In this document: positions 1-58,425 of the stretch, piece after piece
Layout of the letters: the number at the start of each line of letters is the position of its first letter
Numbering within the stretch: the stretch's first letter is position 1
DNA from: a virus
Lineage: Duplodnaviria; Caudoviricetes
Length of the DNA: 58,425 nt
Reading direction: 5' to 3' (one strand)
IMG/VR virus record: IMGVR_UViG_3300030376_003371
Location: 1 to 58,425 of that record
Made by a program: the position numbers and the translations under genes
Notes under the pieces: model-generated
Database searches by the model: none
The model's input: only the letters and a program-made list of their open reading frames with translations
Told to the model about the DNA's origin: nothing

Positions 1-98
1 ATAACATAGGGAGAAAAGTTAAGTATCCTTAATACATCTGCCGGAGTATCTCCTTCACCAAGCTTATCTATGTTTTTTATAAACCTATCAATCTGAAT
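1..98. repeat. Terminal overlap, identical to 58326-58423; circular assembly, unit genome ~58,325 bp
   Basis: ATAACATAGGGAGAAAAG...CTATCAATCTGAAT is identical at both ends, and an ORF reads through the join. Confidence 0.95.
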
Positions 99-3000
99 AG
101 CAGGTAAACTTGTTGAGGCAGCAACTTCTAAATAGAATTTTTTAAATGCTTCTTTAGCTTTCTCTTCATCCTTCGTACCCATAGCTCTGTTAGCTAACTT
201 TAATAATCTTTGAAGTTGCATTAATGGAGCAATACTTCTAACGCTTTCTCCTGCATATGGCTTACCTTGTAGTAGGTCTGCAGTTCCACTTATCACTTCA
301 CCCACAATAAACAATGCATTCAAGTTACCTATAATTGCAGCTCTTAATAAATCATCATCATCTTCATCACGCACCGGTCTTAATAATCCCGGAAGTCCTA
401 ATGCAACATACTGAAACAATACCGGAGCAACTAAATGATAAGTAACAAACGTTCTAAGGTTCTGTCCTAACGTTCCTTTACCTGCGTTTCTATCCCAAGC
501 TTTTACTTTACGATATAAATTACGAGTTGATTGTATTTCTTTTCTTAAATATTGTTTAGGTGTAGTCAAGAACATATTCAATCCTCTTTGAAGTGCTCCT
601 GCAGTTTGATAGAAGTCTCTATCTTGTAGGTCCATAGATTGCTGTGTTCTTTTTGTATCTCTTTCAAACTTAACTATAGCTTCTTGCTGAGCTTCCTGTT
701 CAGTCTTTCCTTGCTTTAATGCTTGGTCTTTATAATATAAATAGTTAGGCATACCTCCTAAATAGATTGCCGCCTTATCCCCAAACTTAGTTGTGTACAT
801 AATAAAGTTTACATAGTTATCCCAATACTGATTAGGAACCATCTCAATCATTCCATCATTACTATAAGACTCTATTATCCTTGTTATAGATTGTTTGTTT
901 CTGTCTTGCATGTACACAGAATTCTTGGATATTTCTTTGACAGTCTTTATCATTTGAGGCACACTCTTTAATGAATACTTCAACCAATTTCCATAACCAA
1001 TATCATTACCATAGGTAATCATAGAAGTCAACTGCTTTATCATTACAGTAGGGTTCAGACCAATCCTTGAAAAGATAAACAGATTGTTCATTTTATTTAC
1101 AAACCTGTCTGCTGAATTAGTTCTTATACCTTGGTTAGCAATCTTACCAATCATATTACTAATCAATCTATTAACATAGTCCCCATGAATAGCAGCTATA
1201 GATTCACGCACTTGCTTATTACTAAATATTTTATTTATACTATTGATGGTTTCTCCGTAAGCAGCAAAGTATTCCATGTCACGCAGATAGGTTGACATCA
1301 CATTCATAGAGTTCATCTTTCTAATCGGTAAATTATTTTGTACCCTAGCTTTAGTTGATGAAGTTCCAACTGATGTATTCATTATGCTTTTATCTGCAAG
1401 TAAGTCAAGAGGTTGTTGCTCTATTGGGTTTCCTTGTGGGTCGTTTCGATATATCATACCGGAATAATATCTATTCCATGGCATGTTAGTTCTGTACAAT
1501 GCTTTATATGTGTTGTTGTAATGAGAGTAAAGAGAAGGATAAAATTCATTCACTTGCCAATCACCAAACTCTTTAATACTATCATCCATATTTGCCTCCA
1601 TCTCTTCCATAATTCTAGCAAAGTCTTTCCCAAATGTTGCTTTAAAAGAACCTCTGTTTGCAGGGTCCTTATATAAATTATAGTAGTATAGCATTTCGTT
1701 TTGAGACATCTCTACTTCATTCTCTGCTAATACTTCCTTAAGTATTTGTTTGTTCTTTAAACTTGGGTCGTTGTTAAAATTTTCTTTTGCTTTTGCCACA
1801 GCTTCAGGGTCAAGAACGTAAGCCACTTGTGGTTTGTTGTGAGCTCTTACTTGGTTTCTCCACTTCTTACCATACAATTCTTCAAGTTTAGTAGCAAGTA
1901 TCTCTTCTTGCTGCATCATTCTACCTTTATACATTCTTGTTGAGGCATCAACTCTTGCAGTAACTAACTCTTGAAGTCTACCGCCAAACATTTCTCCCGG
2001 AAGTTTAGATATTAAATCCATCAGTCCATCCAATGCTTCGGTTTCATTGAAGAATTTTTTTACATTTGTCTTAAGAGTATTAACAAACTTTGCAATTATA
2101 TTCTTAGTTCTTTTTTGTTTTTTGTTTCGCAACTTCTGATTCATTGAATCAAGCTCAACTCTAGCATCAGGGTCACCCATGTCAACTTTTTCTCCGGTGA
2201 TATCTTCAATTGCAATTGAAGCTTCATCGTTATACTCGTTGTGTTTATCTTGAAGTTGCTGTTTAAGTTCACTTCTACCCTGCTCAATCATTTCTGTAAG
2301 AGATGCAAGTGCTACATCCAATGACCCTGTTTTATTAACGTCATTGTTCTCCATAGTTAGAGCATTGTTAAGGTTTAACAAAATCTGAATATCAACCAAT
2401 CGACTCATGTCACCTTCCGATAAAACATTTTTTTGACGAATTTGATTGAACTCTTCAGTTAAATTTTTATTTGTATTCTCTATGTCTTCAGCTGTTGCAG
2501 TAGATGAGAGTCTGTCTTTTGCAATCCTCTGTATTCTTTCTTTTATATTAAGACTAATCTTCGCAGCTTTCTTTCTACCTGATTGTTTAGTTTCATACTT
2601 TCCATTCAGGATATTATCTATTTGCTTTTCTAACCTTACGTTATTCTTAGTATTAACAAACTCTATTATTTCATTAAATAAATTTTCTATTTGCGCAGTA
2701 CTACCTGCGTCAGTTATTTGTCTTACAAGCTTCATCACTTCACTACGAGTATATAAATCTGCCGGTAAAGATTTTCTAAGAAAGTTTCTCATCGCAACCT
2801 TTACGCTTTGTAAATCTACAGCACCACGCTTTCTTTGTTGAAGCATTCTTCGAGCCTCAGTAAGTTTCTCTTGTACACTTTCACTTGTTCTTGTACCTAC
2901 ACTTCTTTGAAACTCTACTTGAAGCTGAGCTTGTTTAGTTGTTAACCCTTTACTTCCATCGCCTTCGTTTTTATACTCAGGTTGTTTCTGTAAGTATTCT

Positions 3001-6000
3001 ATAGTTTGGTCCGCTATTTGTTGTTCTGTAAGCTTGACCTTTTTTCTCTTGTTGGAGTTGATAAGCTTTTGCTCAAATGCTTTTACTCTTTTATATAGTT
3101 TAAGTCCTGATTCTACACCACCTTCTATATTGGTAAAGCTTTTAGGAAGAGTTTTAAATAAATTAACATCTACTTCCATTATCTTATTGACTAATTTGGC
3201 AGGATATTTTTTAACTCTTACTAAGAAATCTTTTATTACCTCGTCTCTAAAGTTAGAATCTCTTGACTCATTTATAATATCAGTTATTTCTTTTTGTTGT
3301 CTACCTCTTCTTGAAGTAACTTCTTTTACTCCTGAACCATAAGGTGCTACCTTTTGACTAGTAGTAGTTCTACCTGCACCCTCCATTGACTCTCTCATTT
3401 CCTTTGGCATCAATTCAAATGCATCAATCTTTGTGTCAGGAACACCTACAACTTCTCCAAGAATAGTATTGGTATAAGTAGAATGGTTAGAACCTTCCTT
3501 GACTCCTGTTGGTTTTAACACCATCATGATATCATTTTGTTGGAAGTTGTTCTCTGCATAGAAACCATCTCTAAAAATTTCAGGGTCAATAAAACCATCC
3601 AACTCTTTAACGAGTTTGTGATATGCTGTGTTAGGAGTTTTACCTTGAGCAATATGCGCAATCAAAAAGTTTTTTCTTACTGAACCATCAGCTTCTTTTA
3701 TTTCTTGCCAACTATCATACTCTGTTAGCACATCTCTAACACCCTTAACAGGTTTAGTTTCTAATGCCTTCTCTTTAAATGTAGCGTAGTCGCCAAGCTT
3801 ATCTGTATATTTATCGTATACCTTTTTATTAAACAAGTGACTCTTTGATGGTGAGCCACTAATAATAAATATATAATCAGCTTTGCCTATATTTTTTTCA
3901 AGTGTTTTTTTAGTTAAACTACTTGCCCATATTTCACCTTCTTTTTGTAGTGCGTAACTTGGACCTGCATCTATATCCATCTCTGCATCTAAACCTAATT
4001 GGTCAGCTACCCAAAACCAAACCTTCTGACCTTTGTCTGCAATGGTATCAATTAATGAATCAATATCAATTTTTTTAGCAGAGCTTACTAAGGATAGGGG
4101 GTACGAGTCTTTAAATTTTATCTTCTGTTGTCGCCCTTTACTCTTTGGTTTTACAATAGTAGTTGGATTACCTATTGGGTTTGTACCATTATCAAGTTCT
4201 TCTAATGTAGCTATGTCAGCTTGTTCAATCTCTTCACCGGTTCTAGTTTTTCTAGCTAAGGTGTTTAATAAATCAATTATATCTCTATCAGTTTTTGTAA
4301 ACTGTGAACCTAAGTCAATTCCAACTTTTGAAGCCATACTTTTTATAAAGTTTACAATGGCATTTTTAGATGGCTTAGTTAAACTCTTATAGTCTGATGC
4401 CATCATTCCAAATAATTCTGACAATGCTTCTTCATTAGCTATCGACATACCTTCAGATTGGTATGCTCTTTCAAACGCATCCATTCTGTTTGCCATCAAA
4501 CTATTTTTATCTAACGTCTTACGAACAGAGCCAATCATTTTAGTTACTGCTTCAGCAGTTTTAGTCTCTCCTAAAGTATTAAATAACACAGCATGAAAAA
4601 CCTCATGAGGTACAGTTGTAGCTGTAGCTCCTTCAAGATTAATGTGAATAGTATTATTATCAAAATCAAAAAAACCTCTACCTTCAGGAGCAACTTTATT
4701 AAACTCGTCTATAGATTCATGAAGAACTATTTTTGTCTTAGGTAATATTGTCTTGATAGAGTTGGCTGCTTTGGACGCAATGTCAATCACCATTCCTCTC
4801 ATAGATTTTAAATCAGGTGTAAGCTCACTACCTCTTTTTCCTTTTCTATTAAAGAATAAATTGTTTTGAGTAGTCGTTTCTGTTTGAGTTTCTTCTCCAA
4901 AGAATCCTTCAATATCAGCTCGTTCTTCTGTTGTTACATCAGTATCTTCTTGAACCTGCTCATCAACTTGCTCTTGAACACCAAGCTCAGGAATTGATTG
5001 CTCTAATTTGTTTTGATTTTCTAAGTTTGTTTCCGCTGTACTTTGAATACCTTCAAGAGCAGTATTAATATCATTTACTCTTGCCTGTTCCTTTTTAACT
5101 AGCTCAGGTGCTTTACCTTCCATTTTAGATTCTAAGGTTTGCTTTTCTAATAGTAACTGTAAAGCTTCTTTTTTCTGTTGAGTCGTATAATCTGTAGGTA
5201 CTTTAGGAGCAAGACCTTCTAACTGCTCAAAGTTTTTTAATTCTGCGTCTGCTTCTTTCTGTGTTTTTGTTCCGGCTGCTACCTCTTGTTTTAGTTTGGT
5301 AACAAACATAGTTTTATATTGAGGGTCAGACATGATGCCTTCAAAGATTTTAAAGACCCCATCATCTACTTCAGGCAATTTTCCTCCCGCAGCCATGTTT
5401 GAAACAGCAGGTATCACACCTAATGTAAAACCACCGACAGCTTCTTGAGCACCGGCATACATCATTTGAGATGCAACGTCTATAAATGTATCAGGGTTTT
5501 GAAATAAATTTTTTCCTTTAGATGCATCAAATATTTCTTTAATACCTATCGTTGCGCCTTCTTGCAAGAATCCTGTTTCAAATTCTGCAAGTCCACCTGC
5601 ACCTATTGTAAGAACTCCTCGTGCAACCATCTGCTTAACATCTTGTCTTATAAATTCTTGAAATGTTTTTGCTGTAGTTTTTTCCGTAGATTGACCTAAA
5701 GCTCTAGCAATCACACCGTTTAACAATCCTTTTTGTTGAACAATGTTTCTAAAACCTATAGCTTCTAATGCACCTACTGCAAGACCTACCGGTACTTTAA
5801 CAAAATACTTTTCATTCTCAGTAATCTCATCAAACGCAGGGTCCTTTGACATCTCTTGGTCTATGTGGTCACTAGTAAGAGCATACATCTGTGCTGTTCT
5901 TTGAATCATACCGGGGATTCCTTTACCACCAATCATGGCAGGTAAAGATTCTGCAAGACCTAAAAATGCACCACCCCAAAAACCTTGCTTTTGAAGATTT

Positions 6001-7616
6001 GCCCATTGCTCTGTAGTAGATTGGTCTCCCAACACTTGTACCATACCTGCTCTTGTAGCGTCTAACATTCCCATTTCAGTATCAAAATAATTTGACTGTA
6101 CAGAAAATGGATTACCCGCAGGTCTTACATTACCTGTTGTTCTAAATCTATCATACGCATTTGGACCATAATACTTTATAGCTTTTTTATAGGCATCTTT
6201 AGTTCTGCTTATAGAAGACTCAACTAAATTTTCTCCATCTTCAGTTGTAAGATTACTTAAAATACTTTGAGCCTCTTTAGCATCATATTGTGATAGTGAT
6301 TTGCTTAATGCAATCTTGTCTTCTTCCGTTAGTTCGTTTTTATTAAGTAAACTTTTTATTTCATCTGACCCCTCTCCTTTTCCTATATACTGATACTTTT
6401 CAGGAGACTCTATAAACCTTCTAAGCGCATCATTAGTTATATCACTTTGAAGACTAGCTTCGTTATAACCCATCTGCATAGGATTTACTTCAACAAAAAA
6501 GTCTGTCATTACATCTACTGCTTGTGAAGCGAATGAAGAAGCTCCTTTCATCGCAGCATTCCAAAGACCACCGGACCAAGTACCTTGTGTGCTTTGCATT
6601 TGCACATATCTACCTACCTCTTGGTCAAGTAGTGCACCCTTTTCGGAAAAGGTTTTTTCTTTTTCTTGAAGCTTACTGAAAGCTCCCATCAAATCTTTTT
6701 TCTGATTAATATATGTTTGATAGGCTGCTTTTTTTTCAGGGTTACCTTTTATATCACTAGCAGAAAGACCTGCGAATTGAGCTTCATATAACTTATCAAG
6801 CTCTGCTTTGGCATTTGAAAACTCAACTACTTCTTGTCTAAAGTTTTCTGTCTGCTCATTAAAAAGTTTAACAGTAGCTTCTATTTCTTTTTCATCTCTT
6901 ATTTGCTGATTCTTCTTTTCAATTCTAGAAGTGGTTGCAGCTAGTCTATTTTCTGATTCAACTCTGTTTTTTTCCAAAAAATTTCTAAGCTTTGCAGCTT
7001 CTGCTGTTTCAGTTGCACCCATCATAGGGTCTAAGTCTATAGATATTTTTTCTCCATTTGCAGATTGAACAACCATTGCATCTCCGATACCTGTCTCTTC
7101 AAAAGTAAAACCATAATCATTGAATCTATAGTTTAAATCAGGCACAACGAACTCTTCTTCTTTGTCTATAAGTTTATTGGTAATAGTGCTTAAGCCAACA
7201 TCGAATGGGTCTTCGATTTCATCAGCTAATAGAGTTCCTGCAAAAGGGTCTTCAACTTCTTCCTCTGTAATAGATGATTCCGATGAAACATTTTCTGTCT
7301 CCGATTGTAAAGGTGATTCCAAACCTTCGGGGACTTCGGGTAGATTTGGTTGGTCCAATCCGATTGGATTTTTTTTTTCCGGGTCATCTGTCGAGACAAT
7401 CTCCGTTTCTTCTACAACATTAGTTGAATCTCCAAAGCCAACAAGGGTCTTGAACTGATTAATATCTTTCTGATAACCCTCACCTTTAGCAACATTATAC
7501 ATATTGTTAAGTGCCTCTTCATTAGACCCCATCAAAACTTTAAAGTCTTCAAAAGATTTAGAGTAGCCTTCTGCTTGTGCTAAGCTATATAATTGTTGTA
7601 CTGCCTCTTCGTTCAT
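1..7616 (-). CDS. Giant (~2600 aa) virion ejection/polyvalent protein with a zincin metallopeptidase motif; 5' part, continues across the origin to 58139
   Basis: ATG at 7616 (MNEEAVQQLYSLAQAEGY...). Open frame read by hand to base 1. HEVFH at 4593-4607 followed by EEALSELFG. Last gene of the ejection cluster. Absent from the ORF track because it runs off the edge. Confidence 0.88.
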   Translation of the reverse strand, partial: MNEEAVQQLYSLAQAEGYSKSFEDFKVLMGSNEEALNNMYNVAKGEGYQKDINQFKTLVGFGDSTNVVEETEIVSTDDPEKKNPIGLDQPNLPEVPEGLESPLQSETENVSSESSITEEEVEDPFAGTLLADEIEDPFDVGLSTITNKLIDKEEEFVVPDLNYRFNDYGFTFEETGIGDAMVVQSANGEKISIDLDPMMGATETAEAAKLRNFLEKNRVESENRLAATTSRIEKKNQQIRDEKEIEATVKLFNEQTENFRQEVVEFSNAKAELDKLYEAQFAGLSASDIKGNPEKKAAYQTYINQKKDLMGAFSKLQEKEKTFSEKGALLDQEVGRYVQMQSTQGTWSGGLWNAAMKGASSFASQAVDVMTDFFVEVNPMQMGYNEASLQSDITNDALRRFIESPEKYQYIGKGEGSDEIKSLLNKNELTEEDKIALSKSLSQYDAKEAQSILSNLTTEDGENLVESSISRTKDAYKKAIKYYGPNAYDRFRTTGNVRPAGNPFSVQSNYFDTEMGMLDATRAGMVQVLGDQSTTEQWANLQKQGFWGGAFLGLAESLPAMIGGKGIPGMIQRTAQMYALTSDHIDQEMSKDPAFDEITENEKYFVKVPVGLAVGALEAIGFRNIVQQKGLLNGVIARALGQSTEKTTAKTFQEFIRQDVKQMVARGVLTIGAGGLAEFETGFLQEGATIGIKEIFDASKGKNLFQNPDTFIDVASQMMYAGAQEAVGGFTLGVIPAVSNMAAGGKLPEVDDGVFKIFEGIMSDPQYKTMFVTKLKQEVAAGTKTQKEADAELKNFEQLEGLAPKVPTDYTTQQKKEALQLLLEKQTLESKMEGKAPELVKKEQARVNDINTALEGIQSTAETNLENQNKLEQSIPELGVQEQVDEQVQEDTDVTTEERADIEGFFGEETQTETTTQNNLFFNRKGKRGSELTPDLKSMRGMVIDIASKAANSIKTILPKTKIVLHESIDEFNKVAPEGRGFFDFDNNTIHINLEGATATTVPHEVFHAVLFNTLGETKTAEAVTKMIGSVRKTLDKNSLMANRMDAFERAYQSEGMSIANEEALSELFGMMASDYKSLTKPSKNAIVNFIKSMASKVGIDLGSQFTKTDRDIIDLLNTLARKTRTGEEIEQADIATLEELDNGTNPIGNPTTIVKPKSKGRQQKIKFKDSYPLSLVSSAKKIDIDSLIDTIADKGQKVWFWVADQLGLDAEMDIDAGPSYALQKEGEIWASSLTKKTLEKNIGKADYIFIISGSPSKSHLFNKKVYDKYTDKLGDYATFKEKALETKPVKGVRDVLTEYDSWQEIKEADGSVRKNFLIAHIAQGKTPNTAYHKLVKELDGFIDPEIFRDGFYAENNFQQNDIMMVLKPTGVKEGSNHSTYTNTILGEVVGVPDTKIDAFELMPKEMRESMEGAGRTTTSQKVAPYGSGVKEVTSRRGRQQKEITDIINESRDSNFRDEVIKDFLVRVKKYPAKLVNKIMEVDVNLFKTLPKSFTNIEGGVESGLKLYKRVKAFEQKLINSNKRKKVKLTEQQIADQTIEYLQKQPEYKNEGDGSKGLTTKQAQLQVEFQRSVGTRTSESVQEKLTEARRMLQQRKRGAVDLQSVKVAMRNFLRKSLPADLYTRSEVMKLVRQITDAGSTAQIENLFNEIIEFVNTKNNVRLEKQIDNILNGKYETKQSGRKKAAKISLNIKERIQRIAKDRLSSTATAEDIENTNKNLTEEFNQIRQKNVLSEGDMSRLVDIQILLNLNNALTMENNDVNKTGSLDVALASLTEMIEQGRSELKQQLQDKHNEYNDEASIAIEDITGEKVDMGDPDARVELDSMNQKLRNKKQKRTKNIIAKFVNTLKTNVKKFFNETEALDGLMDLISKLPGEMFGGRLQELVTARVDASTRMYKGRMMQQEEILATKLEELYGKKWRNQVRAHNKPQVAYVLDPEAVAKAKENFNNDPSLKNKQILKEVLAENEVEMSQNEMLYYYNLYKDPANRGSFKATFGKDFARIMEEMEANMDDSIKEFGDWQVNEFYPSLYSHYNNTYKALYRTNMPWNRYYSGMIYRNDPQGNPIEQQPLDLLADKSIMNTSVGTSSTKARVQNNLPIRKMNSMNVMSTYLRDMEYFAAYGETINSINKIFSNKQVRESIAAIHGDYVNRLISNMIGKIANQGIRTNSADRFVNKMNNLFIFSRIGLNPTVMIKQLTSMITYGNDIGYGNWLKYSLKSVPQMIKTVKEISKNSVYMQDRNKQSITRIIESYSNDGMIEMVPNQYWDNYVNFIMYTTKFGDKAAIYLGGMPNYLYYKDQALKQGKTEQEAQQEAIVKFERDTKRTQQSMDLQDRDFYQTAGALQRGLNMFLTTPKQYLRKEIQSTRNLYRKVKAWDRNAGKGTLGQNLRTFVTYHLVAPVLFQYVALGLPGLLRPVRDEDDDDLLRAAIIGNLNALFIVGEVISGTADLLQGKPYAGESVRSIAPLMQLQRLLKLANRAMGTKDEEKAKEAFKKFYLEVAASTSLPAIQIDRFIKNIDKLGEGDTPADVLRILNFSPYV

Positions 7617-7629
7617 TTATATCTATGTA

Positions 7630-9552
7630 TTAATAGTCTGCCATACTTTTGCCGCCACCTTTGCCGCTAGTTTTTCCAACTTGATTATTCAAGAAATCTT
7701 GTTGTGACTCTGCTTCCGCAGCACTTGTATTTCCTTTTATAAACACAAGAAGTTTTTCAAGCTCAGCATTAGCCAAAGTTGGATTGTCTTGATTACTGTT
7801 TACACTTAACTTATTGTCTCCTTTCTTTATTGTTACAGTACTGTTCCATGAATTTGGAACATTTACTTCAAATCCAAATGGTGAAAGTAAGGCTTTTAAT
7901 GCCTCACCTGTATCATCATCCTCTGCGCCCAAGAACAAGCTAGAATCTACTTTTGTATCGTAATATCTAGTAACCTGTTGTTGTGGTGTTTCCTCCTGTG
8001 TGGTTCCTGCTCCTGAACTCGTTTCTGTAATAGAACCTAATTCATATTCCTTTCCTACTTTATAAGGAGAGTTAAGAATATCTCCTCTTTTAGTTTCTAC
8101 TCTTCCGTCTTTATATATAACATCATAAGTGCCTTCTGCTTCTCCTGCTTTAACCTCTGCTACAATACCTGTTCTTACACCACCTGCTAAGTCAACACTT
8201 TCCGCAATGTTTGCCTCACCTGTTAATAGTACTGCTGATTCTGCAAAGTCCGTAAAGCTCATAAGATTACCTTTGTCATCTATAAGTGGAACTTCTTTTG
8301 TTACACCCTCATTATTAGTTACATATATAATATTCCCTCTCTTTTGAACCTCAGCAACGTCAGTAAAGTTATCTCTAAAATAAGTTTCAGCTGCTTTAAC
8401 TGCTGCCGCATCACCATAATAAAGGTCAGATAGTTTATTAAATGAGTTTTCAGCAACTCCTTTATTCTTTCTGTCATTCTTTGTAGTAGGTGGTTCATAA
8501 CCTCTACGAGAAGATTTAACATCTATCTTTTTATCTACTGAATCGTTAAGTCTTTCTATAATAGCATTTTTTACTTTACCCTTTTGCTCATCTGTAAACA
8601 CAGGTTCACCACTTCTATTATTGGTTCTGTCTAAATAAATTTCATTAGGCTCTCTTTTGCTCTCATCAGGCTCATAACTAAAAGTGTATTGTTTTCCATT
8701 AGATGCTCTTAGGTTTTCGTTTGTTAAAATAGAAGTAACATGAAATGGATTTGACATCATTGCATCAGCAGTATAACCTGCCCATTCAAAGTATTCTTTT
8801 AAAACCTCATCATCTCCGGAATATTTTCCTCCTTGAGAACTTGTTTTAAATATCATATCAAGACCACCTTCACCTGCATACTTTACATCTATTTCATCTA
8901 TTATTCCTAAATCATCCACCGCAGTATTTACTTCTTTTCTTACATCGAAATAATCATATTCTCCTGAAAGATTACCCATAAGCTCAGGTATAGTTTGATA
9001 TGCACCGGGATTTGTATCCATTTTACCATCCTTCCATAAACCAATTGAGACCATTCCACTATTAGGATTAATTAGTGCTTTGGTGTTTCGTAAGTTATAT
9101 AGTCCTTCTGCTTGTTCCATCTTCCATTGCTCTAGCATTTGAGAACGAGTTGCAGGGTCTGCAGAATTCATTCTTTCCATTTTCAGTTTATAAGCTTCCT
9201 GATAGGATTGTGCTAGTTTAAACATTTGCTTATTCGAATCATTTAAGTTGGCTCTAACTACAGCATAATCACGAGGTTGTAAAACCCCTTGCTTTAATAA
9301 TCGGTCTTGAGTAAGTAGGACTTGAGATGCGTCACTTGCGTAGTTTGAAATAAAGGTATTACCGTCTACATATTCTCCTGATGGTGCATTATTTAAAGTG
9401 TCCACCATTTCACGAGAAGCTTTGTCTATCTCAGCTTTCTGTTGATTTCTAACATTAGCTTCTTCTTGTAGAACTGTTGTGAATTGTTGAGCTACTGCCG
9501 ACCAATCTACTTGGTTGGTTGCCTCTCTTTTAACGTATCCAAATTTTGTCAT
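7630..9552 (-). CDS. Putative internal virion/ejection protein (640 aa)
   Basis: Helical, charged protein lying between the small and giant ejection genes, as in podovirus ejection operons. Confidence 0.6.
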   Translation of the reverse strand: MTKFGYVKREATNQVDWSAVAQQFTTVLQEEANVRNQQKAEIDKASREMVDTLNNAPSGEYVDGNTFISNYASDASQVLLTQDRLLKQGVLQPRDYAVVRANLNDSNKQMFKLAQSYQEAYKLKMERMNSADPATRSQMLEQWKMEQAEGLYNLRNTKALINPNSGMVSIGLWKDGKMDTNPGAYQTIPELMGNLSGEYDYFDVRKEVNTAVDDLGIIDEIDVKYAGEGGLDMIFKTSSQGGKYSGDDEVLKEYFEWAGYTADAMMSNPFHVTSILTNENLRASNGKQYTFSYEPDESKREPNEIYLDRTNNRSGEPVFTDEQKGKVKNAIIERLNDSVDKKIDVKSSRRGYEPPTTKNDRKNKGVAENSFNKLSDLYYGDAAAVKAAETYFRDNFTDVAEVQKRGNIIYVTNNEGVTKEVPLIDDKGNLMSFTDFAESAVLLTGEANIAESVDLAGGVRTGIVAEVKAGEAEGTYDVIYKDGRVETKRGDILNSPYKVGKEYELGSITETSSGAGTTQEETPQQQVTRYYDTKVDSSLFLGAEDDDTGEALKALLSPFGFEVNVPNSWNSTVTIKKGDNKLSVNSNQDNPTLANAELEKLLVFIKGNTSAAEAESQQDFLNNQVGKTSGKGGGKSMADY

Positions 9553-9555
9553 ATC

Positions 9556-10473
9556 TTAATTAGTTATGGTTGTCGTAGTCGTAGTACCTAACAATGAATT
9601 TAGTTCTTGAAGTTCTACCTCTGTGATAGTACCTGCAGATTGTTTTTGTCTCAGCATCTGAAGCCTTGCTTGTTGTGGAGTTTGCGTAAGCGCATTAATA
9701 CCTCCGCTTTGTGCTGCAAAATTAGCTTGAAATGCTTCGTTACCAAAAATTAAATTCTTTTGGTTAGGGTCTAGGCTTCTTCTGAATTTTCTAAAATCAC
9801 TTTTCTTTCCTGAACCTAAAGCTGAGGGGTCAAATGCTTTACCATTAATGTCTCCAATGTCAGCTATCTGCTCAGCAGAAAACTCAGTCTCTCCTATTGC
9901 AGCCATTTGTGCATCAGTATTTTGACCATATAAAGGTATCATTTGAATACCTTGTTGAACTGTACTTACAGCACCTTGTATTCCGGCTGCTGTTTGTGCA
10001 GCTGCTTTAGCTTCTGCATCTGCTGCTGCCTGTTGAGCTCCCTGTATTTCTCCTAAGTCTAATTGAACATTTAAGTCTCTTAATCTTGCATCTTCTTCAG
10101 CTACAGCTTTTTCAATAGATTGAAGTTCTTGACCCATTTGAGTTCTTACTTGACCTTGAGCTTGAGTCTGTGCTTGTTGTAGTCTACCGGCTGTTGCGGC
10201 TACACCTCTTTGACTTCCTTCTTGAGCTGCAGCTAAGGCAGTTGCTCCTTGTTGAAGTAATGCCTCTCGTTGAAGTTCATATGGTTCTTTCTTTATAGAA
10301 AGCTGTTCCATATAATTTATATCTAATCTTTTTCTTGCTTGACGCATCATTGCTTCAGCTTTAGATTCAGCATCTCTTTGTTGTCTTCTAGATGCACCTG
10401 CTTGAGCAAAAGAAGCACCGGTACCTATTGCTGATAATGCTAACCCTGCAATTGCAAATCCGATTCCTGCCAT
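9556..10473 (-). CDS. Putative internal virion/ejection protein (T7 gp14-like position)
   Basis: Gly/Ala hydrophobic N-terminus (MAGIGFAIAGLALSAIGTGAS) followed by an Ala/Gln coiled coil. Confidence 0.65.
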   Translation of the reverse strand: MAGIGFAIAGLALSAIGTGASFAQAGASRRQQRDAESKAEAMMRQARKRLDINYMEQLSIKKEPYELQREALLQQGATALAAAQEGSQRGVAATAGRLQQAQTQAQGQVRTQMGQELQSIEKAVAEEDARLRDLNVQLDLGEIQGAQQAAADAEAKAAAQTAAGIQGAVSTVQQGIQMIPLYGQNTDAQMAAIGETEFSAEQIADIGDINGKAFDPSALGSGKKSDFRKFRRSLDPNQKNLIFGNEAFQANFAAQSGGINALTQTPQQARLQMLRQKQSAGTITEVELQELNSLLGTTTTTTITN

Positions 10474-10988
10474 AATTTTTTAATTTTGTTTATAACCTTT
10501 TTAGGAAGGTCTTTGTAATTATTTGTATACACATCTGCCTCCGCTTCTTCAAAAGTTTTAGCTTTTGTTTTGTACACTCCAACTAAAATAGTGTCTTCGT
10601 GTACATAAAAAACTCTTTGAGCTCCTACTTTTGTGAAAATTTTATGAGGTGCTTTCACTATTCTAACAACTCCTTTATCATCTAAGTAAGAAAACATTCC
10701 TTTTAAAACAAATGTAGGGTGACTCTGTTTATGTATCATACTGATAACTACACTACCCTTTGGCATAAATAGTTCTCGAGTATATATACCACCTTCTATA
10801 TGTTGCTTTAGTGGATAAGTTTTTTTTAACTCTTCACATTGCTCATCACCTGCTTGATGGGTTATACCCCCTTGAAATGTACCAAGTTTTTTTTGAAACT
10901 GTTCGATTTTTTCCCACATTACTCCTGTTAATTGAGGGATACCACCTAGTACTCTTTCTGCCACAAGTGATTGTTGCTCGTCAATCAT
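10440..10988 (-). CDS. Cupin-fold protein
   Basis: GIYTRELFMPKGSVVISMIHKQSHPTFVLKG...KAPHKIFTKVGAQRVFYVHEDT double-stranded beta-helix pattern. Confidence 0.6.
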   Translation of the reverse strand: MIDEQQSLVAERVLGGIPQLTGVMWEKIEQFQKKLGTFQGGITHQAGDEQCEELKKTYPLKQHIEGGIYTRELFMPKGSVVISMIHKQSHPTFVLKGMFSYLDDKGVVRIVKAPHKIFTKVGAQRVFYVHEDTILVGVYKTKAKTFEEAEADVYTNNYKDLPKKVINKIKKLWQESDLQLQG

Positions 10989-10992
10989 ATGA

Positions 10993-11000
10993 CAAAGATA
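10993..11000 (-). promoter_or_regulatory. Bacteroidota sigma-A -7 element, 4 nt before the ATG at 10988
   Basis: TATCTTTG-tcat-ATG. Confidence 0.7.
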
Positions 11001-11007
11001 ACAAATT

Positions 11008-11862
11008 TTAAGGAAAGCTTTTCATTACCTCTGACTCAACTGCAAATAGCTCAGATGGTGCTGTTGTGTTTAATTGAAGTTCAAATACACAATAATGCCC
11101 AAGTACTCCATGTGATTCAGCGATTGGGTTCTTAATAAAAAACCAAAAGCCATCTGTAACCGGAATAAATGTTGGTTGTGGAGCTGCAGGGAAACCTCCT
11201 ACCGCTGCGTTGGTACTGTTAATTGTTAATTGATTTACAGAATTTGGTAAATCTACATTAACCTCAGTTAAAACTCCCACGAATTCAGGAGCATCATAGT
11301 TAGGTCCGGGTGCATAATACATGAAATCCCCTGCAGATATTATACCTCCTATTTGAACAGAGGCATCAAAAGATACTATAATGTTAGCAGGGTCAGTAGT
11401 ATCGAGTGCGTCATTTATACCCACACCATTTACGCTTCTAAGTTCCCATTGACTTTGGTCTGTGTTAGGTCCTGTTGGACCATTGCTTCTGACAAACCCA
11501 AACCATGAGCCTTCTTTTTGTACAAAATAATTTACATTTATCTCACCATCCAATTGAATATCAGTAAACAAAGTAGCGTCCCATGCATCATCACTTTCAA
11601 GATTTAATGTTTTAAATATTTTATTTTCTAAAGGTTGTTGATTAAAAACACTTGTAATTGAAGATGGATATTGAACACCATAATAATTATTCCTTGTGTC
11701 GTTTACATTATGTCTCCATAAATTACCACCACTAAAGGTATATAAATATTGATTCATACCTTTAATAAATTCTGCGCAGTAAGAGTAAAAAGAAGGGAAT
11801 CCTTTTACATCTTCACTATATGTTATAGTACATTTATTTAATGTGGAATTTTCGTTTATCAT
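11008..11862 (-). CDS. Tail structural protein, probably the C-terminal part of a split nozzle/stabilisation protein
   Basis: TITYSEDVKGFPSFYSY...GNLWRHN...KIFKTLNLES pattern. ATG at 11862 overlaps the upstream TGA (ATGA). Confidence 0.6.
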   Translation of the reverse strand: MINENSTLNKCTITYSEDVKGFPSFYSYCAEFIKGMNQYLYTFSGGNLWRHNVNDTRNNYYGVQYPSSITSVFNQQPLENKIFKTLNLESDDAWDATLFTDIQLDGEINVNYFVQKEGSWFGFVRSNGPTGPNTDQSQWELRSVNGVGINDALDTTDPANIIVSFDASVQIGGIISAGDFMYYAPGPNYDAPEFVGVLTEVNVDLPNSVNQLTINSTNAAVGGFPAAPQPTFIPVTDGFWFFIKNPIAESHGVLGHYCVFELQLNTTAPSELFAVESEVMKSFP

Positions 11863-12794
11863 GGACAAATAGTTATATTGGTTATAACACCATTAGCATC
11901 TACAGTAAATACTGCTTTACCTGATGGTGGGTTCATTACATATGAACCTGCTGCTAGTTTATTTAATCCTGAAGAATCAGAAAAAACAAACTCATTTACA
12001 GATGGTTCACCCGGTGTATTTCCTTGGTTCGGTGCATGATAGAAGAATGTAGGGAATGTGGTTGCCGAACAATCATCAGCAAGTAAATTTACAGGAACAG
12101 ATGGTAACGCTGCAGGACAATTGATTGCTAAATTCCAAGACGTTCCGCAATATCCTACAATATCTATTTGACAAGTGGATGCATTTTGATTTACTCTAGG
12201 TATTACCATAGTCACAACTCCCGGTGCAGATGCTGTTAGTACTACATCTGCAGAAGTACCTGTAGCTACACCTGAGCTTCCAATCAAGTCAAAGCTTGAT
12301 GTTGATGCGTTATACCTGTATTGGTCTAAACCTGAGTAGCCTCCTCCATCTAATGTAACACCGATTCCCGGACTACAATCTGAAGATGCAGTTCCTATTA
12401 CTGTAAGGTTATTTGCATTACCTGCCGCTGCATATCCAAAATTATTTCCCGTTACTTCATTATAAGTAACACCATCAAATATAGCTCTTACTCCATCAGG
12501 AACTCCAATAGGGTCAAAATAAATAATCATTGCTCCTAAATTAGCACCGGTAGCAAAGGTTAATTCATATACACCTTGATTACCACTTGCATTAATTGTA
12601 GCATCACATGGTATTACACAATCAGGACAAGGGACAGCTATGGTAAGTACACATCCTATTTGTTGTCTACATACAATTCCGTCTGAATAGAATCCATCTG
12701 CTGCGCAAACAGTTAAATCAATATCATCAAATACTGCTGTCGCTGTTGATAATGTTGGTCCGTCTATAAAGTAATTTCCTAATGTTGCTGCCAT
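11859..12794 (-). CDS. Cys/Gly/Thr-rich tail-associated protein
   Basis: Beta-rich composition with many Cys, inside the tail operon. Confidence 0.55.
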   Translation of the reverse strand: MAATLGNYFIDGPTLSTATAVFDDIDLTVCAADGFYSDGIVCRQQIGCVLTIAVPCPDCVIPCDATINASGNQGVYELTFATGANLGAMIIYFDPIGVPDGVRAIFDGVTYNEVTGNNFGYAAAGNANNLTVIGTASSDCSPGIGVTLDGGGYSGLDQYRYNASTSSFDLIGSSGVATGTSADVVLTASAPGVVTMVIPRVNQNASTCQIDIVGYCGTSWNLAINCPAALPSVPVNLLADDCSATTFPTFFYHAPNQGNTPGEPSVNEFVFSDSSGLNKLAAGSYVMNPPSGKAVFTVDANGVITNITICP

Positions 12795-12809
12795 ATTTAT
12801 TTATTTATT

Positions 12810-15800
12810 TTATACTACACAATCGCATGTTTGAAAGGTTACACTAAAGTTTGATTGTGGTGTTGTAAAGCTTCTTAAACATTTTACCGTAACACCTGTT
12901 GGTGATAAAGTTACAGTTTGAGCAACTCCATCACAATCTGTATAGAAGAATGTTTGACTATTTACACCATCTAAGTTCTCTATGAAATAAGCATTACAAG
13001 CTGTGTTACAAGACACACCAAACAAAGTTCCTAATTTAGTTGCAGTAACAGGGTCTGTAGTTGTGTTGATAATTTCATATCTACAATTTTGGAATGAAGC
13101 ACCTGTTAGTGTTACAATATCTCCAATGTTATTACTTGCATCAAAAGCTATTATCTGTTCATCAACTGTTCCTGTACCGTCTTGTTGACATCTTCTTACT
13201 ACAAAGTTTAATTCACACCCACAACCTTGAACTGCTGTCACATTAGTTAACGCATCTAATCTGTGTGCACATATAAATATACTTTCATTATCTGTTAATG
13301 TGCCTGTTTGTAATACGTCATTGCAATCAAAGTATTCATACTCTCCACCTGTTATAGGTGCTCCTGTTAAAACGTATTGGTCACACACTTGATTACAGTT
13401 AGTAACTCCTGTAAGTATATTTCCAACAACTGCGTTTGGAGCAGCTAATGTTATAGCTGTAACCTCATAAGTACAAGAGCTACTTGCTCCTGTTGGATTA
13501 ATGAATGTACCTACGGTTACTCCCGGAGTAGGAGGTATGATTATAGTTTGAGGATTAGCTGTTGTAGCTAAAGGGTCTACACATAATTCAGCCTCTAAAT
13601 TATCCTCTTCAGGTGTTGGGTCTTCTCCACAATCACAACATGCTTCAGAACAATCTACATCTGAGTAACATAACTCAATTGGAGTAGGTCTTCTGTAATC
13701 CCAAATCAAATATAAATACTCATCATTGGTGTTCGGCATAGCAAATGTAGCATCGAACACAGGTGCTGCGCCTGTAATAGGAGCTGCTTGAGTAGACACA
13801 TTCAATAAAGTCTGTATGTTCGCAGGAGTATTAGTGTAAAGTGTTGCACTTCTGTGGAATCTAAACTGATTTAATGCTGCGTTGAAAACAAAATCATCTC
13901 CTAAAGCTGCAATTTGATTACTAATAATTCTTACGGTAGCACCGTTGGCAGGAATCAAGTTTCCACCTTGAGGTGCAGTAGTAAATGTATATTGTGAAAC
14001 TATTAATCCTGTTCCACTTAGAAATTCAACTTGTTCAGATTGCAATGCACTTGTGAATACACCATCTGTCCATCTGTATTCGTCATGAATAAATTGACCT
14101 GCTTCATTGTCAGATGTTATTGCTACTTGAATAACATTAATTAGTGGAGCATCAGGACAAGTTACTGTAATCTCTAGGTTTACAGGGTCTGAAGAAGCAC
14201 CTAAACCAAATGTAAGGAATAGCTCTTCCGCTGAAACAATTGTTTTATTAAAGGTGTGAGTGAAAAAGCCATCAGTATTAACTACTCCGCTAAACACTAC
14301 AGCTCCATTGTATACTCCTTCATATGGTATTGGTACACCTGCGTAATTTGTAACTATGAAAGAAACGTTTACAGCTCCAACTAAATTTCCAAGTTGATAT
14401 ATAAATTCTTGCTCAGGTCCATTCCATGTAATAGTTCTTGTAACACCACAATTTATTTCTAATGGCTCTGAAGGAATTAGTAAATCAGAATTTGTTAATA
14501 CATACTCATTCATGTATGGGTCATAACCACCAAGCTTAAACGTATTAAAACTATCAATAAAGTAATCTCTAAAGAAAGACCTCATTCCAAATTCCGATAC
14601 CACTTGTAATTGTTCTGACTGCGCTGAACTTCCCTTAAGTTGAAGCACAGCACCACGCTTGGCATCAGTAAAGAATTTATCAGCACCCCAAACAGCAAAG
14701 CTTTCAGGGTTATTACTATTTCCATAGTCTTCTATTCTTGCAATCTGAGTACCTAATACTTCAGGCACCGAAGCAATTGAACCTCCTCCTGTAGAATCAG
14801 AAAGCAAGTTTTTGCCTTGAAGAACATAAGATATTTTATCCTCTTGTAATGTAAGTATATCTGTCTCTCTTCCGTTAAGAACTGTTATAGGACCATAAGA
14901 GTCTTCTAAAGGTTTAAAGTTTAATAATCCTAAATTAAATTCATTAAGTTTATTTAGGTTAGTTTCATCATTAATAACACCACTATAAGTAATATCAGCA
15001 AATCTATGAGCCTCTTTATAATCTTGAGCAGAGGTACTTGTAACTCTATTTCCAAGAGTTAGTGGTTTACCGATAATAGAATCTTCTATTTTAAAACTTT
15101 CTACACCATTACCAAATGTATAACAGTTAAAGAATTCAGTATCAATAATAGCAGGTTGTGTGTCTGTTTGGTTTTGTAGGTTTCCTTGGTGAATTGCACC
15201 ACTTAATGTTACATCAGTAATAGATATATTAGCTACATTATCAGGAGGTGTAGTTGCACTTACTACTGCCGAACCACAATCTCCATACACAATTTTTGTA
15301 TCACCGGGGTCTACTGTTTCGCTAAACACTCTTCCTTCAAAAGAGTAATCAAATACTATAGGAGCAGATTCAGCTGCATCAACACTAAGTGTTATTTCAC
15401 ACTCTGCGTCAAATACTTGGTAGGTTGTAGGAGACTCGTACCATAAATCAGGTAATGCGTCTTTAGGTTCAGACTCGAATACAATCAATGTATCTCTTCT
15501 AATTATAACTACTTCTACTTCTAGCTTAGACCTTCTGTTTCTATTACTACCACACCCCTCTGTTCCTGTGAATCCTAGTCTTTGTCTTCCGGAATTATCT
15601 GTGTCAGTACCGACATAGTCCATGAACTGAATATAGTTAATACCAAATGAACAAGGAATATTTCCTATTACAAAATTACTTCCAAAGATAGGAACAAGGT
15701 CATACCCACCTAATGCAGGTAAATATTGAAATGTTGAAGGAGCATCTGAAGTATCAGTTCTACATTCTGCACTACTTGTTAATCCACCAAGACTATCTCC

Positions 15801-18314
15801 ATCCCAAAAAGCTTTTAAACTAGGGTATTCTTGAGATGCTGTTGCTTCAGCTTCCCATATACACTCTCTTAATTCACATTTATTTCCTGAGCCTCCTCGT
15901 CTTTTATTAAAATAATTTATTCTAATTGTAGAGCCTTCAGGAATTGTAAAAGGAATATATGCAAAAGTTGTAGGGTCTAAAGGGTCGTAAGTTGCAGGGT
16001 CATAATCAACATTAGGTAAAGTACAAACATCTAAGTAAACCTTTGGACAACTATTGTTATTACCTGTAGCACTATCCTTATCTTCTACCACAGGGTTTGT
16101 TCCTAGCTCAGTTGCAATTTGATTGGTTGCAACTCTCATGTAAGTTCCGGAAGGAACTACAGCTTCATTTCCTGCTGCATCTGCAGGAGGAGGGGTTATA
16201 AAGTCTGCTAGTTTAGCTTCTTTATCTAAAACTGTTACTGTAGTACATCTTTCTTTAGGACCATTAGTATCTGCTTTTACAATAAGCTTATCTCCTACTT
16301 CAATTTTTTGAGAGTTTTCCCCATCAAGTAAAAACCAAGTTGAACCTAAAGCAGCGTCTCTAAAAAACAAGTTAGTGTAAATAATATCGTAATCTTCTTT
16401 ATCCGGCTTGATGCAAAACTTATAATATTTTGCCCAATCAGGTGGAAGCTGAGTAGTAGGTATAGTAACCCGTATTGAGTTCTGACTCGTCAATGCTCCA
16501 CATGGAACATACTGTGTATTGTTTTCACTAACCAAAGCTGTAGTAGCTCTTGAGAATTCATCCATGTAGATAATTCCAATCTCATACCCTCTATTACTAT
16601 GTAAGCTTTTTGCATTGGCTATCTTAGTGTATTCAGCTTCTGATAAACTTATAGTTAAATATTCATAAGCCACATTTGCAGGGTCTAGGGTGTCTACATA
16701 TTGTAATGCAGCTATCTGTATTTTTAAAAGATTAGGTTCAGGAACCGTTACTATGATATCAAAGGGTTGATTTAACCCTGTAATACCACTTGCAGTTTTT
16801 TCATAATTTGTGTCAAGAGTTAACTGAGCCGCACAATTTAATTCATCACTAAGCGAAGAGCCATTACAAGCATCTAAAAAGACCGGCTCCAATAATTGAA
16901 TAGCATCAATAAAATCTTGGTCTTGAGCTAAATCAAAAACAGTTGCATAGTCCTCTCTTAATTGATATTGAAAGTTTAACTCTATAGCATTATTGGTTTG
17001 TGTTAATTGGTCAAAAGATGCATCAAATGAATCATGAATTAAGTCTAGCTCTATAGCAATACCTGCACCTGCTACCAAATCAACCCCTGTAAAATCTACC
17101 TCTACAACCGACTGAGGAATGTTTCTTGTTGTTCCTGATATAGTATAAACACCTGCGGAAGTTGCAGTCTCTAATACTTGATACTCAACAAACTCACTAA
17201 TAAGTTCTGTAGTATACTCGAGCTTTAGAGCAGCACCGGTATAATCTATTAAATCTCTACCCTCAAAATAATTTCCATACATTAATCGGTTACCCATTAA
17301 TGTTTGCGCCTTTGCTTTCAAAGGAACATTATCAAATAATCTTAAAACCTCTGAGTCTGCTAGTACAGTAAATATTTTACTATTACTAAAAGTATATGTA
17401 ATTTCTGTATTGTCGGGTATACCTAAGTCAGCCTTGTTCAGTTTTTCTATAACCTTAATAGTGTTTAGACTCATATCCTTAAATAATAAATCTACTCCCA
17501 CTACTAATTCACCACCACTATTATATGTTATCTCACATATGTTTGTGGTGTTTAGCATTCCTCGGTTGTTAGCTAAAGAAGAACTATAACTAAAAGGTCC
17601 CGGAATAAAAGAAGGAGGACTAAAAGGAGATGTTGCAGAGTATTCATTATCTGCGTATCTATATCTATATCCAAAGCATACAAATCTATTTTCTAAATAA
17701 TTGTTTTCACCTGCACCTTTTTTTGGTGCAATTATAGGAGAGGTATAAGGAGGTCTTTTAATAACCAAGATAGCCTCTGCAGAAAATTGGTCTATAAATG
17801 TTGCTGAAGGGTTTGGATAGTTTCTTTCTACATTTATAAATCTAGGAGGATTATTGTTGTCTGTAAAAAACAAAAGGTCGTTTACAAAATCTACTCCTAA
17901 AACTAACTCATCTGATTGAAAATTTAATGTAGTGTTTACTCCACCTCCGTCATCTAAACTTACTATATGATAAGTTAAAGTTTCGGTTTGAGTATTAAAG
18001 GAAACTATCATGTCACATTTCCCTGTGGCACCTAAACCAAAAGCAGGGTCATGTACAAACCAATACATTGTTTCTTGTTCACCTAAAGCAAATGCTCCAA
18101 TACATCTTGCTGAGGAAGATACTTCTTGTCCATTATATGATAAAGTAGTGAGTTTAATATTTCCTCTTGAGTTTTCTACCGCACCAATCTCTGATGCTTC
18201 AGTAGAACCCAAACGAACATTAACAGCATCTATATACTGACCATTAGGCAAGAGTCTTTCATCAAGACTCTTATTCATTTTACCTGCTACAAAATTTCTT
18301 TGTATGTTTGCCAT
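12810..18314 (-). CDS. Tail nozzle/stabilisation protein (1834 aa) with a Cys-rich C-terminal extension
   Basis: N-terminus MANIQRNFVAGKMNKSLDERLLPNGQYIDAVNVR; beta-propeller-like segments (LLFFTDNNNPPRFIN, NPESFAVWGADKFFTDAKRGAVL, GGYDPYMNEYVLT); follows the ring genes. Confidence 0.75.
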   Translation of the reverse strand: MANIQRNFVAGKMNKSLDERLLPNGQYIDAVNVRLGSTEASEIGAVENSRGNIKLTTLSYNGQEVSSSARCIGAFALGEQETMYWFVHDPAFGLGATGKCDMIVSFNTQTETLTYHIVSLDDGGGVNTTLNFQSDELVLGVDFVNDLLFFTDNNNPPRFINVERNYPNPSATFIDQFSAEAILVIKRPPYTSPIIAPKKGAGENNYLENRFVCFGYRYRYADNEYSATSPFSPPSFIPGPFSYSSSLANNRGMLNTTNICEITYNSGGELVVGVDLLFKDMSLNTIKVIEKLNKADLGIPDNTEITYTFSNSKIFTVLADSEVLRLFDNVPLKAKAQTLMGNRLMYGNYFEGRDLIDYTGAALKLEYTTELISEFVEYQVLETATSAGVYTISGTTRNIPQSVVEVDFTGVDLVAGAGIAIELDLIHDSFDASFDQLTQTNNAIELNFQYQLREDYATVFDLAQDQDFIDAIQLLEPVFLDACNGSSLSDELNCAAQLTLDTNYEKTASGITGLNQPFDIIVTVPEPNLLKIQIAALQYVDTLDPANVAYEYLTISLSEAEYTKIANAKSLHSNRGYEIGIIYMDEFSRATTALVSENNTQYVPCGALTSQNSIRVTIPTTQLPPDWAKYYKFCIKPDKEDYDIIYTNLFFRDAALGSTWFLLDGENSQKIEVGDKLIVKADTNGPKERCTTVTVLDKEAKLADFITPPPADAAGNEAVVPSGTYMRVATNQIATELGTNPVVEDKDSATGNNNSCPKVYLDVCTLPNVDYDPATYDPLDPTTFAYIPFTIPEGSTIRINYFNKRRGGSGNKCELRECIWEAEATASQEYPSLKAFWDGDSLGGLTSSAECRTDTSDAPSTFQYLPALGGYDLVPIFGSNFVIGNIPCSFGINYIQFMDYVGTDTDNSGRQRLGFTGTEGCGSNRNRRSKLEVEVVIIRRDTLIVFESEPKDALPDLWYESPTTYQVFDAECEITLSVDAAESAPIVFDYSFEGRVFSETVDPGDTKIVYGDCGSAVVSATTPPDNVANISITDVTLSGAIHQGNLQNQTDTQPAIIDTEFFNCYTFGNGVESFKIEDSIIGKPLTLGNRVTSTSAQDYKEAHRFADITYSGVINDETNLNKLNEFNLGLLNFKPLEDSYGPITVLNGRETDILTLQEDKISYVLQGKNLLSDSTGGGSIASVPEVLGTQIARIEDYGNSNNPESFAVWGADKFFTDAKRGAVLQLKGSSAQSEQLQVVSEFGMRSFFRDYFIDSFNTFKLGGYDPYMNEYVLTNSDLLIPSEPLEINCGVTRTITWNGPEQEFIYQLGNLVGAVNVSFIVTNYAGVPIPYEGVYNGAVVFSGVVNTDGFFTHTFNKTIVSAEELFLTFGLGASSDPVNLEITVTCPDAPLINVIQVAITSDNEAGQFIHDEYRWTDGVFTSALQSEQVEFLSGTGLIVSQYTFTTAPQGGNLIPANGATVRIISNQIAALGDDFVFNAALNQFRFHRSATLYTNTPANIQTLLNVSTQAAPITGAAPVFDATFAMPNTNDEYLYLIWDYRRPTPIELCYSDVDCSEACCDCGEDPTPEEDNLEAELCVDPLATTANPQTIIIPPTPGVTVGTFINPTGASSSCTYEVTAITLAAPNAVVGNILTGVTNCNQVCDQYVLTGAPITGGEYEYFDCNDVLQTGTLTDNESIFICAHRLDALTNVTAVQGCGCELNFVVRRCQQDGTGTVDEQIIAFDASNNIGDIVTLTGASFQNCRYEIINTTTDPVTATKLGTLFGVSCNTACNAYFIENLDGVNSQTFFYTDCDGVAQTVTLSPTGVTVKCLRSFTTPQSNFSVTFQTCDCVV

Positions 18315-18315
18315 T

Positions 18316-19236
18316 CTATTTTATCCATTTATCTTTTCCCCTCATGTTCATTAACAATCTTCCCGGGTGAATATTACTAATTCTAATTTTTGCGTTTCTT
18401 AATAAAGCTTGTTTTCTTTTTCTAACTCTATTAATAACATATTCTTGTGCGCCTAGCTTTGAACTTAGAATAGCATATTCGATATATGCATAAATATAAT
18501 CTTCAAATAGTTTGTTTACACTAACTTGTGAATCATCTCCATTTTCCATTCCATCGGATACATATTCTAAAATACATTTTTCATTAGCCATGCCTGAGCT
18601 GAAGTTTATTACTCCACCTTTTTTGTTTATTGAGAATGTAGGATTTGCGTTAGCAGTCTCAGTATTTAAACCAAACCTTGCACCAATCTCATAATCAAAA
18701 TACCACATTCCATCACAACAATATCCTTCGTATCCATGGAATATACTGTTCTTATTTAAGTAAATACTTTTAAGACCACCTGTAATTCTTTCAAAATCTA
18801 AATCAGAATATTGTGGCTTTAAAACATTTCCGTCTTGGTCAAATAAAATTCTACAATCATTGTCTTGCAAGTACGCACCACTCCAATTGGTTTGAATGTT
18901 TTCTGTCAACGGATATAATAATCCATTTTTAAATACAGATATTCTAACCCAATTAACATAATCGTTTGGTAGTACAAACCTTAATGTACTACACACATCA
19001 AGTTCTAATATTTTTATTTCTTTGAATGCATCGTAATTAAGTTCTTGTATTCCTCTTTTAGCATGAAACAAAATCTTATATCTATTAACATTATTAATTA
19101 ACGAGTGGTTACCTGCATACATTAACAAAAAGTTTCTCACAATATCTTCTAAGCTTATATATTGATAAGAACCCCAATTAGCATCTTCAGGTGGATTACC
19201 TCCGTTTTCGTAATATTGATATGGTGTTATATACAT
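18316..19236 (-). CDS. Structural ring/tail adaptor protein
   Basis: Lies between capsid and nozzle genes; HAKRGIQELNYD and LPNDYVNWVRIS motifs. Confidence 0.6.
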   Translation of the reverse strand: MYITPYQYYENGGNPPEDANWGSYQYISLEDIVRNFLLMYAGNHSLINNVNRYKILFHAKRGIQELNYDAFKEIKILELDVCSTLRFVLPNDYVNWVRISVFKNGLLYPLTENIQTNWSGAYLQDNDCRILFDQDGNVLKPQYSDLDFERITGGLKSIYLNKNSIFHGYEGYCCDGMWYFDYEIGARFGLNTETANANPTFSINKKGGVINFSSGMANEKCILEYVSDGMENGDDSQVSVNKLFEDYIYAYIEYAILSSKLGAQEYVINRVRKRKQALLRNAKIRISNIHPGRLLMNMRGKDKWIK

Positions 19237-19243
19237 AAACTAA

Positions 19244-20206
19244 TTATTTTTCTTGGTTGTCTTCTGCTCCTTCCAATCCTTGACCGAATTGAACAGCTTG
19301 TAATTCTCTTATTGACATTCCTGCAAATTGCAATATCTTTAAAACCAAAGTATACTCATCGTCTAATGGTAACTCAAAGTTTTGATATGACGGATTCGAT
19401 GGATTAAACACAGGCTCACCTCCGGTAAGCGTGGTGTATGTCCATTGTGGGTCAAATGGGTATCTTATATATTGACATTGAACAGCTCCAATTGTATTTA
19501 TACTTGGAGGAAACAAAGACAATGTCGGTTCCTGTTGAGTATACGCAGGATATAATGTAGAGGGTGCAGTAAGCAAAGAACTATTAAGCAAAGTTATTTT
19601 ACTATGTGTTACTTTCTCTGCTTCAGTTACTACTTCATCATCATATATAATATATTCTTCTCCAACATTTAAAAAGATATCTGCAGGATTACCATCGTTA
19701 TCTACCAATACAAGTGTATTTGTTCCGTTTAAACTTTGAACAAATGCTATTTGATTTGTTGTTACGTTCCCTACAATATCTCCTACATTAACACCTGCTG
19801 CTACAAAGTCAGTAGTGTTGTCTACTAAATCTTGCACCTGTACTACTGTGTTAGTACCACTAGCTAACATCCTTGAATAAACAAGAACTTTATTTAATAA
19901 ATAATAATCATCATTTGTTGTTGCAAGACTTGGGGTAAAAAACCTATTGTTATAATTATGAAGCAAAAACTTTTGCTCTGAAAAAATATTTATTACCTCT
20001 TCATAACCTTTCGTAATGTCAGCATACCCTGTACCTGACATTCTTTTATTCTCTTTGTTTAGCTGATAATTATATTGGTAAAAATAATCCTCAAAAATAT
20101 CTATCTGAGCTTGTTTAGCAAATAGATTAAAATCTTGTGGGGAAATGTATCCGTAATTATTTTTATTAAGAATAGCTAATACTGTATTTCGTACCGAATT
20201 AATCAT
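19244..20206 (-). CDS. Structural ring/head-tail adaptor protein
   Basis: GYISPQDFNLFAKQAQ and YIRYPFDP...FELP motifs; position in the morphogenesis operon. Confidence 0.6.
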   Translation of the reverse strand: MINSVRNTVLAILNKNNYGYISPQDFNLFAKQAQIDIFEDYFYQYNYQLNKENKRMSGTGYADITKGYEEVINIFSEQKFLLHNYNNRFFTPSLATTNDDYYLLNKVLVYSRMLASGTNTVVQVQDLVDNTTDFVAAGVNVGDIVGNVTTNQIAFVQSLNGTNTLVLVDNDGNPADIFLNVGEEYIIYDDEVVTEAEKVTHSKITLLNSSLLTAPSTLYPAYTQQEPTLSLFPPSINTIGAVQCQYIRYPFDPQWTYTTLTGGEPVFNPSNPSYQNFELPLDDEYTLVLKILQFAGMSIRELQAVQFGQGLEGAEDNQEK

Positions 20207-20223
20207 TAATAAATTATTTTATA

Positions 20224-20231
20224 CAAAGATA
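20224..20231 (-). promoter_or_regulatory. Bacteroidota -7 promoter element
   Basis: TATCTTTG upstream of 20206, directly after a terminator. Confidence 0.7.
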
Positions 20232-20234
20232 AAC

Positions 20235-20267
20235 AAAAAAAAAAGAGGGTTGTAAAAACCAACCCTC
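20235..20267 (-). terminator. Intrinsic terminator
   Basis: GAGGGTTG-7 nt-CAACCCTC followed by 10 T on the minus strand. Confidence 0.85.
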
Positions 20268-20296
20268 CCTTGACTAATTCAAAATATGTGCCTACA

Positions 20297-21043
20297 CTAC
20301 GCTAATTGTTTTTCTAAATACTCAAGCTTCTCTATTCCTTCATCTGTTTTAAAGTAAGACGCTATAACATGCATTGGGTCTTCACCAAATGGTATTGTTA
20401 GCAATCTTTTTTTGTTTGATGGTAAGTTGAAGTATACATCTTTATTTTTATTTCTGTATGCTATCAGTCTTTCATCAAAGCATTTTTGAATTGTAGAATA
20501 CAACTTTAACGAAGGGTCATCCAATGCTTGTAAAAACTCAGCAGGATAATTACGAGCATACACTAGCATGTCTCTTTTTAATTCTGATGTTGACATTTTA
20601 TTTACGTCCCCTGCTAGTATCACTCTACCTACAGATTCCATTTGCTCTAATCCCATGCTTTTAGCTGCGATTAATGCATCAACCTCTACACTCATTGCTT
20701 CTACTTCTTTAGCTGCATCCTGTGCAGTATCTACTTCCTCAAACTTTTTACCATTTAAAGGATGATAGGCTAAGAACATTTGTAATGCTTGATTTTGTTT
20801 TGGAACTCTAAGTAGTCCTGATTCAAAGATAATAGGAGTTACAATGGCATTACCATCTTGCTCGTCTTTAAAAGGACTTTGTTGATTTGTTGCGTATCTA
20901 ATCTCTCTGTTTTGTCCTGTCTCTTCATCGAAGTGAAGTAAAGGTCTACGCTTTGAACTCTTGGATGGAAGCATAAAGCTCAACGGAGCTGCTCCTCTAG
21001 TCAAACGATATACTCGTGACTTAATTTCTTTTTTTTCTTTCAT
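20297..21043 (-). CDS. Hypothetical protein downstream of the capsid gene
   Basis: 248-aa ORF with an A-rich leader. Confidence 0.7.
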   Translation of the reverse strand: MKEKKEIKSRVYRLTRGAAPLSFMLPSKSSKRRPLLHFDEETGQNREIRYATNQQSPFKDEQDGNAIVTPIIFESGLLRVPKQNQALQMFLAYHPLNGKKFEEVDTAQDAAKEVEAMSVEVDALIAAKSMGLEQMESVGRVILAGDVNKMSTSELKRDMLVYARNYPAEFLQALDDPSLKLYSTIQKCFDERLIAYRNKNKDVYFNLPSNKKRLLTIPFGEDPMHVIASYFKTDEGIEKLEYLEKQLA

Positions 21044-21071
21044 TATATTAAAATTTAATTAGATTATAAAT

Positions 21072-21102
21072 AAAAAAGATAGGGGTGCCCGTAGGCACCC
21101 TT
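21072..21102 (-). terminator. Terminator-like hairpin after the major capsid gene
   Basis: AAGGGTGCC-TACG-GGCACCCCT (UNCG tetraloop) then ATCTTTTTT. Confidence 0.75.
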
Positions 21103-21119
21103 CTCTTTCTACATGGGTA

Positions 21120-22601
21120 TTATTCTTCAAATAATACAAAGTTGTTAGCACCCATAACACAAACACATCTTTCTGATAAGAAGTTAACTCTCATCTCATC
21201 AATGTCTGTAGTAGCTGCTCCACCTGCTGAACCTGTAATCCAAGTCTTGTAACGTCTGTCTTCAGTTTCTGAAGCTCTATAACGTACATGAAGGAAAGGA
21301 CGCTTAGCATTTTTACCCATTACTTGGTCATAAACGCTAGTAGAACCTGCCGGTACTAATAAACCTGTGATAGCACCTGAACCTGCAATAACAGGGTTGT
21401 TAGTTAAACCACCTCTCATTGTTGGGTCGTTCAAGTACTTCCAATCTGATTTATAAAAATCATAACCTCTACGGAATCCTGTGAATCCTAAGTTAAGAGC
21501 CATCTCTTCATCGTTGTCAAATAATCCATAAGATGAACCACCTGCACCGTAAGAGTTTTGAGCTGCTAACATATCATCAATATCAAATCCGAATTGTCTG
21601 TTAACAAAGATTACGTTTTCTTCAATTGAACCTTGCTTATCAAGTCTATCGATTACTGCATCAAAGTCAGCTAACGCATCAGGGTTTCCACCACCCCACA
21701 GGTTACCTCTAGTTCCTACAGCGTGGAATACACCTTCAGAACCTACAAGACCTGCAACTGCTGCACCTGAAGCTGCCTCTGCCGGTACTGCTTCAATCAT
21801 AGCTGTTTCTAAATAGTCATCGAATCTTAATCTTGTTTCATGTTCAGACTTCAAGTACCATAGGTATCCTGATGCACCATCTTCAGTTGTAATCTCAATC
21901 CATCCGATTTGAGCCATATCAGAACCATTTACTAGATATGTATCTTTTAAGATGATTGGATTGTTTTCAAAGATGTAGTCATCAGATTGAAGTGAACCAT
22001 CCATTCCTGCAGTTCCTTTTTGGAATTCAGAACCGTAGATAAATACTGTAACATCAGCATTACCTAATCCTGTTCCTGCAGTAACTAAACCTGCTGCTTC
22101 ATAGAAAGCAACTGTGAATTGTAAGATGTTACCACCAACTGCAACGTCTGTGATAATACCTTTGTTTTCACCTGAACCATTGTTTTGATTTACAACAATA
22201 GTTTGTCCAACTCTAAGAGCCGGTGCACCTGCTGCATCAAAAGGGTTACTACCTGTGATTACTGTACCTACAGGATTTGCTCCTATAGCTGAATCATTAA
22301 TTTGGAACGTTGCATTTAAAGCACCTGCTGCTGCTGCTGTTCCTACATCTACATATTTAATATGTAACCTTCCTTGTTCTGCCCATTTGATAAGGTCAGA
22401 ATTAGAAGGCATCTCAGCTCCTACCATTCTTAGGAACGAGCTAAGTGTACGATTACCATATCTTTCGAATTCTTTCTCATATGTATCAGGAAGATACTGA
22501 TTTAAGAAATCAAAGTTGGTAATGTAATTTGACTCCAATGGAACCTTCTGAGCACTAGGCTGTAAAGAAAATCCCGGAGTTACGTTTAAACTACCTGCCA
22601 T
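21120..22601 (-). CDS. Major capsid protein
   Basis: 493 aa, after portal and scaffold, followed by a hairpin; FLNQYLPDTYEKEFERYGNR...IKWAEQGRLH pattern of Bacteroidota podovirus capsids. Confidence 0.85.
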   Translation of the reverse strand: MAGSLNVTPGFSLQPSAQKVPLESNYITNFDFLNQYLPDTYEKEFERYGNRTLSSFLRMVGAEMPSNSDLIKWAEQGRLHIKYVDVGTAAAAGALNATFQINDSAIGANPVGTVITGSNPFDAAGAPALRVGQTIVVNQNNGSGENKGIITDVAVGGNILQFTVAFYEAAGLVTAGTGLGNADVTVFIYGSEFQKGTAGMDGSLQSDDYIFENNPIILKDTYLVNGSDMAQIGWIEITTEDGASGYLWYLKSEHETRLRFDDYLETAMIEAVPAEAASGAAVAGLVGSEGVFHAVGTRGNLWGGGNPDALADFDAVIDRLDKQGSIEENVIFVNRQFGFDIDDMLAAQNSYGAGGSSYGLFDNDEEMALNLGFTGFRRGYDFYKSDWKYLNDPTMRGGLTNNPVIAGSGAITGLLVPAGSTSVYDQVMGKNAKRPFLHVRYRASETEDRRYKTWITGSAGGAATTDIDEMRVNFLSERCVCVMGANNFVLFEE

Positions 22602-22623
22602 TTTACTAATTTTTAAATGTTAA

Positions 22624-23760
22624 TTATTTTTTATTACTTCTAATTTTGAGTCCTCTACCCTCACTTGGGTTGATTGCTCTAATTGTCATACCATCTTTCT
22701 TAGCTACTTGCGGCGCATTCCTTGTAGACATATTAACATTTTTTATTTTTTTTGTTACATCTGTCGTTGCATCAGATTGACCTTGTTCATAAAAGAACTT
22801 AGCAAACCTTTCAGGATTTTGAGCAATAGCTAATGCTCTATGGTATCCTTGTGCGTCAGATACTAAGCCTGTCTTATCATCAAGAAACTTATTTATAAAG
22901 TTTGTTGAATCAGAATTCATACGCTTAATCTCAGACACATTCTTAGAAGGTAAAAAAGTAATCACTTTGTCTTCACCAACTTTGAAGTCAAAACCTTTGA
23001 ACTCCGGGTGGAAAACTTCCTCGGTCTTATCTAAGAACCAATCTCGTTTTCTTTTCGCCTCTTCTTCATAGGTCTGAGCATCTTGCACATATTTATTGTA
23101 AGCCTCTAGGTTTTCTTGTTGCTCTTGAGAAATGGATTTAACACTTGACTCAAGTGGTTCCTTGTACATCTCTTTTTGCTTCTCAAAAAACTTTTTAGCT
23201 TTACCAATCTCTTTTTTAAAAGCTACTTTCTTTTTCTTTATTACACTTTCTTCATCAATATCTGCATCATAACTAAAATCCTCCATCATATAATCTATGT
23301 CTTCAGAATCTAATGCATCTTCAGTTGCTGAGTAATATTCTCTTAAAAGTTGCTTTTCATCCATAGCATTAAAGTCTCTATTCAATTTTGAATAGTCTTC
23401 AAAACTACGTCCTGTTTTTTTTCTATACTCCAAATATGCGGCAACGTCTTCAGGTATTTCTACGTTTGATTCTTTTTTCTCAAACAAATCCCCTACTGAC
23501 GATACCTCTTTGTTGTATCTATTCTTAATAAATGAAAGAACATCTTCCTCATTTAACTCTGAGGATTGAGTTTCAATTTCTTCTTTAGGTGTTTCAGCCG
23601 GAGCTTCTACACTTTCTGTTTGTTGTGGTGTAGTCTCTTCTACTACATTCACATTTTCAGCTACTTCATTTTTCTGAGCAGCTTTGTCAAGAACTTCTTG
23701 TTCTTTCTCAGCCATAGATTTTTCATCTACAGACCCGAGGTCTTTTACTTTAATTTCCAT
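22624..23760 (-). CDS. Putative scaffolding protein
   Basis: Acidic helical protein between portal and capsid genes. Confidence 0.7.
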   Translation of the reverse strand: MEIKVKDLGSVDEKSMAEKEQEVLDKAAQKNEVAENVNVVEETTPQQTESVEAPAETPKEEIETQSSELNEEDVLSFIKNRYNKEVSSVGDLFEKKESNVEIPEDVAAYLEYRKKTGRSFEDYSKLNRDFNAMDEKQLLREYYSATEDALDSEDIDYMMEDFSYDADIDEESVIKKKKVAFKKEIGKAKKFFEKQKEMYKEPLESSVKSISQEQQENLEAYNKYVQDAQTYEEEAKRKRDWFLDKTEEVFHPEFKGFDFKVGEDKVITFLPSKNVSEIKRMNSDSTNFINKFLDDKTGLVSDAQGYHRALAIAQNPERFAKFFYEQGQSDATTDVTKKIKNVNMSTRNAPQVAKKDGMTIRAINPSEGRGLKIRSNKK

Positions 23761-23776
23761 TTGATTTAATTTTATA

Positions 23777-23784
23777 CAAAGTTA
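23777..23784 (-). promoter_or_regulatory. Bacteroidota -7 promoter element
   Basis: TAACTTTG upstream of the scaffold gene. Confidence 0.7.
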
Positions 23785-23811
23785 ATAAATATATTTCGTT
23801 CAAATTATTTA

Positions 23812-26247
23812 CTATCTCGGTTCAAATTCAGCTAGGTCAAACCCATCTAAACTATCCTCGTTTGATTCGAAATTTTGTGGTGGAAGATTATTCTTCCTTT
23901 GATTTATAAGCTTAGACTGTTCTGTGTTTTGCTGAGAGATTCTTTCTTTCTTTGCTTCCTCTCTTGCTCCTTCACGAAACGCTAAAGCATTTTCTGAAAC
24001 ATTTCTAAGTTGTTGGTTGTACGCAAATTCCTCTGCCATCAACTGACTCTTAAGCTGTGCTTCGTTTTGCATTTTTTCTATTTCAAAAGCAATCTCAGCT
24101 TGTTTTACTTGAATCTTAGTGTCTAACTCCATTTTAGACTTTTGTAAGTCTGCTTGAGATTTAGCCTGTACAAGTTGCATTTGTTGTTGCGCAGCCATTT
24201 GCTGTTTCTGCATCGCCATCTGCTGTTCTTTTTCCTGCTTTTGTTTTCTCTTTAATTTTAATAATTGATTAGCAAGTTTTAAATTTTTAAGCTCTCTAAT
24301 ATCAATAGCGTCTTCTAAATTAATATCACCTTTAGATAAAGCCATTTGTATATTCTGTTCTAGTTGAGCCTTTTGTTCTTCATCCGGTGCCACTTCAATA
24401 AATATTCCAAAGTCATATATATATAAATCAGATATATCATTTAATATACTTACATTATATTTTCCAATCTTATTTGTAAAGTCATCTTTGAAATCTGAGT
24501 ATTCTAAAATATCAGCTACTCTATAAGTTAAAGCTTCAGATAAAGTTCTAAATATATATAAGGCTCCATCAAGAATATGTCTAGTGGCTACGTTAGAATT
24601 TAAAGCAGCTAACTTTTGTAGACCAACTAAAGAGTTAGGGTCAGGACTTGAAGCGTCTCTAGCTTCATTTAATCCCGTCACCTGTCTTATCATATTTAAA
24701 TAATGATTATAGTTGGATATTAATGTTTGAGTTTTACTTGCTCCTGAATTAGTAGTAAGTTCTTTAATAGGGACTTTACCTTGGTTGTAGTCTCCTTCTT
24801 GAGTATAACTTCTACCAATAACAGAACCGGTTTGGAAATATAATCTTAATGCATCTTCAGGATTATAAGCACCACCTGTTCCAAGGTCTACTTCATTCAA
24901 TCCATCAGCATCAATGTATACACCATCCGGTACAGTCCTCGCTATTACTTGTTGTAACTTCAAGTGAGTTACTTGAATCAAGTCAGCAAAAGGAATCATT
25001 CTACGAGTTAAAGACTCAATAACACCTTTATACATTCTTGGTGCCACAGCTACATAGTTAGGCAAAGCATGTTGACTAGATGATTTTGGACGAACCATAT
25101 TGTGAGCTAATTCCCATTTTAATAAAATGTTTGTTCCCATCACCATAACTCCGTCATACCATACATCAATAGTCTTTTCAATTTTTTCAAACTGACCTTC
25201 CTCCATAACTTCAACAGGTGGATTAAATTGGTCATCTTTCTCAATAACCTTGCTTCCGCCTGTAGCCATTATCTTTTTCTTGTATACTATTTTTTTAGTT
25301 GTCTTGTAGTTGAAATATAAAAGAGTACAAGTGTCTCTGTAAAACATATCGTTCTCATAGTATTGAGCTACGTTATAGTAGTCATACCAATTCTGACTGT
25401 ACTTACTAATTTCTTCTAAGTCTTCGTTTGTTAGTGAAGGGTCAATCTTCATTAACTCAATAATAGGTAGTGTCTTTACTTCACCCCAATAAAAACAATC
25501 TTTAAAGTGAGGGTCTTCTGTGTAGCTATATACAATATTAGCAGGGTCAACATATGAAACCTTCACACCTGAACCTAATAAAAATTCATGCTTAGCTACT
25601 GAGATACCTAAAACGGTTAAATCATAGTCTAACCTTTTTCTTAAATCAATATAGTGATTCTCTTCAAAGATAGTATTGATAGCTTCTTCTTCAGCTATTT
25701 CAATTGCCGGTTTGTAATTGATTTGCATATATAAAGAAAGCTCCTCATCTGTTTGAGGTAATTGGTCAGGTGAAACTGTAAAAGCGTCAAACCCTGATTG
25801 CTGTTGCAAATCCATCAAGAAATCTTTAGAAACCATTTGAGCTTCTACCATGTCTTGATACTTACTTCTTTTTGATTGAGACATTGCATCTTGTGCGTAT
25901 GCCTTTACTTTGAACAATCTATCAGACATCCCGTTTACAACTATGTCAACAAACTTAGGAATGATAGGAACCGGAGTCCAATCTAAGTTTAAATAACTTA
26001 AATCACCATCTATGGCTAACTCATTCTTATATTTTGCAACTGACTGCTCCCCTCTAGCGTATAAACGCAATCGGTGAAACTGACGGAATTGGTCGTAGAA
26101 TCTACAACTTATTCCATCTCTTCGAAACCATTCATACTGAATTGCTTGACCTATTTGTAAGCCATATTCCTTGGTTTCCTTTTCTGCGTCAGATACAAAT
26201 TGACTCGGGAAAGCTGCAGATTTTATATTTACCTTTACATCTTTCAT
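23812..26247 (-). CDS. Portal protein
   Basis: 811 aa directly after the terminase; LNLDWTPVPIIPKFVDIVVNG motif; Gln-rich C-terminal barrel coiled coil. Confidence 0.85.
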   Translation of the reverse strand: MKDVKVNIKSAAFPSQFVSDAEKETKEYGLQIGQAIQYEWFRRDGISCRFYDQFRQFHRLRLYARGEQSVAKYKNELAIDGDLSYLNLDWTPVPIIPKFVDIVVNGMSDRLFKVKAYAQDAMSQSKRSKYQDMVEAQMVSKDFLMDLQQQSGFDAFTVSPDQLPQTDEELSLYMQINYKPAIEIAEEEAINTIFEENHYIDLRKRLDYDLTVLGISVAKHEFLLGSGVKVSYVDPANIVYSYTEDPHFKDCFYWGEVKTLPIIELMKIDPSLTNEDLEEISKYSQNWYDYYNVAQYYENDMFYRDTCTLLYFNYKTTKKIVYKKKIMATGGSKVIEKDDQFNPPVEVMEEGQFEKIEKTIDVWYDGVMVMGTNILLKWELAHNMVRPKSSSQHALPNYVAVAPRMYKGVIESLTRRMIPFADLIQVTHLKLQQVIARTVPDGVYIDADGLNEVDLGTGGAYNPEDALRLYFQTGSVIGRSYTQEGDYNQGKVPIKELTTNSGASKTQTLISNYNHYLNMIRQVTGLNEARDASSPDPNSLVGLQKLAALNSNVATRHILDGALYIFRTLSEALTYRVADILEYSDFKDDFTNKIGKYNVSILNDISDLYIYDFGIFIEVAPDEEQKAQLEQNIQMALSKGDINLEDAIDIRELKNLKLANQLLKLKRKQKQEKEQQMAMQKQQMAAQQQMQLVQAKSQADLQKSKMELDTKIQVKQAEIAFEIEKMQNEAQLKSQLMAEEFAYNQQLRNVSENALAFREGAREEAKKERISQQNTEQSKLINQRKNNLPPQNFESNEDSLDGFDLAEFEPR

Positions 26248-28466
26248 CTAATTATTTCGCTTTGTATGCCGGTATTAGTATACCTTGCAAAGTTAAGTTT
26301 TATTTTTGACTCTTTTCTTTCAGAAACATATAAGTGTTTTTGACAAGCCATTATAGCTAAACCTGAGCTAATACTAGCATCAAACTTAGTTCTGTTGTTA
26401 ATATCAAATTTTGCCCAATCAACTAAAGTTCTGTTAAAAGGCATTGTTCCCATTTCATCTGAGGGTCTAAATACTGATTCAAAATCCAACCCTATATATT
26501 TTTCTATGTACGATTCTATAGCAGAAGCATGTGCTTGTTTAACACCTTCACTTGTATTAGGTATACCTCCTAATTCTTTTTCTGTCTTAGACAATTTGTT
26601 GAATTGTTTGTCAGGTCTATTTAAACAATAGCGTCTATATCCTCTGTTTTTAAAATGATATAATAATCTTGGTTTATTGTTTTCCACTAATATAGGCATT
26701 CCATAAAATACACAAGCCATCAACACATCTTCAAAAAACATTTCAGCTGTCTGAGGTCTTGCAACATATTCTAAGAAAAACTCATTACTTGGTGCATCAT
26801 CTATATTAAATTTAGTTAAACCATGCAGAGCTCCATTTGAACCTCCTCCGCCTACGACTCCACTTATATCATATGAGTCACAACCAAATGCACCAAGGTG
26901 TTCATTTCCGGGATATTTTATTCCGTTCTTTTGGTGAGCATTGTTTTGAATGTTAGCTGATGGTAGCCAAGAAATATTAAACCTACCCTTACTGTCAGGA
27001 ATCCATATAACTTTAGAATCTTTTACTCCATTATCCCACACAAACTTTCCTCTTGTAATATGATGTTCTTTAATCATAGAGTCATTGTAATCTATTTGTT
27101 GGTAAAGCTTAGTTAAATTAAATATAGATTGTTTACTCTCATCTCTAAATGCATGAGACTCTGTACGAGGAAACTGTCTATAATATTCATTCAAAGCGTC
27201 AGCATCATTCTTCAATGAATCTACCTCAGCTTTCCAATAATCAATTGAACCCTGATAAATCATTTCCCCATCTATCCCCTCAACTTCGTGTGCAGGGTTT
27301 TCTAAAACAGGCATACCAAATCTATCTATAAAACCTTCCATGTTCCATTCCATAGGAACGAAAAGTGAATATAACCCACTCTTGGTTTGACCATTAGCGT
27401 TTCTGTTAGTTACATCTGAATCATAATATAGTTTTTTAAAATTATCTCCTCCTTTATCTAAAGCGTTGGAGGTTGACCCCATCATGCATTTACCAATAAT
27501 TTTGCTTCCTAGTCTCAAACAAGTTTTCGTTACTCGCCAATTATTTAAAATATTATTTGGCTTTACCCATTTTCCACTTTCGTCATGAACTAAAAGTAAT
27601 AACTTCTCTCCATCATAGGAGTTGTCATCTGTATTCTTCCAATCAATAGTGGTGTCTAAACCTTCCATATCATCCTCAAACATTTCATGCATATTCTTTT
27701 TAGTAATTTTGGAAGCAGGAATTCTAAAAGCTAGTTCAGTTTTCGGTTTATCCATACCATCTTGAATAGGTTTGAAAAAGAATGGAAGTCTGTTTGAGAT
27801 GGGAACTACTTTATCAGTAAACATTTTTTTAGCATCCGAACCGGTTTTAGATAGTATACCTACCCTTGCATCTTTAGCAAGAGTAGCTGTATTGATACAT
27901 TCAGAAGAACCCATAAAAGAAAAACCTGAACGTCTTATTTTTAAATATATTAAACCAAAGCACCTAGAGTCTGCCTTACATGCTTCCCAATAAATAAACA
28001 AAGCTCTGTTAGCTTCTCTGTAATCCGGATATCCAACATCAATTTTTGTCCATTGTAAATACATATAGTGAGAACCTGTAATATAATTTGGTACTCCTCT
28101 ATTCATAAACCAATACCCCTCTTCTCTTCGGTCAAATTCATTTTCTATATAATCAACGTATTGGTCTTTAAAAGAATTAGGCATGTCATTCCATTGAAAA
28201 ATAGATTTTATTTTTTCTAAATTTTTTGGAATGTTTCCTCGTTCCCAATATTGACTAAGCTTGTTATCACTTCTTTTATAAACTTCCTTGGGTTGTTTTG
28301 GTAATGCAATTTTTAAATTAGATATCTCTACTATCTTTCCAATTTGACCACTCTTAGATATAATAACTAAATCATATTTTTTGTTATAACCGTACAACCA
28401 ACTTCGACCTCTATTTTTATTAGAGATTACATTTTTAGGTATGTGGTTTTTTATTTCTTTAATCAT
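26244..28466 (-). CDS. terL: Terminase large subunit
   Basis: Walker A-like LKIRRSGFS, Walker B LLLLVHDESGK, coupling motif GSTSN, RNase H-like nuclease (FGCDSYD, LVENN, KFDASISSG). Confidence 0.92.
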   Translation of the reverse strand: MIKEIKNHIPKNVISNKNRGRSWLYGYNKKYDLVIISKSGQIGKIVEISNLKIALPKQPKEVYKRSDNKLSQYWERGNIPKNLEKIKSIFQWNDMPNSFKDQYVDYIENEFDRREEGYWFMNRGVPNYITGSHYMYLQWTKIDVGYPDYREANRALFIYWEACKADSRCFGLIYLKIRRSGFSFMGSSECINTATLAKDARVGILSKTGSDAKKMFTDKVVPISNRLPFFFKPIQDGMDKPKTELAFRIPASKITKKNMHEMFEDDMEGLDTTIDWKNTDDNSYDGEKLLLLVHDESGKWVKPNNILNNWRVTKTCLRLGSKIIGKCMMGSTSNALDKGGDNFKKLYYDSDVTNRNANGQTKSGLYSLFVPMEWNMEGFIDRFGMPVLENPAHEVEGIDGEMIYQGSIDYWKAEVDSLKNDADALNEYYRQFPRTESHAFRDESKQSIFNLTKLYQQIDYNDSMIKEHHITRGKFVWDNGVKDSKVIWIPDSKGRFNISWLPSANIQNNAHQKNGIKYPGNEHLGAFGCDSYDISGVVGGGGSNGALHGLTKFNIDDAPSNEFFLEYVARPQTAEMFFEDVLMACVFYGMPILVENNKPRLLYHFKNRGYRRYCLNRPDKQFNKLSKTEKELGGIPNTSEGVKQAHASAIESYIEKYIGLDFESVFRPSDEMGTMPFNRTLVDWAKFDINNRTKFDASISSGLAIMACQKHLYVSERKESKIKLNFARYTNTGIQSEIIR

Positions 28467-28735
28467 TTAGAACGTCTTTCAGCAAAGCCTTGCTTAGTAA
28501 CCGGTTTACTTTTACCCATTTCTAAAGCTTCTTTCTCTGCTTCTATTCTACTTAATATTTCAAAAGCATCCATGATGCACAATTTTTTTGTAGCTGCAGC
28601 GTTCTTAAGTCTATCAGCAGCTAAGTCATCATCTAAATCAGGTTTTATAATATCTTCTTTAGCAACCTTGACGAGCTGCTCAACAGCTCTATAACCTGCT
28701 TGAATTATTTTTAATTTAGTTTCTTGTAGATTCAT
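28463..28735 (-). CDS. Putative terminase small subunit
   Basis: Small helical protein overlapping the terL start; ATG at 28735 (the track start is TTG). Confidence 0.55.
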   Translation of the reverse strand: MNLQETKLKIIQAGYRAVEQLVKVAKEDIIKPDLDDDLAADRLKNAAATKKLCIMDAFEILSRIEAEKEALEMGKSKPVTKQGFAERRSK

Positions 28736-29291
28736 ATGCAATAATATTTTTAGACCTTATTCTATATAGTTTTTTTTGGTCAAAGCTGAACTCATATTCT
28801 GAGTCAGGCATAAACGTAACGATGTCGCCTTTTTTAATACCATGTCTTTCAATTGAAGGGCAAGTATACTCCATTGTTCCCATCAAAGGTTCGTGAGTAA
28901 AAGGTTTATATATATAAGTTTCTGTAGCCGGAAGAGGTGAGACAAAACAAAAAGGCTCAACTGCATACCATTCAGATATCTTTTTGTACATATAATACTG
29001 AGTATCGTCTATAAAAAACTTATTGTCTTTAAAAAAACTTTTACCGCTTTGCCTTCTTCCATGCATATCGTTGTAGTATTTAAAGACATTATGATGAACT
29101 AACAAGGTGTCTCCTTCTTCTATTGGTCCGGTATAATTAATAGGGGTACTTAATACAACAGCTTCTCTGTTTGAAAAAGAAGCAGACTCTTCAGAGGTAT
29201 CTAATATTATTTCTATACCTTCTATATTTTTTATATTGTTATATCTTCTATCATTAGCAGGTACAACAATAAATTGATTGGGTGATTGCAT
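28716..29291 (-). CDS. Protein with two tandem GroES-like domains
   Basis: AVVLSTP...IEEGDTLLVHH and GTMEY...IKKGDIVTF..SEYEFSFDQKKLYRIRSKNIIA both resemble the cpn10 core. Confidence 0.5.
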   Translation of the reverse strand: MQSPNQFIVVPANDRRYNNIKNIEGIEIILDTSEESASFSNREAVVLSTPINYTGPIEEGDTLLVHHNVFKYYNDMHGRRQSGKSFFKDNKFFIDDTQYYMYKKISEWYAVEPFCFVSPLPATETYIYKPFTHEPLMGTMEYTCPSIERHGIKKGDIVTFMPDSEYEFSFDQKKLYRIRSKNIIAYESTRN

Positions 29292-29296
29292 TTAAT

Positions 29297-29527
29297 TTAA
29301 AAATTTATATTGTACTCTAATGATATAGGCATTGTTGAGTTGAATTGTTTCCACAACAAAACTTCTTGTTCACTAGAATCTTCTATATAAATTTGATAAG
29401 CATTTTCTGTTGAGCTGTATTTAATTAAATGAATTGTATAATTTCCATTAAGAACCGTTTGCCCAACAAGGTAATGCATTCCTCCTGACTTATAATCAGG
29501 ACCTATTGAAATCTTTCTAATGTCCAT
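29297..29527 (-). CDS. Hypothetical protein
   Basis: First gene of the packaging operon, A-rich leader. Confidence 0.7.
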   Translation of the reverse strand: MDIRKISIGPDYKSGGMHYLVGQTVLNGNYTIHLIKYSSTENAYQIYIEDSSEQEVLLWKQFNSTMPISLEYNINF

Positions 29528-29548
29528 TTATTTTAATTTGATTTATAA

Positions 29549-29556
29549 CAAAGATA
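29549..29556 (-). promoter_or_regulatory. Bacteroidota -7 promoter element
   Basis: TATCTTTG directly after a terminator, at the head of the packaging operon. Confidence 0.7.
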
Positions 29557-29559
29557 ATT

Positions 29560-29588
29560 AAAAAAAAAATACCCCTTAAAGGGGTATT
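29560..29588 (-). terminator. Intrinsic terminator
   Basis: AATACCCC-TTTAA-GGGGTATT followed by a T run on the minus strand. Confidence 0.85.
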
Positions 29589-29671
29589 ATGCGAGGGCGG
29601 TGCCATACAGGATTAATCACGAAGACATCTCCACACAGGAACCATCACGAAGACGGTGCCATACAGGAACC
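29588..29671 (-). repeat. Three tandem imperfect 28-nt GC-rich repeats in a 3' UTR
   Basis: Minus strand: GGTTCCTGTATGGCACCGTCTTCGTGAT / GGTTCCTGTGTGGAGATGTCTTCGTGAT / TAATCCTGTATGGCACCGCCCTCGCATA. Confidence 0.9.
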
Positions 29672-29682
29672 ACCAATATATT

Positions 29683-30690
29683 TTAAAAGAAAGAACTACT
29701 TCTAGGGACATTAGTGGATTGCCCCGGTGTTACTATAACTTGACGTAGTATGCTTGAGTCAAGCGGACTCCTTGCATAACTTAAAGTCATTGGGTTTGAT
29801 GGCTGTCCAAATATATAAGGAATAGTGTGATTCGTTAATGTAAAATCAGGGTTTTCTATTCCAATAACCATTCTAAAAACTACCTTCATCATTGGAATTG
29901 CACCTACAAATTGCGGGTCTCTAGTATTCCACCCGAAAGTTGCTTGTACATTTTTAACCGATAATACCGGTGCAATAAATATATTTTGAGGATTATCCTC
30001 TATTACAAGTCCATTCGGAAAAGGAATCGATGTAATTTCTGTACTTGTTGTATTGTGAGGTGTATATCGGTTAGCTAAAAATTGAAGATTATTCATAGGA
30101 ACTTGTATCCTTGCTGTGTCGAAAAGTAATGGGTCTGAAAAATCTACTGCGCTACCATTTGCGGCTAACACCAAATCATTTTGTATGCTCCACTCAGTAA
30201 CAAGGGGATGTACTGTAAAATCAGCTGAAGAGCCATCAAGACTTCTAGCTACAATTTTGCCTCGACCCCAATTTGTGTTTCCAAACTTTGAGGTTGTATA
30301 AGTTCCGTTTAAATGTGGAGGGTGAGTCCAACCACCGTTTCTACTAGGTCCACTCATTTCAATATTCCTACCTTGTGGTCTGTATAATTGTAAAAAAAGT
30401 CTTGCGCTTGGATTATTCAATATCCAATCTTTATTGCTACCTAACAATCCATTAATTCCTATACGAGAAGAATTTCCATAAGTTATACTTCCACCTGCAC
30501 TTAACTTTAACTGATAGAGTTCGGGTACAGGGATTGTAAGTGATGTGGGTAAGTTTGAAACAGTATAATCTACTATACCATCAACAGTAATGTTCTTTGT
30601 TACATTTTGAGGTAAGCCACTTGTTTCAGAAATTAGAATCTTATCATCACCCTTTGGTGTTACTACACTATAGTTGGCTATTTTACCCAT
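29683..30690 (-). CDS. Putative fibre/virion accessory protein
   Basis: N-terminus (MGKIANYSVVTPKGDDKILISE...TKNITV) is shared with 37699-38166. Confidence 0.55.
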   Translation of the reverse strand: MGKIANYSVVTPKGDDKILISETSGLPQNVTKNITVDGIVDYTVSNLPTSLTIPVPELYQLKLSAGGSITYGNSSRIGINGLLGSNKDWILNNPSARLFLQLYRPQGRNIEMSGPSRNGGWTHPPHLNGTYTTSKFGNTNWGRGKIVARSLDGSSADFTVHPLVTEWSIQNDLVLAANGSAVDFSDPLLFDTARIQVPMNNLQFLANRYTPHNTTSTEITSIPFPNGLVIEDNPQNIFIAPVLSVKNVQATFGWNTRDPQFVGAIPMMKVVFRMVIGIENPDFTLTNHTIPYIFGQPSNPMTLSYARSPLDSSILRQVIVTPGQSTNVPRSSSFF

Positions 30691-30692
30691 AT

Positions 30693-30926
30693 TTATTTTT
30701 TAGTTACATCGCCTGTCTTTAAATTTATCATAGAATCCTTTCCGTATTTTTCAACTAGATGGTCTTCCATCTTAGAAAATTCTATTTGTAATTTATTGAC
30801 TTGACTTAATAATCCGTTCTTTTGAAGTTCAAGTTCACCTATAGCTAATTTAAATTTTGTTAATTGCTCATTAGCTTTTTGTAAGTCAGTTAACTCTTGT
30901 TCTGTTAATTTTAGTTCTGTACTCAT
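30693..30926 (-). CDS. Small coiled-coil protein (possible fibre chaperone)
   Basis: Heptad pattern; ends YGKDSMINLKTGDV. Confidence 0.6.
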   Translation of the reverse strand: MSTELKLTEQELTDLQKANEQLTKFKLAIGELELQKNGLLSQVNKLQIEFSKMEDHLVEKYGKDSMINLKTGDVTKK

Positions 30927-30949
30927 TGTATTAAATTTAATTATTTATA

Positions 30950-30957
30950 CAAAGATA
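30950..30957 (-). promoter_or_regulatory. Bacteroidota -7 promoter element
   Basis: TATCTTTG upstream of 30926. Confidence 0.7.
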
Positions 30958-31356
30958 CTATTTTTTATTTTTAATCTTTTCAAAAGACCTGCCGCCAAAA
31001 TAGGCTGAGATTACGGTAATTAAAGTAAGTTGCAAAAGGTCTGTCCACTTATCTTCTACTTGAAAGGTTATCATACCTGCGTCAATAAATATCATAATAA
31101 TAGTTGACACCACTAAAAAAACAAGTATGATTGGTCTTACATTTCGAGTAAGCCAAGATGCTGAGTTATCAGACACCCATCTTTCAGTAATATTTTTTTC
31201 CATGTCTGCTTCATGCTTCATAAACAACTCAGTCATTTCTTTTTCAAAAGCATCCTTTTCTTCTTTGGTTCTTACAAATTTATCTACTATACCTGCTAAA
31301 CCATCTGCTACTCCGGTGGCTGCTCCACCAAAAATTTTTTCTAATATTTTTTTCAT
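30958..31356 (-). CDS. Holin (GTA 3TM-holin-like)
   Basis: SWLTRNVRPIILVFL...AYFGGRSFEK motifs, hydrophobic helices, next to the endolysin. Confidence 0.8.
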   Translation of the reverse strand: MKKILEKIFGGAATGVADGLAGIVDKFVRTKEEKDAFEKEMTELFMKHEADMEKNITERWVSDNSASWLTRNVRPIILVFLVVSTIIMIFIDAGMITFQVEDKWTDLLQLTLITVISAYFGGRSFEKIKNKK

Positions 31357-31766
31357 AATGTTGGGTATTGTTCTTTGACATTAAAACTAGGACAAGCTTT
31401 CGGTGAAAATTCATTATGACCATGAACCGTAGCATTAGGAAACATTTTTTTTAATGTTTGTAATAAAAGCAATAAACTTTCTTTTTGCTTTTCAGTTCTA
31501 GTATCCTTTGGAGTTTTGCCATCTTTTTCTACTCCTCCAATATAACAAACTCCTATAGATGATTTGTTCATGTTCTTTACATGAGCTCCTACTTCATCTA
31601 TCATTCTCCCTGATTCTATTTTACCATCTATTAAAACTACATAATGATATCCGCATCCTCGCCATCCTCTAGCTTTATGCCATCTATCAATTACCTCTAC
31701 ATTAACAGAGTCATCGCCCTCTCTTGTGGCAGAACAATGAAGTATTATTTTATCTATATCTCTCAT
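31353..31766 (-). CDS. Endolysin, N-acetylmuramoyl-L-alanine amidase (T7 lysozyme-like)
   Basis: IILHCSAT, GYHY, GAHV, SIGVCYIGG, HGHNEF..KACPSF zinc amidase motifs. Confidence 0.95.
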   Translation of the reverse strand: MRDIDKIILHCSATREGDDSVNVEVIDRWHKARGWRGCGYHYVVLIDGKIESGRMIDEVGAHVKNMNKSSIGVCYIGGVEKDGKTPKDTRTEKQKESLLLLLQTLKKMFPNATVHGHNEFSPKACPSFNVKEQYPTL

Positions 31767-31888
31767 CTACCTTGTCCTCTATATTTTTGTTTATAACCAT
31801 TCTGACTTTTGGAAGCATTCTTTGAATGCACTCCGGGTCTTTTCTTTTTACTTTGTTTTATATATATGGGAATATGAATCTTAGCCAT
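31763..31888 (-). CDS. Small basic protein (41 aa), not in the ORF track
   Basis: MAKIHIPIYIKQSKKKRPGVHSKNASKSQNGYKQKYRGQGR; TAATG and ATGA overlaps with both neighbours. Confidence 0.75.
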   Translation of the reverse strand: MAKIHIPIYIKQSKKKRPGVHSKNASKSQNGYKQKYRGQGR

Positions 31889-32250
31889 TACTGATTGAGT
31901 GTATCAATAACCTTTTGAAGTTCCTCAATAGTTATAGTAGGTTCAAACATAATGTTGCCTTCCCAATAACCTAAAGGTTTATTTGGTTGAGATTTTTTAG
32001 TTACAGCAATGATTGGAATTTTAGAAAATCTTTCTTGTAATTGTTTTGATTGACTTTCTAAGTATGCGTATTGAACATTACACCCATTTAGCTTTTCTAA
32101 TTTAATAGAATTCTTTTTATTCCAAGAAGCATTTATTTGTAGTACGTTGATATCGTAATCTTCAGAAGAGGATGGGGTTGCAGGAAAAGGAGTTGGCGCA
32201 ACTAAAAATGCTGCGGCAATAATTAACAAGAAAGGTAATAAAGTTTTCAT
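31888..32250 (-). CDS. Exported thioredoxin-fold-like protein lacking CxxC
   Basis: Signal-peptide-like N-terminus; VLQINASWNKKN where WCxxC would be; KIPII cis-Pro-like segment; C-terminal EELQKVID helix. Confidence 0.5.
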   Translation of the reverse strand: MKTLLPFLLIIAAAFLVAPTPFPATPSSSEDYDINVLQINASWNKKNSIKLEKLNGCNVQYAYLESQSKQLQERFSKIPIIAVTKKSQPNKPLGYWEGNIMFEPTITIEELQKVIDTLNQ

Positions 32251-32546
32251 CTTTTCTTATTTTCATACAATCTAGTCTCAAGAATTTTTAAGGTTTCTTT
32301 TATTTCTTTTACATCTTCTTTCATTGCGTCCACATCTTGTTGTGTAAGCATAATGGTTTTTCTAACTACTTCATCTTTGTATTGATATTCTTGTTGAGAA
32401 ATAACCGGTTCCGGTCTTTCCATAGCTAAAGCAATATCTGCTTTTAAACTAAAATATACACTTAAAATACTAATCAATACAAACCCTAAACCTGCGGCAT
32501 CTTTAACCGTCAATCTTAACTGTGTATCTTTGTTTAACTCGTTCAT
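32247..32546 (-). CDS. Single-TM protein with a C-terminal coiled coil
   Basis: AAGLGFVLISILSVYFSL followed by a heptad repeat. Confidence 0.7.
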   Translation of the reverse strand: MNELNKDTQLRLTVKDAAGLGFVLISILSVYFSLKADIALAMERPEPVISQQEYQYKDEVVRKTIMLTQQDVDAMKEDVKEIKETLKILETRLYENKKR

Positions 32547-32625
32547 TATCGTTTATAGATTTTTTCTTTACTTCATATTTAAATTCGATATCTAACAAAT
32601 AAGAATTTGATTGTGTGAATTCCAT
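32503..32625 (-). CDS. Small hypothetical protein (40 aa), probably leaderless
   Basis: MEFTQSNSYLLDIEFKYEV...; TAACTTTG (32630-32637) lies 4 nt before the ATG. Confidence 0.45.
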   Translation of the reverse strand: MEFTQSNSYLLDIEFKYEVKKKSINDNERVKQRYTVKIDG

Positions 32626-32669
32626 TCAACAAAGTTAAGTAAAATAAAATTATTTATTTATTTAAAAAT

Positions 32670-33623
32670 CTAAGGAGTACAGTTAGTAAAATTAGGTTTC
32701 GGTAAGGTCCAAGATGATGCACCGTCACTAAAATCAACACAATTGGTTACATTGTTTACTGCCCAACCACTTAAGTCTTGATTGAACGCAGTCGCATCTT
32801 CAAACATTTCCCTCATATTAGTTGCGCTACTCACATCCCAACCACTTATGTCTTGATTAAAAACAGGGTTCTTTTCAAACATAGATTGCATATTATTCGC
32901 ATTACCTACATCCCAAGAACTTATATCTTGATTGAATGTCATACTACTACCCCTGAACATACTATCTAGCCTGTTAGCAGAACTCACATCCCAACCTGAG
33001 ATATCTACATTAAAAGAGTTGGCACCAAAAAACATCTGATGAAACTCAAGTCCATTTGAAACATCCCAACCACTTATGTCTGCATCAAACAGAATAGCTC
33101 CATTAAACATAGTTGCAAAATCATCTACATTGCTTACATCCCAACTACTTAAGTCTTGGTCGAAAGCCTGACAATTACTAAACATTGCAGCCATATCATC
33201 TACATTGCTTACATCCCAAGAACTTATGTCTGAATTAAAAACCAAACATCCGTTAAACATTCCATTCATTCTAATAGCACTACTTGTATCCCATGAACTT
33301 AAATCGGGGTCAAAGCTTGTACAGAATCCAAACATTCCATTCATCTGCGTCATGCTACTCACATCCCAAGCTGAAAGGTCTCCGTTGAAATTAAACCTTC
33401 CATTAAAAGCAAGAGTGGCAGTAGTCACTTGACTAACATCCCAATCTTGAATTTTACCATAAGGGAATAGGTCGAAATTTCCGTTAACGTCTTGCGCTAA
33501 TATATCGTTTATTGCTGTTTGAAAAGTTGCATCTGTTAAGGGCACAGGAGGATTAGGACTAGGTTGTCCTGATTTGTTTTGTAAAAAACCTATGCCGGAT
33601 GCTATGCCAATTCCTGTTGGCAT
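32670..33623 (-). CDS. Putative head-spike fibre with DUF285/BspA-like 25-aa repeats
   Basis: About ten WDVS..M..MF....FNxDxS repeats; GIGIASGIGF N-terminal peptide; follows the spike-base gene. Confidence 0.8.
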   Translation of the reverse strand: MPTGIGIASGIGFLQNKSGQPSPNPPVPLTDATFQTAINDILAQDVNGNFDLFPYGKIQDWDVSQVTTATLAFNGRFNFNGDLSAWDVSSMTQMNGMFGFCTSFDPDLSSWDTSSAIRMNGMFNGCLVFNSDISSWDVSNVDDMAAMFSNCQAFDQDLSSWDVSNVDDFATMFNGAILFDADISGWDVSNGLEFHQMFFGANSFNVDISGWDVSSANRLDSMFRGSSMTFNQDISSWDVGNANNMQSMFEKNPVFNQDISGWDVSSATNMREMFEDATAFNQDLSGWAVNNVTNCVDFSDGASSWTLPKPNFTNCTP

Positions 33624-33624
33624 A

Positions 33625-34104
33625 TTACCATAGTGCTATTATATCCGATGCAGTTGTACCGGTATTAAAAACCTGAATACAATTTACAGGAATGAATGAG
33701 CCGCCACTAACTCCAACAAATGTTACATCGTCACCACCTGCTGTTAGTACTCTCAAGTCACCTGCTGTTCCTACATATAATACAGCACCATTGTTGTCTC
33801 CACCATATATTTGGTAAGTATCATTAAGTCCAAAAATCTGAACATTTAATAAAAGTTCTTCTTTTCCTACTCCTGTAATGATAGCTGTTTTACCATTACC
33901 TGCTGTGGTATTCTGTATAACCATACCTTTAGTAAGACCTATCTGTCTAAGGTCAGTAACATTTTGGTCTTTTATACCCGGTGGGACAGCTGATATTCCT
34001 GAAATTGTACCGCTACCATCCTTTACCATTATTTGAGGTATAGGACCTGAGTCACTTGGTACAACCGGATAAGCTCTGCTTGTATTTAACTTTTGATATG
34101 CCAT
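33625..34104 (-). CDS. Head-spike base protein (RcGTA rcc01079/GhsA-like)
   Basis: VVPSD...LYVGTAGDLRV...GDDVTF.GV.GGSFIPV...V..TGTTASDIIALW. Confidence 0.7.
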   Translation of the reverse strand: MAYQKLNTSRAYPVVPSDSGPIPQIMVKDGSGTISGISAVPPGIKDQNVTDLRQIGLTKGMVIQNTTAGNGKTAIITGVGKEELLLNVQIFGLNDTYQIYGGDNNGAVLYVGTAGDLRVLTAGGDDVTFVGVSGGSFIPVNCIQVFNTGTTASDIIALW

Positions 34105-34105
34105 A

Positions 34106-34702
34106 TTATACTACTTCTTGTAAAAGGATTGATGCTTCTACTTCTTCTCCTGTGTTTCCGAATCCTGAACTCGCAACTGCTGTAACCTGAATTGCACTTC
34201 CTGAAGGAATGTCCAAGTTTAATGTAGTTGCATCTTCAAAGAATCCCGGTGCTACACCTGAGCTTCCGTCCCATTCTGTTACGAATGCACCTACTTGAGT
34301 CCAACTTGCAGCGTCAGTCATATTAGTTCCTAACTCAGCTTTATACACATTGAATGTTATTGTTGAACTTCCTCTTGCAGTTTGATAATCTAAAGTAGAA
34401 CCCCATTGAGCTCCAAATCCTTTTATCTTTGCTTCGAAAGGTACAACTAAAAATGGGAAGTGGTCTCCTGCGGTATTTTGTTCTACACCCCAATCTATAC
34501 TACTTCCTCCTAAAATATCTGCACCTCCACCTGAGGCACCGAAGTTTACATATGTACCATTTGCCATAACTACTGCCGGAGTTTGGAAGTCGTCAGGAAA
34601 AGTATACACATCTCTTTTTGCATTTAGAGAAGCTGAACCTAAGTTTGCTGTTGGGACTGAGGGAGCTACTCCATGAAATTTTGTTCCGTTTGGTATTGCC
34701 AT
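34106..34702 (-). CDS. Putative virion decoration protein, paralogous N-terminus family A
   Basis: MAIPNGTKFHGVAPSVPTANLGSASLN followed by a beta-rich domain. Confidence 0.6.
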   Translation of the reverse strand: MAIPNGTKFHGVAPSVPTANLGSASLNAKRDVYTFPDDFQTPAVVMANGTYVNFGASGGGADILGGSSIDWGVEQNTAGDHFPFLVVPFEAKIKGFGAQWGSTLDYQTARGSSTITFNVYKAELGTNMTDAASWTQVGAFVTEWDGSSGVAPGFFEDATTLNLDIPSGSAIQVTAVASSGFGNTGEEVEASILLQEVV

Positions 34703-34720
34703 TTTCTTAAAATTATAAAA

Positions 34721-34894
34721 TTATTTATTTCTGTTATAAGGGAAAATCCTATTTAGAGAATCTCTCCTAGCACCACATCCACAATCGCTATTGGTAGCGG
34801 CAGCGACTTTATCTACTACCCTTTTGATTCCGGTGGCTTTTGTAAACTTCTCCACCGTATCTCCAAATCCCCTAGACATTGTTCTTGGTTTCAT
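34721..34894 (-). CDS. Small basic protein with a CGC motif (57 aa), not in the ORF track
   Basis: MKPRTMSRGFGDTVEKFTKATGIK...DCGCGARRDSLNRIFPY; TATCTTTG at 34899-34906 lies 4 nt upstream. Confidence 0.75.
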   Translation of the reverse strand: MKPRTMSRGFGDTVEKFTKATGIKRVVDKVAAATNSDCGCGARRDSLNRIFPYNRNK

Positions 34895-34917
34895 TCAACA
34901 AAGATAAACAATTTATT

Positions 34918-35016
34918 TTATTGATTTTTATCCTCTTCTGTTTTAACCCCAAAGTCTGTTGTAGGGTCTACAGTAGGAACCGTATAAGGTTTTAAAGTTT
35001 TATCTACTTGTGGCAT
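34918..35016 (-). CDS. Small hypothetical protein (32 aa)
   Basis: MPQVDKTLKPYTVPTVDPTTDFGVKTEEDKNQ, starts 4 nt after the upstream stop. Confidence 0.45.
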   Translation of the reverse strand: MPQVDKTLKPYTVPTVDPTTDFGVKTEEDKNQ

Positions 35017-35020
35017 TTGC

Positions 35021-36013
35021 TTATTGTTTAATCATTAATATTCCTGCTGCATTTAAAGGAGCTGCACCTGTACCATCTGTTTGATACATTTGTCCTGCTG
35101 TTAACCCTGCTGTACCTGCTGCTGCATCATCTGCATGTGCAGGAAGACTATTTGTAAAGGTTATACCTCCTGCTGTGGTGATTGGCATATCCGCAGTATT
35201 TTTTATAAAGTGAGCTTCAGTTGTATTACCGCCCACTACAAATCCATCTGCATCATGATAAATACCTGCGTATTGATTTATTGTACCTGTATAAGTTGCT
35301 TCAAGGTCAGCATTAAGAAATATCTGACGGAAGCTTTCTACTACTGAAACATTATTATCTATATCCCATTCATAGTAATGACCATATAAATAATTGATAG
35401 CTAAGTTATCTGTTAGTAGTTGTATTTTGTTTTTGTTGGCTACCCAAAAATTAGAACCGGCTGCCGGTGGCACTCCTGTTCCTGCATCTGAAATCATATC
35501 GTTGCTTAAGCCATAGAAATTTACAGGAGGATACAAGTTTCCATCATCAGCTACTCTGATTCGTGGAGTACATGCATCTCCTAATATAAAGAAAGCATTG
35601 GATGCTCCTCTAAATGAAAGTCTGTTTTGTTGACTTGCGAGTACAGTTGCTGTTTCTGACTCAGGTGTACGAATATCCCAATTGTTAAACATCTGATATC
35701 CATATCCTCCAATTCCAACTGAACCTTTTGTGTTAATTGAATTTATCCAATTAAACATTCCACCTGTGTCTACTCCATCATAATCAAACTCTTGTAAGAA
35801 AGTAATCTTAGTGTTATCATTATTAATAGGAGGAAGACCCGGTAGGGTATCATATGTTTCAGGATAGTTAATGGAAAGCTTTGTAAATGAAGTAGAAATC
35901 TCTCCCATATCGGCAGCTATCACATTGCTGTTTAAAAGCCTAGACTTTTTAAGATTAGTACTTACATTAGGTCCTACGAAATGACCCTTAAATCCCTTGG
36001 GTATCCTTGCCAT
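35021..36013 (-). CDS. Putative virion decoration/fibre protein, family A
   Basis: Start moved to ATG 36013 (MARIPKGFKGHFVGPNVSTNLKKSRLLN); C-terminus ADDAAAGTAGLTAGQMYQT. Confidence 0.65.
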   Translation of the reverse strand: MARIPKGFKGHFVGPNVSTNLKKSRLLNSNVIAADMGEISTSFTKLSINYPETYDTLPGLPPINNDNTKITFLQEFDYDGVDTGGMFNWINSINTKGSVGIGGYGYQMFNNWDIRTPESETATVLASQQNRLSFRGASNAFFILGDACTPRIRVADDGNLYPPVNFYGLSNDMISDAGTGVPPAAGSNFWVANKNKIQLLTDNLAINYLYGHYYEWDIDNNVSVVESFRQIFLNADLEATYTGTINQYAGIYHDADGFVVGGNTTEAHFIKNTADMPITTAGGITFTNSLPAHADDAAAGTAGLTAGQMYQTDGTGAAPLNAAGILMIKQ

Positions 36014-36017
36014 AGTT

Positions 36018-36158
36018 TTATTTTTTACACATACATTGAGCAACAGGACATTCGTTTACATCAATAATTAATTTTGATATTAACCAATTCCATTTGCAAC
36101 AAAGTTTGCACCAAGTCTTTTGAATCCAAAGACCTAGCTTCACTAATAATTTACCCAT
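36018..36158 (-). CDS. Cys/Trp-rich amphipathic peptide (46 aa), not in the ORF track
   Basis: MGKLLVKLGLWIQKTWCKLCCKWNWLISKLLIDVNECPVAQCMCKK; TAATG overlap upstream. Confidence 0.7.
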   Translation of the reverse strand: MGKLLVKLGLWIQKTWCKLCCKWNWLISKLIIDVNECPVAQCMCKK

Positions 36159-36370
36159 TACTTTTTGATTAAAGAACTTAAATGACCTTTAACGCTTGAA
36201 GGATAATGCTTGTCCTCTTTCATCGAATGATTACCTGAGTATGCATGTCCTGTCATTTTTTTAGCCATTCCTTTACTTTCATCTCTTCTGTCTTTTAATG
36301 ACTGCTTGTGAGCACCTTTGTGCTTACTACCTAAAGACTCATCTAGTCTGTCGTTATAACCTTGTTTCAT
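36158..36370 (-). CDS. Small basic protein
   Basis: MKQGYNDRLDESLG...; tightly packed in the operon. Confidence 0.7.
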   Translation of the reverse strand: MKQGYNDRLDESLGSKHKGAHKQSLKDRRDESKGMAKKMTGHAYSGNHSMKEDKHYPSSVKGHLSSLIKK

Positions 36371-36381
36371 AATATTGATTT

Positions 36382-36636
36382 TTATTTTTTAAATATTCTA
36401 TCTGTGATACGATTAACTCTGTCTGTTAATCTTTTTACTTTTCTCTTTTTACCTTTGTCCATTGCGTTATCAATCTTCCCTATAGTCTTTAAAACTCTTG
36501 CGCCTTTTTTACCAAGCTGTGCTTGGTTTTGTTTTTTAAGTTCTCTGTTATCTTTTCTTCTTTGCTTACGAGTTCTTGGGTCGCTTAACTCATCAATGTC
36601 TCTATTCTTGAAAGGCATGGAATAATCTTTACTCAT
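36382..36636 (-). CDS. Small basic protein
   Basis: Lys/Arg-rich, 84 aa. Confidence 0.65.
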   Translation of the reverse strand: MSKDYSMPFKNRDIDELSDPRTRKQRRKDNRELKKQNQAQLGKKGARVLKTIGKIDNAMDKGKKRKVKRLTDRVNRITDRIFKK

Positions 36637-36638
36637 AT

Positions 36639-36836
36639 CTATTTCTTTTTAGTGCTGCAGCCAAAGTTCTTAGCAAAGTTTGCCATTTTAACTACACTTG
36701 GTTTATATTTCTTTTTTTGCTTCATTACTGTGGAAGCAGCCGCACAAACTGATTTACCCGGCATATTCTTTTTTGCCCAAGCAGTAAACTTACCTTCGTT
36801 TGATTCTTTTATATCTATGAATCCTTTCTTTGCCAT
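36639..36836 (-). CDS. Small basic protein
   Basis: IKESNEGKFTAWAK...KMANFAKNF. Confidence 0.7.
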   Translation of the reverse strand: MAKKGFIDIKESNEGKFTAWAKKNMPGKSVCAAASTVMKQKKKYKPSVVKMANFAKNFGCSTKKK

Positions 36837-36838
36837 AA

Positions 36839-37375
36839 TTAATTTCCTTGTTGTATTGGTGGGTTATCATTAAATACTCTTCTTAAAATGACAACGTTCT
36901 CGTATCCTGCATTATCAGTTATAGTTCCTGTTGGGTCTATTGTAACTGACGACAACTTTATTGCATCTCCTCCTTGAACATTTGTAATTTTAGCCGAATC
37001 TAATAACACTCCCGTTGTTGCTCCTGTTACGACAACGTAATTGTTATTGGTAGTAACTTGAGCATAGTAATTATTACCAAATATTTCCACATCTCCCTCT
37101 CCAATCAAATCTCCATTCGCATCTCTACTCCAAGTAAAAGTTATACCTGTGTCATTATAAAGTTCCTCTACGAACCAAGGACCCGGATTTGTTGACGAAT
37201 AGTATCCAATGTATGTTTGAACTGCTCCACTCGGTGCGGATGATAATACCGTCTGAGTTATATCAGCCATTGTTACTGATTCTACATTAGAGTTTAACAA
37301 TTGTGATTTTCTATTCGTAGTATCTACATCTGCAGATACGGTATGTATTCTTTGGTCACTTGGAATTATTGACAT
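36839..37375 (-). CDS. Putative virion decoration protein, family A
   Basis: MSIIPSDQRIHTVSADVDTTNRKSQLLN; preceded by TATATTTG at 37396-37403. Confidence 0.6.
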   Translation of the reverse strand: MSIIPSDQRIHTVSADVDTTNRKSQLLNSNVESVTMADITQTVLSSAPSGAVQTYIGYYSSTNPGPWFVEELYNDTGITFTWSRDANGDLIGEGDVEIFGNNYYAQVTTNNNYVVVTGATTGVLLDSAKITNVQGGDAIKLSSVTIDPTGTITDNAGYENVVILRRVFNDNPPIQQGN

Positions 37376-37403
37376 AATTAATCTTTTTATTTATACAAAT
37401 ATA

Positions 37404-37694
37404 CTAATATTTTCCTTGTCTATTTTTTGGAGAAGACTTCGTGCTTCCTCCTTTACCTGCCCATAGTTTCTTGCAGGACCAATATCTTGCAGTTAACTTT
37501 GATTTAGCAGTTCCACATTTATGTCTTGCTCTAAAAGATTTTCGAGCTGCCGCACTATAGTTATGTCCATAACCTTTAGCACCAAAGTGAATTAGTTTTT
37601 CCTTGCCATTCTCACAAGCCTTAACCATTCTCTTCTTCCCTGCTCTATCAGATGCAACTACTCTGTTGCATTTCATTTTACTTTTATCTGCCAT
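37404..37694 (-). CDS. Small basic protein
   Basis: KLIHFGAKGY...ARKSFRARHKC...KLTARYWSCKKLW. Confidence 0.75.
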   Translation of the reverse strand: MADKSKMKCNRVVASDRAGKKRMVKACENGKEKLIHFGAKGYGHNYSAAARKSFRARHKCGTAKSKLTARYWSCKKLWAGKGGSTKSSPKNRQGKY

Positions 37695-37698
37695 AATT

Positions 37699-38166
37699 CT
37701 ATTGGTAAACTCTTATTTCTATAGGAGCTCCTTCTAATAAATCATCACCTAAAGCTGTTGTGTCATCTTGAGTTGTAACTACGACTTGACTAGGTGAAGC
37801 AACTTTAGCTTTTGGAGGTAGACCATCTGAAACAGGACTGCCATAGTTAAGCCATATCTGAACCTTTAGTGCTTGGGAAAATGCAGCATTAGCTGATGTC
37901 AATGTATACGTTCCGGGTGATGTTCTTCCCCATTTAAATAGAGGGTCTAACTCATTGTTGAGTACTACTGCTGTTGGGTCACCACCACCTTGCTGAGTAA
38001 TAAGTGCTGAATATGTTTTGTAGGCTCCTATACCTAATGCATTCCCCACACCACTTATCTCAATGTTTTTAGTAGCATCATTATCTGACTTGTCAGTTAT
38101 TATTATTAAATCGTCTGCTTCCGGAGTTACGATTGGATACGAACCTGTATTGCTTATCTTTCCCAT
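37699..38166 (-). CDS. Putative fibre/virion accessory protein, family B N-terminus
   Basis: MGKISNTGSYPIVTPEADDLIIITD...TKNIEI; C-terminal YKTYSALITQ..G.PTAVVLNN...IEIRVY domain. Confidence 0.6.
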   Translation of the reverse strand: MGKISNTGSYPIVTPEADDLIIITDKSDNDATKNIEISGVGNALGIGAYKTYSALITQQGGGDPTAVVLNNELDPLFKWGRTSPGTYTLTSANAAFSQALKVQIWLNYGSPVSDGLPPKAKVASPSQVVVTTQDDTTALGDDLLEGAPIEIRVYQ

Positions 38167-38169
38167 AGT

Positions 38170-38424
38170 TTATCTTTTAGTATATTTTTTAGTTACCCTA
38201 CCTGCTCTAGTATTTGCTACTACTGTTTTACCTTTACGTCCTCCGGCTTTTTTCTTACGAGCTGTCTTAGCTCTTTCAGCCTTGGTCATAGATTTAGCTT
38301 TAGCTAATGGCAAACATCTATCAGGGTTCTTTTTATTTTTACTTGTACCACAAGCTCCTTTAATAGAACCATCAAGTCCTATACGGACCCACTTCTCTTC
38401 TCGCCACTTCTTAAGCTCTCCCAC
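38170..38424 (-). CDS. Small basic protein
   Basis: GELKKWREEKWVRI...CG...RCLP; GTG start. Confidence 0.75.
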   Translation of the reverse strand: MGELKKWREEKWVRIGLDGSIKGACGTSKNKKNPDRCLPLAKAKSMTKAERAKTARKKKAGGRKGKTVVANTRAGRVTKKYTKR

Positions 38425-38426
38425 TC

Positions 38427-38585
38427 TTAATACGTTTTCTCCATTCCATAGCTAGGGTTGTTCTTCTTAGAACCGCCCATTAACTTCTGAAGTGAATCTG
38501 CTTGTGCTTTTCCTATTGCATTGTATGGAAAAGTCTTTGTCATCTTTTTGCCTGTATCAGGACAAGTATATTTTACTGTTGGCAT
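38427..38585 (-). CDS. Small basic protein (52 aa), not in the ORF track
   Basis: MPTVKYTCPDTGKKMTKTFPYNAIGKAQA... Confidence 0.7.
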   Translation of the reverse strand: MPTVKYTCPDTGKKMTKTFPYNAIGKAQADSLQKLMGGSKKNNPSYGMEKTY

Positions 38586-38609
38586 AACTTTATTTTTATT
38601 TGTTAATAT

Positions 38610-38867
38610 TTATCTTCCTTTTAATTTTACTTTTCTTTTTTTCTTAATAATAGTTTTCACTATATATTGATTTCCGTTCTTGTATGTTTTTTGTTCCTTT
38701 ACATTATCTTTAGGAGCATCTTGTATAGCTCCTGCAGGATTATTACTTCTACTCTTAATAAGAGTATCTGTCTCTATATTAAATTTAGGATAAACGCTTG
38801 TAGCTTCTTTAGCATAAGCCTTCATACATTTTTTTTTGGCACTTCCTTTTAATCCTTCACAAGCCAT
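38610..38867 (-). CDS. Small basic protein
   Basis: MACEGLKGSAKKKCMK... Confidence 0.65.
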   Translation of the reverse strand: MACEGLKGSAKKKCMKAYAKEATSVYPKFNIETDTLIKSRSNNPAGAIQDAPKDNVKEQKTYKNGNQYIVKTIIKKKRKVKLKGR

Positions 38868-38871
38868 AATT

Positions 38872-38988
38872 TTATTTTTTCTTTTTTAGTGATTTCAACA
38901 TTCTGTCAATTTTTGCAGCCTGACCTTTATGCATGGCTGAAGCTTTTTTTAATTCACTAGAAATTTGTTTTAATTTTTTAGCATCCAT
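38872..38988 (-). CDS. Small basic helical protein (38 aa), not in the ORF track
   Basis: MDAKKLKQISSELKKASAMHKGQAAKIDRMLKSLKKKK. Confidence 0.7.
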   Translation of the reverse strand: MDAKKLKQISSELKKASAMHKGQAAKIDRMLKSLKKKK

Positions 38989-38990
38989 AA

Positions 38991-39401
38991 TTATTTCTTT
39001 TTACTTGCTGTTACTTTACTTTCACCTTTTGTTACTGTTACATCTGTATCAGTCACATCAACTTGCATAGGGTCATCTTCTTTATCAGACAACTCTTTAA
39101 TCAAGCTTTTAATTATTTCTAACTCAGGCTTCTCTTCTTTTTCTTTTGCTCCAACTATATGTTGTAGTATTCCTATTAGAGCCATAGCTGCAGTAGATAC
39201 TAAACCTATAACTGCAGTCAATGCACCACCTTCTAAAAATTGAGAACTAATAACTCCTATCACTACTAAGATAGTTATATAGTTAATAGCGTTCTTACCT
39301 AAATGCTTAGAAGCAATTTCTTTAGCTGTACTATTCGCATGTATCTTATCTATCTCTATCTGCGCTTCAACTTCTTGAGTTGATTTTTCTTTTGTGCTCA
39401 T
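38991..39401 (-). CDS. Two-TM membrane protein
   Basis: Hydrophobic hairpin AINYITILVVIGVISS / ALTAVIGLVSTAAMALIGIL. Confidence 0.7.
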   Translation of the reverse strand: MSTKEKSTQEVEAQIEIDKIHANSTAKEIASKHLGKNAINYITILVVIGVISSQFLEGGALTAVIGLVSTAAMALIGILQHIVGAKEKEEKPELEIIKSLIKELSDKEDDPMQVDVTDTDVTVTKGESKVTASKKK

Positions 39402-39563
39402 CTATTTCTTTTTACTGCCCTTAGCGTAATTAGGGTCTTTACAATATTTACTTGCTGCCATATTCGCATACGCTGACGGATATGTATCAAATGTTCTCTT
39501 TGCCCAAGCTATTCCTGCAGGACAAATCTTATTTCCTTTTTTCTTTGTTCTTCCCTTTGCCAT
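39402..39563 (-). CDS. Small basic protein (53 aa), not in the ORF track
   Basis: MAKGRTKKKGNKICPAGIAWAKRTFDTYPSAYANMAASKYCKDPNY...; TAATG overlap. Confidence 0.75.
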   Translation of the reverse strand: MAKGRTKKKGNKICPAGIAWAKRTFDTYPSAYANMAASKYCKDPNYAKGSKKK

Positions 39564-39847
39564 TATGCTTTTCTTGTTTGCTTAAATCCTTTTAACTGTT
39601 TAAGTTTTCCAAGACCCATCAATGTTATACTGTTGGTTTGTCTAGAGCCTTTATTAATATTCTCACTTACATTATTTGTATTATTAATAATATTCTCTGC
39701 TTGAGAATTTTTAACAGCCAAGTCAGCAATATCACGAAACGTTGCGAGTGATTTATTTATGTTTTGACTCATTGGACTTCCTCCTATATCTTTTACATCA
39801 GCGTCAGGAATTTTCGTGTCCTTTGTTAATTTGTTATCTTTGCTCAT
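39563..39847 (-). CDS. Hypothetical protein
   Basis: TAACTTTG (39852-39859) lies 4 nt before the ATG. Confidence 0.7.
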   Translation of the reverse strand: MSKDNKLTKDTKIPDADVKDIGGSPMSQNINKSLATFRDIADLAVKNSQAENIINNTNNVSENINKGSRQTNSITLMGLGKLKQLKGFKQTRKA

Positions 39848-39877
39848 AATGCAAAGTTAATTAAATTAAATTTATTC

Positions 39878-40276
39878 GTGGATTCAGAAAATTACCTAAA
39901 GTATTGGAGAGTTGTTCGATACTATATAAAAAAGAAATATAAACTTACTACAGCAGAGCTTGAGGTTCTTTTGTTTTTAAAAAGTGAGGGACGTTTTTCT
40001 AGAGATGACTTTCAGAAATTTAATGAAGTCATTAGTTGGGACAAGAAACGTTTTGAAAAACTCAGACAGGATGGTTGGATAGAGAAGTTTAGAAACAGGG
40101 TAGGAAAAAACAAAGCACTATATCAACTCACTTATAAATCTAAAAGAGTTATTGCTTCAGTATACTCCAAACTAAATGGAGATGAAATACCTACTTCAAT
40201 GTTTCAAAGTAAAAGTTATATGGATAAAGTATATAGAAATTTTATAGAACAACTACGACATCCCTCTGCTGAATAA
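39878..40276 (+). CDS. Winged-helix (MarR-like) DNA-binding protein
   Basis: LTTAELEVLLFL...FEKLRQDGWIEK...LYQLTYKSK; lone plus-strand gene in the minus arm. Confidence 0.65.
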   Translation: MDSENYLKYWRVVRYYIKKKYKLTTAELEVLLFLKSEGRFSRDDFQKFNEVISWDKKRFEKLRQDGWIEKFRNRVGKNKALYQLTYKSKRVIASVYSKLNGDEIPTSMFQSKSYMDKVYRNFIEQLRHPSAE

Positions 40277-40499
40277 CCGTAATCTTTTTTCCTTCTATCA
40301 AAAGAGTATGTGCGTTTCTAAAGTCATAGTATATTTCTTCATCAGGATTAATTCCTTCTACTTCATTTCCTACTGAATAAACTTTTCCTTTATGATAACG
40401 TCTACGTTGAGCTTCCTCATTTGTAAGCAGTATGCCCGACTCAGTCTTTAACTCTTCCTCTATTGGTTCTACTAAAATATATTTACTTATTGGTCTCAT
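40242..40499 (-). CDS. groES: Co-chaperonin GroES
   Basis: MRPISKYILVEP..EELKTESGILL...GKVYSVG...DVVVVL. Confidence 0.9.
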   Translation of the reverse strand: MRPISKYILVEPIEEELKTESGILLTNEEAQRRRYHKGKVYSVGNEVEGINPDEEIYYDFRNAHTLLIEGKKITVIQQRDVVVVL

Positions 40500-40627
40500 A
40501 CAACTTCTTGTTCCTGTTCGATTGTTTTATATATACGATATCCGTTTTCTTTTAATAACGTAATAGCGTCTTGTATCTTTTTCTCTTCACTTCTAAAGTG
40601 TTCGAAAATTTGGTTTGATATTGCCAT
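40496..40627 (-). CDS. Small hypothetical protein (43 aa) between groEL and groES
   Basis: MAISNQIFEHFRSEEKKIQDAITLLKENGYRIYK...; ATGA overlap with groES. Confidence 0.7.
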   Translation of the reverse strand: MAISNQIFEHFRSEEKKIQDAITLLKENGYRIYKTIEQEQEVV

Positions 40628-40629
40628 AA

Positions 40630-42228
40630 TTAATTTTTCTTTCTATGCATCGTAATGATTGCATTGGTTGATAATAATGTAACTGCTACGCTAACTGCAT
40701 TTTGTAAAGCGGACCTTGTTACTTTCACCGGGTCTATAACTCCCATCTTTATTAAATCTCCCCACTCTTCATTCTTTACATCTAATCCCTCACCCCATTT
40801 TCGGTCAGGATTCTTTTCATACAAGTAAACGTCCATTCCTGCGTTACGCAGTATTTGAACTAACGGAGCTTGTAACGCATTTCCTAAAATTGCGTAAGCA
40901 ATTTTTTTTGTTGAATTTTTGTCACACTCTTTAGACTTGTCTAAATATTCCTCGCCTATTGTAAACAATGACAATCCTCCCCCGGGGAGTATGCCTTCTT
41001 CTAGAGCTGACTTAACTGCACATACTGCATCGTCAACTCTATCGTATAGTTCTTTTTGTTCGAGGTCTGTATTACCTCCAACATAGATTACTCCTATACC
41101 TCCTGTAAGGGAAGCGATTCTTTTTTCTATAAAGCTTCTCAGCTGTTTATCTTTAGCTGCACTATGTTGAACCCATAACTCTTCTACTCTTGTATCTACT
41201 GCATCTTGATTTTCTGTAGCATCATCCTTAATGATGATACTTGAGTCACGACCAACTATCACCTTGGAACAATGACCCAAGTCACCAAAGTTTATCAAGC
41301 TCAAATCATCTCCGGTTTCGCCACTAAAGTAAGTAGCTCCAACTGCAAGAGCAATGTCGTTCATAAGTTCATGTTGTCTATAACCAAAGTCAGGTGGTGC
41401 AATGTTTACAATCTTAAGACTGTTCTTCATTACATTCGCTGCCATTGTGTTAATGAATCCTTGAGAGCATGGAGCAATAATCAATAACTTCTTTTGTTCA
41501 TTGATAATTGTTTTCAATACATTCTCAATTTGTAATATACTATTTATTTCGGTATCACATACAAGCACATGCACATCCTCATGTATACATTCGTCATGCT
41601 TATGGTTATTAATAAACAAGTGTGATGTCCACCCTCTATCTATCTTAATACCCTTTGTGCTTTCGTAATACGTCTCATGGGTTTTGGATTTCTCCACAGT
41701 CACTATCCCATCTTTACCAACTTCTTTATATACATCAGCTATTTGTTTTCCAATCTTCTCATCGTTGTTGGCTGAGATAACTGCAACATCTTTTAATTTA
41801 TTACCTGCTATCTTTTTACCTTTCTTGTGAAGCTGACTAATAATAGATTGAGATTCTTCCTGTAGTATTTTTAATACCTCAGTATTGTTGGTCTCCTCAT
41901 CTATTAATTCCATACCGGCTTTGACTAAAGCTTCGGTAAGTACAATTGCTGTTGTCGTTCCATCTCCTGCTGAGGTTGCAGTCTTATCAGCTGCTTCCTT
42001 CATGATACGAACCGCTAGGTTCTCCACAGCGTCTAAAAGAAAAATAGACTTAGCCACAGTCACACCATCCTTGGTTACTGTGATTCCATGTGTATGTTCT
42101 TGAGATTCAATGAGGACTGTATTTCCTCGGGGACCCAATGTAGACTTTACTGCCTTAGCTATTTGTGTTATACCGCTAAGTAACTTTTCTCTACCATCGG
42201 AATCGAAGTGTAGTTGTTTTGGATTCAT
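40630..42228 (-). CDS. groEL: Chaperonin GroEL
   Basis: TLGPRG, TKDGVTVAK, AGDGTTTA, DRVDDAVCAVKSALEEGILPGGG, GVIDPVKV; no GGM tail. Confidence 0.97.
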   Translation of the reverse strand: MNPKQLHFDSDGREKLLSGITQIAKAVKSTLGPRGNTVLIESQEHTHGITVTKDGVTVAKSIFLLDAVENLAVRIMKEAADKTATSAGDGTTTAIVLTEALVKAGMELIDEETNNTEVLKILQEESQSIISQLHKKGKKIAGNKLKDVAVISANNDEKIGKQIADVYKEVGKDGIVTVEKSKTHETYYESTKGIKIDRGWTSHLFINNHKHDECIHEDVHVLVCDTEINSILQIENVLKTIINEQKKLLIIAPCSQGFINTMAANVMKNSLKIVNIAPPDFGYRQHELMNDIALAVGATYFSGETGDDLSLINFGDLGHCSKVIVGRDSSIIIKDDATENQDAVDTRVEELWVQHSAAKDKQLRSFIEKRIASLTGGIGVIYVGGNTDLEQKELYDRVDDAVCAVKSALEEGILPGGGLSLFTIGEEYLDKSKECDKNSTKKIAYAILGNALQAPLVQILRNAGMDVYLYEKNPDRKWGEGLDVKNEEWGDLIKMGVIDPVKVTRSALQNAVSVAVTLLSTNAIITMHRKKN

Positions 42229-42254
42229 TTTAAATTTAATTAGATTATACTTAG

Positions 42255-42262
42255 CAAATATA
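42255..42262 (-). promoter_or_regulatory. Bacteroidota -7 promoter element for groEL
   Basis: TATATTTG upstream of 42228. Confidence 0.65.
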
Positions 42263-42286
42263 AAAAAATAATTTTTAATATGAATA

Positions 42287-42473
42287 TGTTGAGATGTCGA
42301 CTTTTTATCTCCCTTACTCTCTCTCTCTTATTATACACATGAATATTTTATTTCCATATACGAGGCTTTAAACTTAACATAGTTAACATTTTATAATTAA
42401 CATATTGATTATCAATTAGTTACAAAACTAAAGTCAACATAAAGTTAACATAAAGTCAACATAAGGATAACAT
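42287..42473. other. Origin-like element, copy 1 (11-bp iterons plus IHF-consensus sites)
   Basis: AAAGTCAACAT/AAAGTTAACAT/AAAGTCAACAT/AAGGATAACAT at 42430-42473; WATCARNNNNTTR on both strands at 42398-42422; core shared with 51536-51690. Confidence 0.6.
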
Positions 42474-42477
42474 ATAT

Positions 42478-42512
42478 AAAAAGAAAAGAGGCTACCAAGT
42501 GGTAACCTCTCT
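42478..42512 (-). terminator. Probable intrinsic terminator
   Basis: AGAGGTTACC-ACTT-GGTAGCCTCT followed by TTTCTTTTT on the minus strand. Confidence 0.7.
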
Positions 42513-42571
42513 TTATATGGTTAGTCAAAACACTACTAAAAACTAACCTAACACAAACTACTCGCTATAGT

Positions 42572-42772
42572 CTATCTTTTAAATAAGTCAATGTTAGCTT
42601 GGGATAACTCATTACCCTCTGCTATCATTTGAACCTTTTCATATCTTTTTGCGGAAGCTCTCATTTGAGCTAACTTAGTAATTCCCATCTCAGGTGATGG
42701 TGCCATATTAATAAGTCTTCCGTCTTTTACTTCATAACCTTGCATTGAAGGTGGAATATTAAATCGTCTCAT
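42572..42772 (-). CDS. Hypothetical protein
   Basis: 66 aa with its own TATCTTTG promoter (42795-42802) and terminator. Confidence 0.7.
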   Translation of the reverse strand: MRRFNIPPSMQGYEVKDGRLINMAPSPEMGITKLAQMRASAKRYEKVQMIAEGNELSQANIDLFKR

Positions 42773-43156
42773 AGTATTATCTTTTGTTCACCTACAAAGA
42801 TAGTAAAATTTTATTTAGATACTCAGGGCATTTGGGTTATATATAGCGACACGCAACCCGACCCCCTCAGGAAAACGATATTTTTTTTGTTTGACCTTGA
42901 CATTTTCAAAATCGCATGTCTGATTTTTTTGCCTTTTTTTTTATGGGGTACCCTACCCCCTCTGTTAGTTGTAGTATTTTCTCCCTGTATACGTTACACC
43001 ACCATTCACCCCCTGTTGACCTCTGTCCTTCCCTCCGTTAGACCTTCCCCTAACCCACGCATGAACTGAACAAAAGTTTTAAAGAAGACCTTCCCTTCGT
43101 TAGTACCTGTATGAAGTCATTTGACCTAAAACAAAACTACATAATCTCACATAATT

Positions 43157-43181
43157 TAATTCATTGATAATCAGCGAGTTA
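43157..43181. promoter_or_regulatory. Double IHF-consensus site upstream of the early promoter
   Basis: AATCAGCGAGTTA (+) and TATCAATGAATTA (-) both match WATCARNNNNTTR. Confidence 0.5.
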
Positions 43182-43287
43182 AAAAGAAAATAACAAAATA
43201 ATTAAAAAAAAGTTTGGTAGTTAAATATATTTAGACGAGATTTGTTAAAAATTTAATAATTATTTAAACATTTAAACACTTACAATT

Positions 43288-43473
43288 ATGACACATTTAA
43301 ACACAAACGCAGTAACTGATAACACAATCACAAACAAGGCACAAGAGCAATTCCTTCTTGAAGACATAGTAGAGAGAGATTTTGCTTTAGGACTGATAAC
43401 TGAAGACGAGTACGAAGTAGAGATACAGAAAATCTACTATAGCTTTGCAGATTTATACGGATTTCCTGCGTAA
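43288..43473 (+). CDS. First early gene, small acidic protein
   Basis: 61 aa; leader TAAACACTTACAATTATG. Confidence 0.75.
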   Translation: MTHLNTNAVTDNTITNKAQEQFLLEDIVERDFALGLITEDEYEVEIQKIYYSFADLYGFPA

Positions 43474-43496
43474 ATCAAACAGGGGTCTTTGACCCC

Positions 43497-43546
43497 TCTG
43501 TCCAAGGGAATGTCCCTTGCTGATGAGACGAAGAAGTCGAAACAGA
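43497..43546 (+). ncRNA. Type III hammerhead ribozyme (HH1), predicted cleavage after C43502
   Basis: UCU-GUC, stem I CAAGGG/CCCUUG, CUGAUGA, stem II GAC/GUC, GAAA, CAGA closing stem III; complete canonical core. Confidence 0.92.
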
Positions 43547-43574
43547 AAATAATATATATATAAACACTACAATT

Positions 43575-43718
43575 ATGAAATCAATTTTAAACTTTAACAT
43601 CGTTGAAAAAGCAATCATGTTCACTCTAACGTCACTTGTGGCAGTAAGTTGGACAATGTTAGTCTTCCATATGTTAACAGAAGGAATTGTTGCATCCTCA
43701 TTCGGTATTTACGGATAA
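43575..43718 (+). CDS. Small membrane peptide (47 aa) between the two hammerheads, not in the ORF track
   Basis: MKSILNFNIVEKAIMFTLTSLVAVSWTMLVFHMLTEGIVASSFGIYG; leader TAAACACTACAATTATG nearly identical to that of 43288. Confidence 0.8.
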   Translation: MKSILNFNIVEKAIMFTLTSLVAVSWTMLVFHMLTEGIVASSFGIYG

Positions 43719-43724
43719 ATCAAC

Positions 43725-43752
43725 AGAACCTGAGCAAGTTCTTAAACTGCTT
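43725..43752 (+). ncRNA. Predicted H-type pseudoknot directly 5' of HH2
   Basis: Stem 1 AGAAC/GUUCU, stem 2 GAGCA/UGCUU, linker UAAAC. Confidence 0.6.
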
Positions 43753-43801
43753 CTGTCGTAAGGTGTGTACCTTACCTGATGAAGCAAAAGCAGAAACAGA
43801 A
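43751..43801 (+). ncRNA. Type III hammerhead ribozyme (HH2, variant stem II), predicted cleavage after C43757
   Basis: UUCU-GUC, stem I GUAAGGU/ACCUUAC, CUGAUGA, A-GC-AAAA-GC-A, GAAA, CAGAA. Confidence 0.8.
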
Positions 43802-43822
43802 ACTTAAATTAAATCTTAAACA

Positions 43823-44758
43823 ATGAGTAACACAAACGCAGTCGCAAAGAAAGTAAAAGCTACACTTCTTGAAGGACTTAAAAAAGATGGCTTACAATGG
43901 TTCAAACCATGGAAATCAGGATTAAATTTTCCTATCAATAACAAATCAGGTAGAGCATACCGAGGTTTTAATACTTTCATCCTGAACGCTGAGATGAAAG
44001 AGAAAGAGTACAAGTTTAACGAATGGGATACCTTCAAGAGCATATCATCAAGAGGTGGTAAGGTCAACAAAGGTGAGAAAGGAACAGACGTTTATTTTTG
44101 GTTAATATCTTATACTGCCATGGGTGGTTCAGGTAAATGGTACAGAACCAAAGCCGAATGTATGAAGAATGAAAATTGTACTGAAGCAGATATATTTACT
44201 AATTTCAATCTGAGATTCTACAGAGTTTGGAACATCGCACAATGTGAAGGTTTGTCTCCAAGAAGAATAGAAGACGAGACGAAAGTTGTACACGAGCCAA
44301 TCGAAAGTTGCGAGAATATAGTATCTAACTATAAAAAGATAGCTAAGAAGTTGCAAATCGTTGAATTAGAGCAAGATAAAGCATACTATTCACCTTCGAA
44401 AGATAAGATAGTGATGCCACTAAGAAGTCAGTTTAGTAAATTAGATAAATTCTATCACACACTATTTCACGAAATGGTTCATTCAACAGGTCATGACTCA
44501 AGGTTAAATCGTGAAGGAGTTGCTACGGCAAATATGTTAAACAAGACCAAACATGATTATGCATTTGAAGAGTTAATTGCTGAGTCAGGTGCAATGATGT
44601 TGTCAGGTATGTCAGGAATTGAAACCAAAGACGAAGACAAGCAGAGTCAAGCGTATGTTAACGGATGGGTCAAAGCAGTAGAGAAAGCCAACGAGAAAGC
44701 AGTTGTATCTGCTCTAACGCAGTCAGCCAAGGCAGTTGACTACATCTTAGGAGAGTAA
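43823..44758 (+). CDS. ardC: ArdC-like antirestriction/ssDNA-binding protein with a zincin domain
   Basis: WFKPW...PINNKSGRAYRGFN...WDTF...GGKVNKGEKG...VWNIAQCEG; AYYSPSKDKIVMP; TLFHEMVHSTGH..RLNR; YAFEELIAE. Confidence 0.92.
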   Translation: MSNTNAVAKKVKATLLEGLKKDGLQWFKPWKSGLNFPINNKSGRAYRGFNTFILNAEMKEKEYKFNEWDTFKSISSRGGKVNKGEKGTDVYFWLISYTAMGGSGKWYRTKAECMKNENCTEADIFTNFNLRFYRVWNIAQCEGLSPRRIEDETKVVHEPIESCENIVSNYKKIAKKLQIVELEQDKAYYSPSKDKIVMPLRSQFSKLDKFYHTLFHEMVHSTGHDSRLNREGVATANMLNKTKHDYAFEELIAESGAMMLSGMSGIETKDEDKQSQAYVNGWVKAVEKANEKAVVSALTQSAKAVDYILGE

Positions 44759-44768
44759 TCTCCTTACC

Positions 44769-44813
44769 TTCAGGAATGGTTGCAAGGGGGTTCGATTCCC
44801 CCTCCTGAAACTA
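44769..44813 (+). ncRNA. Minimal tRNA mimic TL1 (acceptor stem plus T arm only)
   Basis: TTCAGGA/TCCTGAA 7-bp stem, 10-nt linker ATGGTTGCAA, GGGGG-TTCGATT-CCCCC, then A-CTA. Confidence 0.75.
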
Positions 44814-44835
44814 ATTTAATTTAATATATATAACT

Positions 44836-44949
44836 ATGAATGCAAAACGTTTAGGCAAGTTAGCCAAGAAAATTCAAAACATCATGTTGGTTGTGATACC
44901 ATCGTATTTTATAATCAGGATACTTGTATCCGTAATCTTTGGAGTATGA
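44836..44949 (+). CDS. Small membrane peptide (37 aa), not in the ORF track
   Basis: MNAKRLGKLAKKIQNIMLVVIPSYFIIRILVSVIFGV; ATGA overlap with the next gene. Confidence 0.7.
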   Translation: MNAKRLGKLAKKIQNIMLVVIPSYFIIRILVSVIFGV

Positions 44950-45173
44950 TATATATAATTAGCATGAAATCAATGTGGGGTAATTACAGGACGTTCCTAA
45001 AGGACTTCAATGATGAGCAACACATGAACAATTGGGTGAACCTTATGATTAGAAAAGGTCATAAGATTATAGGTGTACAACGTCAGTACATGAACATCGC
45101 AAAACATCGCAAGGAAATGCAGTTGGAACATAACCAAGCTAAAGCAAGGCGAATAAGAAAATATAATATATAA
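44946..45173 (+). CDS. Hypothetical early protein
   Basis: 75 aa, translationally coupled. Confidence 0.7.
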   Translation: MIYIISMKSMWGNYRTFLKDFNDEQHMNNWVNLMIRKGHKIIGVQRQYMNIAKHRKEMQLEHNQAKARRIRKYNI

Positions 45174-45193
45174 CTGCGAAAAACACAGAAAAA

Positions 45194-45225
45194 CTTGCAT
45201 ATGTCGAAATTTTGTCGTATGTTTG
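45194..45225 (+). promoter_or_regulatory. Bacteroidota sigma-A promoter
   Basis: CTTG ... TATGTTTG (45218-45225), about 18 nt before TL2. Confidence 0.7.
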
Positions 45226-45242
45226 TCGAAATTCTGATTAAA

Positions 45243-45316
45243 AGTAGGAGCATGGTGCAAGTAGAGGGAGTTGAAAACCCTTGAAAATTGAAGTTCGAAT
45301 CTTCATCCTACAACTA
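45243..45316 (+). ncRNA. Degenerate tRNA-like element TL2
   Basis: GTAGGA/TCCTAC acceptor, GCATGGTGC mini D-arm, GAGGG-AGTTGAAAA-CCCTT arm, TGAAG-TTCGAAT-CTTCA T arm, then A-A-CTA. Confidence 0.7.
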
Positions 45317-45334
45317 AGATTAAATATATATAAC

Positions 45335-45694
45335 ATGGAAAAAAAACACTACATCTTTGATTACCTCAGCACAGCTGACGGATACGAAATCGGTTGGCTA
45401 CATGAGGACACACAAAAAAATATTAGCGACCCTGATTCAGAATTATTCTATGATAAATATGGGATGATGGAGTCTGCGAAAGAGTTAGTTCTTGAGGGTC
45501 ATGAGTTTACTAACTATTGGTTAGATGAATCTGACATTGATGAATGGATTGAAGAGAGAGATAGATGCGAAACCTGTGAAGGAGAAGGCACTATCATCTG
45601 TCCAACTTATGATGACCCATACAACGAAGAACCTTGTATGGATTGTCAGGATGATGGTTCAGATTTAGCTTACGAATTATCAGTAGGCAAATAA
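45335..45694 (+). CDS. Acidic protein with a C-terminal CxxCxGxG...CxxC zinc finger
   Basis: CETCEGEG...CMDC; start moved to ATG 45335. Confidence 0.75.
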   Translation: MEKKHYIFDYLSTADGYEIGWLHEDTQKNISDPDSELFYDKYGMMESAKELVLEGHEFTNYWLDESDIDEWIEERDRCETCEGEGTIICPTYDDPYNEEPCMDCQDDGSDLAYELSVGK

Positions 45695-45709
45695 TATATA
45701 TATAATACA

Positions 45710-45802
45710 GAACAGGTGCTACCTTGGTGGTCGGAGTGGTTTGTAAGATTTGACACATACGTTAGTTTAAAAACAGAGGTTCGAATCCTCGCCTGTTCTC
45801 TA
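45710..45802 (+). ncRNA. tRNA-like element TL3 with a non-canonical interior
   Basis: GAACAGG/CCTGTTC 7-bp acceptor, GAGG-TTCGAAT-CCTC T arm, then T-CTA. Confidence 0.65.
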
Positions 45803-45821
45803 ATTTTTAAACACTACATAT

Positions 45822-46934
45822 ATGAAACAAATAGTTCACAATGATTATTCTTATTTGGATAAAATAGAATGGTCAGAAAACGTTCAGAATATGGTGGTTA
45901 GTTTCCACCATCTGACAGGAGACAGGATAGGTCAGAGAATTGATATTCCTGTTCAATTTAATCATGGCAAGATTTGGGATGCCTTAATCGAAAACAAAGT
46001 GTTTGTTGACAACGAGGAACTGAAAGCAAAAGTCCTCCACAGAACAGACCAAGCAGTTAAAAACAGAATCGCAAAGAAAGTCACGAACTACAACAATGGG
46101 GTAGATATATATAATGCCCTGACTAAACTTGAGGTAAAGGATAGACGTAAAGATAGATATACTGATGGCAGGTTTGATGGCAAGGTTGAGCCAAGCGAAA
46201 TAATAAAGACAGACTACGAGAATTATCTATCTGATATTAACTTCAGCTTCAAGATTGATTGTGAGTATGATTACGATTACAGGAGGTATGAGGGTAGATA
46301 TACATATAAGAACTCTTATGCTCATGAGTCTGTGACCTCTGAGTATTGTAATATTGAAATAAAATTTAATATTAAAAGTTCATGTGAAGGAACAGGTCTG
46401 TTTTATAAAGTGCCACACTTTACCTTAGACTTTGTTTTCACCAACAAATCGAATCAAGAAGACAAGATTGATTTGATTAGGAGTAGTGCTTTTGATAAGG
46501 TTTGGAAGAACGGAAAGCATCACACTAAAATGACATTTCAAAGCTACTACCTTCGTGACAACTCTCGTTATGTAAACCTAAATACATTTCTTGTTTACGC
46601 AAGAGAGAAATCACAAACCAATAAAGATATGTATAAGCGTGAGATAATGGAGACAACCAACAAAGACAAAGTGCAACAAGAGATTGCTGATAAGTATCCA
46701 AATGCAAATGTGTTTGTGAGAAGCTCCTACAAGAGAGACCTCACCCATCACGATGAATATTGGGGAAGGTATAGTAAGGATTGTATTTGTGTAGAGTTCA
46801 AAGACAAGAGCTATATATTATATTCAATTGCTGATGCTAAAAGAGGAGACCAAGAAATCATTGGGGTGTACGACTCAGAGTATAAAAAACCTGAGCAAGA
46901 GGAGTTAATAGAATTAATAACTAACAGAAACTAA
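45822..46934 (+). CDS. Hypothetical early protein (370 aa)
   Basis: Long ORF; leader TAAACACTACATATATG. Confidence 0.8.
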   Translation: MKQIVHNDYSYLDKIEWSENVQNMVVSFHHLTGDRIGQRIDIPVQFNHGKIWDALIENKVFVDNEELKAKVLHRTDQAVKNRIAKKVTNYNNGVDIYNALTKLEVKDRRKDRYTDGRFDGKVEPSEIIKTDYENYLSDINFSFKIDCEYDYDYRRYEGRYTYKNSYAHESVTSEYCNIEIKFNIKSSCEGTGLFYKVPHFTLDFVFTNKSNQEDKIDLIRSSAFDKVWKNGKHHTKMTFQSYYLRDNSRYVNLNTFLVYAREKSQTNKDMYKREIMETTNKDKVQQEIADKYPNANVFVRSSYKRDLTHHDEYWGRYSKDCICVEFKDKSYILYSIADAKRGDQEIIGVYDSEYKKPEQEELIELITNRN

Positions 46935-46946
46935 ATATATATAATT

Positions 46947-47327
46947 ATGGGAAGATTTTATTACGGAGACATCGAAGGTAAATTTATGTTCGCAGTCCAA
47001 CCAAGTGATGCAGGATGCAGATTTGGTGCAGAAGAAGACGAGCCATACGCAGTAGATTATTCATTAGACAGAGATAGCTATGACCATCTGTGCAAGGAAT
47101 TAAAATCTATTGAAGATTCAGGTGCAGTCAAAAGAGTTAAGCATATGTTTGACTCACTCGAGAAAATAGAAAACAAAAGAAGTTATGGAGATGAGGATTG
47201 TGAGAAATATAAAGTAACCCCATTAGATTTATCGGAGTATGCTGATTGGTTGATGGGAACAAAGATGAAAGAGTTCTTTGACGACAATCCTGACGAAGAC
47301 ATATTAAACTTTAACGCAGAAATATAA
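46947..47327 (+). CDS. Hypothetical protein
   Basis: MGRFYYGDIEGKFMFAVQPSD... Confidence 0.8.
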   Translation: MGRFYYGDIEGKFMFAVQPSDAGCRFGAEEDEPYAVDYSLDRDSYDHLCKELKSIEDSGAVKRVKHMFDSLEKIENKRSYGDEDCEKYKVTPLDLSEYADWLMGTKMKEFFDDNPDEDILNFNAEI

Positions 47328-47332
47328 AAACT

Positions 47333-47590
47333 ATGAAAGCAACTATATTACACAGAAGTGTATACCACAAAACAACTGAAGTAGAAATTGAAATCCCTGA
47401 CTCAGTCGATGAGTTCGAGGTGCAGGAGTACCTCAACGACAACGAACATTTATGGGTCGATAAGATTGATGAACAAATGTCCAAAGCAAAGTACGAGTAT
47501 GGGTTAGGGATGGATAGTGGAGATTGGACAGACAAAGACCAATCATGTGAATGGAGGTATGAAGTAGACGGATGTGGAGGTCACTTATAA
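47333..47590 (+). CDS. Small acidic hypothetical protein
   Basis: 85 aa, ends GCGGHL. Confidence 0.75.
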   Translation: MKATILHRSVYHKTTEVEIEIPDSVDEFEVQEYLNDNEHLWVDKIDEQMSKAKYEYGLGMDSGDWTDKDQSCEWRYEVDGCGGHL

Positions 47591-47665
47591 TAAAAAAAAA
47601 ATACGAAATGATTAGGAATTGTCGAATTAATTTCGTAATATTGTTCAACTTTTTAATAAAACACT

Positions 47666-48061
47666 ATGGCAAATAAAGTATCGGAGTATCAGGGTCTCCG
47701 TCTCAAAACCCTTACAAAAGATGAGTACACTTGGATGGGTGGCACTCACAAAATTTCAGAGATAGTTAATACAACTTATTCAGATTTGGTTGATGCATTT
47801 GGTTTTCCAACCATGCATGGAAGTGGAGACAACAAAGTTCAAATGACTTGGGTTATTGAAGTAGAGTCAGAGGATGGAATTGAAACCATGGAGATATATG
47901 ATTGGAAGACATATGACTTAGACTACACTATTAATTCATTGACTCGTTGGAGTATTGGTGGGAGAAATAATAATAATCCTTTCATCCTTCACGCATTCAT
48001 TGAATCAATAAAAGCAAAGTCTGATTTTGAAACAGAGGAATTTATTACTAATTTATTTTAA
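47666..48061 (+). CDS. Hypothetical protein
   Basis: TYSDLVDAFGFP...DNKVQMTW...IYDWK...WSIGG. Confidence 0.75.
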   Translation: MANKVSEYQGLRLKTLTKDEYTWMGGTHKISEIVNTTYSDLVDAFGFPTMHGSGDNKVQMTWVIEVESEDGIETMEIYDWKTYDLDYTINSLTRWSIGGRNNNNPFILHAFIESIKAKSDFETEEFITNLF

Positions 48062-48066
48062 ATATT

Positions 48067-48405
48067 ATGGCAGACAAGCAACCAACAAAAGCAGAGATTA
48101 GTAATCAAGCGATTACTATTTTAGAACTTGAAGGATATTCTGTTGAGTATCTATGGCACATTGAAGATGTAGTTTTGGAATATCCTTGGGTGACTAAAGA
48201 ACAAGCATTAGAAATATTATCTAATATACTATCAAGCGAATCAATTATAGAGGCAGTTAATGTGGCTATTCAAATAGAGGTTGATAAGAACTTTCCTAAA
48301 CCAAAGCTAAGCTTAGCAGATATGATACTTGATGCAAAGCAGAAAGGTTTAGACAAGCGATACATTCAAGCTCTTCAAAATAAATATAGCGATGAGGAAG
48401 AATAG
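48067..48405 (+). CDS. Hypothetical protein
   Basis: LWHIEDV...TKEQALEIL. Confidence 0.7.
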   Translation: MADKQPTKAEISNQAITILELEGYSVEYLWHIEDVVLEYPWVTKEQALEILSNILSSESIIEAVNVAIQIEVDKNFPKPKLSLADMILDAKQKGLDKRYIQALQNKYSDEEE

Positions 48406-48688
48406 GTTAATTAAAATGCAAGATGGTTTCTGTTGGTGGGATGTAACCGACAACGCTGAAGCTATATATAAAGTAGGAGCTGTTGAACTATATATATTAT
48501 ATGACGATGACTCCGAAAGTTTGATTGAGAACGAAGAAGAATTAATTGAAGCGAAAGCTCTTGGTCTTCGTATTACTATGGAGTTAGGTTACATTCAAAA
48601 GAAACCTGACCTATGGACAAGATGTAAAAGAATATTAAAAGATGGGCATTGGTATGTAAAATTATCCGATGCTGTTAAAACACTATAG
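48392..48688 (+). CDS. Hypothetical protein
   Basis: LYILYDDDSESLI; overlaps upstream gene. Confidence 0.7.
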   Translation: MRKNRLIKMQDGFCWWDVTDNAEAIYKVGAVELYILYDDDSESLIENEEELIEAKALGLRITMELGYIQKKPDLWTRCKRILKDGHWYVKLSDAVKTL

Positions 48689-48690
48689 AC

Positions 48691-48915
48691 ATGGCAAGAA
48701 TAACACATTGGACTATTAAAATTATGTGGGACGATGGCAAGGAAGAGTTCCTTGATGACATCCCAAACTATGTAGCATCCCCTGTTGATGATATGTTAGA
48801 TACATTAGAACAATTAAAAACTGAAATAGAATTAAAAGAAAGGTATGAAGAAAACCGAGGAACTAATAAAAGAAGTAGCGAGGGACGTAGTCCTGTTACT
48901 ACTCGAAAAGAATAA
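48691..48915 (+). CDS. Hypothetical protein
   Basis: 74 aa. Confidence 0.6.
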   Translation: MARITHWTIKIMWDDGKEEFLDDIPNYVASPVDDMLDTLEQLKTEIELKERYEENRGTNKRSSEGRSPVTTRKE

Positions 48916-49132
48916 AGCTTATGGAGATACTGCTAACAATCCACCTCAGATTTTTAGTAAGCTATCACCAAAGGAAGCAATCCTGTCTCGACTTGATGAC
49001 AAGTTGAGCAGAATAAAAAACGTTGGACTGACAGATAAAACAGAGGATACAATTAGTGATATCATTGGGTACCTGATTTTGTATCAAGTTCAAGTGAGGA
49101 AAGAGGAATTAATTAAATCAAATAAGAAATGA
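48845..49132 (+). CDS. DUF1599/Nmad1-like nucleotide-modification-associated protein
   Basis: LLEKNKAYGD...RLDDKLSRI...EDTISDIIGYLIL. Confidence 0.75.
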   Translation: MKKTEELIKEVARDVVLLLLEKNKAYGDTANNPPQIFSKLSPKEAILSRLDDKLSRIKNVGLTDKTEDTISDIIGYLILYQVQVRKEELIKSNKK

Positions 49133-49428
49133 AATTAGATATTTTTAATAGCTATGTTGAGAAAGTATGTAAGCTATATCAAGTAGACGAAAAGGATTTG
49201 TTTACTAAGACAAAGGTGAGGGAGGTTGTCGATGCTCGACATCTACTTTATTATTTGTGTAGGAACAGACCGATGAAGCTCAAGTATATTCAAACATATA
49301 TGTCTGAACGAGGATATGACGTAGGTCATTCAAGCATAAACCATGGAGTCAACATGGTAACTAAGTTTAAAAGAGAAGACGAAGATTATAAAAAATTATT
49401 AGTAGGTTTACAAGAAATTTATGAATAA
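49129..49428 (+). CDS. DnaA C-terminal (domain IV)-like HTH protein
   Basis: DLFTKTKVREVVDARHLLYYLC...HSSINHGV. Confidence 0.7.
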   Translation: MKLDIFNSYVEKVCKLYQVDEKDLFTKTKVREVVDARHLLYYLCRNRPMKLKYIQTYMSERGYDVGHSSINHGVNMVTKFKREDEDYKKLLVGLQEIYE

Positions 49429-49825
49429 TAGAATTAGTTTAAGGGACGTTTGGGTTGAGGCAATGGACGATAGTTATTCATCTGCACTTGATGGTCAAGG
49501 ATATGAAGCTCGTATGGTTTTTGGGATTAAGATTGTTTATGACCTTGAATCACAGCAAGTTAATATATATAACACATCAAAGGGTGGTAACTTCTACACC
49601 GAAGTAAAAAACATAGACCCATTTTTAGAGGGTGGATGGAGATTCGGAGTCTACACTACTGCACTACAAAACTACAGGGAAAAACTTGACAAGGTGGAGG
49701 AAGCAGTAAGACATGAGGTTAATGGAAAGAACAACCCTAAACAAATTACTTCTTTGAAAAACGCAAGGATAAGATTATTAAATAAGTATAATAATATAAG
49801 TGATAAATTAAATAAAATAAAATAA
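49421..49825 (+). CDS. Hypothetical protein
   Basis: 134 aa, coupled to its neighbours. Confidence 0.7.
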   Translation: MNNRISLRDVWVEAMDDSYSSALDGQGYEARMVFGIKIVYDLESQQVNIYNTSKGGNFYTEVKNIDPFLEGGWRFGVYTTALQNYREKLDKVEEAVRHEVNGKNNPKQITSLKNARIRLLNKYNNISDKLNKIK

Positions 49826-49828
49826 ATT

Positions 49829-50356
49829 ATGGCACAATTAAAATCAGTAAACATCAAGGGTAAACAATATGTAGAAGTCAATGAAAGGTTAAGATACTTT
49901 CGTGAGACGTACCCAAACTTTGCACTAACATCAGAGGTGTTAGAGAAAACAGAAAACTCAATACTAATTCTTGCTTCAGTTGTAAATGAAGACGGAAGAG
50001 TTGTAGCTACAGGGATGGCAGAAGAAGAGAAAGGTAGTACCTTTATCAACAAGACATCTTATGTAGAGAACTGCGAAACTTCAGCATGGGGTAGAGCTTT
50101 AGGAAACTTTGGAATAGGTATCGACACTTCAGTTGCATCAGCTAACGAAGTCAACAATGCTATCGCCAATCAGACCAAAGAAACCAAACAAGTTTTAATG
50201 GAACTGAATGATGAGAAGATGGTAGATGTTCTTAAGTATGTAGCAACACACAAATCAAAAGGACTTGAGTGGATTATAAGCAACATCAGTAAGAAGTATA
50301 AAGTAAATACTAAAGTGAAGAATCAAATAAAGAAGACACTACAGGATGCAAAGTAA
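49829..50356 (+). CDS. Putative single-strand annealing protein (Rad52/Sak-like)
   Basis: IKGKQYVEVNERL...ATGMAEE...VENCETSAWGRAL; next to the exonuclease and SSB genes. Confidence 0.6.
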   Translation: MAQLKSVNIKGKQYVEVNERLRYFRETYPNFALTSEVLEKTENSILILASVVNEDGRVVATGMAEEEKGSTFINKTSYVENCETSAWGRALGNFGIGIDTSVASANEVNNAIANQTKETKQVLMELNDEKMVDVLKYVATHKSKGLEWIISNISKKYKVNTKVKNQIKKTLQDAK

Positions 50357-51104
50357 GATAACAAAAAAGGTAATCAATTTATTAAAATCAGATGCAGAAT
50401 ATTACGGAGGGATTGGTAAACAATTCCTCTCTAATTCTGACATAGGAACTTTGCTACGCAACCCTGCTCGATATGGCATACCTCAACCTGACAACAAGGC
50501 ATTCTTAATGGGTAGATATTTTCATTGTAAGATGCTTGAACCTGAAAAGGTTGATGAATATTTAATAGCAGATGCGAGTAGCAGGAACACCAAACTATAC
50601 AAGGAATTTTGTGCAGAGCATATGATTCCCTTCGCTTTACTTAAGTCAGAGCAAGAGGATGTGGATAAGTGGTGTGATGTTATGCTGAGTAACTTTGATT
50701 TCTATGAGTTAATTCAGGACAAAGAGAACAAGTATGAAGAACCAAACGTAAAGAACATCGGTGAATTAAATGGTGGTGCTTTATGGAAAGGTAAAGCAGA
50801 CATCGTTCATAAAGATTATGTGATAGACCTGAAGACAAGTGGAGACATCACTAAATTTAAAAGTTCAATTTATAATTACAATTATGATTCACAAGGTTAT
50901 ATTTATCGGGAGCTATTTGGTAAACCAATTATGTTCCTTGTTATTGACAAGTCTACAAATGTTTTGGGCATGTATGAATTATCTGAAGAGAGTTATGAAA
51001 GAGGTGCGTACAAAGTGGAACAAGCTCTTGAAGTTTACCACAAATACTTTGGCGACAATCGAACAGAAGATATCAAGTCATACTATATTCGGAACACCAT
51101 ATAG
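50346..51104 (+). CDS. PD-(D/E)xK exonuclease (RecE/DUF3799-like)
   Basis: LSNSDI...GRYFH..LEP; WKGKADI...VIDLKTS; YNYDSQGYIY. Confidence 0.85.
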   Translation: MQSKITKKVINLLKSDAEYYGGIGKQFLSNSDIGTLLRNPARYGIPQPDNKAFLMGRYFHCKMLEPEKVDEYLIADASSRNTKLYKEFCAEHMIPFALLKSEQEDVDKWCDVMLSNFDFYELIQDKENKYEEPNVKNIGELNGGALWKGKADIVHKDYVIDLKTSGDITKFKSSIYNYNYDSQGYIYRELFGKPIMFLVIDKSTNVLGMYELSEESYERGAYKVEQALEVYHKYFGDNRTEDIKSYYIRNTI

Positions 51105-51246
51105 ATGGATAGCTAAAACAATAAAAAGAAAAAGGACACATTATGTTATTGAAGTTCCGTTGGAATATGATAGTGTTCTTGACTACGAGAAATGTGTAGT
51201 TCAAACAATGAAATTAATGGAACAAAAATCAATTATTAAATTTTAA
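50995..51246 (+). CDS. Hypothetical protein overlapping the exonuclease 3' end
   Basis: Fills the gap to the SSB gene; start uncertain (ATG 50995 chosen). Confidence 0.45.
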   Translation: MKEVRTKWNKLLKFTTNTLATIEQKISSHTIFGTPYRWIAKTIKRKRTHYVIEVPLEYDSVLDYEKCVVQTMKLMEQKSIIKF

Positions 51247-51250
51247 AATT

Positions 51251-51517
51251 ATGGCACAAGCTGAAGAAAAAATCTTTGCTGACGGATTCTCATTCAAACG
51301 TAGAGATAATGCTCCTGACTTTGTAGTTGGTAGAATTAGTGTGAAAGTAGACGATGCAATTTCATTCATGAAGAAGCATCAAAAAGGTGGATGGGTTAAC
51401 CTCAACTGCAACCAAGCGAAGAGTGGTAACTACTACTTAGAACTTGACACATTTGTTCCCAAGAATACAGAGAACAAAGCACAAGAAGAGAAGGCAGAAG
51501 CAGACCTTCCATTCTAA
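51251..51517 (+). CDS. Putative single-stranded DNA-binding protein
   Basis: Small beta-rich core with an acidic tail ending EADLPF. Confidence 0.65.
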   Translation: MAQAEEKIFADGFSFKRRDNAPDFVVGRISVKVDDAISFMKKHQKGGWVNLNCNQAKSGNYYLELDTFVPKNTENKAQEEKAEADLPF

Positions 51518-51535
51518 TTTAATAACAGGGAAGGG

Positions 51536-51690
51536 TGTTGAGAATGTTAAAAATTCTGTTCATTCTTCCCTATATTAATTATATTTTATTTATTTTTATT
51601 TCCTGTATACGAGGTTAAAAAGTTAACATAGTATGCAACTCATTGATAATCAGACACAAACTTAACATAAACTCAACATAGACTCGACAC
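51536..51690. other. Origin-like element, copy 2, directly upstream of the primase-helicase gene
   Basis: AT-rich tract; TTTTATTTCCTGTATACGAGGTTAAAAAGTTAACATAGT core; IHF consensus at 51636-51648 (-); 11-bp repeats at 51658-51690. Confidence 0.65.
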
Positions 51691-51701
51691 AAACCACTAC
51701 A

Positions 51702-54125
51702 ATGACAACATCTGAACAAAGCATTACGATATTTCAAAACATAAAACAAACTGACACTCCATTCCACAGACCTGTAAAGCATATACTTAAACGAATCAAG
51801 GATGGAGCCACTAAAGAATTAGTAAAACAAATAAGGGCAGAGAAAAGAAAGACCGAAAGGAATGAACTTAAAAAGAATTTACCTGCCATATGTTTCTCAG
51901 GTATATTTAATAAGAGAAACGACAATAGCTTACAAGAACATACAGGAATTATATGTCTTGACTTTGATGGCTATGAAAAAAACAAAGAGCTTTTACAAGA
52001 CAAAGAGAACCTGACCAAAGATAAATATGTTTACTCTGTATTTATTTCTCCATCAGGGTTAGGACTTAAAGTATTAATCAAGATACCAAAGGATGCAGAG
52101 AATCATGTGAACTATTTCAATTCACTTGCCAAGCATTTTGATAACCCAAGGTTTGATGTTACTTGCAAGAACTTATCTCGTGTGTGCTACGAAAGTTATG
52201 ACCCACTAATTTTTGTAAATGAAAACTCAAGTGAGTGGGATAAGATTGAAGAGAAAGTATACGAGGAGAAGCATTCGCTTAGAGACCTGCCAACTTTACC
52301 AATCACAGATGAAAATAAAATAGTGGAGATACTAACTAAGTGGTGGGTAAAAAAATACCCAATGGTTGAAGGTCAAAGAAACAACAACACTTATGTTTTA
52401 GCTTCAGCATTCAATGACTTTGGTATTAATAAATCCTTAGCGAGTTATGTGTTAAGCAACTATCAGACTAAAGGATTTGGACAAAGAGAGATAGCACAAA
52501 CGATAGAGTCTGCATATGCACAGACACAAAACTTTGGGACGAAATACTACGAAGATGACGAAAGAATAAACAATATTAAAATTAAATTACGAAGAGGTGT
52601 TTCTAAAAAAGAAATTAAATCTCAATTACTTGACAGCGAAATAGGAGAGAACGTAATTGAATCAGTATTGCAACGAGTAGATGATGAGAACAAAGAGCAA
52701 AAGTTTTGGACAAAGAGTGACAAGGGAGTAATCAAAGTAGTTCATATCTTATTCAAACAATTCTTAGAAGACAATGGATTCTATAAGTATTGTCCTGAAG
52801 GTAGTAAGAACTATGTCTTTGTAAAGGTTACTAATAATTTGATAGACCACACAGATGAAAAGCAAATAAAAGATTTTGTATTGAATCAACTCATAGACTT
52901 AGATGATTCAAGCATATACAATTACTTTGCTGACAACACAAGATTTTTTAAGGAAGAGTTTCTGTCCTTGCTGTCTACGATAGATATATATTTTATTGAG
53001 GACACAAAGAATACATCATACATTTACTTTAAAAATTGTGCAGTTAAAATAACTAAAGAGAACATAGACATATTGGATTACCTTGACTTAGGTGGATACG
53101 TTTGGAAAGACCATGTCATTGATAGAAAGTTTAATGTGTGTGAGACCAACGATTCAGATTACAAAACATTTATATATAACATATGTAAAAAAGAAGAAGA
53201 CCGAGTTGAGTCTATGGAATCAACGATAGGATTTCTAATGCATGGTCATAAGAACTTAAGCTATTGTCCGGCAGTAATCTTAAACGATGAGGTTATATCA
53301 GACAATCCTGAAGGGGGTACCGGGAAGGGAATATTTATGAATGCTTTAAGTCAAATGAAAAAAGTTGTAACGATTGATGGTAAGTCATTCACATTTGAAC
53401 GTAGCTTTGCATATCAACTTGTATCAGCTGACACACAGATACTTGTGTTTGATGACGTAAAAAAATACTTTGACTTTGAAAGATTATTTAGTGTAGTTAC
53501 TGAGGGTTTAACGTTGGAGAAGAAGAACAAGGATGCTATAAAGATTCCTTTCAGTAAGTCTCCAAAGATAGCTATCACAACTAACTATGCTATCAAAGGT
53601 GCAGGTAATTCTTTTGCTCGTAGAAAATGGGAGCTTGAACTACACCAACATTACAATAAAAACTTCACACCTCTTGATGAGTTTGACAAATTAATGTTTG
53701 GAGATTGGGATGATAATGAGTGGTGCCTGTTTGATAACTATATGATTTGTTGTTTACAAACTTACCTGAATAAAGGATTAGTAAAAAGTAAATTCGTAAA
53801 TTTAAAAATCAGACAACTATCAGCTGAGACTTGTCATGACTTTATCGAATGGTGTGGTGTTATCAACGGAACAATAGCTAATGAAAGATTACAGGTTGAT
53901 ACCAAGATACATCTGCAGGATTGCTACTATGATTTCATTGAAGAGTATCCTGACTATGGACCGAAGGCAAAGCTAACGATAAGTAGGATAAGGTTTAACA
54001 AATGGATGGTATCATATGCTAATTATATTACAGGTGGTGCACCGGAAGAAGGAAGAGATACTCAAGGCAGATGGATGAGGATGAAAAGAAAGGAAGAACT
54101 AAACATACAAACAAAACTTTTATGA
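51702..54125 (+). CDS. Primase-helicase (BT4734/VirE-N-like primase, PriCT, P-loop helicase)
   Basis: LKKNLPAICFSG, IICLDFD, FISPSGLGLKV, SRVCYESYDP; EGQRNN; Walker A GGTGKG; LVFDDV; ITTNY. Confidence 0.88.
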   Translation: MTTSEQSITIFQNIKQTDTPFHRPVKHILKRIKDGATKELVKQIRAEKRKTERNELKKNLPAICFSGIFNKRNDNSLQEHTGIICLDFDGYEKNKELLQDKENLTKDKYVYSVFISPSGLGLKVLIKIPKDAENHVNYFNSLAKHFDNPRFDVTCKNLSRVCYESYDPLIFVNENSSEWDKIEEKVYEEKHSLRDLPTLPITDENKIVEILTKWWVKKYPMVEGQRNNNTYVLASAFNDFGINKSLASYVLSNYQTKGFGQREIAQTIESAYAQTQNFGTKYYEDDERINNIKIKLRRGVSKKEIKSQLLDSEIGENVIESVLQRVDDENKEQKFWTKSDKGVIKVVHILFKQFLEDNGFYKYCPEGSKNYVFVKVTNNLIDHTDEKQIKDFVLNQLIDLDDSSIYNYFADNTRFFKEEFLSLLSTIDIYFIEDTKNTSYIYFKNCAVKITKENIDILDYLDLGGYVWKDHVIDRKFNVCETNDSDYKTFIYNICKKEEDRVESMESTIGFLMHGHKNLSYCPAVILNDEVISDNPEGGTGKGIFMNALSQMKKVVTIDGKSFTFERSFAYQLVSADTQILVFDDVKKYFDFERLFSVVTEGLTLEKKNKDAIKIPFSKSPKIAITTNYAIKGAGNSFARRKWELELHQHYNKNFTPLDEFDKLMFGDWDDNEWCLFDNYMICCLQTYLNKGLVKSKFVNLKIRQLSAETCHDFIEWCGVINGTIANERLQVDTKIHLQDCYYDFIEEYPDYGPKAKLTISRIRFNKWMVSYANYITGGAPEEGRDTQGRWMRMKRKEELNIQTKLL

Positions 54126-54355
54126 GCAACATCGAAGAATATTTAGATACTGCATTTAGAAATTCATATGATGTTATCATAAATGACAAGTCAGCTAAAG
54201 ACTTTATTACCTCAGAAGATGGATACTTTATTCACCACCCTGCTGAACCGGTAACAAAAGATATACTTGAAGATATGAGAATATACTTTAGCGAGAACGA
54301 AGAGTATGAGAAGTGTGTAAAAATACTTAAGTATATATCAGATGAATATAATTAA
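54122..54355 (+). CDS. Hypothetical protein with a UvrB/C-like EEYEKC helix motif
   Basis: YFSENEEYEKCVKI; ATGA overlap at 54122. Confidence 0.65.
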   Translation: MSNIEEYLDTAFRNSYDVIINDKSAKDFITSEDGYFIHHPAEPVTKDILEDMRIYFSENEEYEKCVKILKYISDEYN

Positions 54356-54587
54356 GTACGAACAATACGGATACTCAGATGAGCAAACACTTAAACAAGT
54401 TAGAATACTTGAGCATGTGATGTTTCAAACGAAGGAAGTAAAAAAAGGAAGAGGAAGAAAAGCAATTGTAACACATGAGTATGTGTACAATACAGAAGAA
54501 GACGATGAAGTGAGAGACAAAATAACAAACACAATAAAACACTATGAAGCTAAGTTGGAGAACCTATCAAAAAAGGATAATAAATAA
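54342..54587 (+). CDS. Hypothetical protein
   Basis: 81 aa, overlaps both neighbours. Confidence 0.65.
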   Translation: MNIIKYEQYGYSDEQTLKQVRILEHVMFQTKEVKKGRGRKAIVTHEYVYNTEEDDEVRDKITNTIKHYEAKLENLSKKDNK

Positions 54588-55779
54588 TGCAAGAGAAGTA
54601 ATACATAAGTATCGTTTCGTTTATCTTGCAATGGAAGTTAGGACAGGCAAAACACTAACAGCATTGGGCATAGCTCAAGCATGTGGATTTAGAAATGTTG
54701 TATTCTTAACTAAAAAGAAAGCGATATCATCTATCGTTGCTGACTATCAGTTATTGAATCCAAACTTTAAATGTGAAGTAATAAACTATGAGTCCATGCA
54801 TAAGCTCATGGTAACTAGGTGTGACTACTTAGTATTGGATGAGGCTCATGGACTAGGAGCTTTTCCTAAGCCAAGTAACAGAGCTAAGAACGTAAAAGAT
54901 TTTATTAAGAAACACGATTGTAGTGTGTGTTTATTGTCAGGTACACCAACACCTGAGAGTTACAGTCAAATGTATCATCAGGTGTTTGGTATACCATCTA
55001 ATCCTTTCAATCATTTCAAAAACTTTTATGCCTTCGCTAAGGATTATATTAAAGTTACAAGGAAAAAAATAAACTCAATGTACATCAATGACTATAGTGG
55101 AGGTAAGCCAAGCATACTTAGAACCATGCAACCCTATACCATTAGCTATACACAAAAGGAAGCAGGGTTTAAAGTTGAAACAACTGAAAGAATATTGGAA
55201 GTAGAAATGAAACAAACCACCTATGATATAGCAAAGAGATTAAAAAGAAACAGAGTTGTTGAGGGTAATGAAGAATTAATATTAGGTGATACACCGGCAA
55301 AGCTTATGAATAAACTACATCAGCTTTACTCCGGCACAATTATATTTGAATCTAACAAGGCTACCATTCTTGATTATAGTAAGGCAGAATATATAAAGCG
55401 AGTGTTTAAGGGTCAGAAGATAGGTATCTTTTATAAGTTTAGACAAGAGCTAAAAGCTATTCAAGAAATATTTGGTGACGAGATAACCACAGACCTTGAG
55501 AAGTTTAATACCACAAATAAATCTATTGCTCTTCAGATTGTAAGTGGAAGAGAAGGTATTAGTTTACGTCAAGCTGATGCCCTTGTATATTACAATATAG
55601 ATTTTTCAGCCACAAGTTATTGGCAATCAAGAGACAGGATGACAACCAAAGAAAGATTAAAGAATGATGTCTATTGGATATTTTCAAAAGACGGAATTGA
55701 AAATGATATATATAAAGCAGTAATAAAGAAGAAGGATTATACGGTTAATCACTTCAAGAAGGATTTGTTATCTTTGTAA
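54544..55779 (+). CDS. SNF2-family helicase
   Basis: MEVRTGKT, INYESM, LVLDEAH, LLSGTPTPE, SGREGISL, YWQSRDR. Confidence 0.88.
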   Translation: MKLSWRTYQKRIINNAREVIHKYRFVYLAMEVRTGKTLTALGIAQACGFRNVVFLTKKKAISSIVADYQLLNPNFKCEVINYESMHKLMVTRCDYLVLDEAHGLGAFPKPSNRAKNVKDFIKKHDCSVCLLSGTPTPESYSQMYHQVFGIPSNPFNHFKNFYAFAKDYIKVTRKKINSMYINDYSGGKPSILRTMQPYTISYTQKEAGFKVETTERILEVEMKQTTYDIAKRLKRNRVVEGNEELILGDTPAKLMNKLHQLYSGTIIFESNKATILDYSKAEYIKRVFKGQKIGIFYKFRQELKAIQEIFGDEITTDLEKFNTTNKSIALQIVSGREGISLRQADALVYYNIDFSATSYWQSRDRMTTKERLKNDVYWIFSKDGIENDIYKAVIKKKDYTVNHFKKDLLSL

Positions 55780-55780
55780 T

Positions 55781-55987
55781 ATGAGGTTTCTGAAGTTCTT
55801 GTTAGTGTGGGTAAGTCAGAACCTAGCTATTCCTTTTTGGGTGGTGGGTCACATTCACCTATCAATTCACAGCTTTCACAGCGTAGTAGAATTATTTAGC
55901 TCCGTTGGAATGAACATCATAGTAGCTGTTGGATTTTTAATTGACTATAATAATGACAGAACAAAAGATACAAAAAAAAAGAATTAA
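55781..55987 (+). CDS. Small two-TM His-containing membrane protein
   Basis: Hydrophobic helices; TATCTTTG (55769-55776) lies 4 nt before the ATG. Confidence 0.7.
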   Translation: MRFLKFLLVWVSQNLAIPFWVVGHIHLSIHSFHSVVELFSSVGMNIIVAVGFLIDYNNDRTKDTKKKN

Positions 55988-56192
55988 ACAACTAGAAGCA
56001 GAAGGATACTATGTAATTAAACTAACTGTTACAAACAAGAATGGCATACCTGATTTGATTGCTATTCCAAAAGACTCAGACGTTTTATTTATAGAGTGTA
56101 AAACAAAAGAAGGTAAAGTATCAGCCTTGCAAGAGTACAGAATAAAAGAACTAAAAAAATATGCTAAGACAGAAATATATAGGGGAGATTAA
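55953..56192 (+). CDS. VRR-NUC nuclease
   Basis: MTEQKIQ...NGIPDLIA...FIECKT..GKVSALQ. Confidence 0.85.
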   Translation: MTEQKIQKKRIKQLEAEGYYVIKLTVTNKNGIPDLIAIPKDSDVLFIECKTKEGKVSALQEYRIKELKKYAKTEIYRGD

Positions 56193-56556
56193 ACACTACG
56201 AGGTAGATGAATATTTTGTAGATAAAATCAGAGAGCTACCTATAAAGATTGGTTTTGATATAGCAAAACAAATGGATGAGATGGCTTCCTATTTACCCAT
56301 TAAAGATTTTTGGGAACAAAAGATTGCCGGTGTATCTAATGCAACATCAGAGTCATACTTTTATGTGGTAGAATATATGCATCAAGAAGATGTTCCTCCA
56401 ATATTTTTAGACCTTCACGAAATAGATTCGGATGAATACTTAGACTACTATAATCAAAATAAAATAATTAAATTGAATGACGATGGTGACAAACTCACAG
56501 ATGAATTTTTTGGAGAAGATAGTGAACGCAGAGATGCAAGTAGATATACAATCTAA
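56161..56556 (+). CDS. Acidic hypothetical protein
   Basis: 131 aa, coupled. Confidence 0.65.
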   Translation: MLRQKYIGEIKHYEVDEYFVDKIRELPIKIGFDIAKQMDEMASYLPIKDFWEQKIAGVSNATSESYFYVVEYMHQEDVPPIFLDLHEIDSDEYLDYYNQNKIIKLNDDGDKLTDEFFGEDSERRDASRYTI

Positions 56557-56884
56557 AAGTAGAACCACTAAACACATAGACGCAAGACTTATATACTCAT
56601 ACATACTACACGAAAGAGGTGTTACTTATCAAAGAATTGCAGACCACTTTAATAAAAACCATGCCACGATTATAAATTCCGTAAAGAATGCGAAGAATTA
56701 TTTAAAGCATGAGCCGGACTTATATCGTAGATATAAAATGTGTAAGACTATATTTGAAAACAAGAGTCATCCCGTAATAGATTACACATATGAAGAGCTA
56801 TTAAAGTCTTACTTTGAGTTAGAAATAAAGTATAATGACCTTGAGGATGAGTTGTTTGAAATAAAAAATATGTTAAATGATTAG
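56477..56884 (+). CDS. Second DnaA domain IV-like HTH protein
   Basis: SKSRTTKHIDARLIY...TYQRIADHFNKNHATIINSVK. Confidence 0.75.
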   Translation: MTMVTNSQMNFLEKIVNAEMQVDIQSKSRTTKHIDARLIYSYILHERGVTYQRIADHFNKNHATIINSVKNAKNYLKHEPDLYRRYKMCKTIFENKSHPVIDYTYEELLKSYFELEIKYNDLEDELFEIKNMLND

Positions 56885-56918
56885 GAATTGTAGTTAAATT
56901 GTTGTTAATTTAGACAAA

Positions 56919-57104
56919 ATGATAACAGCATTAGAGCAAGAGAGACTTAACTACATCAATAGTTTGATGCAGAGACTCCACTCTCTTAATGTAATCATAT
57001 ACGAGTCCTTATGTGACAGGGAATATCAAAATACACAGGAGGCTATAGCTGAAATTCAAGAGGAGTTAAAGCAGTTAACCGACTCAATACAGGATGACCT
57101 CTAA
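56919..57104 (+). CDS. Small helical hypothetical protein
   Basis: 61 aa behind a promoter-like sequence. Confidence 0.7.
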   Translation: MITALEQERLNYINSLMQRLHSLNVIIYESLCDREYQNTQEAIAEIQEELKQLTDSIQDDL

Positions 57105-57483
57105 AAAATGCAGGAGTTGTAAAGAGATTAAACCTGAAACAGAATTTTATAGTGCAGGTAGAAGAACACTTGCCGGTAAGATAATCAAAGACACTCTTTG
57201 TAAGCCTTGCAAAATACTATACAAAAAGGAAAGGCATCGCAAGATAAAGAGTTTTATAGAAAGTTATAAAACAAAATGTGAAAAGTGTGGGTACTCACAA
57301 GAGACTCATGAAAGCTTTCAGATTAATGCTCTAGCTTTTCATCATGTAAGAGGAGAGAAGAGTTTTAATATAGCAGATGCTATAGGTAGAGGTTGTTCTA
57401 TGGAAAAAATACAAGAGGAAATTAATAAATGCGTAATTCTATGTACAAGATGTCACGCAGAAATACATGCAAATGAACGATAG
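57094..57483 (+). CDS. HNH endonuclease with zinc fingers
   Basis: CRSC...CKPC, CEKCG, ALAFHH...EINKCVILCTRCHAEIH. Confidence 0.85.
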   Translation: MTSKKCRSCKEIKPETEFYSAGRRTLAGKIIKDTLCKPCKILYKKERHRKIKSFIESYKTKCEKCGYSQETHESFQINALAFHHVRGEKSFNIADAIGRGCSMEKIQEEINKCVILCTRCHAEIHANER

Positions 57484-57574
57484 GAAACATGATGACAAAC
57501 TTCTTGCGATTGCATTCAGCTATACAGGAATACTAATCATCTTAATATATCTTATAATAATAAACAACCTATGA
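57473..57574 (+). CDS. Small membrane peptide (33 aa)
   Basis: MNDRKHDDKLLAIAFSYTGILIILIYLIIINNL; ATGA overlap downstream. Confidence 0.5.
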   Translation: MNDRKHDDKLLAIAFSYTGILIILIYLIIINNL

Positions 57575-57984
57575 GGTTTGAAAACGACTTAGATTTAAGC
57601 CGGGAAAAAAAAGCTATAAACTATTTTGTCAAAAGATTTCAAGGCTCTTTTAAAAAGTTAGGACCCAACGATATTGATTATAAAATATTTGATAAGGATG
57701 GAAACCTTATTGCTTATGCTGAAGTAAAGGGTAGATATAGAACTTTAGCTAACTGCTATCCTCTTCCGGTAGCGGCACGAAAAGTTGTTAAGCTATGCGA
57801 CAAAAGGCTAAACCCTGTAATGATATGGGCATGTGATGATGGTATTGTTTATGGTCAGCCATCACAGATTGAAGGTAGTGTAAAGTGGGGTGGTAGAAAA
57901 CCTCGTGAGGGAGCTGTTAATGACCAAGAACTTATGATATATTATGACAAACAAAAAACACTACGATACTTTAGATACTACTAA
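57571..57984 (+). CDS. PD-(D/E)xK nuclease-fold protein
   Basis: IDYKI...AYAEVKGR. Confidence 0.6.
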   Translation: MRFENDLDLSREKKAINYFVKRFQGSFKKLGPNDIDYKIFDKDGNLIAYAEVKGRYRTLANCYPLPVAARKVVKLCDKRLNPVMIWACDDGIVYGQPSQIEGSVKWGGRKPREGAVNDQELMIYYDKQKTLRYFRYY

Positions 57985-58136
57985 TTACCGTATCTTTTAG
58001 ATGGTCTTAATCCTCTAGGTTTCTTTATATCTTTTTTAAATCCATCAGTTGCGTAGTACAGCTTTACTTGTTTCTCCGTAAAGGTTCTTCCACTTGGACT
58101 TTGATATTTGTTATCTCCTATCTTTTTAAATGGCAT
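57981..58136 (-). CDS. Small basic protein (51 aa), last gene of the minus arm
   Basis: MPFKKIGDNKYQSPSGRTFTEKQVKLYYATDGF...; starts 2 nt after the giant gene's stop. Confidence 0.7.
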   Translation of the reverse strand: MPFKKIGDNKYQSPSGRTFTEKQVKLYYATDGFKKDIKKPRGLRPSKRYGN

Positions 58137-58138
58137 GA

Positions 58139-58425
58139 CTATCTTCTTTCTCTTCTTGGTCTACTATTAGAACCTGTTCTTCTACGTCTTGATTGATTGC
58201 TATTAGTTCTTGAGAACTCTAAATTTTTAGTTTGCTTTTTCTTTCTCTCCTGTTCTTTGTAGTACTCAGCATTTTGTTCAGCTACACTTTTTTTCTTTTT
58301 CTTTTTCTTTGTCTTAGGACCTTCTATAACATAGGGAGAAAAGTTAAGTATCCTTAATACATCTGCCGGAGTATCTCCTTCACCAAGCTTATCTATGTTT
58401 TTTATAAACCTATCAATCTGAATCG
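58139..58425 (-). CDS. 3' end of the giant ejection protein, continued from base 1; very basic C-terminal tail
   Basis: In frame across the overlap: ...NFSPYVIEGPKTKKKKKKK...SRRRRTGSNSRPRRERR, TAG at 58141-58139. Confidence 0.85.
   Translation of the reverse strand, partial: IQIDRFIKNIDKLGEGDTPADVLRILNFSPYVIEGPKTKKKKKKKSVAEQNAEYYKEQERKKKQTKNLEFSRTNSNQSRRRRTGSNSRPRRERR

Follow-up and report, generated by a model that had tools for sequence, protein, structure and literature searches.

In phages lambda and Mu (Tfa) and in T4 (gp38), the C-terminal domain of a tail fibre and the gene for its cognate chaperone, directly downstream, form a cassette. A phage-encoded RNA built around a three-way junction is known from phi29, whose pRNA (~100-170 nt) works with an oligomeric phage protein assembly, is expressed from its own promoter at the end of phi29-like genomes, and forms rings through intermolecular loop pairing. 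Integron attC sites follow the cassette ORF, conserve structure while varying in sequence, and combine RYYYAAC/GTTRRRY core sites with a cognate tyrosine recombinase. Among repeat RNAs, the passages on type III loci in one account describe short nucleotide repeats in tandem with a Rho-independent terminator after them, triangular 3:3 ToxIN assemblies in which ToxI repeat RNA forms a threefold complex with protein, and a phage, TE, that escaped ToxIN by expanding a ToxI-like repeat (PMC5086642). For STAXI (Rfam RF01728), a repeat RNA of Enterobacteriales found near DNA-handling genes, the pages devoted to it use UUCG-type loops to argue for RNA over DNA and present the units as self-contained pseudoknots (Weinberg et al., 2010; PMC2864571).

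We describe an element that resembles each of these in part, in a 58,425-nt stretch of viral DNA (the window) that encodes a 740-aa large terminase, a relative of P22-type portals and crAss-like virion genes. The element lies between a tail-fibre-like gene and its terminator, ~1 kb upstream of the terminase gene. Of the proteins encoded downstream (76, 191 and 92 aa), none matches Pfam or PADLOC; the 191-aa one has a PHROG match whose annotation is co-chaperonin GroES. The element is carried by uncultured marine phages that form a group related to Flavobacteriia phages. The parts of the locus, in the order of transcription, are as follows.

29683..30690, minus strand: receptor-binding-protein-like (tail-fibre-like) gene of 335 aa, from its ORF and homologues
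29675..29682, minus strand: A/U-rich single-stranded spacer AAUAUAUU from the stop codon to P1 (5-29 nt in relatives)
29666..29674, minus strand: 5' strand of P1, partner 29596-29604; 8/9 positions pair and the long-range P1 covaries
29661..29665, minus strand: junction linker J1 (UGUAU), counterpart of conserved AAUUA, AGUUA or UGUAA in relatives
29638..29660, minus strand: arm P2 (5' strand 29652-29660, UUCGU loop 29647-29651, 3' strand 29638-29646); 8/9 positions pair, with covariation
29633..29637, minus strand: junction linker J2 (UGUGU)
29610..29632, minus strand: arm P3 (5' strand 29624-29632, UUCGU loop 29619-29623, 3' strand 29610-29618); 6/9 positions pair, with three mismatches mid-arm, and covariation
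29605..29609, minus strand: junction linker J3 (UGUAU)
29596..29604, minus strand: 3' strand of P1, from pairing and covariation
29589..29595, minus strand: 3' tail CUCGCAU, a third copy of the YUNGN loop motif, outside a loop, kept in all clades
29558..29588, minus strand: intrinsic terminator, hairpin 29568-29588 and then T10
29297..29527, minus strand: next gene, 76 aa (MDIRKISIGPDYK...), first of a conserved chaperonin/packaging block; a positional landmark outside the cassette

The three 28-nt units occupy 29589-29682 on the minus strand, bounded by the terminator and the stop codon that ends the 335-aa gene. The first-pass annotation had read them as three tandem units of two boxes, and the pattern TCCTGTRTGG-N4-GYCYTCGYR indeed occurs exactly three times on the minus strand of the 58,425-bp record, never on the plus strand and never in a reversed control of the whole record; the variable 4-mers between the boxes are CACC, AGAT and CACC, as it gave them. 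Tandem Repeats Finder reports 29598-29672 with a period of 28, 2.7 copies and a score of 94, and a separate repeat search found three copies at spacings of 28 and 28. The high GC content and the strong terminator that it noted are equally real: GC is 0.525 at 29580-29659, against mostly 0.20-0.34 in neighbouring 80-nt bins (0.425 in the overlapping bin 29620-29699), and the terminator, with 9 pairs at 29588-29568 followed by T10, tops the list of terminator-like structures for 22000-38000. For the 136-nt RNA the folding energy is -38.3 kcal/mol (z = -3.2), a value that none of 200 shuffles reaches. A covariance model built from relatives has a single match in the window, the element itself (50.4 bits, E 3.8e-9), and exactly one match in each of five whole phage records.

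The array of separate sites suggested earlier gives way to a different architecture: the three units interlock in one pseudo-threefold three-way junction with three arms of ~9 pairs. P1, the closing arm, is built from the first and last half-units, and P2 and P3 are hairpin arms. The unit length of 28 (9+5+9+5) arises because ~9-pair arms alternate with 5-nt linkers or loops; in the window these are three junction linkers (UGUAU/UGUGU) and two UUCGU loops, followed by a CUCG tail. The YUNGN motif occurs three times, as both pentaloops and again as the 3' tail. The two boxes originally described are arm ends plus junction linker, and arm ends plus loop.

Covariation supports this fold. In a MAFFT alignment of 27 distinct sequences, 88.6% of cells were paired with a covariation score of 0.606, compared with at most 55% and 0.184 when the pairing was slid, and 0/500 shuffles reached the observed score. 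For 49 distinct sequences the values were 91.0% and 0.570, with double changes at 18/20 pairs, and three further pairs per arm gave 83% and 0.558; the aligned elements are related by descent, so that cell counts are not independent events, and the alignment fitted to the covariance model (A3) is biased towards the modelled structure. A rival fold of self-contained hairpins reached only 68.4% paired and 0.337, and was beaten by the junction in 48/49 individual sequences. A nested fold comes closer, pairing 81% in its inner helices versus 89-90%; sequence by sequence, the junction wins 24 times, ties 22 times and loses three times (n=49). Minimum-energy folds of single sequences do not discriminate where the units are identical, a case in which nested folds come out ahead, so the choice of fold rests on sequences with unlike units.

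An environmental contig of the window's subclade, 95% identical to it, has 16 listed substitutions in the element, 13 of them in the arms, including four double compensatory pairs, and takes paired positions from 22/27 to 23/27. In the X18 variant, P1 changes from C-G to U-A and from U.C to U-A, P2 carries two double compensatory changes, and the outer pair of P3 is inverted from G-C to C-G. Across relatives the arms drift, and linkers, loops and tail are kept in sequence. A relative with just two units (L185) shows that threefold symmetry is not strictly required everywhere. Within the 20 core pairs G.U outnumbers A.C by 50 to 2, and in the extensions by 66 to 17, which points to RNA on the sense strand of the gene. 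Covariation and strand bias together argue for selection on an RNA fold rather than on a recombination site in double-stranded DNA.

The fold separates the element from the RNAs that it recalls. It shares with pRNA a phage-encoded RNA built around a three-way junction, but lies in a 3' UTR, in a phage that has a large terminase and is not phi29-like, and has no Rfam match; both loops in the window are UUCGU and offer no complementary loop pairs, unlike those of pRNA. UUCG-type loops argue for RNA over DNA here as for STAXI, yet the STAXI units, as portrayed in those pages, are self-contained where these interlock, the genomic setting differs, and the STAXI covariance model has no match here. 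With ToxI, as portrayed in the passages above, the element shares short tandem RNA repeats directly before a Rho-independent terminator, and phage-borne copies exist of ToxI-like repeats as well; in contrast to ToxIN, CptIN and TenpIN loci, no ToxN/AbiQ-type endoribonuclease gene follows the terminator, and instead of near-identical monomers the units pair with one another in an array closed by the covarying P1.

More general searches likewise returned no known family. With Rfam 15 there were 0 matches across the window at gathering thresholds; relaxing to E <= 10 on 29480-29760 brought up nothing but noise from the terminator (no more than 17.9 bits), and nine related loci gave 0 matches at E <= 0.1. 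The literature, mostly at the level of abstracts, yielded no description of the element. A threefold CAATTAG pattern occurs in 96 stretches of viral contigs; of 80 loci examined only 13 have the element, and all 13 belong to the same phage group. Long-range pairing between element and coding region was at chance level in 12/12 loci, and a 9-nt inverted repeat (29706-29714 / 29517-29525) over the start codon of the next gene is not kept in 25 other loci. Three further candidates were rejected: a stimulator of stop-codon read-through or frameshifting (the 5-29 nt spacing varies, and the 28-nt period comes with no conserved extension), a CRISPR-like mini-array (the units abut without spacers and interlock), and a mobile REP/MITE-like repeat (there is one copy per phage, in a constant place).

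We then asked what the element travels with. If similar repeats always followed the stop of genes with this C-terminal domain, as the first-pass annotation proposed to check, they should recur among homologues, and they do, in 44/44 viral and 43/43 metagenome loci with downstream DNA. The viral homologues range from 29 to 94% identity, and in all of them the stop is followed by a three-unit element and a T-run. In metagenomes, 47 of 72 loci match beyond the N-terminal part, and the covariance model matches 43 of them; the other four end at or just after the match. The remaining 25 (L198-L222), with the N-terminus only, gave no model match but are uninformative, their gene ends lying mostly outside the 1.2 kb taken; a scan of viral sequences took their place. 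Another full-length clade, itself divergent (hhalign E 6.7e-67), also has the element. By comparison, 14 positional orthologues (L316; L352-357 and L360; L358/359; L361/362; MW202828; NC_055853) share the N-terminal 36-53 residues and, in 12/14 cases, the downstream gene as well, but have six other C-terminal types; all are without the element, and several keep the terminator. The element is thus tied to the C-terminal domain and not to the fibre-type N-terminus. A single cassette inherited by common descent, with no functional tie, could also account for so strict a co-occurrence.

Comparison between phages places the element within what is exchanged. Homology breaks off within the gene; it returns at the terminator (29588 in the window) or only a few bases from where the element ends on its 3' side (L336, 4603; L350, 5521/5522), which makes the RNA part of a swappable cassette of C-terminal domain and RNA. 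The element marks the right-hand edge of this cassette; the left boundary lies inside conserved coding region. The position and inheritance are those of the Tfa and gp38 cassettes, being directly downstream of a receptor-binding gene, specific for one type of C-terminal domain, and swapped with that domain as one unit. The analogy extends to position and inheritance only, any chaperone activity being putative: no ORF is conserved here, 28 does not divide by 3, and the stems show RNA covariation.

The protein itself is a putative receptor-binding protein. Residues 1 to ~45 form an anchor motif common to other cassettes, found in proteins of 177-648 aa at the same genomic position, the longest of which (MW202828) has fibre-type repeats; an N-terminal anchor shared by alternative C-terminal modules is what a putative fibre or receptor-binding protein would be expected to have. 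The remaining ~290 aa are a beta-rich domain without known family. That this domain is unrecognised, as first noted, is borne out by the lack of any Pfam, PHROG, PADLOC or PDB-sequence match for the protein, of PDB profile matches (0) and of a usable match in the ESM Atlas. An AlphaFold2 model (pLDDT 70, pTM 0.71, residues 1-50 disordered) retrieved nothing from the PDB by Foldseek at E <= 0.001, generic beta-sandwiches at best in a wide VIA-align search (Z 4.4), and one weak row in a BFVD fold search (E 1.6e-4, TM 0.29). Domain searches found no known RNA-binding domain, and the pI varies from 5.5 to 9.6 across homologues. No protein homologue was present among 185,579 bacterial species representatives, and the gene matched nothing in a phage isolate database at the DNA or protein level, so that no cultured phage in that collection carries it.

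Of the three options offered at first (a co-transcribed RNA partner, a binding array, a recombination hotspot), the RNA reading is well supported by the covarying stems, the excess of G.U over A.C and the position from stop to terminator. We tentatively favour a structured 3'-UTR RNA that is most likely a multivalent protein-binding platform tied to the 335-aa protein, a reading to which we would give slightly less than an even chance. The element would close the transcript of the 335-aa gene as its 3' untranslated part, ending at the intrinsic terminator; no RNA run that contains the locus turned up, and two runs presumed to be RNA yielded only short contig pieces, none of them across the full element. 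Its freely varying arms, the single-stranded motifs kept and displayed three times, and its occurrence with only this C-terminal domain make a multivalent platform likely. The most economical partner would be the protein encoded just upstream, to which the RNA may be functionally coupled and which, like fibre proteins, is probably a homo-oligomer. We infer this function from comparative patterns, and protein binding is the most likely candidate role. The RNA would likely control the protein's synthesis or help with its assembly; the stop-to-P1 distance of 5-29 nt argues against a tight co-translational mechanism. In a bolder form, which we consider distinctly improbable, the RNA would do in nucleic-acid form what a tail-fibre assembly chaperone does, templating trimerisation through its three linker/loop sites. 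Such a threefold scaffold, encoded in the usual place of a chaperone gene, might capture three freshly made C-terminal domains, and the RNA might stay as a structural cofactor of the receptor-binding protein in the virion; a role of this kind would explain why RNA and C-terminal domain are swapped together.

A protein-binding platform has to be weighed against functions at the end of the transcript or against host defences. We judge it unlikely, though well worth considering, that the element is a passive or nuclease-directed 3'-end structure, giving protection from 3' exonucleases or a site for RNase III or RNase Y/E-type processing from which a stable 3' fragment would be released, and having no specific tie to the protein. 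Its place in the 3' UTR just before the terminator and the A/U-rich single-stranded spacer 5' of P1 would suit this, as would the stability expected of GC-rich arms in an AT-rich phage, and the RNase III sites at gene ends in phage T7 are a precedent for such processing. Arms of ~9 pairs are short for RNase III, however, the terminator hairpin already protects the 3' end, and orthologues with other C-termini keep that terminator without the element; that linkers, loops and tail are kept while arms drift indicates specific recognition instead. An anti-defence decoy RNA (a type III antitoxin mimic, pseudo-ToxI-like, or another host repeat RNA), in the cassette by history, would account for the run of short tandem repeats up to a Rho-independent terminator, an arrangement also seen at type III loci. 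We see only a slim chance of this: no ToxN/AbiQ-like or other defence protein adjoins the element, mutual pairing of the units within a closed array speaks for one fold and not for processed monomers, and a link to one C-terminal domain through cassette swaps is not expected of a decoy. A search of 154 (3 + 151) Bacteroidia-class genomes with the RNA model found nothing, a weak negative from a partial sample under strict filters.

Slimmer still is the prospect of a DNA-level element, either a folded single-strand or cruciform recombination site following the logic of attC or a packaging or replication signal. The recombination hotspot proposed at first was right in that the element marks the edge of a swapped cassette; it sits exactly at the right boundary, after the cassette ORF, and keeps its structure while its sequence varies, as attC does, and the nearby terminase gene might suggest packaging. 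Covariation and strand bias nevertheless favour an RNA fold, G.U exceeding A.C in a structure on the mRNA-sense strand, as do the conserved UUCG-type loops. No GTTRRRY core is seen by eye at either end, no integrase domain or recombinase was found among the ORFs of at least 50 aa scanned in the window, and a left boundary in conserved coding region is expected of ordinary homologous exchange. Nor does the element co-vary with the terminase module, since the downstream packaging genes of the window and a relative (L005) are 89% identical and their elements differ completely. Hardly any weight falls, finally, on a cis-regulator of read-through whose fold would modulate the adjacent terminator, by antitermination or in the manner of a riboswitch, and so dose transcription into the chaperonin/packaging operon. 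The element does lie directly upstream of a strong terminator dividing two co-oriented gene blocks, and by eye the P1 5' strand of the main clade (GAGG) could pair with the terminator's CCUC; but L029, where P1 has become GAAG/CUUC, still has CCUC in its terminator, so the two do not covary. Relatives have the same terminator and downstream operon without the element, the terminator is followed in the loci examined by TAnnTTTG, which we take to be a Bacteroidetes-type -7 box, and there is no Rfam riboswitch or put-type match.

We suggest the element as a new candidate for an RNA that partners with a host-recognition protein of phages. It constitutes a clean, strongly covarying new RNA family of at least 49 distinct sequences and ~80-95 nt, with the unusual architecture of a three-way junction made from three tandem 28-nt units, of which a natural two-unit variant exists, and its small size suits it to direct structural and biochemical work. 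Receptor-binding proteins set the host range of phages, and their C-terminal modules are the parts of phage genomes most often exchanged; in these phages such a module is swapped along with a structured RNA. If this RNA regulates, assembles or accompanies the protein, it would represent a new way of building or controlling host-recognition organelles, and protein parts alone would then be insufficient to describe host-range cassettes.

The 335-aa gene closes the lysis block of this phage (window coordinates):
31353-31766, minus strand, amidase gene, upstream of the 335-aa gene
30958-31356, minus strand, holin gene, upstream of the 335-aa gene
29683-30690, minus strand, 335-aa gene, last of the block
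29588-29568, minus strand, terminator hairpin of 9 pairs followed by T10, top of the terminator-like list for 22000-38000
Past the terminator, the order is a 76-aa gene, a GroES-like gene, a 92-aa gene, terminase and portal. This GroES-like protein (191 aa, 28716-29291, minus strand, just past the element's terminator) is the phage's second; a GroEL-type chaperonin and Cpn10 are encoded at 40630-42228 and 40242-40499. A perfect 9-nt inverted repeat (29706-29714/29517-29525) flanks element and terminator and spans the next gene's start codon; only 7 of 200 shuffles reached it, and it showed no conservation across 25 other loci.

The record (58,425 bp, linear) is complete or nearly complete (99%), and the large terminase is similar to those encoded by Flavobacterium, Cellulophaga, Tenacibaculum and Maribacter phages (87 records). 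Domains of the crAss-type “muzzle” occur in the virion genes: the genes at 11008-11862 and 12810-18314 (minus strand), with Crassvirus muzzle-protein domains, adjoin a giant ORF (at least 2,538 aa; 3-7616, minus strand) that extends past the window start, and on these domains the phage looks distantly crAss-like. An 11-nt tandem repeat, TAAAGTCAACA, occurs four times upstream of the chaperonin genes (42429-42474), and another, ACACAAACTCA, 3.7 times just 5' of the primase/helicase gene (51654-51694), near two DnaA-HTH proteins (49129-49428 and 56477-56884); both arrays are candidate iterons or operators. Within a DUF285-domain gene (32670-33623), a 75-nt tandem repeat (33061-33261, 2.7 copies) is made of coding repeats.

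Tandem Repeats Finder recovered the 28-nt units described in the first-pass annotation (29598-29672, period 28, 2.7 copies, score 94). Its two boxes, TCCTGTRTGG and GYCYTCGYR with a variable 4-mer between them, match at exactly three sites in the whole record, all on the minus strand, and the high GC it reported is borne out by a peak of 0.525 against ~0.20-0.34 in most adjacent bins. As gene-strand RNA, the period resolves into 9 (arm strand) + 5 (linker) + 9 (arm strand) + 5 (loop), giving the three arms of a proposed three-way junction:
29674-29666 with 29604-29596, minus strand, arm P1, first half-unit paired to last
29660-29638, minus strand, arm P2, hairpin with UUCGU loop
29632-29610, minus strand, arm P3, hairpin with UUCGU loop
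Three linkers (UGUAU, UGUGU, UGUAU) join the arms, and the loop motif is repeated in the 3' tail CUCGCAU. The first box runs from the end of one arm across a linker into the beginning of the following arm; the second comprises an arm end and loop.

When 27 sequences were aligned by MAFFT without regard to structure, 88.6% of junction cells were paired, 17 of 20 pairs had two-sided changes and the covariation score was 0.606; slid controls gave at most 0.184, and none of 500 shuffles reached the observed score. For 49 distinct sequences the values were 91.0%, 18 of 20 and 0.570, on an alignment fitted to the covariance model and so biased towards the modelled fold. Three extra pairs per arm (83% paired, score 0.558) join the C and G that are conserved next to each linker. 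One hairpin per unit and a nested fold are both open to any tandem palindromic repeat. Each proved poorer than the junction: per-unit hairpins were 68.4% paired with a score of 0.337, and the nested fold's inner helices reached 81% versus 89-90%. Sequence by sequence (n = 49), the junction was better than the nested fold in 24, tied in 22 and worse in 3, and it was better than per-unit hairpins in 48; single-sequence minimum-energy folds were ambiguous where units are identical. G.U exceeds A.C in core pairs (50 versus 2) and in extension pairs (66 versus 17), which places selection for the structure on the mRNA-sense strand. An environmental contig of the window's own subclade, 95% identical (70 differences over 1,354 bases), has at least 16 substitutions in the 84-nt repeat among those listed, 13 of them in arms and including four double compensatory changes; across the listed substitutions, paired positions go from 22/27 to 23/27.

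Alternative modules at the same genomic position share the N-terminal ~45 residues of the 335-aa protein as an anchor motif, in support of the fibre-type N-terminus proposed earlier. The rest has no relative in Pfam, PHROG, PADLOC or PDB. An AlphaFold2 model (pLDDT 70, pTM 0.71) is rich in beta structure, its N-terminus disordered, and structure searches with it gave no convincing neighbour. By analogy with receptor-binding proteins, the protein is likely oligomeric. Neither the 185,579 bacterial species genomes searched nor the phage isolate collection contained a homologue. The protein has 25 database relatives, none functionally named, and 44 IMG/VR loci encode a homologue (29-94% identity).

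All 44 loci have a three-unit element and T-run past the stop (27 distinct sequences). R1, a covariance model of relatives' elements (96 positions, 20 pairs), gives one hit in the window, one in each of five out of five whole phage records, and hits in 43 of 72 metagenome loci; among the other 29, four end at or just past the match and 25 share the N-terminus alone. One locus, L185, has a natural two-unit element behind an intact homologue (2086-2152), P1 plus one hairpin, with two CAGUUAG linkers opposite each other across the single hairpin. In another, L324 (393-1202 plus the following 50 nt), the main-clade gene copy is cut short near the C-terminus by a premature stop or a frameshift, and the element behind it is still intact (97.5 bits).

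Scanning with the first 50 protein residues alone (query A4) yielded 62 viral loci; 23 new ones were run through R1, and 22 through an ORF script. Seven new loci carry the element, three from the main clade and four from another, divergent clade; the protein of that clade (307-310 aa) belongs to the family over its full length (hhalign probability 100%, E 6.7e-67). In twelve, the N-terminal motif is retained and the same gene follows, but the C-termini are different ones and the element is missing:
L316, 282 aa, element absent, spacer and terminator present
L352-357 and L360, 177-183 aa, element absent, one small hairpin and terminator
L358/359, 577 aa, element absent, directly abuts next gene
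L361/362, 182 aa, element absent, directly abuts next gene
By hhalign, family similarity is limited to residues 1-53 in L316 and 1-44 in L352. Deposited phages MW202828 (648 aa, fibre-type repeats) and NC_055853 (398 aa) likewise have the motif, another C-terminus and no element. Of the further loci, L343 and L346 sit in a different context and L333 extends off its contig. The lone hairpin, GTAGGT...ACCTAC, follows the stop and precedes the same terminator (L352:2034-2110, also L353-357 and L360), and may be an unrelated 3' element of the 177-183-aa cassette.

DNA identity between the window and L005, a locus with a relative, is 80% down to 30265 within the gene, then nearly none, and restarts (89%) at exactly 29588. 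Between L336, which has the element, and L352, which does not, homology stops at codon 36 and restarts five bases past the element; for L350 against L355 and L316, it restarts one to two bases past. Given these breaks and the absence of the element with other C-termini, the RNA closes a swappable “C-terminal domain + RNA” cassette at its 3' end; it is dispensable for termination and for the downstream operon because both occur without it. We conclude that a conserved RNA-type fold, one per phage, lies on the gene's sense strand between stop and terminator, and is co-inherited with one protein domain.

The 5-nt linkers, YUNGN loops and tail are kept and displayed three times and the arms drift freely, which would be the signature of a protein-recognised platform; linkage exclusive to one C-terminal domain would make the upstream gene's product the most economical partner. 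From these sequence patterns we tentatively suggest, as the most likely reading, that the RNA may be a platform recognised by a protein, that the partner may be the upstream gene's own, likely oligomeric, product, and that the RNA could serve feedback control or help assembly. The two-unit variant L185 counts against the platform reading, and co-occurrence of element and domain could reflect shared ancestry alone. Unlikely, in our estimate, is a plain 3'-end stabiliser or processing site. We regard an anti-defence decoy RNA of the pseudo-ToxI kind (PMC5086642) as rather improbable. A DNA-level recombination or packaging site is slightly less probable still, opposed by the G.U strand bias and by packaging genes that are unchanged beside completely different elements, and control of terminator read-through is the most improbable of all, since relatives retain terminator and operon without the element.

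Closest to the element in behaviour are tail-fibre chaperone cassettes, which have its position, specificity and co-swapping in common; the difference is that the downstream partner in the present cassette is an RNA. The phi29 pRNA contains a three-way junction, which the element's form recalls, as it does repeat-RNA antitoxins. The element's form is also reminiscent of STAXI, an orphan motif that has UUCG loops and in which the units mostly occur as three repeats (PMC2864571). The element does not fit the definitions of STAXI, repeat-RNA antitoxins or phi29 pRNA, and we assign it to none of them. It has no match among the families of Rfam 15, and a full-text literature search found no description of it. 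There is strong support for the element as a real family of structured RNAs, so far uncatalogued, whose threefold architecture built from repeats is unusual; this RNA family is genetically locked to a single family of receptor-binding-type phage proteins.

Follow-up and report, generated by a model that had tools for sequence, protein, structure and literature searches.

Two hammerhead ribozymes around a small membrane-peptide gene are probable intercistronic processing sites in a marine phage

Two type III hammerhead ribozymes, HH1 and HH2, lie on the + strand of a marine phage genome (an IMG/VR record of 58,425 bases, analysed whole and called the window below), and between their predicted cleavage sites stands a single small gene for a hydrophobic peptide. 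We propose, with a probability of about 70%, that HH1 and HH2 are intercistronic processing sites and that the product of cutting at both would be a linear, monocistronic mRNA of 255 nt, a reading that draws on analogy with other hammerhead-bounded phage genes. Both ribozymes are intergenic and on the coding strand; the preceding stop codon is 24-33 nt away and the following start codon 21-28 nt. All features described here are on the + strand unless otherwise indicated.

HH1 occupies 43497-43546 and is predicted to cleave itself between C43502 and C43503. The 5' strand of its helix III (43497-43501, UCUGU) is followed by C17 at 43502, by a helix I of 7 bp with the loop AUG (43503-43519), by the core CUGAUGA (43520-43526) and by a helix II of three pairs, GAC/GUC, which includes G10.1-C11.1 (43527-43538); GAA at 43539-43541 and the 3' strand of helix III at 43542-43546 were read from the sequence. 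HH2 occupies 43751-43801, with predicted self-cleavage between C43757 and G43758. Here the 5' strand of helix III (43751-43756, UUCUGU) and C17 at 43757 precede a 7-bp helix I (43758-43775), the core CUGAUGA (43776-43782) and a helix II composed of an A.A mismatch and two G-C pairs with the loop AAAA (43783-43792), and GAA (43793-43795) and the 3' strand of helix III (43796-43801) were again read off directly. In sequence and alignments the catalytic core is complete in both ribozymes, comprising CUGAUGA, GAA, the closing A-U pair (A15.1-U16.1) and C17. Helices III, I and II contain 5, 7 and 3 pairs in HH1 and 6, 7 and 2 pairs in HH2, with helices I and II ending in loops and helix III open. 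The hammerhead fold of HH1 is its minimum free energy (MFE) structure, at -14.7 kcal/mol.

The motif CTGATGA..GAAAC occurs four times in the window against 0.33 expected, a count reached in 0 of 100 shuffles, and only HH1 and HH2 among the four matches possess three helices. The matches at 33036 and, on the - strand, at 40314 were set aside as lacking helices; models R1 and R2 scored nothing there. In a 2.3-kb search the Rfam model Hammerhead_3 (RF00008) gave HH1 35.3 bits (E 2.7e-5) and did not list HH2 even at E 10; HH1 is not a match at the Rfam gathering score because 35.3 bits falls below the required 48.5. Over the whole window Rfam returned no ribozyme at the gathering score or at E <= 1; its filters drop HH1, which emerges only in the 2.3-kb search. 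The orthologous ribozyme of a related phage locus, L005, reaches exactly 48.5 bits with the same model. The window's ribozymes share with the RF00008 hammerheads of viroids, satellites and plant genomes the same core, the same arrangement of three helices in which III is open, and hairpins I and II capable of loop-loop contact, and they differ in scoring under the gathering cut-off and in their short helices II and III. R2, a covariance model built from 142 hammerhead matches in other phages with the window sequence excluded, was run with filters off and scored HH2 at 65.9 bits (E 4e-14) and HH1 at 60.1 bits (E 1.2e-12), with no third match at E 1 over the 58,425 bases.

Covariation gave the same picture of the helices. 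In a seven-sequence alignment 91.8% of cells pair, compared with 29-45% when the partners are slid, and compensatory change is seen in 9 of the 16 pairs among seven relatives, a score that none of 500 shuffles reached. With 114 distinct sequences, in an alignment that was itself fitted to the model, pairing is 96.4% against 32-45% for slid partners, and both sides have changed in 15 of 16 pairs. The core, the three helices and the covariance-model scores, all computed directly, confirm on sequence grounds the first-pass annotation's claim of two bracketing ribozymes; HH1 and HH2 are genuine members of the hammerhead family by this standard, and their self-cleavage is predicted. The phage hammerhead lineage is characterized by short helices II and III and by a near-constant CUGU/ACAG in helix III.

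Position 10.1/11.1 is A.A in HH2 and G-C in HH1. Folded in isolation, HH2 adopts a competing structure at -16.5 kcal/mol, compared with -12.4 for the hammerhead fold, which is 4.1 kcal/mol worse; in the competing structure 43748-43753 pair with the core and the 5' strand of helix II and thereby sequester the core. The efficiency of HH2 cleavage is uncertain because of the A.A at 10.1/11.1 and this competing fold, and its cutting may be slow or conditional. If only HH1 worked well and HH2 were slow, conditional or dead, the main products would be the 61-aa mRNA and a longer RNA beginning at 43503 and holding both the peptide and the ArdC-like genes, and the free 255-nt species would be minor or condition-dependent. 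The A10.1.A11.1 mispair, the helix II with just two G-C pairs, the competing fold and the absence of HH2 from the Rfam listing all point in this direction. Moreover, according to Perreault et al., a 10.1-11.1 mispair beside the core was ground for rejecting candidates unless they were tested, and slow phage variants are possibly regulated (PMC3088659). Against a defective HH2, it outscores HH1 under the independent model R2, the competing fold is by eye not kept in the related ribozyme of locus L009, and energy models ignore loop-loop tertiary contacts. Among the 114 distinct phage hammerheads, position 10.1/11.1 is G-C in 72, U.U in 25, A.A in 7, G.U in 5 and otherwise in 5, with the rest of helix II covarying, as expected of selected and tolerated variants. 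Perreault et al. likewise describe two-pair stems II as common and a stem II starting with U.U as active (PMC3088659). We regard a scheme in which only HH1 works well as unlikely.

The stretch between the predicted cuts, 43503-43757, comprises in order the HH1 body (44 nt), 28 nt of A/U-rich spacer with the leader in it, the ORF, and a trailer of 39 nt that ends in the 5' strand of HH2 helix III. The first-pass annotation had described a 255-nt span containing the complete leader and the 47-aa ORF, and the coordinates give exactly this. The ORF (43575-43718, with a 25-nt leader) encodes a predicted single-pass membrane peptide whose Kyte-Doolittle maximum is 1.94, over residues 13-31, and whose small family conserves W26, H32, G37 and the C-terminal SFGIYG in alignment. 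Three close homologues have 91-94% identity, seven representative clusters were found at E <= 1e-3 among 1.84 billion proteins, and scanned metagenomes yielded homologues at 41% identity and nothing closer. The peptide matched no Pfam family, and in Protein Atlas it retrieved only unnamed clusters at 0.83, inside the chance range. The hydropathy bears out the earlier description of the peptide as hydrophobic, and as judged from the homologue alignment the ORF is a real, conserved gene.

As a whole, the 255-nt unit is no more stably folded than shuffled sequences (z = 0.22), and the direct repeat joining its two sides consists of the ribozyme alone (29 nt at 72%). A weak hairpin precedes HH2 in the trailer (43725-43742; AGAAC/GUUCU, loop CUGAGCAA) and is common to the trailer of the L009 hammerhead; the 35 nt upstream of HH2 fold at -3.5 kcal/mol. 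Flanking hammerheads were found at 0 of 8 loci encoding homologues of the peptide, and a degenerate pattern (SFGIYG and a stop, then a hammerhead) retrieved 0 stretches from viral_contigs, a set from which very close records may be absent.

The surroundings of such ribozymes were surveyed with 142 hammerhead matches from 89 other phage loci; the loci were collected with a helix III pattern, and the sample is therefore biased towards the lineage of HH1 and HH2. Together with the window's own pair, they provide 47 distinct neighbouring pairs on the same strand, whose spacing forms an unbroken series from 255 nt through approximately 305, 364, 369, 389 and 391 nt and onward to 10 kb, with the window's pair the smallest. 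Less than 1,700 nt separates the ribozymes in 34 of the 47 intervals. A single ORF fills at least 66% of 28 of these short intervals (and not of the other 6), and the medians are 88.5% filled, a 22-nt leader and a 50-nt trailer. The window's unit, 72% filled with a 25-nt leader and a 31-nt trailer, is within this pattern. The excised one-gene RNA with a 5'-OH and a 2',3'-cyclic phosphate that the first-pass annotation put forward is thus supported by analogy with these phage units, but the special status given to it is not: it is the shortest member of an unbroken size series of single genes bounded by hammerheads in phages, an arrangement already published in 2011 (PMC3088659). The 255-nt piece would be the unit that happens to hold the smallest gene.

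The first gene of the + strand block is a 61-aa ORF (43288-43473) that belongs to no Pfam family and whose stop lies 24 nt before HH1. In the gap a G+C-rich hairpin (43482-43496; GGGGUC/GACCCC, loop UUU) runs right up to the 5' strand of HH1 helix III; after the predicted cleavage, 6 nt would separate it from the 3' terminus of the upstream RNA. The 35 nt preceding HH1 fold at -9.3 kcal/mol. In the survey, hairpins of -6 kcal/mol or better directly precede 53% of 116 distinct hammerheads, compared with 21% of controls (Mann-Whitney p 5.6e-8). Beyond HH2, an ArdC-like gene (43823-44758; ArdcN plus a zincin-like metallopeptidase) begins after 21 nt and was identified by matches to PF08401 at 1.6e-20 and PF18818 at 2.2e-27. 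At loci L005, L006, L007, L008 and L011, homologues of the 61-aa ORF stand directly upstream of the same hairpin element and a type III hammerhead at the junction with ArdC, and the helix I and II sequences differ between them. A type III hammerhead lies just upstream of ArdC in 5 of 10 contigs with an ArdC homologue, and L007 carries hammerheads on both sides of it. Rfam found no ribozyme in L010, L012, L013 or L131; L013 nevertheless folds, by eye and MFE, as a type I hammerhead 22 nt before the ArdC start. The ribozyme, as far as these alignments go, tracks the gene junction and not a given sequence or gene. Placement and generality, both directly computed, suggest a general layout in marine phages, namely a gene, a hairpin, a ribozyme, a leader of ~22 nt and the next gene.

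Under the favoured reading of HH1 and HH2 as processing sites, the + strand block of the 61-aa ORF, HH1, the 47-aa ORF, HH2, the ArdC-like gene and onward would be co-transcribed, and during RNA synthesis each ribozyme would cut itself at the boundary between the trailer of one gene and the leader of the next. The polycistronic RNA would thus become single-gene mRNAs through cuts at each gene junction, with HH2 setting the 5' end of the ArdC-like mRNA. Each downstream product would have its 5'-OH buried in the helix I hairpin, with the start codon ~20-25 nt further on, and each upstream product would end in a 2',3'-cyclic phosphate a few nt past a hairpin. The stability and translation of such single-gene mRNAs would be independent of their neighbours, in effect through a natural ribozyme insulator. 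Transcription, cleavage and the effects on stability and translation are what we infer here, the latter from knowledge of E. coli and synthetic biology and not of the host of this phage. No terminator-like site was found on the + strand in 42200-46000. A Bacteroidota-type promoter consensus had 4 matches compared with 3.07 expected, and none near 42773-43287. A blastn search of 43200-45000 against a phage database returned no match. None of the sequencing runs listed is recorded as RNA for this phage; four runs with 8-13% of words gave short, low-depth contigs of relatives on 42300-45300 that left 43513-43811 uncovered and showed neither joints nor piled-up ends.

Processing of this type has precedents. 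Perreault et al. (2011) described multiple hammerheads around single genes in prophages, observed cleavage of ~2-kb polycistronic constructs in vitro and of a triple hammerhead arrangement flanking ardA in E. coli, and proposed processing to single-gene mRNAs (PMC3088659). A 2019 review restates this proposal as a suggestion needing further work and treats what genomic hammerheads do in bacteria and phages as an open question (PMC6765202). The window resembles the clusters of Perreault et al. in having same-strand intergenic hammerheads that bracket single genes or short blocks of varied identity, in an anti-restriction gene directly after a ribozyme (ardA there, ArdC-like here), and in weak stems II with 10.1/11.1 mismatches (PMC3088659). 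It differs in belonging to a free marine phage genome instead of a prophage of a cultured bacterium, in the A.A mismatch of HH2 where theirs is U.U, and, with respect to the available part of that paper, in the frequent hairpin directly upstream. Such sequences may already be present in its Dataset S1 or Figures S1-S8. The locus adds no new kind of element, the arrangement having been known, from what the same source presents, since 2011 (PMC3088659). It does offer a compact test bed, with two ribozymes, a 47-aa gene of reporter size and an anti-restriction gene within 1.5 kb. In the layout suggested by the survey, the hairpin ahead of the ribozyme and the helix II variants A.A and U.U are concrete, testable features.

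Ribozyme insulators (RiboJ) reportedly go back to Lou et al. 2012. RiboJ is a hammerhead in a 5' UTR that cuts off the sequence ahead of it, so that the RNA begins with a structured 5'-OH, and the window's ribozymes are predicted to do the same. RiboJ is described as making expression of the downstream gene independent of upstream context and often higher; in E. coli it raised transcript abundance ~2-fold and protein 2- to 10-fold (PMC6206723). It differs in being engineered from a satellite RNA with a hairpin added downstream, whereas in the window the hairpin precedes the ribozyme and would belong to the 3' end of the mRNA before it. Should the phage ribozymes act as insulators, nature would have its own equivalent of RiboJ, from which many orthogonal parts could be drawn for hosts without Shine-Dalgarno-led initiation. 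Linear RNA viruses that infect fungi and plants also have self-cleaving ribozymes in UTRs immediately ahead of ORFs (Lopez-Galiano et al. 2026, PMC13725137), and their cleavage is stated to promote translation of the downstream ORF. Those systems differ in their eukaryotic hosts, cap-independent initiation and RNA genomes (PMC13725137).

The ends left by hammerhead cleavage, a 5'-OH and a 2',3'-cyclic phosphate, suit both the reverse hammerhead reaction and RtcB-type ligation. By either of these joining routes, the latter with a host ligase, the ends of the excised 255-nt RNA could be joined to give a circular mini-mRNA for the peptide that resists exonucleases, as the first-pass annotation had imagined in positing a circular or otherwise long-lived species. 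Its end chemistry fits both routes, an RtcB gene was found in a control Bacteroides genome, and the 3' end of the fragment, UUCUGUC, pairs with ACAGAA of HH1 over 6 pairs (the native helices have 5 and 6), so that the rebuilt, nicked hammerhead costs ~1.9 kcal/mol over the MFE. Comparable arrangements exist elsewhere: RNA viruses have tandem ribozyme pairs around segments of 186-399 nt (PMC13725137), and retrozymes and viroid-like circular RNAs likewise have two direct type III hammerheads that bracket a few hundred nt and leave ligatable ends (PMC7761336). The window differs from retrozymes as there described in its single copy, its double-stranded DNA phage context and its conserved coding ORF, and it is without long terminal repeats or a rod-like fold (PMC7761336).

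Several results argue against closure of the 255-nt RNA. Across the 47 pairs the circle-closing helix averages 3.68 pairs, compared with 5.98 and 6.13 in the native helices; in 30 of the 47 both native helices are longer, and in 17 it has at most two pairs. Among the 15 pairs less than 700 nt apart both native helices exceed it in 6 and it consists of a single pair in 3, and the match in the window corresponds to the commonest helix III sequence. Closing-helix matching is not conserved across the pairs, and closure therefore does not appear to be selected. No gene of the RtcB or RNA_ligase families was found in the phage, the unit is present in one copy with no repeats beyond the ribozymes, and its fold is unlike that of rod-like circular RNA replicons. 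The weak 3' hairpin of the unit and its ribozyme-free homologues weigh in the same direction. Perreault et al. sought circularized or spliced RNAs arising from clustered phage hammerheads and, by their account, detected none, with data unshown (PMC3088659), and the literature searched yielded no report of a natural hammerhead-derived circular RNA from a phage. With no ligase in the phage, closure not conserved, the 3' hairpin weak and the homologues unflanked, the circular or long-lived RNA is unsupported, and we consider a circle very unlikely. The explicit form of the idea, in which UUCUGUC>p docks on the ACAGAA strand of HH1 and its own reverse reaction or host RtcB closes a translatable circle, is marginally less probable again. 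Such a circle, if true, would be the first case of a bacteriophage making a protein-coding circular mRNA, and a short pulse of early transcription could then give lasting expression of the membrane peptide.

The ribozymes could also matter mainly as DNA homologies or as a historical trace, with cleavage of little consequence. Intergenic hammerheads would then serve as short homologies for swapping leader-ORF-trailer cassettes between phages, and the peptide gene would have been acquired by such a swap, bringing the second hammerhead along. By eye, HH1 is preceded by a trailer and hairpin that match those following the 61-aa homologues in L005 and L006, HH2 is followed by a leader that matches the one of ArdC in the same two loci, and the trailer before HH2 matches that before the L009 ribozyme. 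Trailers and leaders are mosaic, so the break points fall within the ribozymes. In relatives the peptide homologue lies elsewhere without hammerheads, and gene order varies, L009 having ArdC ahead of the 61-aa homologue. However, helices I and II covary freely around an invariant catalytic core, which argues for selection on RNA function and not on DNA homology, and in L013 a type I hammerhead takes the place of type III at the equivalent junction, which argues that cleavage is the selected trait. A purely DNA-level or historical role is accordingly highly improbable in our estimation. Cassette exchange and processing into single-gene mRNAs are mutually compatible. In a broader form of the circular-RNA idea, held at the same very low probability, leader-ORF-trailer units between hammerheads would act as cassettes that can be exchanged as RNA and as DNA alike.

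On its plus strand the window, an IMG/VR virus record rated complete (99%) at 58,425 bases, carries a same-strand gene block that starts behind a 515-nt stretch without long ORFs. The ORF list places in it a 61-aa ORF (43288-43473, +), a 47-aa ORF (43575-43718, +) and an ArdC-like gene (43823-44758, +; ArdcN 1.6e-20, zincin-like peptidase 2.2e-27), beyond which further small genes continue the block. By reading the sequence, a type III hammerhead was located in each of the two intergenic gaps: HH1 (43497-43546, +; UCUGU-C / helix I of 7 bp / CUGAUGA / GAC-GAAGAA-GUC / GAA / ACAGA) and HH2 (43751-43801, +; UUCUGU-C / helix I of 7 bp / CUGAUGA / A-GC-AAAA-GC-A / GAA / ACAGAA). The predicted scissile bonds lie directly 3' of C43502 and C43757, and the limits that the first-pass annotation had set for the excised RNA, 43503-43757 (255 nt), are therefore exact.

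The bare motif CTGATGA..GAAAC occurs four times in the window against 0.33 expected, and only the HH1 and HH2 copies have the helices. At the Rfam gathering score neither ribozyme was matched in the window; a 2.3-kb search gave HH1 35.3 bits, under the cut-off of 48.5, and did not list HH2 even at E 10. One covariance model, R1, combined both window copies with five from relatives. A second, R2, was rebuilt solely from other phages, whose 89 loci contributed 142 matches. With filters off, R2 scored HH2 at 65.9 bits and HH1 at 60.1 bits, and found nothing beyond these two in the whole genome at E 1. The seven-sequence alignment has changes on both sides in 9 of 16 pairs and pairing in 91.8% of cells, compared with 29-45% when partners were slid; for 114 distinct sequences the values are 15 of 16 and 96.4% versus 32-45%, in an alignment favoured by having been fitted to the model. 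Judged by these scores and covarying helices, HH1 and HH2 are genuine members of a phage hammerhead lineage with predicted self-cleavage, which bears out the initial observation of two ribozymes at these exact coordinates.

HH2 is the weaker of the two in one respect: its helix II has an A.A mismatch at 10.1/11.1, followed by two G-C pairs. Perreault et al. (PMC3088659) rejected candidates with a mispair adjoining the core unless tested, and describe U.U at this position as a natural, active variant. Among the 114 distinct sequences the position is G-C in 72, U.U in 25, A.A in 7, G.U in 5 and other in 5, so that A.A is recurrent, and the inner helix II pairs covary. HH1 has the hammerhead fold as its MFE; for HH2 in isolation, an alternative in which 43748-43753 is paired to the core is more stable (-16.5 kcal/mol) than the hammerhead fold (-12.4 kcal/mol). 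The mismatch, the two-pair G-C helix II and the competing fold could make HH2 slow or conditional, which we regard as unlikely given the recurrence of A.A in phage hammerheads and the covariation of the inner pairs. In the alignment of the 142 matches, the U.U mismatch is present in 21 of the 24 ribozymes whose cleavage-site nucleotide (H17) is A, and the two features appear coupled.

The sequences show the structure and placement of these ribozymes, and also that the pattern is general. An IMG/VR pattern scan for this helix III and core returned at least 119 stretches, and the loci analysed, together with the window's own pair, gave 47 distinct pairs of neighbouring same-strand ribozymes. Their spacing runs from 255 nt (the window, the smallest) through ~305, 364, 369, 389, 391, 411, 423, 450, 463, 517, 522, 531 and 665 nt to 10 kb. 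The ribozymes of 34 of these pairs are separated by less than 1,700 nt. A single ORF takes up 66% or more of the interval in 28 of the 34, and the six exceptions hold several ORFs or none. Median values were 88.5% of the interval filled, a leader of 22 nt and a trailer of 50 nt. Gene content between the ribozymes varies: DUF3150, DUF2201 peptidase/VWA, GGACT and unknowns. The densest ribozyme punctuation in the sample is a run of four hammerheads (L048:9060-10446, -) and one of three (L049:852-1667), spaced 369-531 nt apart, with one ORF of 86-139 aa in each interval. The layout agrees with the one that Perreault et al. 2011 (PMC3088659) reported for prophages, where ribozymes on both sides of ardA, an anti-restriction gene, cleave in vitro and in E. 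coli; the ardA-hammerhead link there parallels the ArdC-hammerhead link here. Hammerhead-bounded single-gene units in phages are thus already known, and the 255-nt unit adds one more case. Its added value is modest: no such unit in the sample is smaller, an upstream hairpin is frequent, the A.A and U.U variants recur, and hammerhead topologies differ before ArdC-like genes.

The 47-aa ORF is real and its product hydrophobic, as first proposed. Three 47-aa proteins in a 5.8-billion-protein set share 91-94% identity with it, and among 1.84 billion representatives a profile search yielded seven clusters at E <= 1e-3. W26, H32, G37 and the C-terminal SFGIYG are kept in the alignment, and residues 13-31 form a single hydrophobic segment (Kyte-Doolittle mean 1.94). 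The peptide has no Pfam family and no useful Atlas neighbour; superinfection exclusion would be a guess. No type III hammerhead flanks the homologue in any of the eight loci with DNA (L005, L006, L133-L138), and a pattern scan, whose reach may not include near-identical records, found no other viral contig in which a hammerhead comes after an SFGIYG stop, which argues that the ribozymes probably go with the junction rather than the peptide. In two related phages, tRNA genes lie close to the peptide homologue, at L006:4940-5013 (Rfam 62.9 bits) and L134:2194-2267 (69.6 bits); the window itself has none.

The first-pass annotation further envisaged the excised RNA as a circular or otherwise long-lived mini-mRNA, with ends suited to ligation. 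The ends have the right chemistry, the fragment's 3' end pairs with ACAGAA of HH1 over 6 pairs (native helices, 5 and 6), and forcing this pairing costs ~1.9 kcal/mol. Against a circle, the native helices average 5.98 and 6.13 base pairs across the 47 ribozyme pairs and the closing helix 3.68; it falls short of both natives in 30 of 47, and in 17 of 47 it has at most two base pairs. For the 15 ribozyme pairs less than 700 nt apart, both natives are longer in 6 cases, and in 3 the closing helix is down to a single base pair. Most of the apparent compatibility across the sample stems from the near-constant CUGU/ACAG, towards which the sample is biased. Shuffled versions of the fragment fold as well as the fragment itself (z 0.22). 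No RtcB or RNA_ligase-family gene is present in the phage, although such an enzyme might come from the host, and literature searches found no natural phage hammerhead circRNA. The first-pass interpretation is partly supported: by analogy, the two ribozymes would release a unit with one small gene. A circle is very improbable.

ArdC homologues (39-78% identity) lie on nine viral contigs; a tenth contig is L131. Five (L005, L006, L007, L008, L011) share the order 61-aa homologue, G+C-rich hairpin, one type III hammerhead (e.g. L005:2913-2968; 43751-43801 in the window), ArdC. In L007 a second hammerhead directly behind ArdC brackets the gene (L007:2893-4003). Two type I hammerheads follow in the same block (4624-4681, MFE equal to the hammerhead fold, z -3.29, and 6283-6345), and one phage therefore mixes topologies. 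L009 has ArdC first and a ribozyme between it and the 61-aa homologue, and L013 has a type I hammerhead (2922-2972) 22 nt before the ArdC start, identified by eye and MFE fold and unmatched by Rfam; no hammerhead was found in L010, L012 or L131. At this junction the window exceeds its closest kin by one leader-ORF-trailer unit and one ribozyme. By eye the intergenic regions are mosaic: the region before HH1 matches L005 and L006, the leader behind HH2 the ArdC leaders of the same two, and the trailer before HH2 L009.

The reading we favour, at a probability of roughly 0.7, is that co-transcriptional self-cleavage by HH1 and HH2, one at each gene junction, uncouples the cistrons. Each downstream mRNA would carry its 5'-OH in the stem of helix I and its start codon 21-28 nt after the ribozyme, and each upstream mRNA would end directly behind a hairpin. 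Transcription, cleavage and the effects on decay and translation are inferred: the stability and translation of each cistron would be uncoupled from its neighbours, by analogy with RiboJ, which in E. coli raises transcript ~2-fold and protein 2- to 10-fold (PMC6206723). For 116 distinct ribozymes, the 35 nt on the 5' side fold at a mean of -8.29 kcal/mol; the corresponding means are -3.53 for control sequence 200 nt upstream and -3.61 for shuffled sequence. Values of -6 kcal/mol or better occur in 53%, versus 21% and 18% (Mann-Whitney p 5.6e-8). The HH1 hairpin (43482-43496, +) abuts helix III, on which it could stack, and the upstream mRNA would therefore end in the hairpin plus UCUGUC>p. Because bacterial 3' exonucleases need a single-stranded 3' tail, the hairpin would protect this end. 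The HH2 hairpin is weak (-3.5 kcal/mol), so the 3' end of the 255-nt unit would, if anything, be less protected than those of its neighbours.

Read on the minus strand, the HH1 hairpin and the T-rich run behind it (43481-43497) fit a simple terminator scan, probably incidentally, since no minus-strand gene lies upstream. Upstream of the block, 42900-43060 is C-rich and ORF-poor and holds pieces like the HH1 hairpin and the 5' part of its helix III (CCCCTCTGT, TGACCTCTGTCC); the hammerhead core is absent there, and the stretch may be a relic or may act as an origin or in regulation. A Cpn60/GroEL-family chaperonin gene (40630-42228, -; PF00118 2.8e-56) is divergent to the ribozyme-containing block. 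The 61-aa ORF and the ArdC-like gene share, close to their 5' ends, an exact 14-nt direct repeat (AACACAAACGCAGT; 43300-43313 and 43829-43842), which gives both products an N-terminal NTNAV. A second small hydrophobic ORF of 37 aa (MNAKRLGKLAKK...; 44836-44949) is kept, by eye, in L008:5254-5367, and the block encodes many mini membrane proteins.

Follow-up and report, generated by a model that had tools for sequence, protein, structure and literature searches.

A hairpin and two predicted type III hammerhead ribozymes ahead of an ArdC-like anti-restriction gene in a marine phage genome: a possible arrangement for splitting early RNA

The stretch of DNA analysed here, referred to as the window, comprises an entire viral contig (58,425 bases, 34.7% G+C). 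The assembly looks circular, since the first 98 bases are repeated at the end. On the minus strand, from about 42228 downwards, lie the genes of the portal, the terminase, virion proteins, a crAss muzzle-like protein and a GroEL-like protein. A non-coding stretch of about 1 kb separates this block from a plus-strand block which starts at 43288 and contains small ORFs, an ArdC-like gene and genes for a RecE-like exonuclease, a primase/helicase, a helicase, a resolvase and an HNH nuclease. We regard the plus-strand block as early from gene order and layout alone. The phage nature of the genome is supported by the portal, the terminase and the crAss muzzle-like protein. Based on the primase, the nearest named phages infect Flavobacterium, Polaribacter, Cellulophaga, Maribacter and Tenacibaculum, and the host is probably a flavobacterium. 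The DNA of the window is found again in marine metagenomes from several studies, and the carrier looks like a lytic, marine podovirus-like genome. Among the approximately 40 window proteins that were scanned there is no integrase, nor any RNA ligase, kinase or RtcB-like protein (PHROGs or Pfam). A blastn search of positions 42300-46000 against 50,697 phage records returned no match.

Several other features of the genome were noted. The first gene of the leftward block (40630-42228, minus strand) encodes the GroEL-like chaperonin (PHROG 5725, 9.6e-131). The divergent non-coding region (features at 42370-42480 and 42850-43060) contains iteron-like repeats (GTTAACAT and GTCAACATAA) as well as a C-rich stretch which is conserved at the DNA level, since a spurious ORF in it (MSDFF...) recurs in the related contig L001; the region may serve as an origin or in early control. 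An ORF of 2538 aa (3-7616, minus strand) runs across the contig junction and is part of a structural block, together with the 1834-aa crAss muzzle-like protein (12810-18314). It has no PHROG, Pfam or PDB sequence match, and its product is a candidate virion-packaged enzyme, e.g. an RNA polymerase.

The order of the features at the start of the plus-strand block is gene 1, a hairpin, a first hammerhead (HH1), a leader, gene 2, a second hammerhead (HH2), a second leader of 21 nt and gene 3, the ArdC-like gene (Table 1). Concerning gene 1, no Pfam or PHROG match is found. Homologues occupy the same place in L001-L004, L007 and L131 (44-49% identity) and in L005 (29%), and the residues E25, E29, G35, I37, E41 and Y42 are invariant across them; read from its sequence, gene 1 is a real, conserved small protein. 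Gene 2 has no family match in Pfam or PHROG and is missing from this position in the relatives. Gene 3 contains the domains PF08401 (ArdcN, 1.6e-20) and PF18818 (zincin-like peptidase, 2.2e-27) and matches PHROG 7245, 'anti-restriction protein' (1.3e-58). No terminator-like sites are found on the plus strand between 42200 and 48500. The scan for sigma-70 promoters gave 37 sites against 25.9 expected, and the scan for Bacteroidota-type promoters (TTTG/TAnnTTTG) placed no site ahead of gene 1. As these scans located neither a promoter nor a terminator, co-transcription of the three genes is assumed. No RNA run is listed as containing positions 43100-45100, and the contigs of four runs that align there are short pieces of relatives, none of which spans or ends at one of the predicted cut sites; RNA ends would in any case not show in contigs. 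Concerning tRNA genes as alternative processing signals, none is present in the window; one tRNA-Met is found in the relative L002.

Table 1. Positions of the genes and RNA features at the start of the plus-strand block
Feature	Position	Strand	Description
Gene 1	43288..43473	+	61-aa acidic protein; first ORF of the rightward block; stop codon 43471-43473
Hairpin 1	43481..43497	+	(A)GGGGUC-UUU-GACCCC(U); 6-7-bp GC hairpin
HH1	43497..43546	+	Type III hammerhead; predicted cut C43502/C43503
Leader 1	43547..43574	+	A/U-rich, 28 nt; HH1 end to gene 2 start codon
Gene 2	43575..43718	+	47-aa hydrophobic peptide between HH1 and HH2
Weak hairpin	43725..43742	+	AGAAC/GUUCU, upstream of HH2
HH2	43751..43801	+	Type III hammerhead variant; predicted cut after C43757
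Gene 3	43823..44758	+	ArdC-like anti-restriction protein, 311 aa; start codon 22 nt after HH2

HH1 begins with the 5' strand of stem III and the cut site, UCUGUC^ (43497-43502), followed by stem I, CAAGGG(A)-AUG-(U)CCCUUG (43503-43519), the core CUGAUGA (43520-43526), stem II, GAC/GUC with the loop GAAGAA (43527-43538), the core GAA (43539-43541) and the 3' strand of stem III, ACAGA (43542-43546). Stems I, II and III have 7, 3 and 5 bp, respectively; stem III is open and the other two are closed by loops. The key positions A15.1-U16.1 (A43542-U43501), G10.1-C11.1 (G43527-C43538) and C17 (C43502) are all present. The loops (loop 1 AAUGU, loop 2 GAAGAA) are of a rarer form, which HH1 has in common with the copies in L130, L003 and L007. 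In type III hammerheads, fast cleavage at cellular Mg2+ depends on a tertiary contact between loops 1 and 2.

A strict descriptor (stem I at least 6, stem II at least 3 and stem III at least 5 bp) has one match in the window and none in 300 first-order Markov random genomes. Model R1 was built without the window, from 50 type III hammerheads of other viral contigs in IMG/VR; it scores HH1 at 48.1 bits (E 2.5e-10). Apart from HH1 and HH2, no match in the 58-kb genome exceeds 8.4 bits. The Rfam search of the whole window returned nothing at the gathering score and no hammerhead among its 13 matches at E<=10; in a search limited to 391 nt, HH1 matches RF00008 with 35.3 bits (E 4.6e-06), below the gathering cut-off of 48.5, which is a curation threshold and not a biochemical definition. 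The minimum-energy fold (MFE) of HH1 does not draw stem III, and the active fold including the hairpin (-24.8 kcal/mol) lies only 1.2 kcal/mol above it (-26.0 kcal/mol). A first-pass annotation had described a canonical type III hammerhead at these positions, with a cut after C43502. The core, the three stems, the coordinates and the position of the cut site are as it gave them, and the assignment is borne out by the R1 score, by the empty random genomes and by the retention of the motif in relatives with compensatory changes (see below). That annotation also placed the motif directly after the first early gene; the motif does begin 24 nt past the stop codon of the conserved gene 1, and the word 'early' is taken from gene order. 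It had missed both the hairpin in front of HH1 and HH2, 255 nt further downstream. Self-cleavage of HH1 is predicted with high confidence.

HH2 consists of UUCUGUC^, stem I (GUAAGG/CCUUAC, loop UGUGUA), CUGAUGA, stem II (A-GC-AAAA-GC-A) and then GAAACAGAA. The core elements are CUGAUGA at 43776-82, GAA at 43793-95, the pair A43796-U43756 and C43757, and the three stems have 7, 2 (past a mismatch) and 6 bp. The strands of stem III are identical in the two hammerheads (UCUGUC ... GAAACAGA). R1 gives HH2 57.0 bits (E 1.2e-12, match 43752-43800), and its loops fit the invariant or nearly invariant loop letters of the 50-sequence seed alignment described below; Rfam does not list it at E<=10 in the 391-nt search. 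The G10.1-C11.1 pair is replaced by A.A (A43783, A43792). The active fold has -12.4 kcal/mol vs -19.9 kcal/mol for the MFE, i.e. the competing fold is 7.5 kcal/mol more stable; in this inactive fold CUGCUU (43746-43751) pairs with AAGCAG (43789-43794), and GCUUC with GAAGC. HH2 may be slow or inactive, because it lacks G10.1-C11.1, has a stem II of 2 bp and has a more stable competing fold; cleavage is nevertheless the likelier prediction. Another copy of the A.A type, in L108, was checked by eye and lacks the complement that forms the inactive fold of HH2. Both hammerheads of the window have the features of RF00008 (Hammerhead_3), i.e. three stems around CUGAUGA, GAA and A15.1-U16.1, a GUC triplet and an open stem III; they differ from the family in being very compact, in the score of HH1 below the cut-off, and in the A.A form and the absence from the matches of HH2.

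Hairpin 1 begins 8 nt past the gene 1 stop codon and directly adjoins stem III of HH1; U43497 can pair in either helix. The 40 nt just ahead of HH1 fold at -10.1 kcal/mol. Its orthologues carry compensatory changes: GGGGAC/GUCCCC in L001, GGGGGC/GCCCCC in L002 and GGGAGC/GCUCCC in L004. HH2 is without a strong hairpin, the 40 nt upstream of it folding at only -3.5 kcal/mol. On the minus strand, hairpin 1 (43481-43497) followed by GTTTGATTTA has a terminator-like score; the set-wide hairpins presented below favour the sense strand.

Nine viral contigs encode relatives of the ArdC-like protein (39-78% identity). A hammerhead lies directly before ardC in six of the nine loci, of type III in L001-L004 and L007 and of type I in L009. 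The five type III loci have the order gene 1, hairpin, single type III hammerhead, ardC; compared with them, gene 2 together with one hammerhead is an insertion peculiar to the window. In L005 a type III hammerhead is found just after ardC, ahead of a gene 1-like ORF. No hammerhead is found at ardC in L008 or in L006, which has only 560 nt of upstream DNA. The stem I of the orthologues changes in sequence and keeps its pairing: CAAGGG/CCCUUG in the window, GAGAGA/UCUCUC in L001, CACAGG/CCUGUG in L003 and AGGUAG/CUGCCU in L004. Against RF00008 the HH1 orthologue in L001, the closest relative, scores 48.5, exactly the cut-off, and those in L003 and L007 score 39.5 and 37.4. The closest copy of HH1 among the matches listed is that of L130, which sits between other, unrelated genes; there A-U replaces G-C in stem I, and C-G replaces A-U in stem II. 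Each of five nearly complete relatives has one to three copies of type III. Four of them were found through ArdC and have these copies in the ardC locus; the fifth (L037) was found through the hammerhead pattern. No other ribozyme class is found in L001-L009 at E<=0.01.

Two further observations concern the same early region of the relatives. Type I hammerheads (stem I open) occur at L003:4624-4681, L003:6282-6344 and L009:2922-2972; since the last of these sits in the place before ArdC, different topologies fill one slot. L008, without a hammerhead before its ArdC homologue, has at 845-880 a T-arm-like GGTTCGAATCC stem-loop with a 5-bp outer closing helix and, after it, a second hairpin. No tRNA is called there by ARAGORN, and the stem-loop could be a tRNA-like processing signal.

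A scan of IMG/VR with the pattern CTGTC...CTGATGA...GAAACAG gave at least 118 stretches; those listed contain 132 pattern matches, of which 86 have both stems. With a looser descriptor, applied to all gathered loci and the window, at least 120 distinct type III hammerheads were obtained from 79 sources, with one to five per locus. The seed alignment comprises 50 hammerheads of standard size among the matches listed. All three stems covary, with a covariation score of 0.797 (0.219 in shuffles and at most 0.148 with the partners slid), and 95.3% of the cells are paired, a share that is partly by construction because the 50 were chosen with a stem filter, which does not apply to the variety of pair types. 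HH1 and HH2 belong to a viral-metagenome group in which stem I (6-7 bp) carries the loop UGUGUR and stem II (3-4 bp) an A-rich loop. The first U and the second G in loop 1, like the A's in loop 2, are invariant or nearly so across the seed alignment. Positions 10.1/11.1 are G-C in 58 of the 120 listed, G-C after a 1-nt insert in 30, U.U in 26 and A.A in 6. The commonest stem III among the matches listed is UCUGU/ACAGA.

The hairpin was not used in selecting the 120 hammerheads. Looking at the 120 listed, the 40 nt upstream fold at a mean of -13.0 kcal/mol, vs -2.9 for the 40 nt downstream, -4.7 for random windows and -5.9 for shuffles. A fold at or below -10 kcal/mol is found upstream in 86/120 of those listed, downstream in 2/119, in random windows of the same locus in 28/360 and in shuffles in 50/360; such hairpin counts are of copies and not of independent events, because one sequence pattern gathered the loci and the contigs are related. 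With one hammerhead taken per locus, a strong upstream hairpin is present in 52/79 among the matches listed, and the hairpin is flush with stem III (zero gap) in 54/92. The hairpin is linked to gene ends: among the matches listed it is strong in 74/88 hammerheads with the end of a same-strand ORF at most 60 nt upstream vs 12/32 of the others (odds ratio 8.8, Fisher 1.7e-6). Hairpin stability is higher on the hammerhead strand than on the reverse complement in 79/120 and lower in 37/120 (Wilcoxon 9e-9, matches listed), and 62 of the 86 strong hairpins listed contain G.U pairs. The spacing is tight: among the matches listed, the hammerhead follows the stop codon at a median of 35 nt and precedes the next start codon at a median of 29 nt (quartiles 21/29/76); ORFs of less than 40 aa were ignored. 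Concerning the folding of the ribozymes, the MFE sequesters the 5' strand of stem III in 36/120 among the matches listed. A switch coupled to translation was considered as well, in which an upstream ACAG mimics the 3' strand of stem III; this ACAG occurs in 0/72 and 2/15 flanks by a crude motif test, which is flawed in that the G falls inside the hairpin.

Some regularities were seen within the wider set besides the hairpin. In 38 listed hammerheads that were not selected by CTGTC, U10.1.U11.1 goes together with the cleavage triplet GUA in 20/23, and GUA is found in 1/15 of the others (Fisher 9e-7). This coupling is seen in L011, L031, L053, L059, L061, L066, L072, L084, L086, L099, L108, L112, L114, L115 and others, and may be either a structural tie of position 17 to 10.1/11.1 or one inherited subfamily. 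A hairpin core GTGTC-N6-GACAC stands before several hammerheads per genome in L010, L017, L037, L061, L062, L064, L084, L115, L117 and L127, a hint that its sequence is specifically recognised or that the module has been copied within genomes. A cultured Flavobacterium phage, vB_FspP_elemoE_10-3D, also has a type III hammerhead (L137:1915-1967, i.e. MT497078.1 28914-28966, minus strand; GUA triplet, R1 39.4 bits). A leftward block of genes begins 16 nt beyond it, and TATATTTG boxes precede it by about 190 nt; no gene is annotated upstream, and inspection by eye shows no strong hairpin.

Hammerheads in such positions have been described before. The passages of Perreault et al. (2011, PMC3088659) on which we draw report multiple hammerheads flanking single genes or short blocks in prophages, with flanked genes that vary, and three tandem prophage sets that cleaved during in vitro transcription. 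A trio in A. tumefaciens flanks ardA and cleaves in E. coli too, and in three Legionella strains ardA directly follows a hammerhead (PMC3088659). The same passages give the U10.1-U11.1 mismatch form as active and propose that long phage transcripts are processed into single-gene mRNAs; for the A.A form our literature searches found no activity data. In D. vulgaris three type II hammerheads near phage genes are active (PMC8782182). According to the parts of a 2019 review cited here (PMC6765202), which repeats the processing idea, the roles of bacterial ribozymes are still largely elusive. HH1 and HH2, intergenic on the plus strand and flanking gene 2, match this clustered layout, with close-set hammerheads around one gene and one of them directly before an anti-restriction gene; the clusters of the 2011 passages concern ArdA and prophages, whereas here the gene is ArdC-like and the carrier a lytic-looking marine podovirus-like genome. 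As far as those passages go, the locus is a further example of the arrangement described in 2011. The context, which the first-pass annotation had called unusually clear, is indeed clear but not new, both the arrangement and the processing idea being in PMC3088659. The upstream hairpin and its link to gene ends, which are found in the window and the IMG/VR set, have no mention in the main-text passages of PMC3088659. Literature searches at the level of main texts gave no report of a hairpin adjoining phage hammerheads, and none pairing hammerheads with ArdC. The module of hairpin and hammerhead and its tie to gene ends may be the new part, and the statistics above support it.

The explanation we favour, and hold to be somewhat better than an even proposition, is that co-transcriptional self-cleavage splits an early polycistronic RNA, leaving a hairpin-protected 3' end upstream and a folded 5'-OH leader downstream. 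HH1 and HH2 would lie in one rightward polycistronic transcript, and each would fold as the RNA polymerase passes and cut after C43502 and C43757, respectively. The products would be the gene 1 message, a gene 2 message of 255 nt and the ardC message, and transcription would not be stopped. The upstream product at HH1 would end in the GC hairpin and a 5-nt tail with a 2',3'-cyclic phosphate; because this end is much like a terminator hairpin, the product should resist 3' exonucleases. The short stem III would let the cleavage products part. The downstream product would carry a 5'-OH and the folded ribozyme body, then a short unstructured A/U-rich leader and the start codon. The stability and translation of each gene would in this way be uncoupled from those of its neighbours. 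Both the link to gene ends and the bias towards the sense strand are in keeping with a hairpin that protects the upstream message at its 3' end.

Two known systems offer a comparison. The early transcript of phage T7 is cut between genes by RNase III, its upstream products end in a stabilising hairpin, and its first messages include the anti-restriction gene 0.3/ocr. The two cases are alike in that a polycistronic early RNA is (here, would be) cut between genes into upstream products with a hairpin end; in T7 a host enzyme cuts inside the hairpin, whereas the cut predicted here is a self-cut beside the hairpin, which would leave a 2',3'-cyclic phosphate and a 5'-OH and need no host factor. RiboJ is a synthetic insulator made of a hammerhead plus a hairpin. 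There too a hammerhead in the 5' leader cuts off the upstream context, so that a defined 5' end stands ahead of the start codon, but the extra hairpin of RiboJ is downstream of the ribozyme, whereas that of the window is upstream and would stay with the upstream product. We tentatively extend the proposal, at less than even confidence, to a distinct and widespread phage module of hairpin and type III hammerhead, a 'processing terminator' which would give a terminator-like, hairpin-capped 3' end while the polymerase continues. It would be a host-independent counterpart of the T7 RNase III sites and, in this phage group, would release the anti-restriction message at the very start of infection.

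The comparison with RiboJ leads to the first of the other explanations, in which the hammerheads trim the leader of the downstream gene, giving ardC and gene 2 a fixed, folded 5' end and a start region free of context, and the hairpin only guards the folding of the ribozyme against upstream RNA. The tight distance from hammerhead to start codon (21/29/76 nt, matches listed) with its unstructured leader is in agreement with it, as are the hammerhead of vB_FspP_elemoE_10-3D, close before the first gene of its block and without an annotated upstream gene, and the ardA genes directly after hammerheads in Legionella (passages of PMC3088659). A pure folding aid, however, would not be expected to track upstream gene ends, which the hairpin does (74/88 vs 12/32 of those listed). 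Trimming also overlaps with the splitting of the RNA and does not exclude it; as an account of its own we consider it unlikely.

A 5'-OH end may destabilise RNA rather than protect it in hosts with RNase J-type enzymes, as the glmS literature has it. Cleavage could accordingly lower expression, the 5'-OH product undergoing 5'-end-dependent decay and gene 2 and ardC being expressed at a low level or briefly compared with gene 1. There is a precedent in glmS, the only bacterial ribozyme that is well understood, where cleavage switches the gene off (as outlined in PMC6765202). Yet the phage needs an anti-restriction protein immediately and in large amounts, the locus has no ligand-sensing element, and the ribozyme body would shield the 5' end, so we rate this explanation as improbable.

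We give slightly less credence still to the idea that the hammerheads mark the borders of mobile cassettes, as by-products of exchange or as selfish elements with little effect on expression. It would account for the insertion of gene 2 with one hammerhead relative to five relatives, for the near copy of HH1 between unrelated genes in L130 and for the variety of flanked genes among prophages (PMC3088659, in part). What argues against it is that the stems keep pairing through compensatory changes, which indicates selection on the RNA fold, and that a hammerhead stands before ardC in loci whose ArdC shares 45-78% identity with that of the window.

The identical stem III strands of HH1 and HH2, and the ligatable ends which the products would carry, also bring to mind a double cleavage that frees the 255-nt gene 2 RNA for circularisation, or a splicing of gene 1 to ardC through stem III, an idea raised by Perreault et al. 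(PMC3088659); this is very improbable, as those passages state that spliced and circular products were looked for and neither was detected, pairs within a locus share the inner stem III in 31/58 vs 68% of random pairs (matches listed), i.e. with no enrichment, and the shared form is simply the commonest one among the matches listed. Just as improbable is a hairpin that acts as a DNA-level or protein-binding signal (the hairpin promoter of a virion RNA polymerase, or an antisense terminator) and not as a 3'-end protector: one contig group does keep GTGTC-N6-GACAC, hairpin 1 is terminator-like on the minus strand and the genome encodes the 2538-aa protein without assignment beside the crAss muzzle-like protein, but the hairpins are more stable as sense-strand RNA, 62/86 of the strong ones listed have G.U pairs and, because stem III covaries, transcripts must start upstream of it.

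Thousands of hammerheads are found in bacteria and phages, and their function is largely elusive (PMC6765202, as far as cited here). The locus is a compact and complete example, with gene, hairpin, ribozyme, gene, ribozyme and anti-restriction gene in a row. The strong sense-strand hairpin upstream of the ribozyme, mostly at gene ends, is a measurable rule among the 120 hammerheads listed and makes the processing idea concrete. The cultured Flavobacterium phage with a related hammerhead (MT497078.1) is a possible laboratory system, and the unit of hairpin and ribozyme could serve as a natural insulator part in organisms without translation led by Shine-Dalgarno sequences.

What the first reader, a model, noticed from the sequence alone, without database searches (positions are those of the whole stretch)
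43503..43757. A 255-nt RNA encoding one membrane peptide would be excised by the two ribozymes
Cleavage at both sites releases a fragment with a 5'-OH and a 2',3'-cyclic phosphate. It contains the full leader and ORF of a 47-aa hydrophobic peptide. These ends are the substrate of RtcB-type ligases and of hammerhead religation, as in retrozymes. Inference: a phage-derived circular or otherwise long-lived mini-mRNA, possibly for superinfection exclusion or host takeover.
Basis: inference. Interest (0 to 1): 0.7.

Follow-up and report, generated by a model that had tools for sequence, protein, structure and literature searches.

The report
Two hammerhead ribozymes bracket a phage gene
Two self-cutting RNA motifs in a marine phage flank a tiny membrane-protein gene and probably chop a long transcript into single-gene messages, a known phage habit; nothing shows that the piece becomes a circle.

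Summary
Two type III hammerheads lie on the + strand: HH1 at 43494-43549 (cut after 43502) and HH2 at 43749-43803 (cut after 43757). The bracketed fragment, 43503-43757, is 255 nt and holds a 47-aa ORF.

A model built only from other phages finds exactly these two sites in the whole window, and helix covariation is strong. The ORF belongs to a small conserved membrane-peptide family.

The circular, retrozyme-like reading is not supported:
- The fragment folds no better than shuffles.
- The phage encodes no RtcB, RNA ligase or reverse transcriptase.
- No RNA reads were available.
- Relatives carry the same peptide gene in other slots without hammerheads.

The wider picture is a punctuated operon. 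Hammerheads and tRNA-like minihelices occupy gene borders and replace each other at the same slot in relatives. Most hammerheads are preceded by a stable hairpin.

Hammerheads flanking single phage genes, one set including an anti-restriction gene, were described in 2011. That study also sought circles and did not detect them.

In passing, the 3' end of the fragment carries a pseudoknot-like element (CCUGAGCAAG...AAACUGCU). It recurs just after stop codons in many phages and bacteria and matches no Rfam family.

The parts
43288..43473 (+). Upstream gene p61 (61 aa), first gene of the + strand operon
   Evidence: ORF list. Homologs lie directly upstream of the hammerhead in L001, L002, L003, L004 and L007.
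43482..43496 (+). GC hairpin GGGGUC-uuu-GACCCC whose 3' strand runs straight into stem III of HH1
   Evidence: Sequence and fold at -10.1 kcal/mol in the 40-nt window. The same arrangement is seen in L002, L003 (two sites), L004 and L007, and in L001 by eye. In all, 75 of 112 distinct hammerheads have it.
43494..43549 (+). HH1, type III hammerhead; cleavage between C43502 and C43503
   Evidence: Rfam RF00008 at 35.3 bits, E 7.6e-6, below the gathering score of 48.5. R3 at 58.0 bits. Covariation in A3 and A12.
43503..43757 (+). Predicted 255-nt double-cleavage product (monocistronic p47 RNA)
   Evidence: Arithmetic from the two cleavage sites. Fold z +0.22. Shortest of 46 hammerhead-to-hammerhead intervals examined.
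43550..43574 (+). AU-rich leader ending in AAACACUACAAUU before the ATG
   Evidence: The same leader motif precedes p61 and p370.
43575..43718 (+). p47, a 47-aa peptide with one hydrophobic segment
   Evidence: ORF. Maximum 19-residue Kyte-Doolittle mean of 1.94. Three near-identical and 5 distant relatives. No Pfam or PHROGs family.
43725..43752 (+). Pseudoknot-like element: stem AGAA/UUCU around the loop CCUGAGCAAG, then UAAAC-UGCUU. It starts 6 nt after the p47 stop and overlaps HH2 stem III by 2 nt.
   Evidence: R2 at 45.4 bits, though the window is in the training set. P1 covaries in 38 sequences. It recurs in viral and bacterial contigs. No Rfam hit.
43749..43803 (+). HH2, type III hammerhead with a 2-bp stem II and an A.A at 10.1/11.1; cleavage between C43757 and G43758
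   Evidence: R3 at 64.4 bits. The closest relative, L005 1293-1349, has covarying stems I and II and a U.U at 10.1/11.1. The 10.1/11.1 position is unpaired in 25 of 63 of the class. Not found by Rfam at E<=10.
43823..44758 (+). ArdC-like anti-restriction gene (311 aa) directly downstream of HH2
   Evidence: PF08401 at 1.6e-20 and PF18818 at 2.2e-27. phrog_7245, anti-restriction protein, at 1.3e-58.
44769..44810 (+). tRNA-like minihelix (acceptor UUCAGGA/UCCUGAA, T arm GGGGG-uucgauu-CCCCC) in the next gene border
   Evidence: Fold. Partial Rfam tmRNA 3'-end hit at 44786-44802, E 0.011. Conserved with covariation in L002 and L004, and in L001 by eye. ARAGORN calls no tRNA.
45710..45800 (+). Second tRNA-like element (GAACAGG...CCUGUUC with a uucgaau T loop) before gene p370
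   Evidence: read by eye and not modelled.

Best explanation
The two hammerheads are RNA punctuation marks in a co-directional phage operon (p61, p47, ArdC-like and further genes).

Proposed mechanism:
- As the polycistronic RNA is made, each ribozyme folds and cuts itself. The transcript falls into single-gene messages while RNA polymerase carries on.
- The 255-nt piece is the linear message for p47.
- Its 5' end is a hydroxyl followed by the folded ribozyme body (stems I and II), then a short AU-rich leader.
- Its 3' end is a cyclic phosphate eight bases after a compact pseudoknot-like structure.
- The upstream p61 message ends in a GC hairpin stacked against the cut.
- The hairpin or pseudoknot therefore plays the part a terminator hairpin plays at an ordinary 3' end, protecting against 3' exonucleases. 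It may also help the short stem III to form.

What is shown: the motifs, their conservation and covariation, the anatomy of the units, and the exchange of hammerheads with tRNA-like elements at the same slot.

What is inferred: cleavage in vivo, the stability of the products, and the protective role of the 3' structures.

p47 is a small single-pass membrane peptide of unknown role.
For: Ribozyme identity:
- R3, built without the window, gives exactly 2 hits in 58425 bases on both strands.
- In 63 related hammerheads, 96.1% of cells pair, 13 of 16 pairs change on both sides, and 0 of 500 shuffles reach the covariation score.
- The 9 local copies give 95.0% paired and 11 of 16 pairs.
- The positional homolog in L001 reaches Rfam's gathering score of 48.5 bits.

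Punctuation:
- 80 viral loci were picked by a hammerhead pattern and yield 117 hits.
- These give 45 same-strand intervals of 343-2496 nt. Many hold one ORF that starts 60-90 nt after the cut. Duplicate phages were not removed.
- In five relatives' whole records, this hammerhead type occurs only 1-2 times, always beside ArdC.

Interchangeability at the border after ArdC:
- The window, L002 and L004 carry a tRNA-like minihelix with covarying stems. L001 does too, by eye.
- L003 and L005 carry a hammerhead at that border.

3' structures:
- 75 of 112 distinct hammerheads have a hairpin of -8 kcal/mol or better ending within 6 nt of stem III.
- The mean MFE is -13.0 against -5.05 for 655 control windows, p 4e-32.

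Gene status of p47:
- It shares a leader with p61 and p370.
- Five distant relatives have E<=1e-3 in 1.84 billion proteins, at 48-57% identity, with a conserved LVAVxWxMLVFH...FGIYG.

Prior art: Perreault 2011 describes hammerheads flanking single genes in prophages, with cleavage in vitro and in E. coli, and ardA just downstream of a hammerhead (passages read).
Against: - No RNA evidence of any kind exists for this phage. Cleavage, product size and stability are all inferred.
- HH1 is below Rfam's gathering score and HH2 is invisible to Rfam.
- HH2 has only two Watson-Crick pairs in stem II and an A.A next to the core. In fungal-virus hammerheads, a helix II of 1 bp or none cut slowly in vitro, at about 1e-2 to 1e-3 per min (passage read). 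HH2 may therefore cut slowly, and a p47-ArdC bicistronic RNA could dominate.
- R3's training set was gathered with R1, which contained HH2, and with a pattern fixing CUGUC...GAAACAG. The test is not fully independent.
- The protective role of the hairpin or pseudoknot rests on position alone.
Confidence: 0.65

Rival explanations
1. This is the first reader's idea: the 255-nt product is closed into a circle. Closure would come either from hammerhead religation or from a host RtcB ligase, giving an exonuclease-proof mini-mRNA.
For: - The ends have the right chemistry (established knowledge).
- Read from the sequence, the fragment's 3' end UUCUGUC can pair with the stem III 3' strand of HH1 at its own 5' end (ACAGAA). 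That gives 6 pairs, one more than HH1's native 5, so a nicked complete hammerhead can re-form.
- RtcB exists in a Bacteroides control genome.
Against: - The fragment is no more structured than shuffles (MFE -44.5 against -45.45 +/- 4.27, z +0.22). Viroid-like and retrozyme circles are highly structured (recalled).
- No RtcB, RNA ligase or reverse transcriptase is found in the phage.
- The matching stem III follows simply from the two ribozymes being paralogs.
- Relatives keep p47 homologs without hammerhead flanks.
- Relatives swap hammerheads for tRNA-like elements.
- Perreault 2011 did not detect circles from such arrangements.
Confidence: 0.1
2. Only HH1 cuts efficiently and HH2 is a slow or regulated variant. 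The main products would then be p61 RNA and a p47-ArdC bicistronic RNA, with the 255-nt species minor or conditional.
For: - HH2 has a 2-bp stem II and an A.A at 10.1/11.1.
- Perreault's screen rejected such mispairs unless activity was shown (passage).
- Hammerheads with a helix II of 1 bp or none cut slowly in vitro.
- The pseudoknot-like element shares two bases with HH2 stem III, so the two folds could compete.
Against: - The 10.1/11.1 mismatch occurs in 25 of 63 members of this phage class.
- L005 keeps it (as U.U) while stems I and II covary. Selection therefore maintains this form.
- Short-helix-II hammerheads were still cleaved in vivo.
Confidence: 0.2
3. The ribozymes matter mainly as conserved DNA joints. 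Recombination between similar hammerhead sequences moves single-gene cassettes between slots and phages, and RNA cleavage is secondary.
For: - Relative to L001 and L002, the window has exactly one extra hammerhead-to-hammerhead unit.
- The 5' side of HH1 with its hairpin matches the 5' side of the single L001 hammerhead. The 3' flank of HH2 (cuuaaauuaaa...AUGAGUA) matches its 3' flank.
- p47 homologs sit in a different slot in L001 and L002.
- The 5' part of HH2 with the pseudoknot follows ArdC in L005.
Against: - A pure DNA joint would not need 96% base pairing with compensatory changes or an intact catalytic core.
- This reading is compatible with the best explanation and does not replace it.
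Confidence: 0.15

Closest known systems
Clustered hammerheads flanking genes in prophages (Perreault et al. 2011, PLoS Comput Biol, PMC3088659; passages read)
   Same: - Several hammerheads lie close together on one strand, flanking single genes or short blocks in phage DNA.
- An anti-restriction gene lies just downstream of a hammerhead.
- The proposed role is processing of long transcripts into single-gene mRNAs.
- A circular product was considered and not detected.
   Different: - Here the anti-restriction gene is ArdC-like, not ardA.
- The host is probably a marine Bacteroidota (a guess from leader and promoter-like motifs only).
- The bracketed unit is very small, at 255 nt.
- The 3' hairpin or pseudoknot before the cut and the swap with tRNA-like elements do not appear in the passages I read. 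I did not read the whole paper or its supplements.
Retrozymes and viroid-like circular RNAs with type III hammerheads (passages read; listing only for PMC4918200)
   Same: Type III hammerheads bound a unit of a few hundred nucleotides, and the ends are suitable for ligation.
   Different: - The fragment has no excess structure.
- It carries an ordinary ORF with a leader.
- No reverse transcriptase is present.
- It is embedded in a DNA phage operon.
- No circle has been shown.
tRNA punctuation and RNase P processing of polycistronic RNA (mitochondrial punctuation model; MALAT1-mascRNA 3' end with a protective triple helix). All recalled; not read here.
   Same: Structured RNA elements at gene borders define the ends of mature RNAs. 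A stable structure sits just upstream of the cut.
   Different: - Here self-cleaving ribozymes and tRNA-like minihelices are used side by side in a phage.
- RNase P cleavage of the minihelices is inferred, not shown.
[quoted passage not shown]
   Same: Hammerheads lie just upstream of ORFs, some with a very short helix II, and yield subgenomic RNAs whose 5' end is the cut site.
   Different: Those are type I hammerheads in RNA genomes of eukaryotic hosts, linked to cap-independent translation. This case is a DNA phage.

Membership tests
Hammerhead ribozyme, type III (Rfam RF00008) | Catalytic core CUGANGA ... GAAA, with an A15.1-U16.1 pair and a cleavable UH site | tested here: met
   Both sites have CUGAUGA, GAAA, A15.1-U16.1 and GUC (alignments).
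Hammerhead ribozyme, type III (Rfam RF00008) | Three helices, with stems I and II closed by loops and stem III open | tested here: met
   - HH1: stem I 7 bp, stem II 3 bp, stem III 5 bp.
- HH2: stem I 7 bp, stem II 2 bp plus an A.A, stem III 6 bp.
- Helices covary across 9 and 63 homologs.
Hammerhead ribozyme, type III (Rfam RF00008) | Score at or above Rfam's gathering threshold (48.5 bits) | tested here: not met
   HH1 scores 35.3 bits and HH2 is not reported at E<=10. The ortholog in L001 scores 48.5. The class-specific model R3 gives 58.0 and 64.4 bits.
Hammerhead ribozyme, type III (Rfam RF00008) | Self-cleavage activity | not testable with these tools
   No RNA reads for this phage and no biochemistry.
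Clustered phage hammerheads that flank genes (Perreault 2011) | Two or more hammerheads on one strand, close together, bracketing one gene or a short block in phage DNA | tested here: met
   The two sites are 255 nt apart and bracket one ORF in a virus record. The arrangement recurs in 45 other intervals.
Retrozyme / viroid-like circular RNA | Covalently closed circular RNA species | not testable with these tools
   No RNA holder was listed. Only contigs could be laid, and no joints were seen.
Retrozyme / viroid-like circular RNA | Highly base-paired rod or branched fold of the unit | tested here: not met
   MFE z-score +0.22; 110 of 200 shuffles fold at least as well.
Retrozyme / viroid-like circular RNA | Non-coding unit mobilised through reverse transcription | tested here: not met
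   The unit carries a conserved ORF. No RVT_1 is found in the record.

The most novel reading that the evidence does not exclude
The 255-nt RNA is a self-contained expression capsule with three parts: the ribozyme body at the 5' end, a shared leader and ORF, and a 3' pseudoknot.

The pseudoknot would belong to an undescribed, cross-phylum class (CCUGAGCAAG loop pairing with a downstream UGCUC). It sits a few bases after stop codons and is followed by a U-tract, a hammerhead or neither. The reading proposes that it marks RNA 3' ends made either by termination or by ribozyme cleavage.

Such capsules would be shuffled between slots bounded by hammerheads or tRNA-like elements. The matching stem III strands would allow the capsule to close into a circle.
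Probability: 0.3. Interest if true: 0.7.

Novelty: new member of a known kind. Interest (0 to 1): 0.45.

Why it matters
The biological role of the many ribozymes encoded in phage and bacterial DNA is still described as open (review passage).

This phage group gives a compact and testable case:
- The same gene border is filled by a hammerhead in some relatives and by a tRNA-like minihelix in others. That argues for a shared job as processing sites.
- A stable hairpin or pseudoknot sits just before most cuts. This suggests the ribozyme makes a protected 3' end without stopping transcription.
- The 255-nt unit is small enough for direct tests of cleavage, stability, translation and circularisation.

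Separately, the pseudoknot-like element found at its 3' end may be an uncatalogued RNA motif that is widespread in phages and bacteria.

Tried and rejected
- **RNA evidence.** The look-up of sequencing runs listed no RNA holder. Four runs of uncertain kind hold 8-13% of the sampled words. Laying them gave only short Logan contigs from relatives, with no joints and no cover of 43513-43811. This says nothing about expression or circles.
- **DNA of close p47 variants.** A degenerate pattern from the peptide's N-terminus found nothing in viral contigs or metagenome contigs. The alignment A10 later gave one locus, L312.
- **Named phages.** blastn of 42800-45000 against 50,697 phage records gave no match.
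- **Function of p47.** Pfam and PHROGs gave nothing. The best Atlas score was 0.83, below the 0.9 lead level.
- **Other hammerheads in the window.** The pattern matches at 33036 (+) and 40345 (-) lack the helices. R3 finds no third site.
- **Rfam identity for the pseudoknot-like element.** No family covers it in the window, in 14 other loci at E<=1, or in L303 at E<=10.
- **Literature by sequence string.** The search returned only unrelated primer matches among the 20 of 348 papers listed.
- **A fixed neighbouring gene for the element.**
  - Upstream ORFs match 7 different Pfam families, none in more than 2 of 34.
  - Downstream, the commonest family is a phage scaffold protein, in 5 of 32.
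- **Second helix of the pseudoknot.**
  - It could not be tested statistically, because the search patterns fixed both strands.
  - Support is anecdotal, read by eye: L323 has GAGCG/CGCUC, and L307 and L317 have GAGCAU/AUGCUC.
  - Two variants do not compensate (L088 and L096).

Full report
**What the window is**

The window is a whole IMG/VR virus record of 58,425 bases, estimated 99% complete. It has no match among 50,697 named phage records in the region studied.

**The observation**

Read directly, two sites on the + strand have the complete hammerhead core and type III topology.
- HH1 (43494-43549): stem III UCUGU/ACAGA, cleavage after GUC at C43502, stem I CAAGGGA/UCCCUUG, CUGAUGA, stem II GAC/GUC with a 6-nt loop, then GAAA.
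- HH2 (43749-43803): stem III UUCUGU/ACAGAA, cleavage after C43757, stem I GUAAGGU/ACCUUAC, CUGAUGA, stem II reduced to GC/GC flanked by an A.A, then GAAA.

The stretch between the cuts, 43503-43757, is 255 nt. It holds one ORF of 47 codons at 43575-43718.

**Is it more than chance?**
- The core pattern occurs 4 times against 0.33 expected. Only these two matches have the helices.
- Rfam's Hammerhead_3 model gives HH1 35.3 bits, below the gathering score of 48.5, and misses HH2.
- The single hammerhead at the same position in the closest relative, L001, reaches 48.5 bits.
- I built a class model from four local copies (R1). I used it to collect 63 hammerheads from other viral contigs and rebuilt a model without the window (R3).
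- R3 with filters off gives exactly two hits in the whole window, at 64.4 and 58.0 bits.
- In those 63 sequences, 96.1% of cells pair and 13 of 16 pairs show changes on both sides. No shuffle or slid register comes near. The nine local copies behave the same.
- The A.A beside the core in HH2 is not an oddity of this copy. Position 10.1/11.1 is unpaired in 25 of 63.
- HH2's nearest relative, L005, has a U.U there while its stems I and II covary.
- Caveat: R1 contained HH2, and the collecting pattern fixed part of stem III.

**Surroundings**

The + strand operon reads as follows.
1. p61.
2. A GC hairpin and HH1.
3. p47.
4. A pseudoknot-like element and HH2.
5. An ArdC-like anti-restriction gene (PF08401, PF18818, phrog_7245).
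6. Further small genes.

The next gene borders do not carry hammerheads. They carry tRNA-like minihelices:
- 44769-44810: a 7-bp acceptor stem plus a T arm.
- 45710-45800.
- Probably a third near 45237-45312, by eye only.

ARAGORN calls none of them a tRNA.

**Relatives**

Nine related loci were found through the ArdC-like protein.
- L001, L002, L003, L004 and L007 have p61, one hammerhead, then ArdC, with no p47 between.
- Alignment shows that the window has exactly one extra hammerhead-to-hammerhead unit. HH1's 5' side and hairpin match the 5' side of the single L001 hammerhead. HH2's 3' flank matches its 3' flank.
- The border after ArdC holds the tRNA-like minihelix in the window, L002 and L004, with covarying acceptor and T stems. 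L001 has it too, by eye.
- L003 and L005 hold a type III hammerhead at that same border.
- L003 and L009 also have type I hammerheads at other borders (by eye).

Ribozymes and tRNA-like elements are therefore interchangeable border elements.

**The wider pattern**
- In the 80 loci listed, R1 finds 117 hammerheads, often in series on one strand.
- 45 intervals of 343-2496 nt typically hold one ORF that begins 60-90 nt after the cut. The window's 255 nt is the shortest (duplicate phages not removed).
- 75 of 112 distinct hammerheads have a stable hairpin ending within 6 nt of stem III. The mean MFE is -13.0 against -5.05 kcal/mol in 655 control windows, p 4e-32.

**The peptide**
- p47 has one hydrophobic segment.
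- It has three near-identical relatives.
- Five distant representatives reach E<=1e-3 in 1.84 billion proteins. They show 48-57% identity and a conserved LVAVxWxMLVFH...FGIYG.
- It shares the leader AAACACUACAAUU-AUG with p61 and p370.

So p47 is a real small gene.

Its homologs are not tied to ribozymes:
- In L312 the homolog follows a tRNA-like minihelix and runs straight into the next gene. No hammerhead is found in 3114 bases.
- In L001 and L002 the homologs lie after ArdC. The L001 one lies behind a tRNA-like element, by eye.

No function can be assigned.

**The circle**

In favour:
- The ends have the right chemistry.
- The 3' end of the fragment can pair with the stem III strand of HH1 at its own 5' end. 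That gives 6 pairs against the native 5, as read.

Against:
- The fold is no better than shuffles (z +0.22).
- The phage has no RtcB, RNA ligase or reverse transcriptase.
- The peptide gene lives without ribozyme flanks elsewhere.
- Hammerheads are swapped for tRNA-like elements at the same border.
- Perreault et al. 2011 considered circular or spliced products of clustered phage hammerheads and could not detect them.

RNA data could not be obtained.

**What is known**
- Perreault et al. 2011 (passages read) describe multiple hammerheads flanking individual genes in prophages.
  - They propose processing into single-gene mRNAs.
  - They show cleavage in vitro and in E. coli.
  - They note ardA just downstream of a hammerhead.
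- A 2019 review still calls the role open.

The finding is therefore a new member of a known kind. The passages I read do not mention the 3' hairpin rule, the swap with tRNA-like elements, or the frequency of the 10.1/11.1 mismatch. I did not read the whole papers or their supplements.

**Found in passing: a pseudoknot-like element at the fragment's 3' end**

The last 33 nt of the fragment carry a short stem around the loop CCUGAGCAAG, followed by AAACUGCU(C/U).
- The same element precedes the hammerhead in L005.
- An exact-pattern scan found 49 viral stretches.
- In 38 distinct copies the 3-bp stem covaries: 0 of 500 shuffles reach the score, and slid registers fail.
- The loop's GAGCA can pair with the downstream UGCUC, which would make an H-type pseudoknot. 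Because the patterns fixed both strands, this rests on a few variants read by eye.
  - Supporting: L323, L307 and L317.
  - Not compensating: two variants.
- The element starts within 19 nt of an upstream stop codon in 36 of 47 cases.
- About 14 of the 50 listed are followed at once by a type III hammerhead. Many of the rest are followed by a U-run (by eye).
- It also occurs in bacteria of many phyla. That scan also returned coding false hits.
- It occurs in 24 of 151 genomes of one Saccharibacteria class at E<=0.01, many of them weak.
- No Rfam family covers it, and no paper was found by its sequence.
- Only about 3-4 of the 117 hammerheads in the independent sample are preceded by it. It is therefore a separate module.
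- My reading, which is inference only: it is a structure that sits at RNA 3' ends made either by termination or by ribozyme cleavage.

**Verdict**
- Observation: confirmed.
- Interpretation: partly supported. A processed single-gene message is likely, but a circle is not.
- Novelty: a new member of a known kind, with some anatomy worth following up.

Noticed in passing
window 43725-43752 (+); also L005 1272-1300, L135-L182, L302-L338: A pseudoknot-like element has a 3-bp covarying stem around the loop CCUGAGCAAG, then AAAC-UGCUC, which can pair with the loop. It lies just after stop codons (36 of 47 within 19 nt) and is followed by a hammerhead, a U-run or neither. It is found in many phages and bacterial phyla, with no Rfam match and no paper by sequence.
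   Followed up: partly
window 44769-44810 and 45710-45800 (+), perhaps 45237-45312; L002 3578-3618; L004 3946-3986; L001 about 3941-3985 and 4530-4597; L008 835-885; L312 about 1405-1445: tRNA-like minihelices (acceptor stem plus T arm, not called as tRNA by ARAGORN) sit at gene borders of the same operon. In relatives they occupy the slot that other relatives fill with a hammerhead.
   Followed up: partly
112 distinct hammerheads in L001-L096 and the window: A stable hairpin ends within 6 nt of stem III in 75 of 112. The upstream 40-mers fold at a mean of -13.0 against -5.05 kcal/mol for controls. It could protect the new 3' end or stack on the short stem III.
   Followed up: partly
alignment A12 (63 viral type III hammerheads): The 10.1/11.1 position next to the core is not a standard pair in 25 of 63. 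A published screen used this feature to reject candidates.
   Followed up: no
L003 about 4600-4680 and 6270-6340; L009 about 2915-2975: Type I hammerheads (stem III closed by a loop) lie at other gene borders of related phages. They were read by eye and are not found by Rfam at E<=0.1.
   Followed up: no
L059, L093, L079, L060 (viral contigs): Series of 4-5 type III hammerheads lie on one strand, spaced 390-560 nt in L059 and L093. Most of those units hold one ORF of about 90-140 aa; two L059 units hold two shorter ORFs.
   Followed up: partly
window 40630-42228 (-): The phage encodes a full-length GroEL-like chaperonin (532-aa ORF, phrog_5725 at 1.2e-130), transcribed divergently from the ribozyme operon.
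   Followed up: no
window 45196-45237 and L001 4478-4518; window 43213-43245 and L006 about 470-500: Conserved intergenic blocks rich in UUUG (uugcauaugucg...uuugucgaaauucug; uuuagacgaRauuug) look like Bacteroidota-type promoters. This is by eye, and the consensus is recalled from memory.
   Followed up: no
L160 1840-1945 and 2877-2961 (+): Two RAGATH-1 hammerheads above Rfam's gathering score flank a copy of the pseudoknot-like element at 2324-2350 in an unrelated 187-kb viral contig.
   Followed up: no
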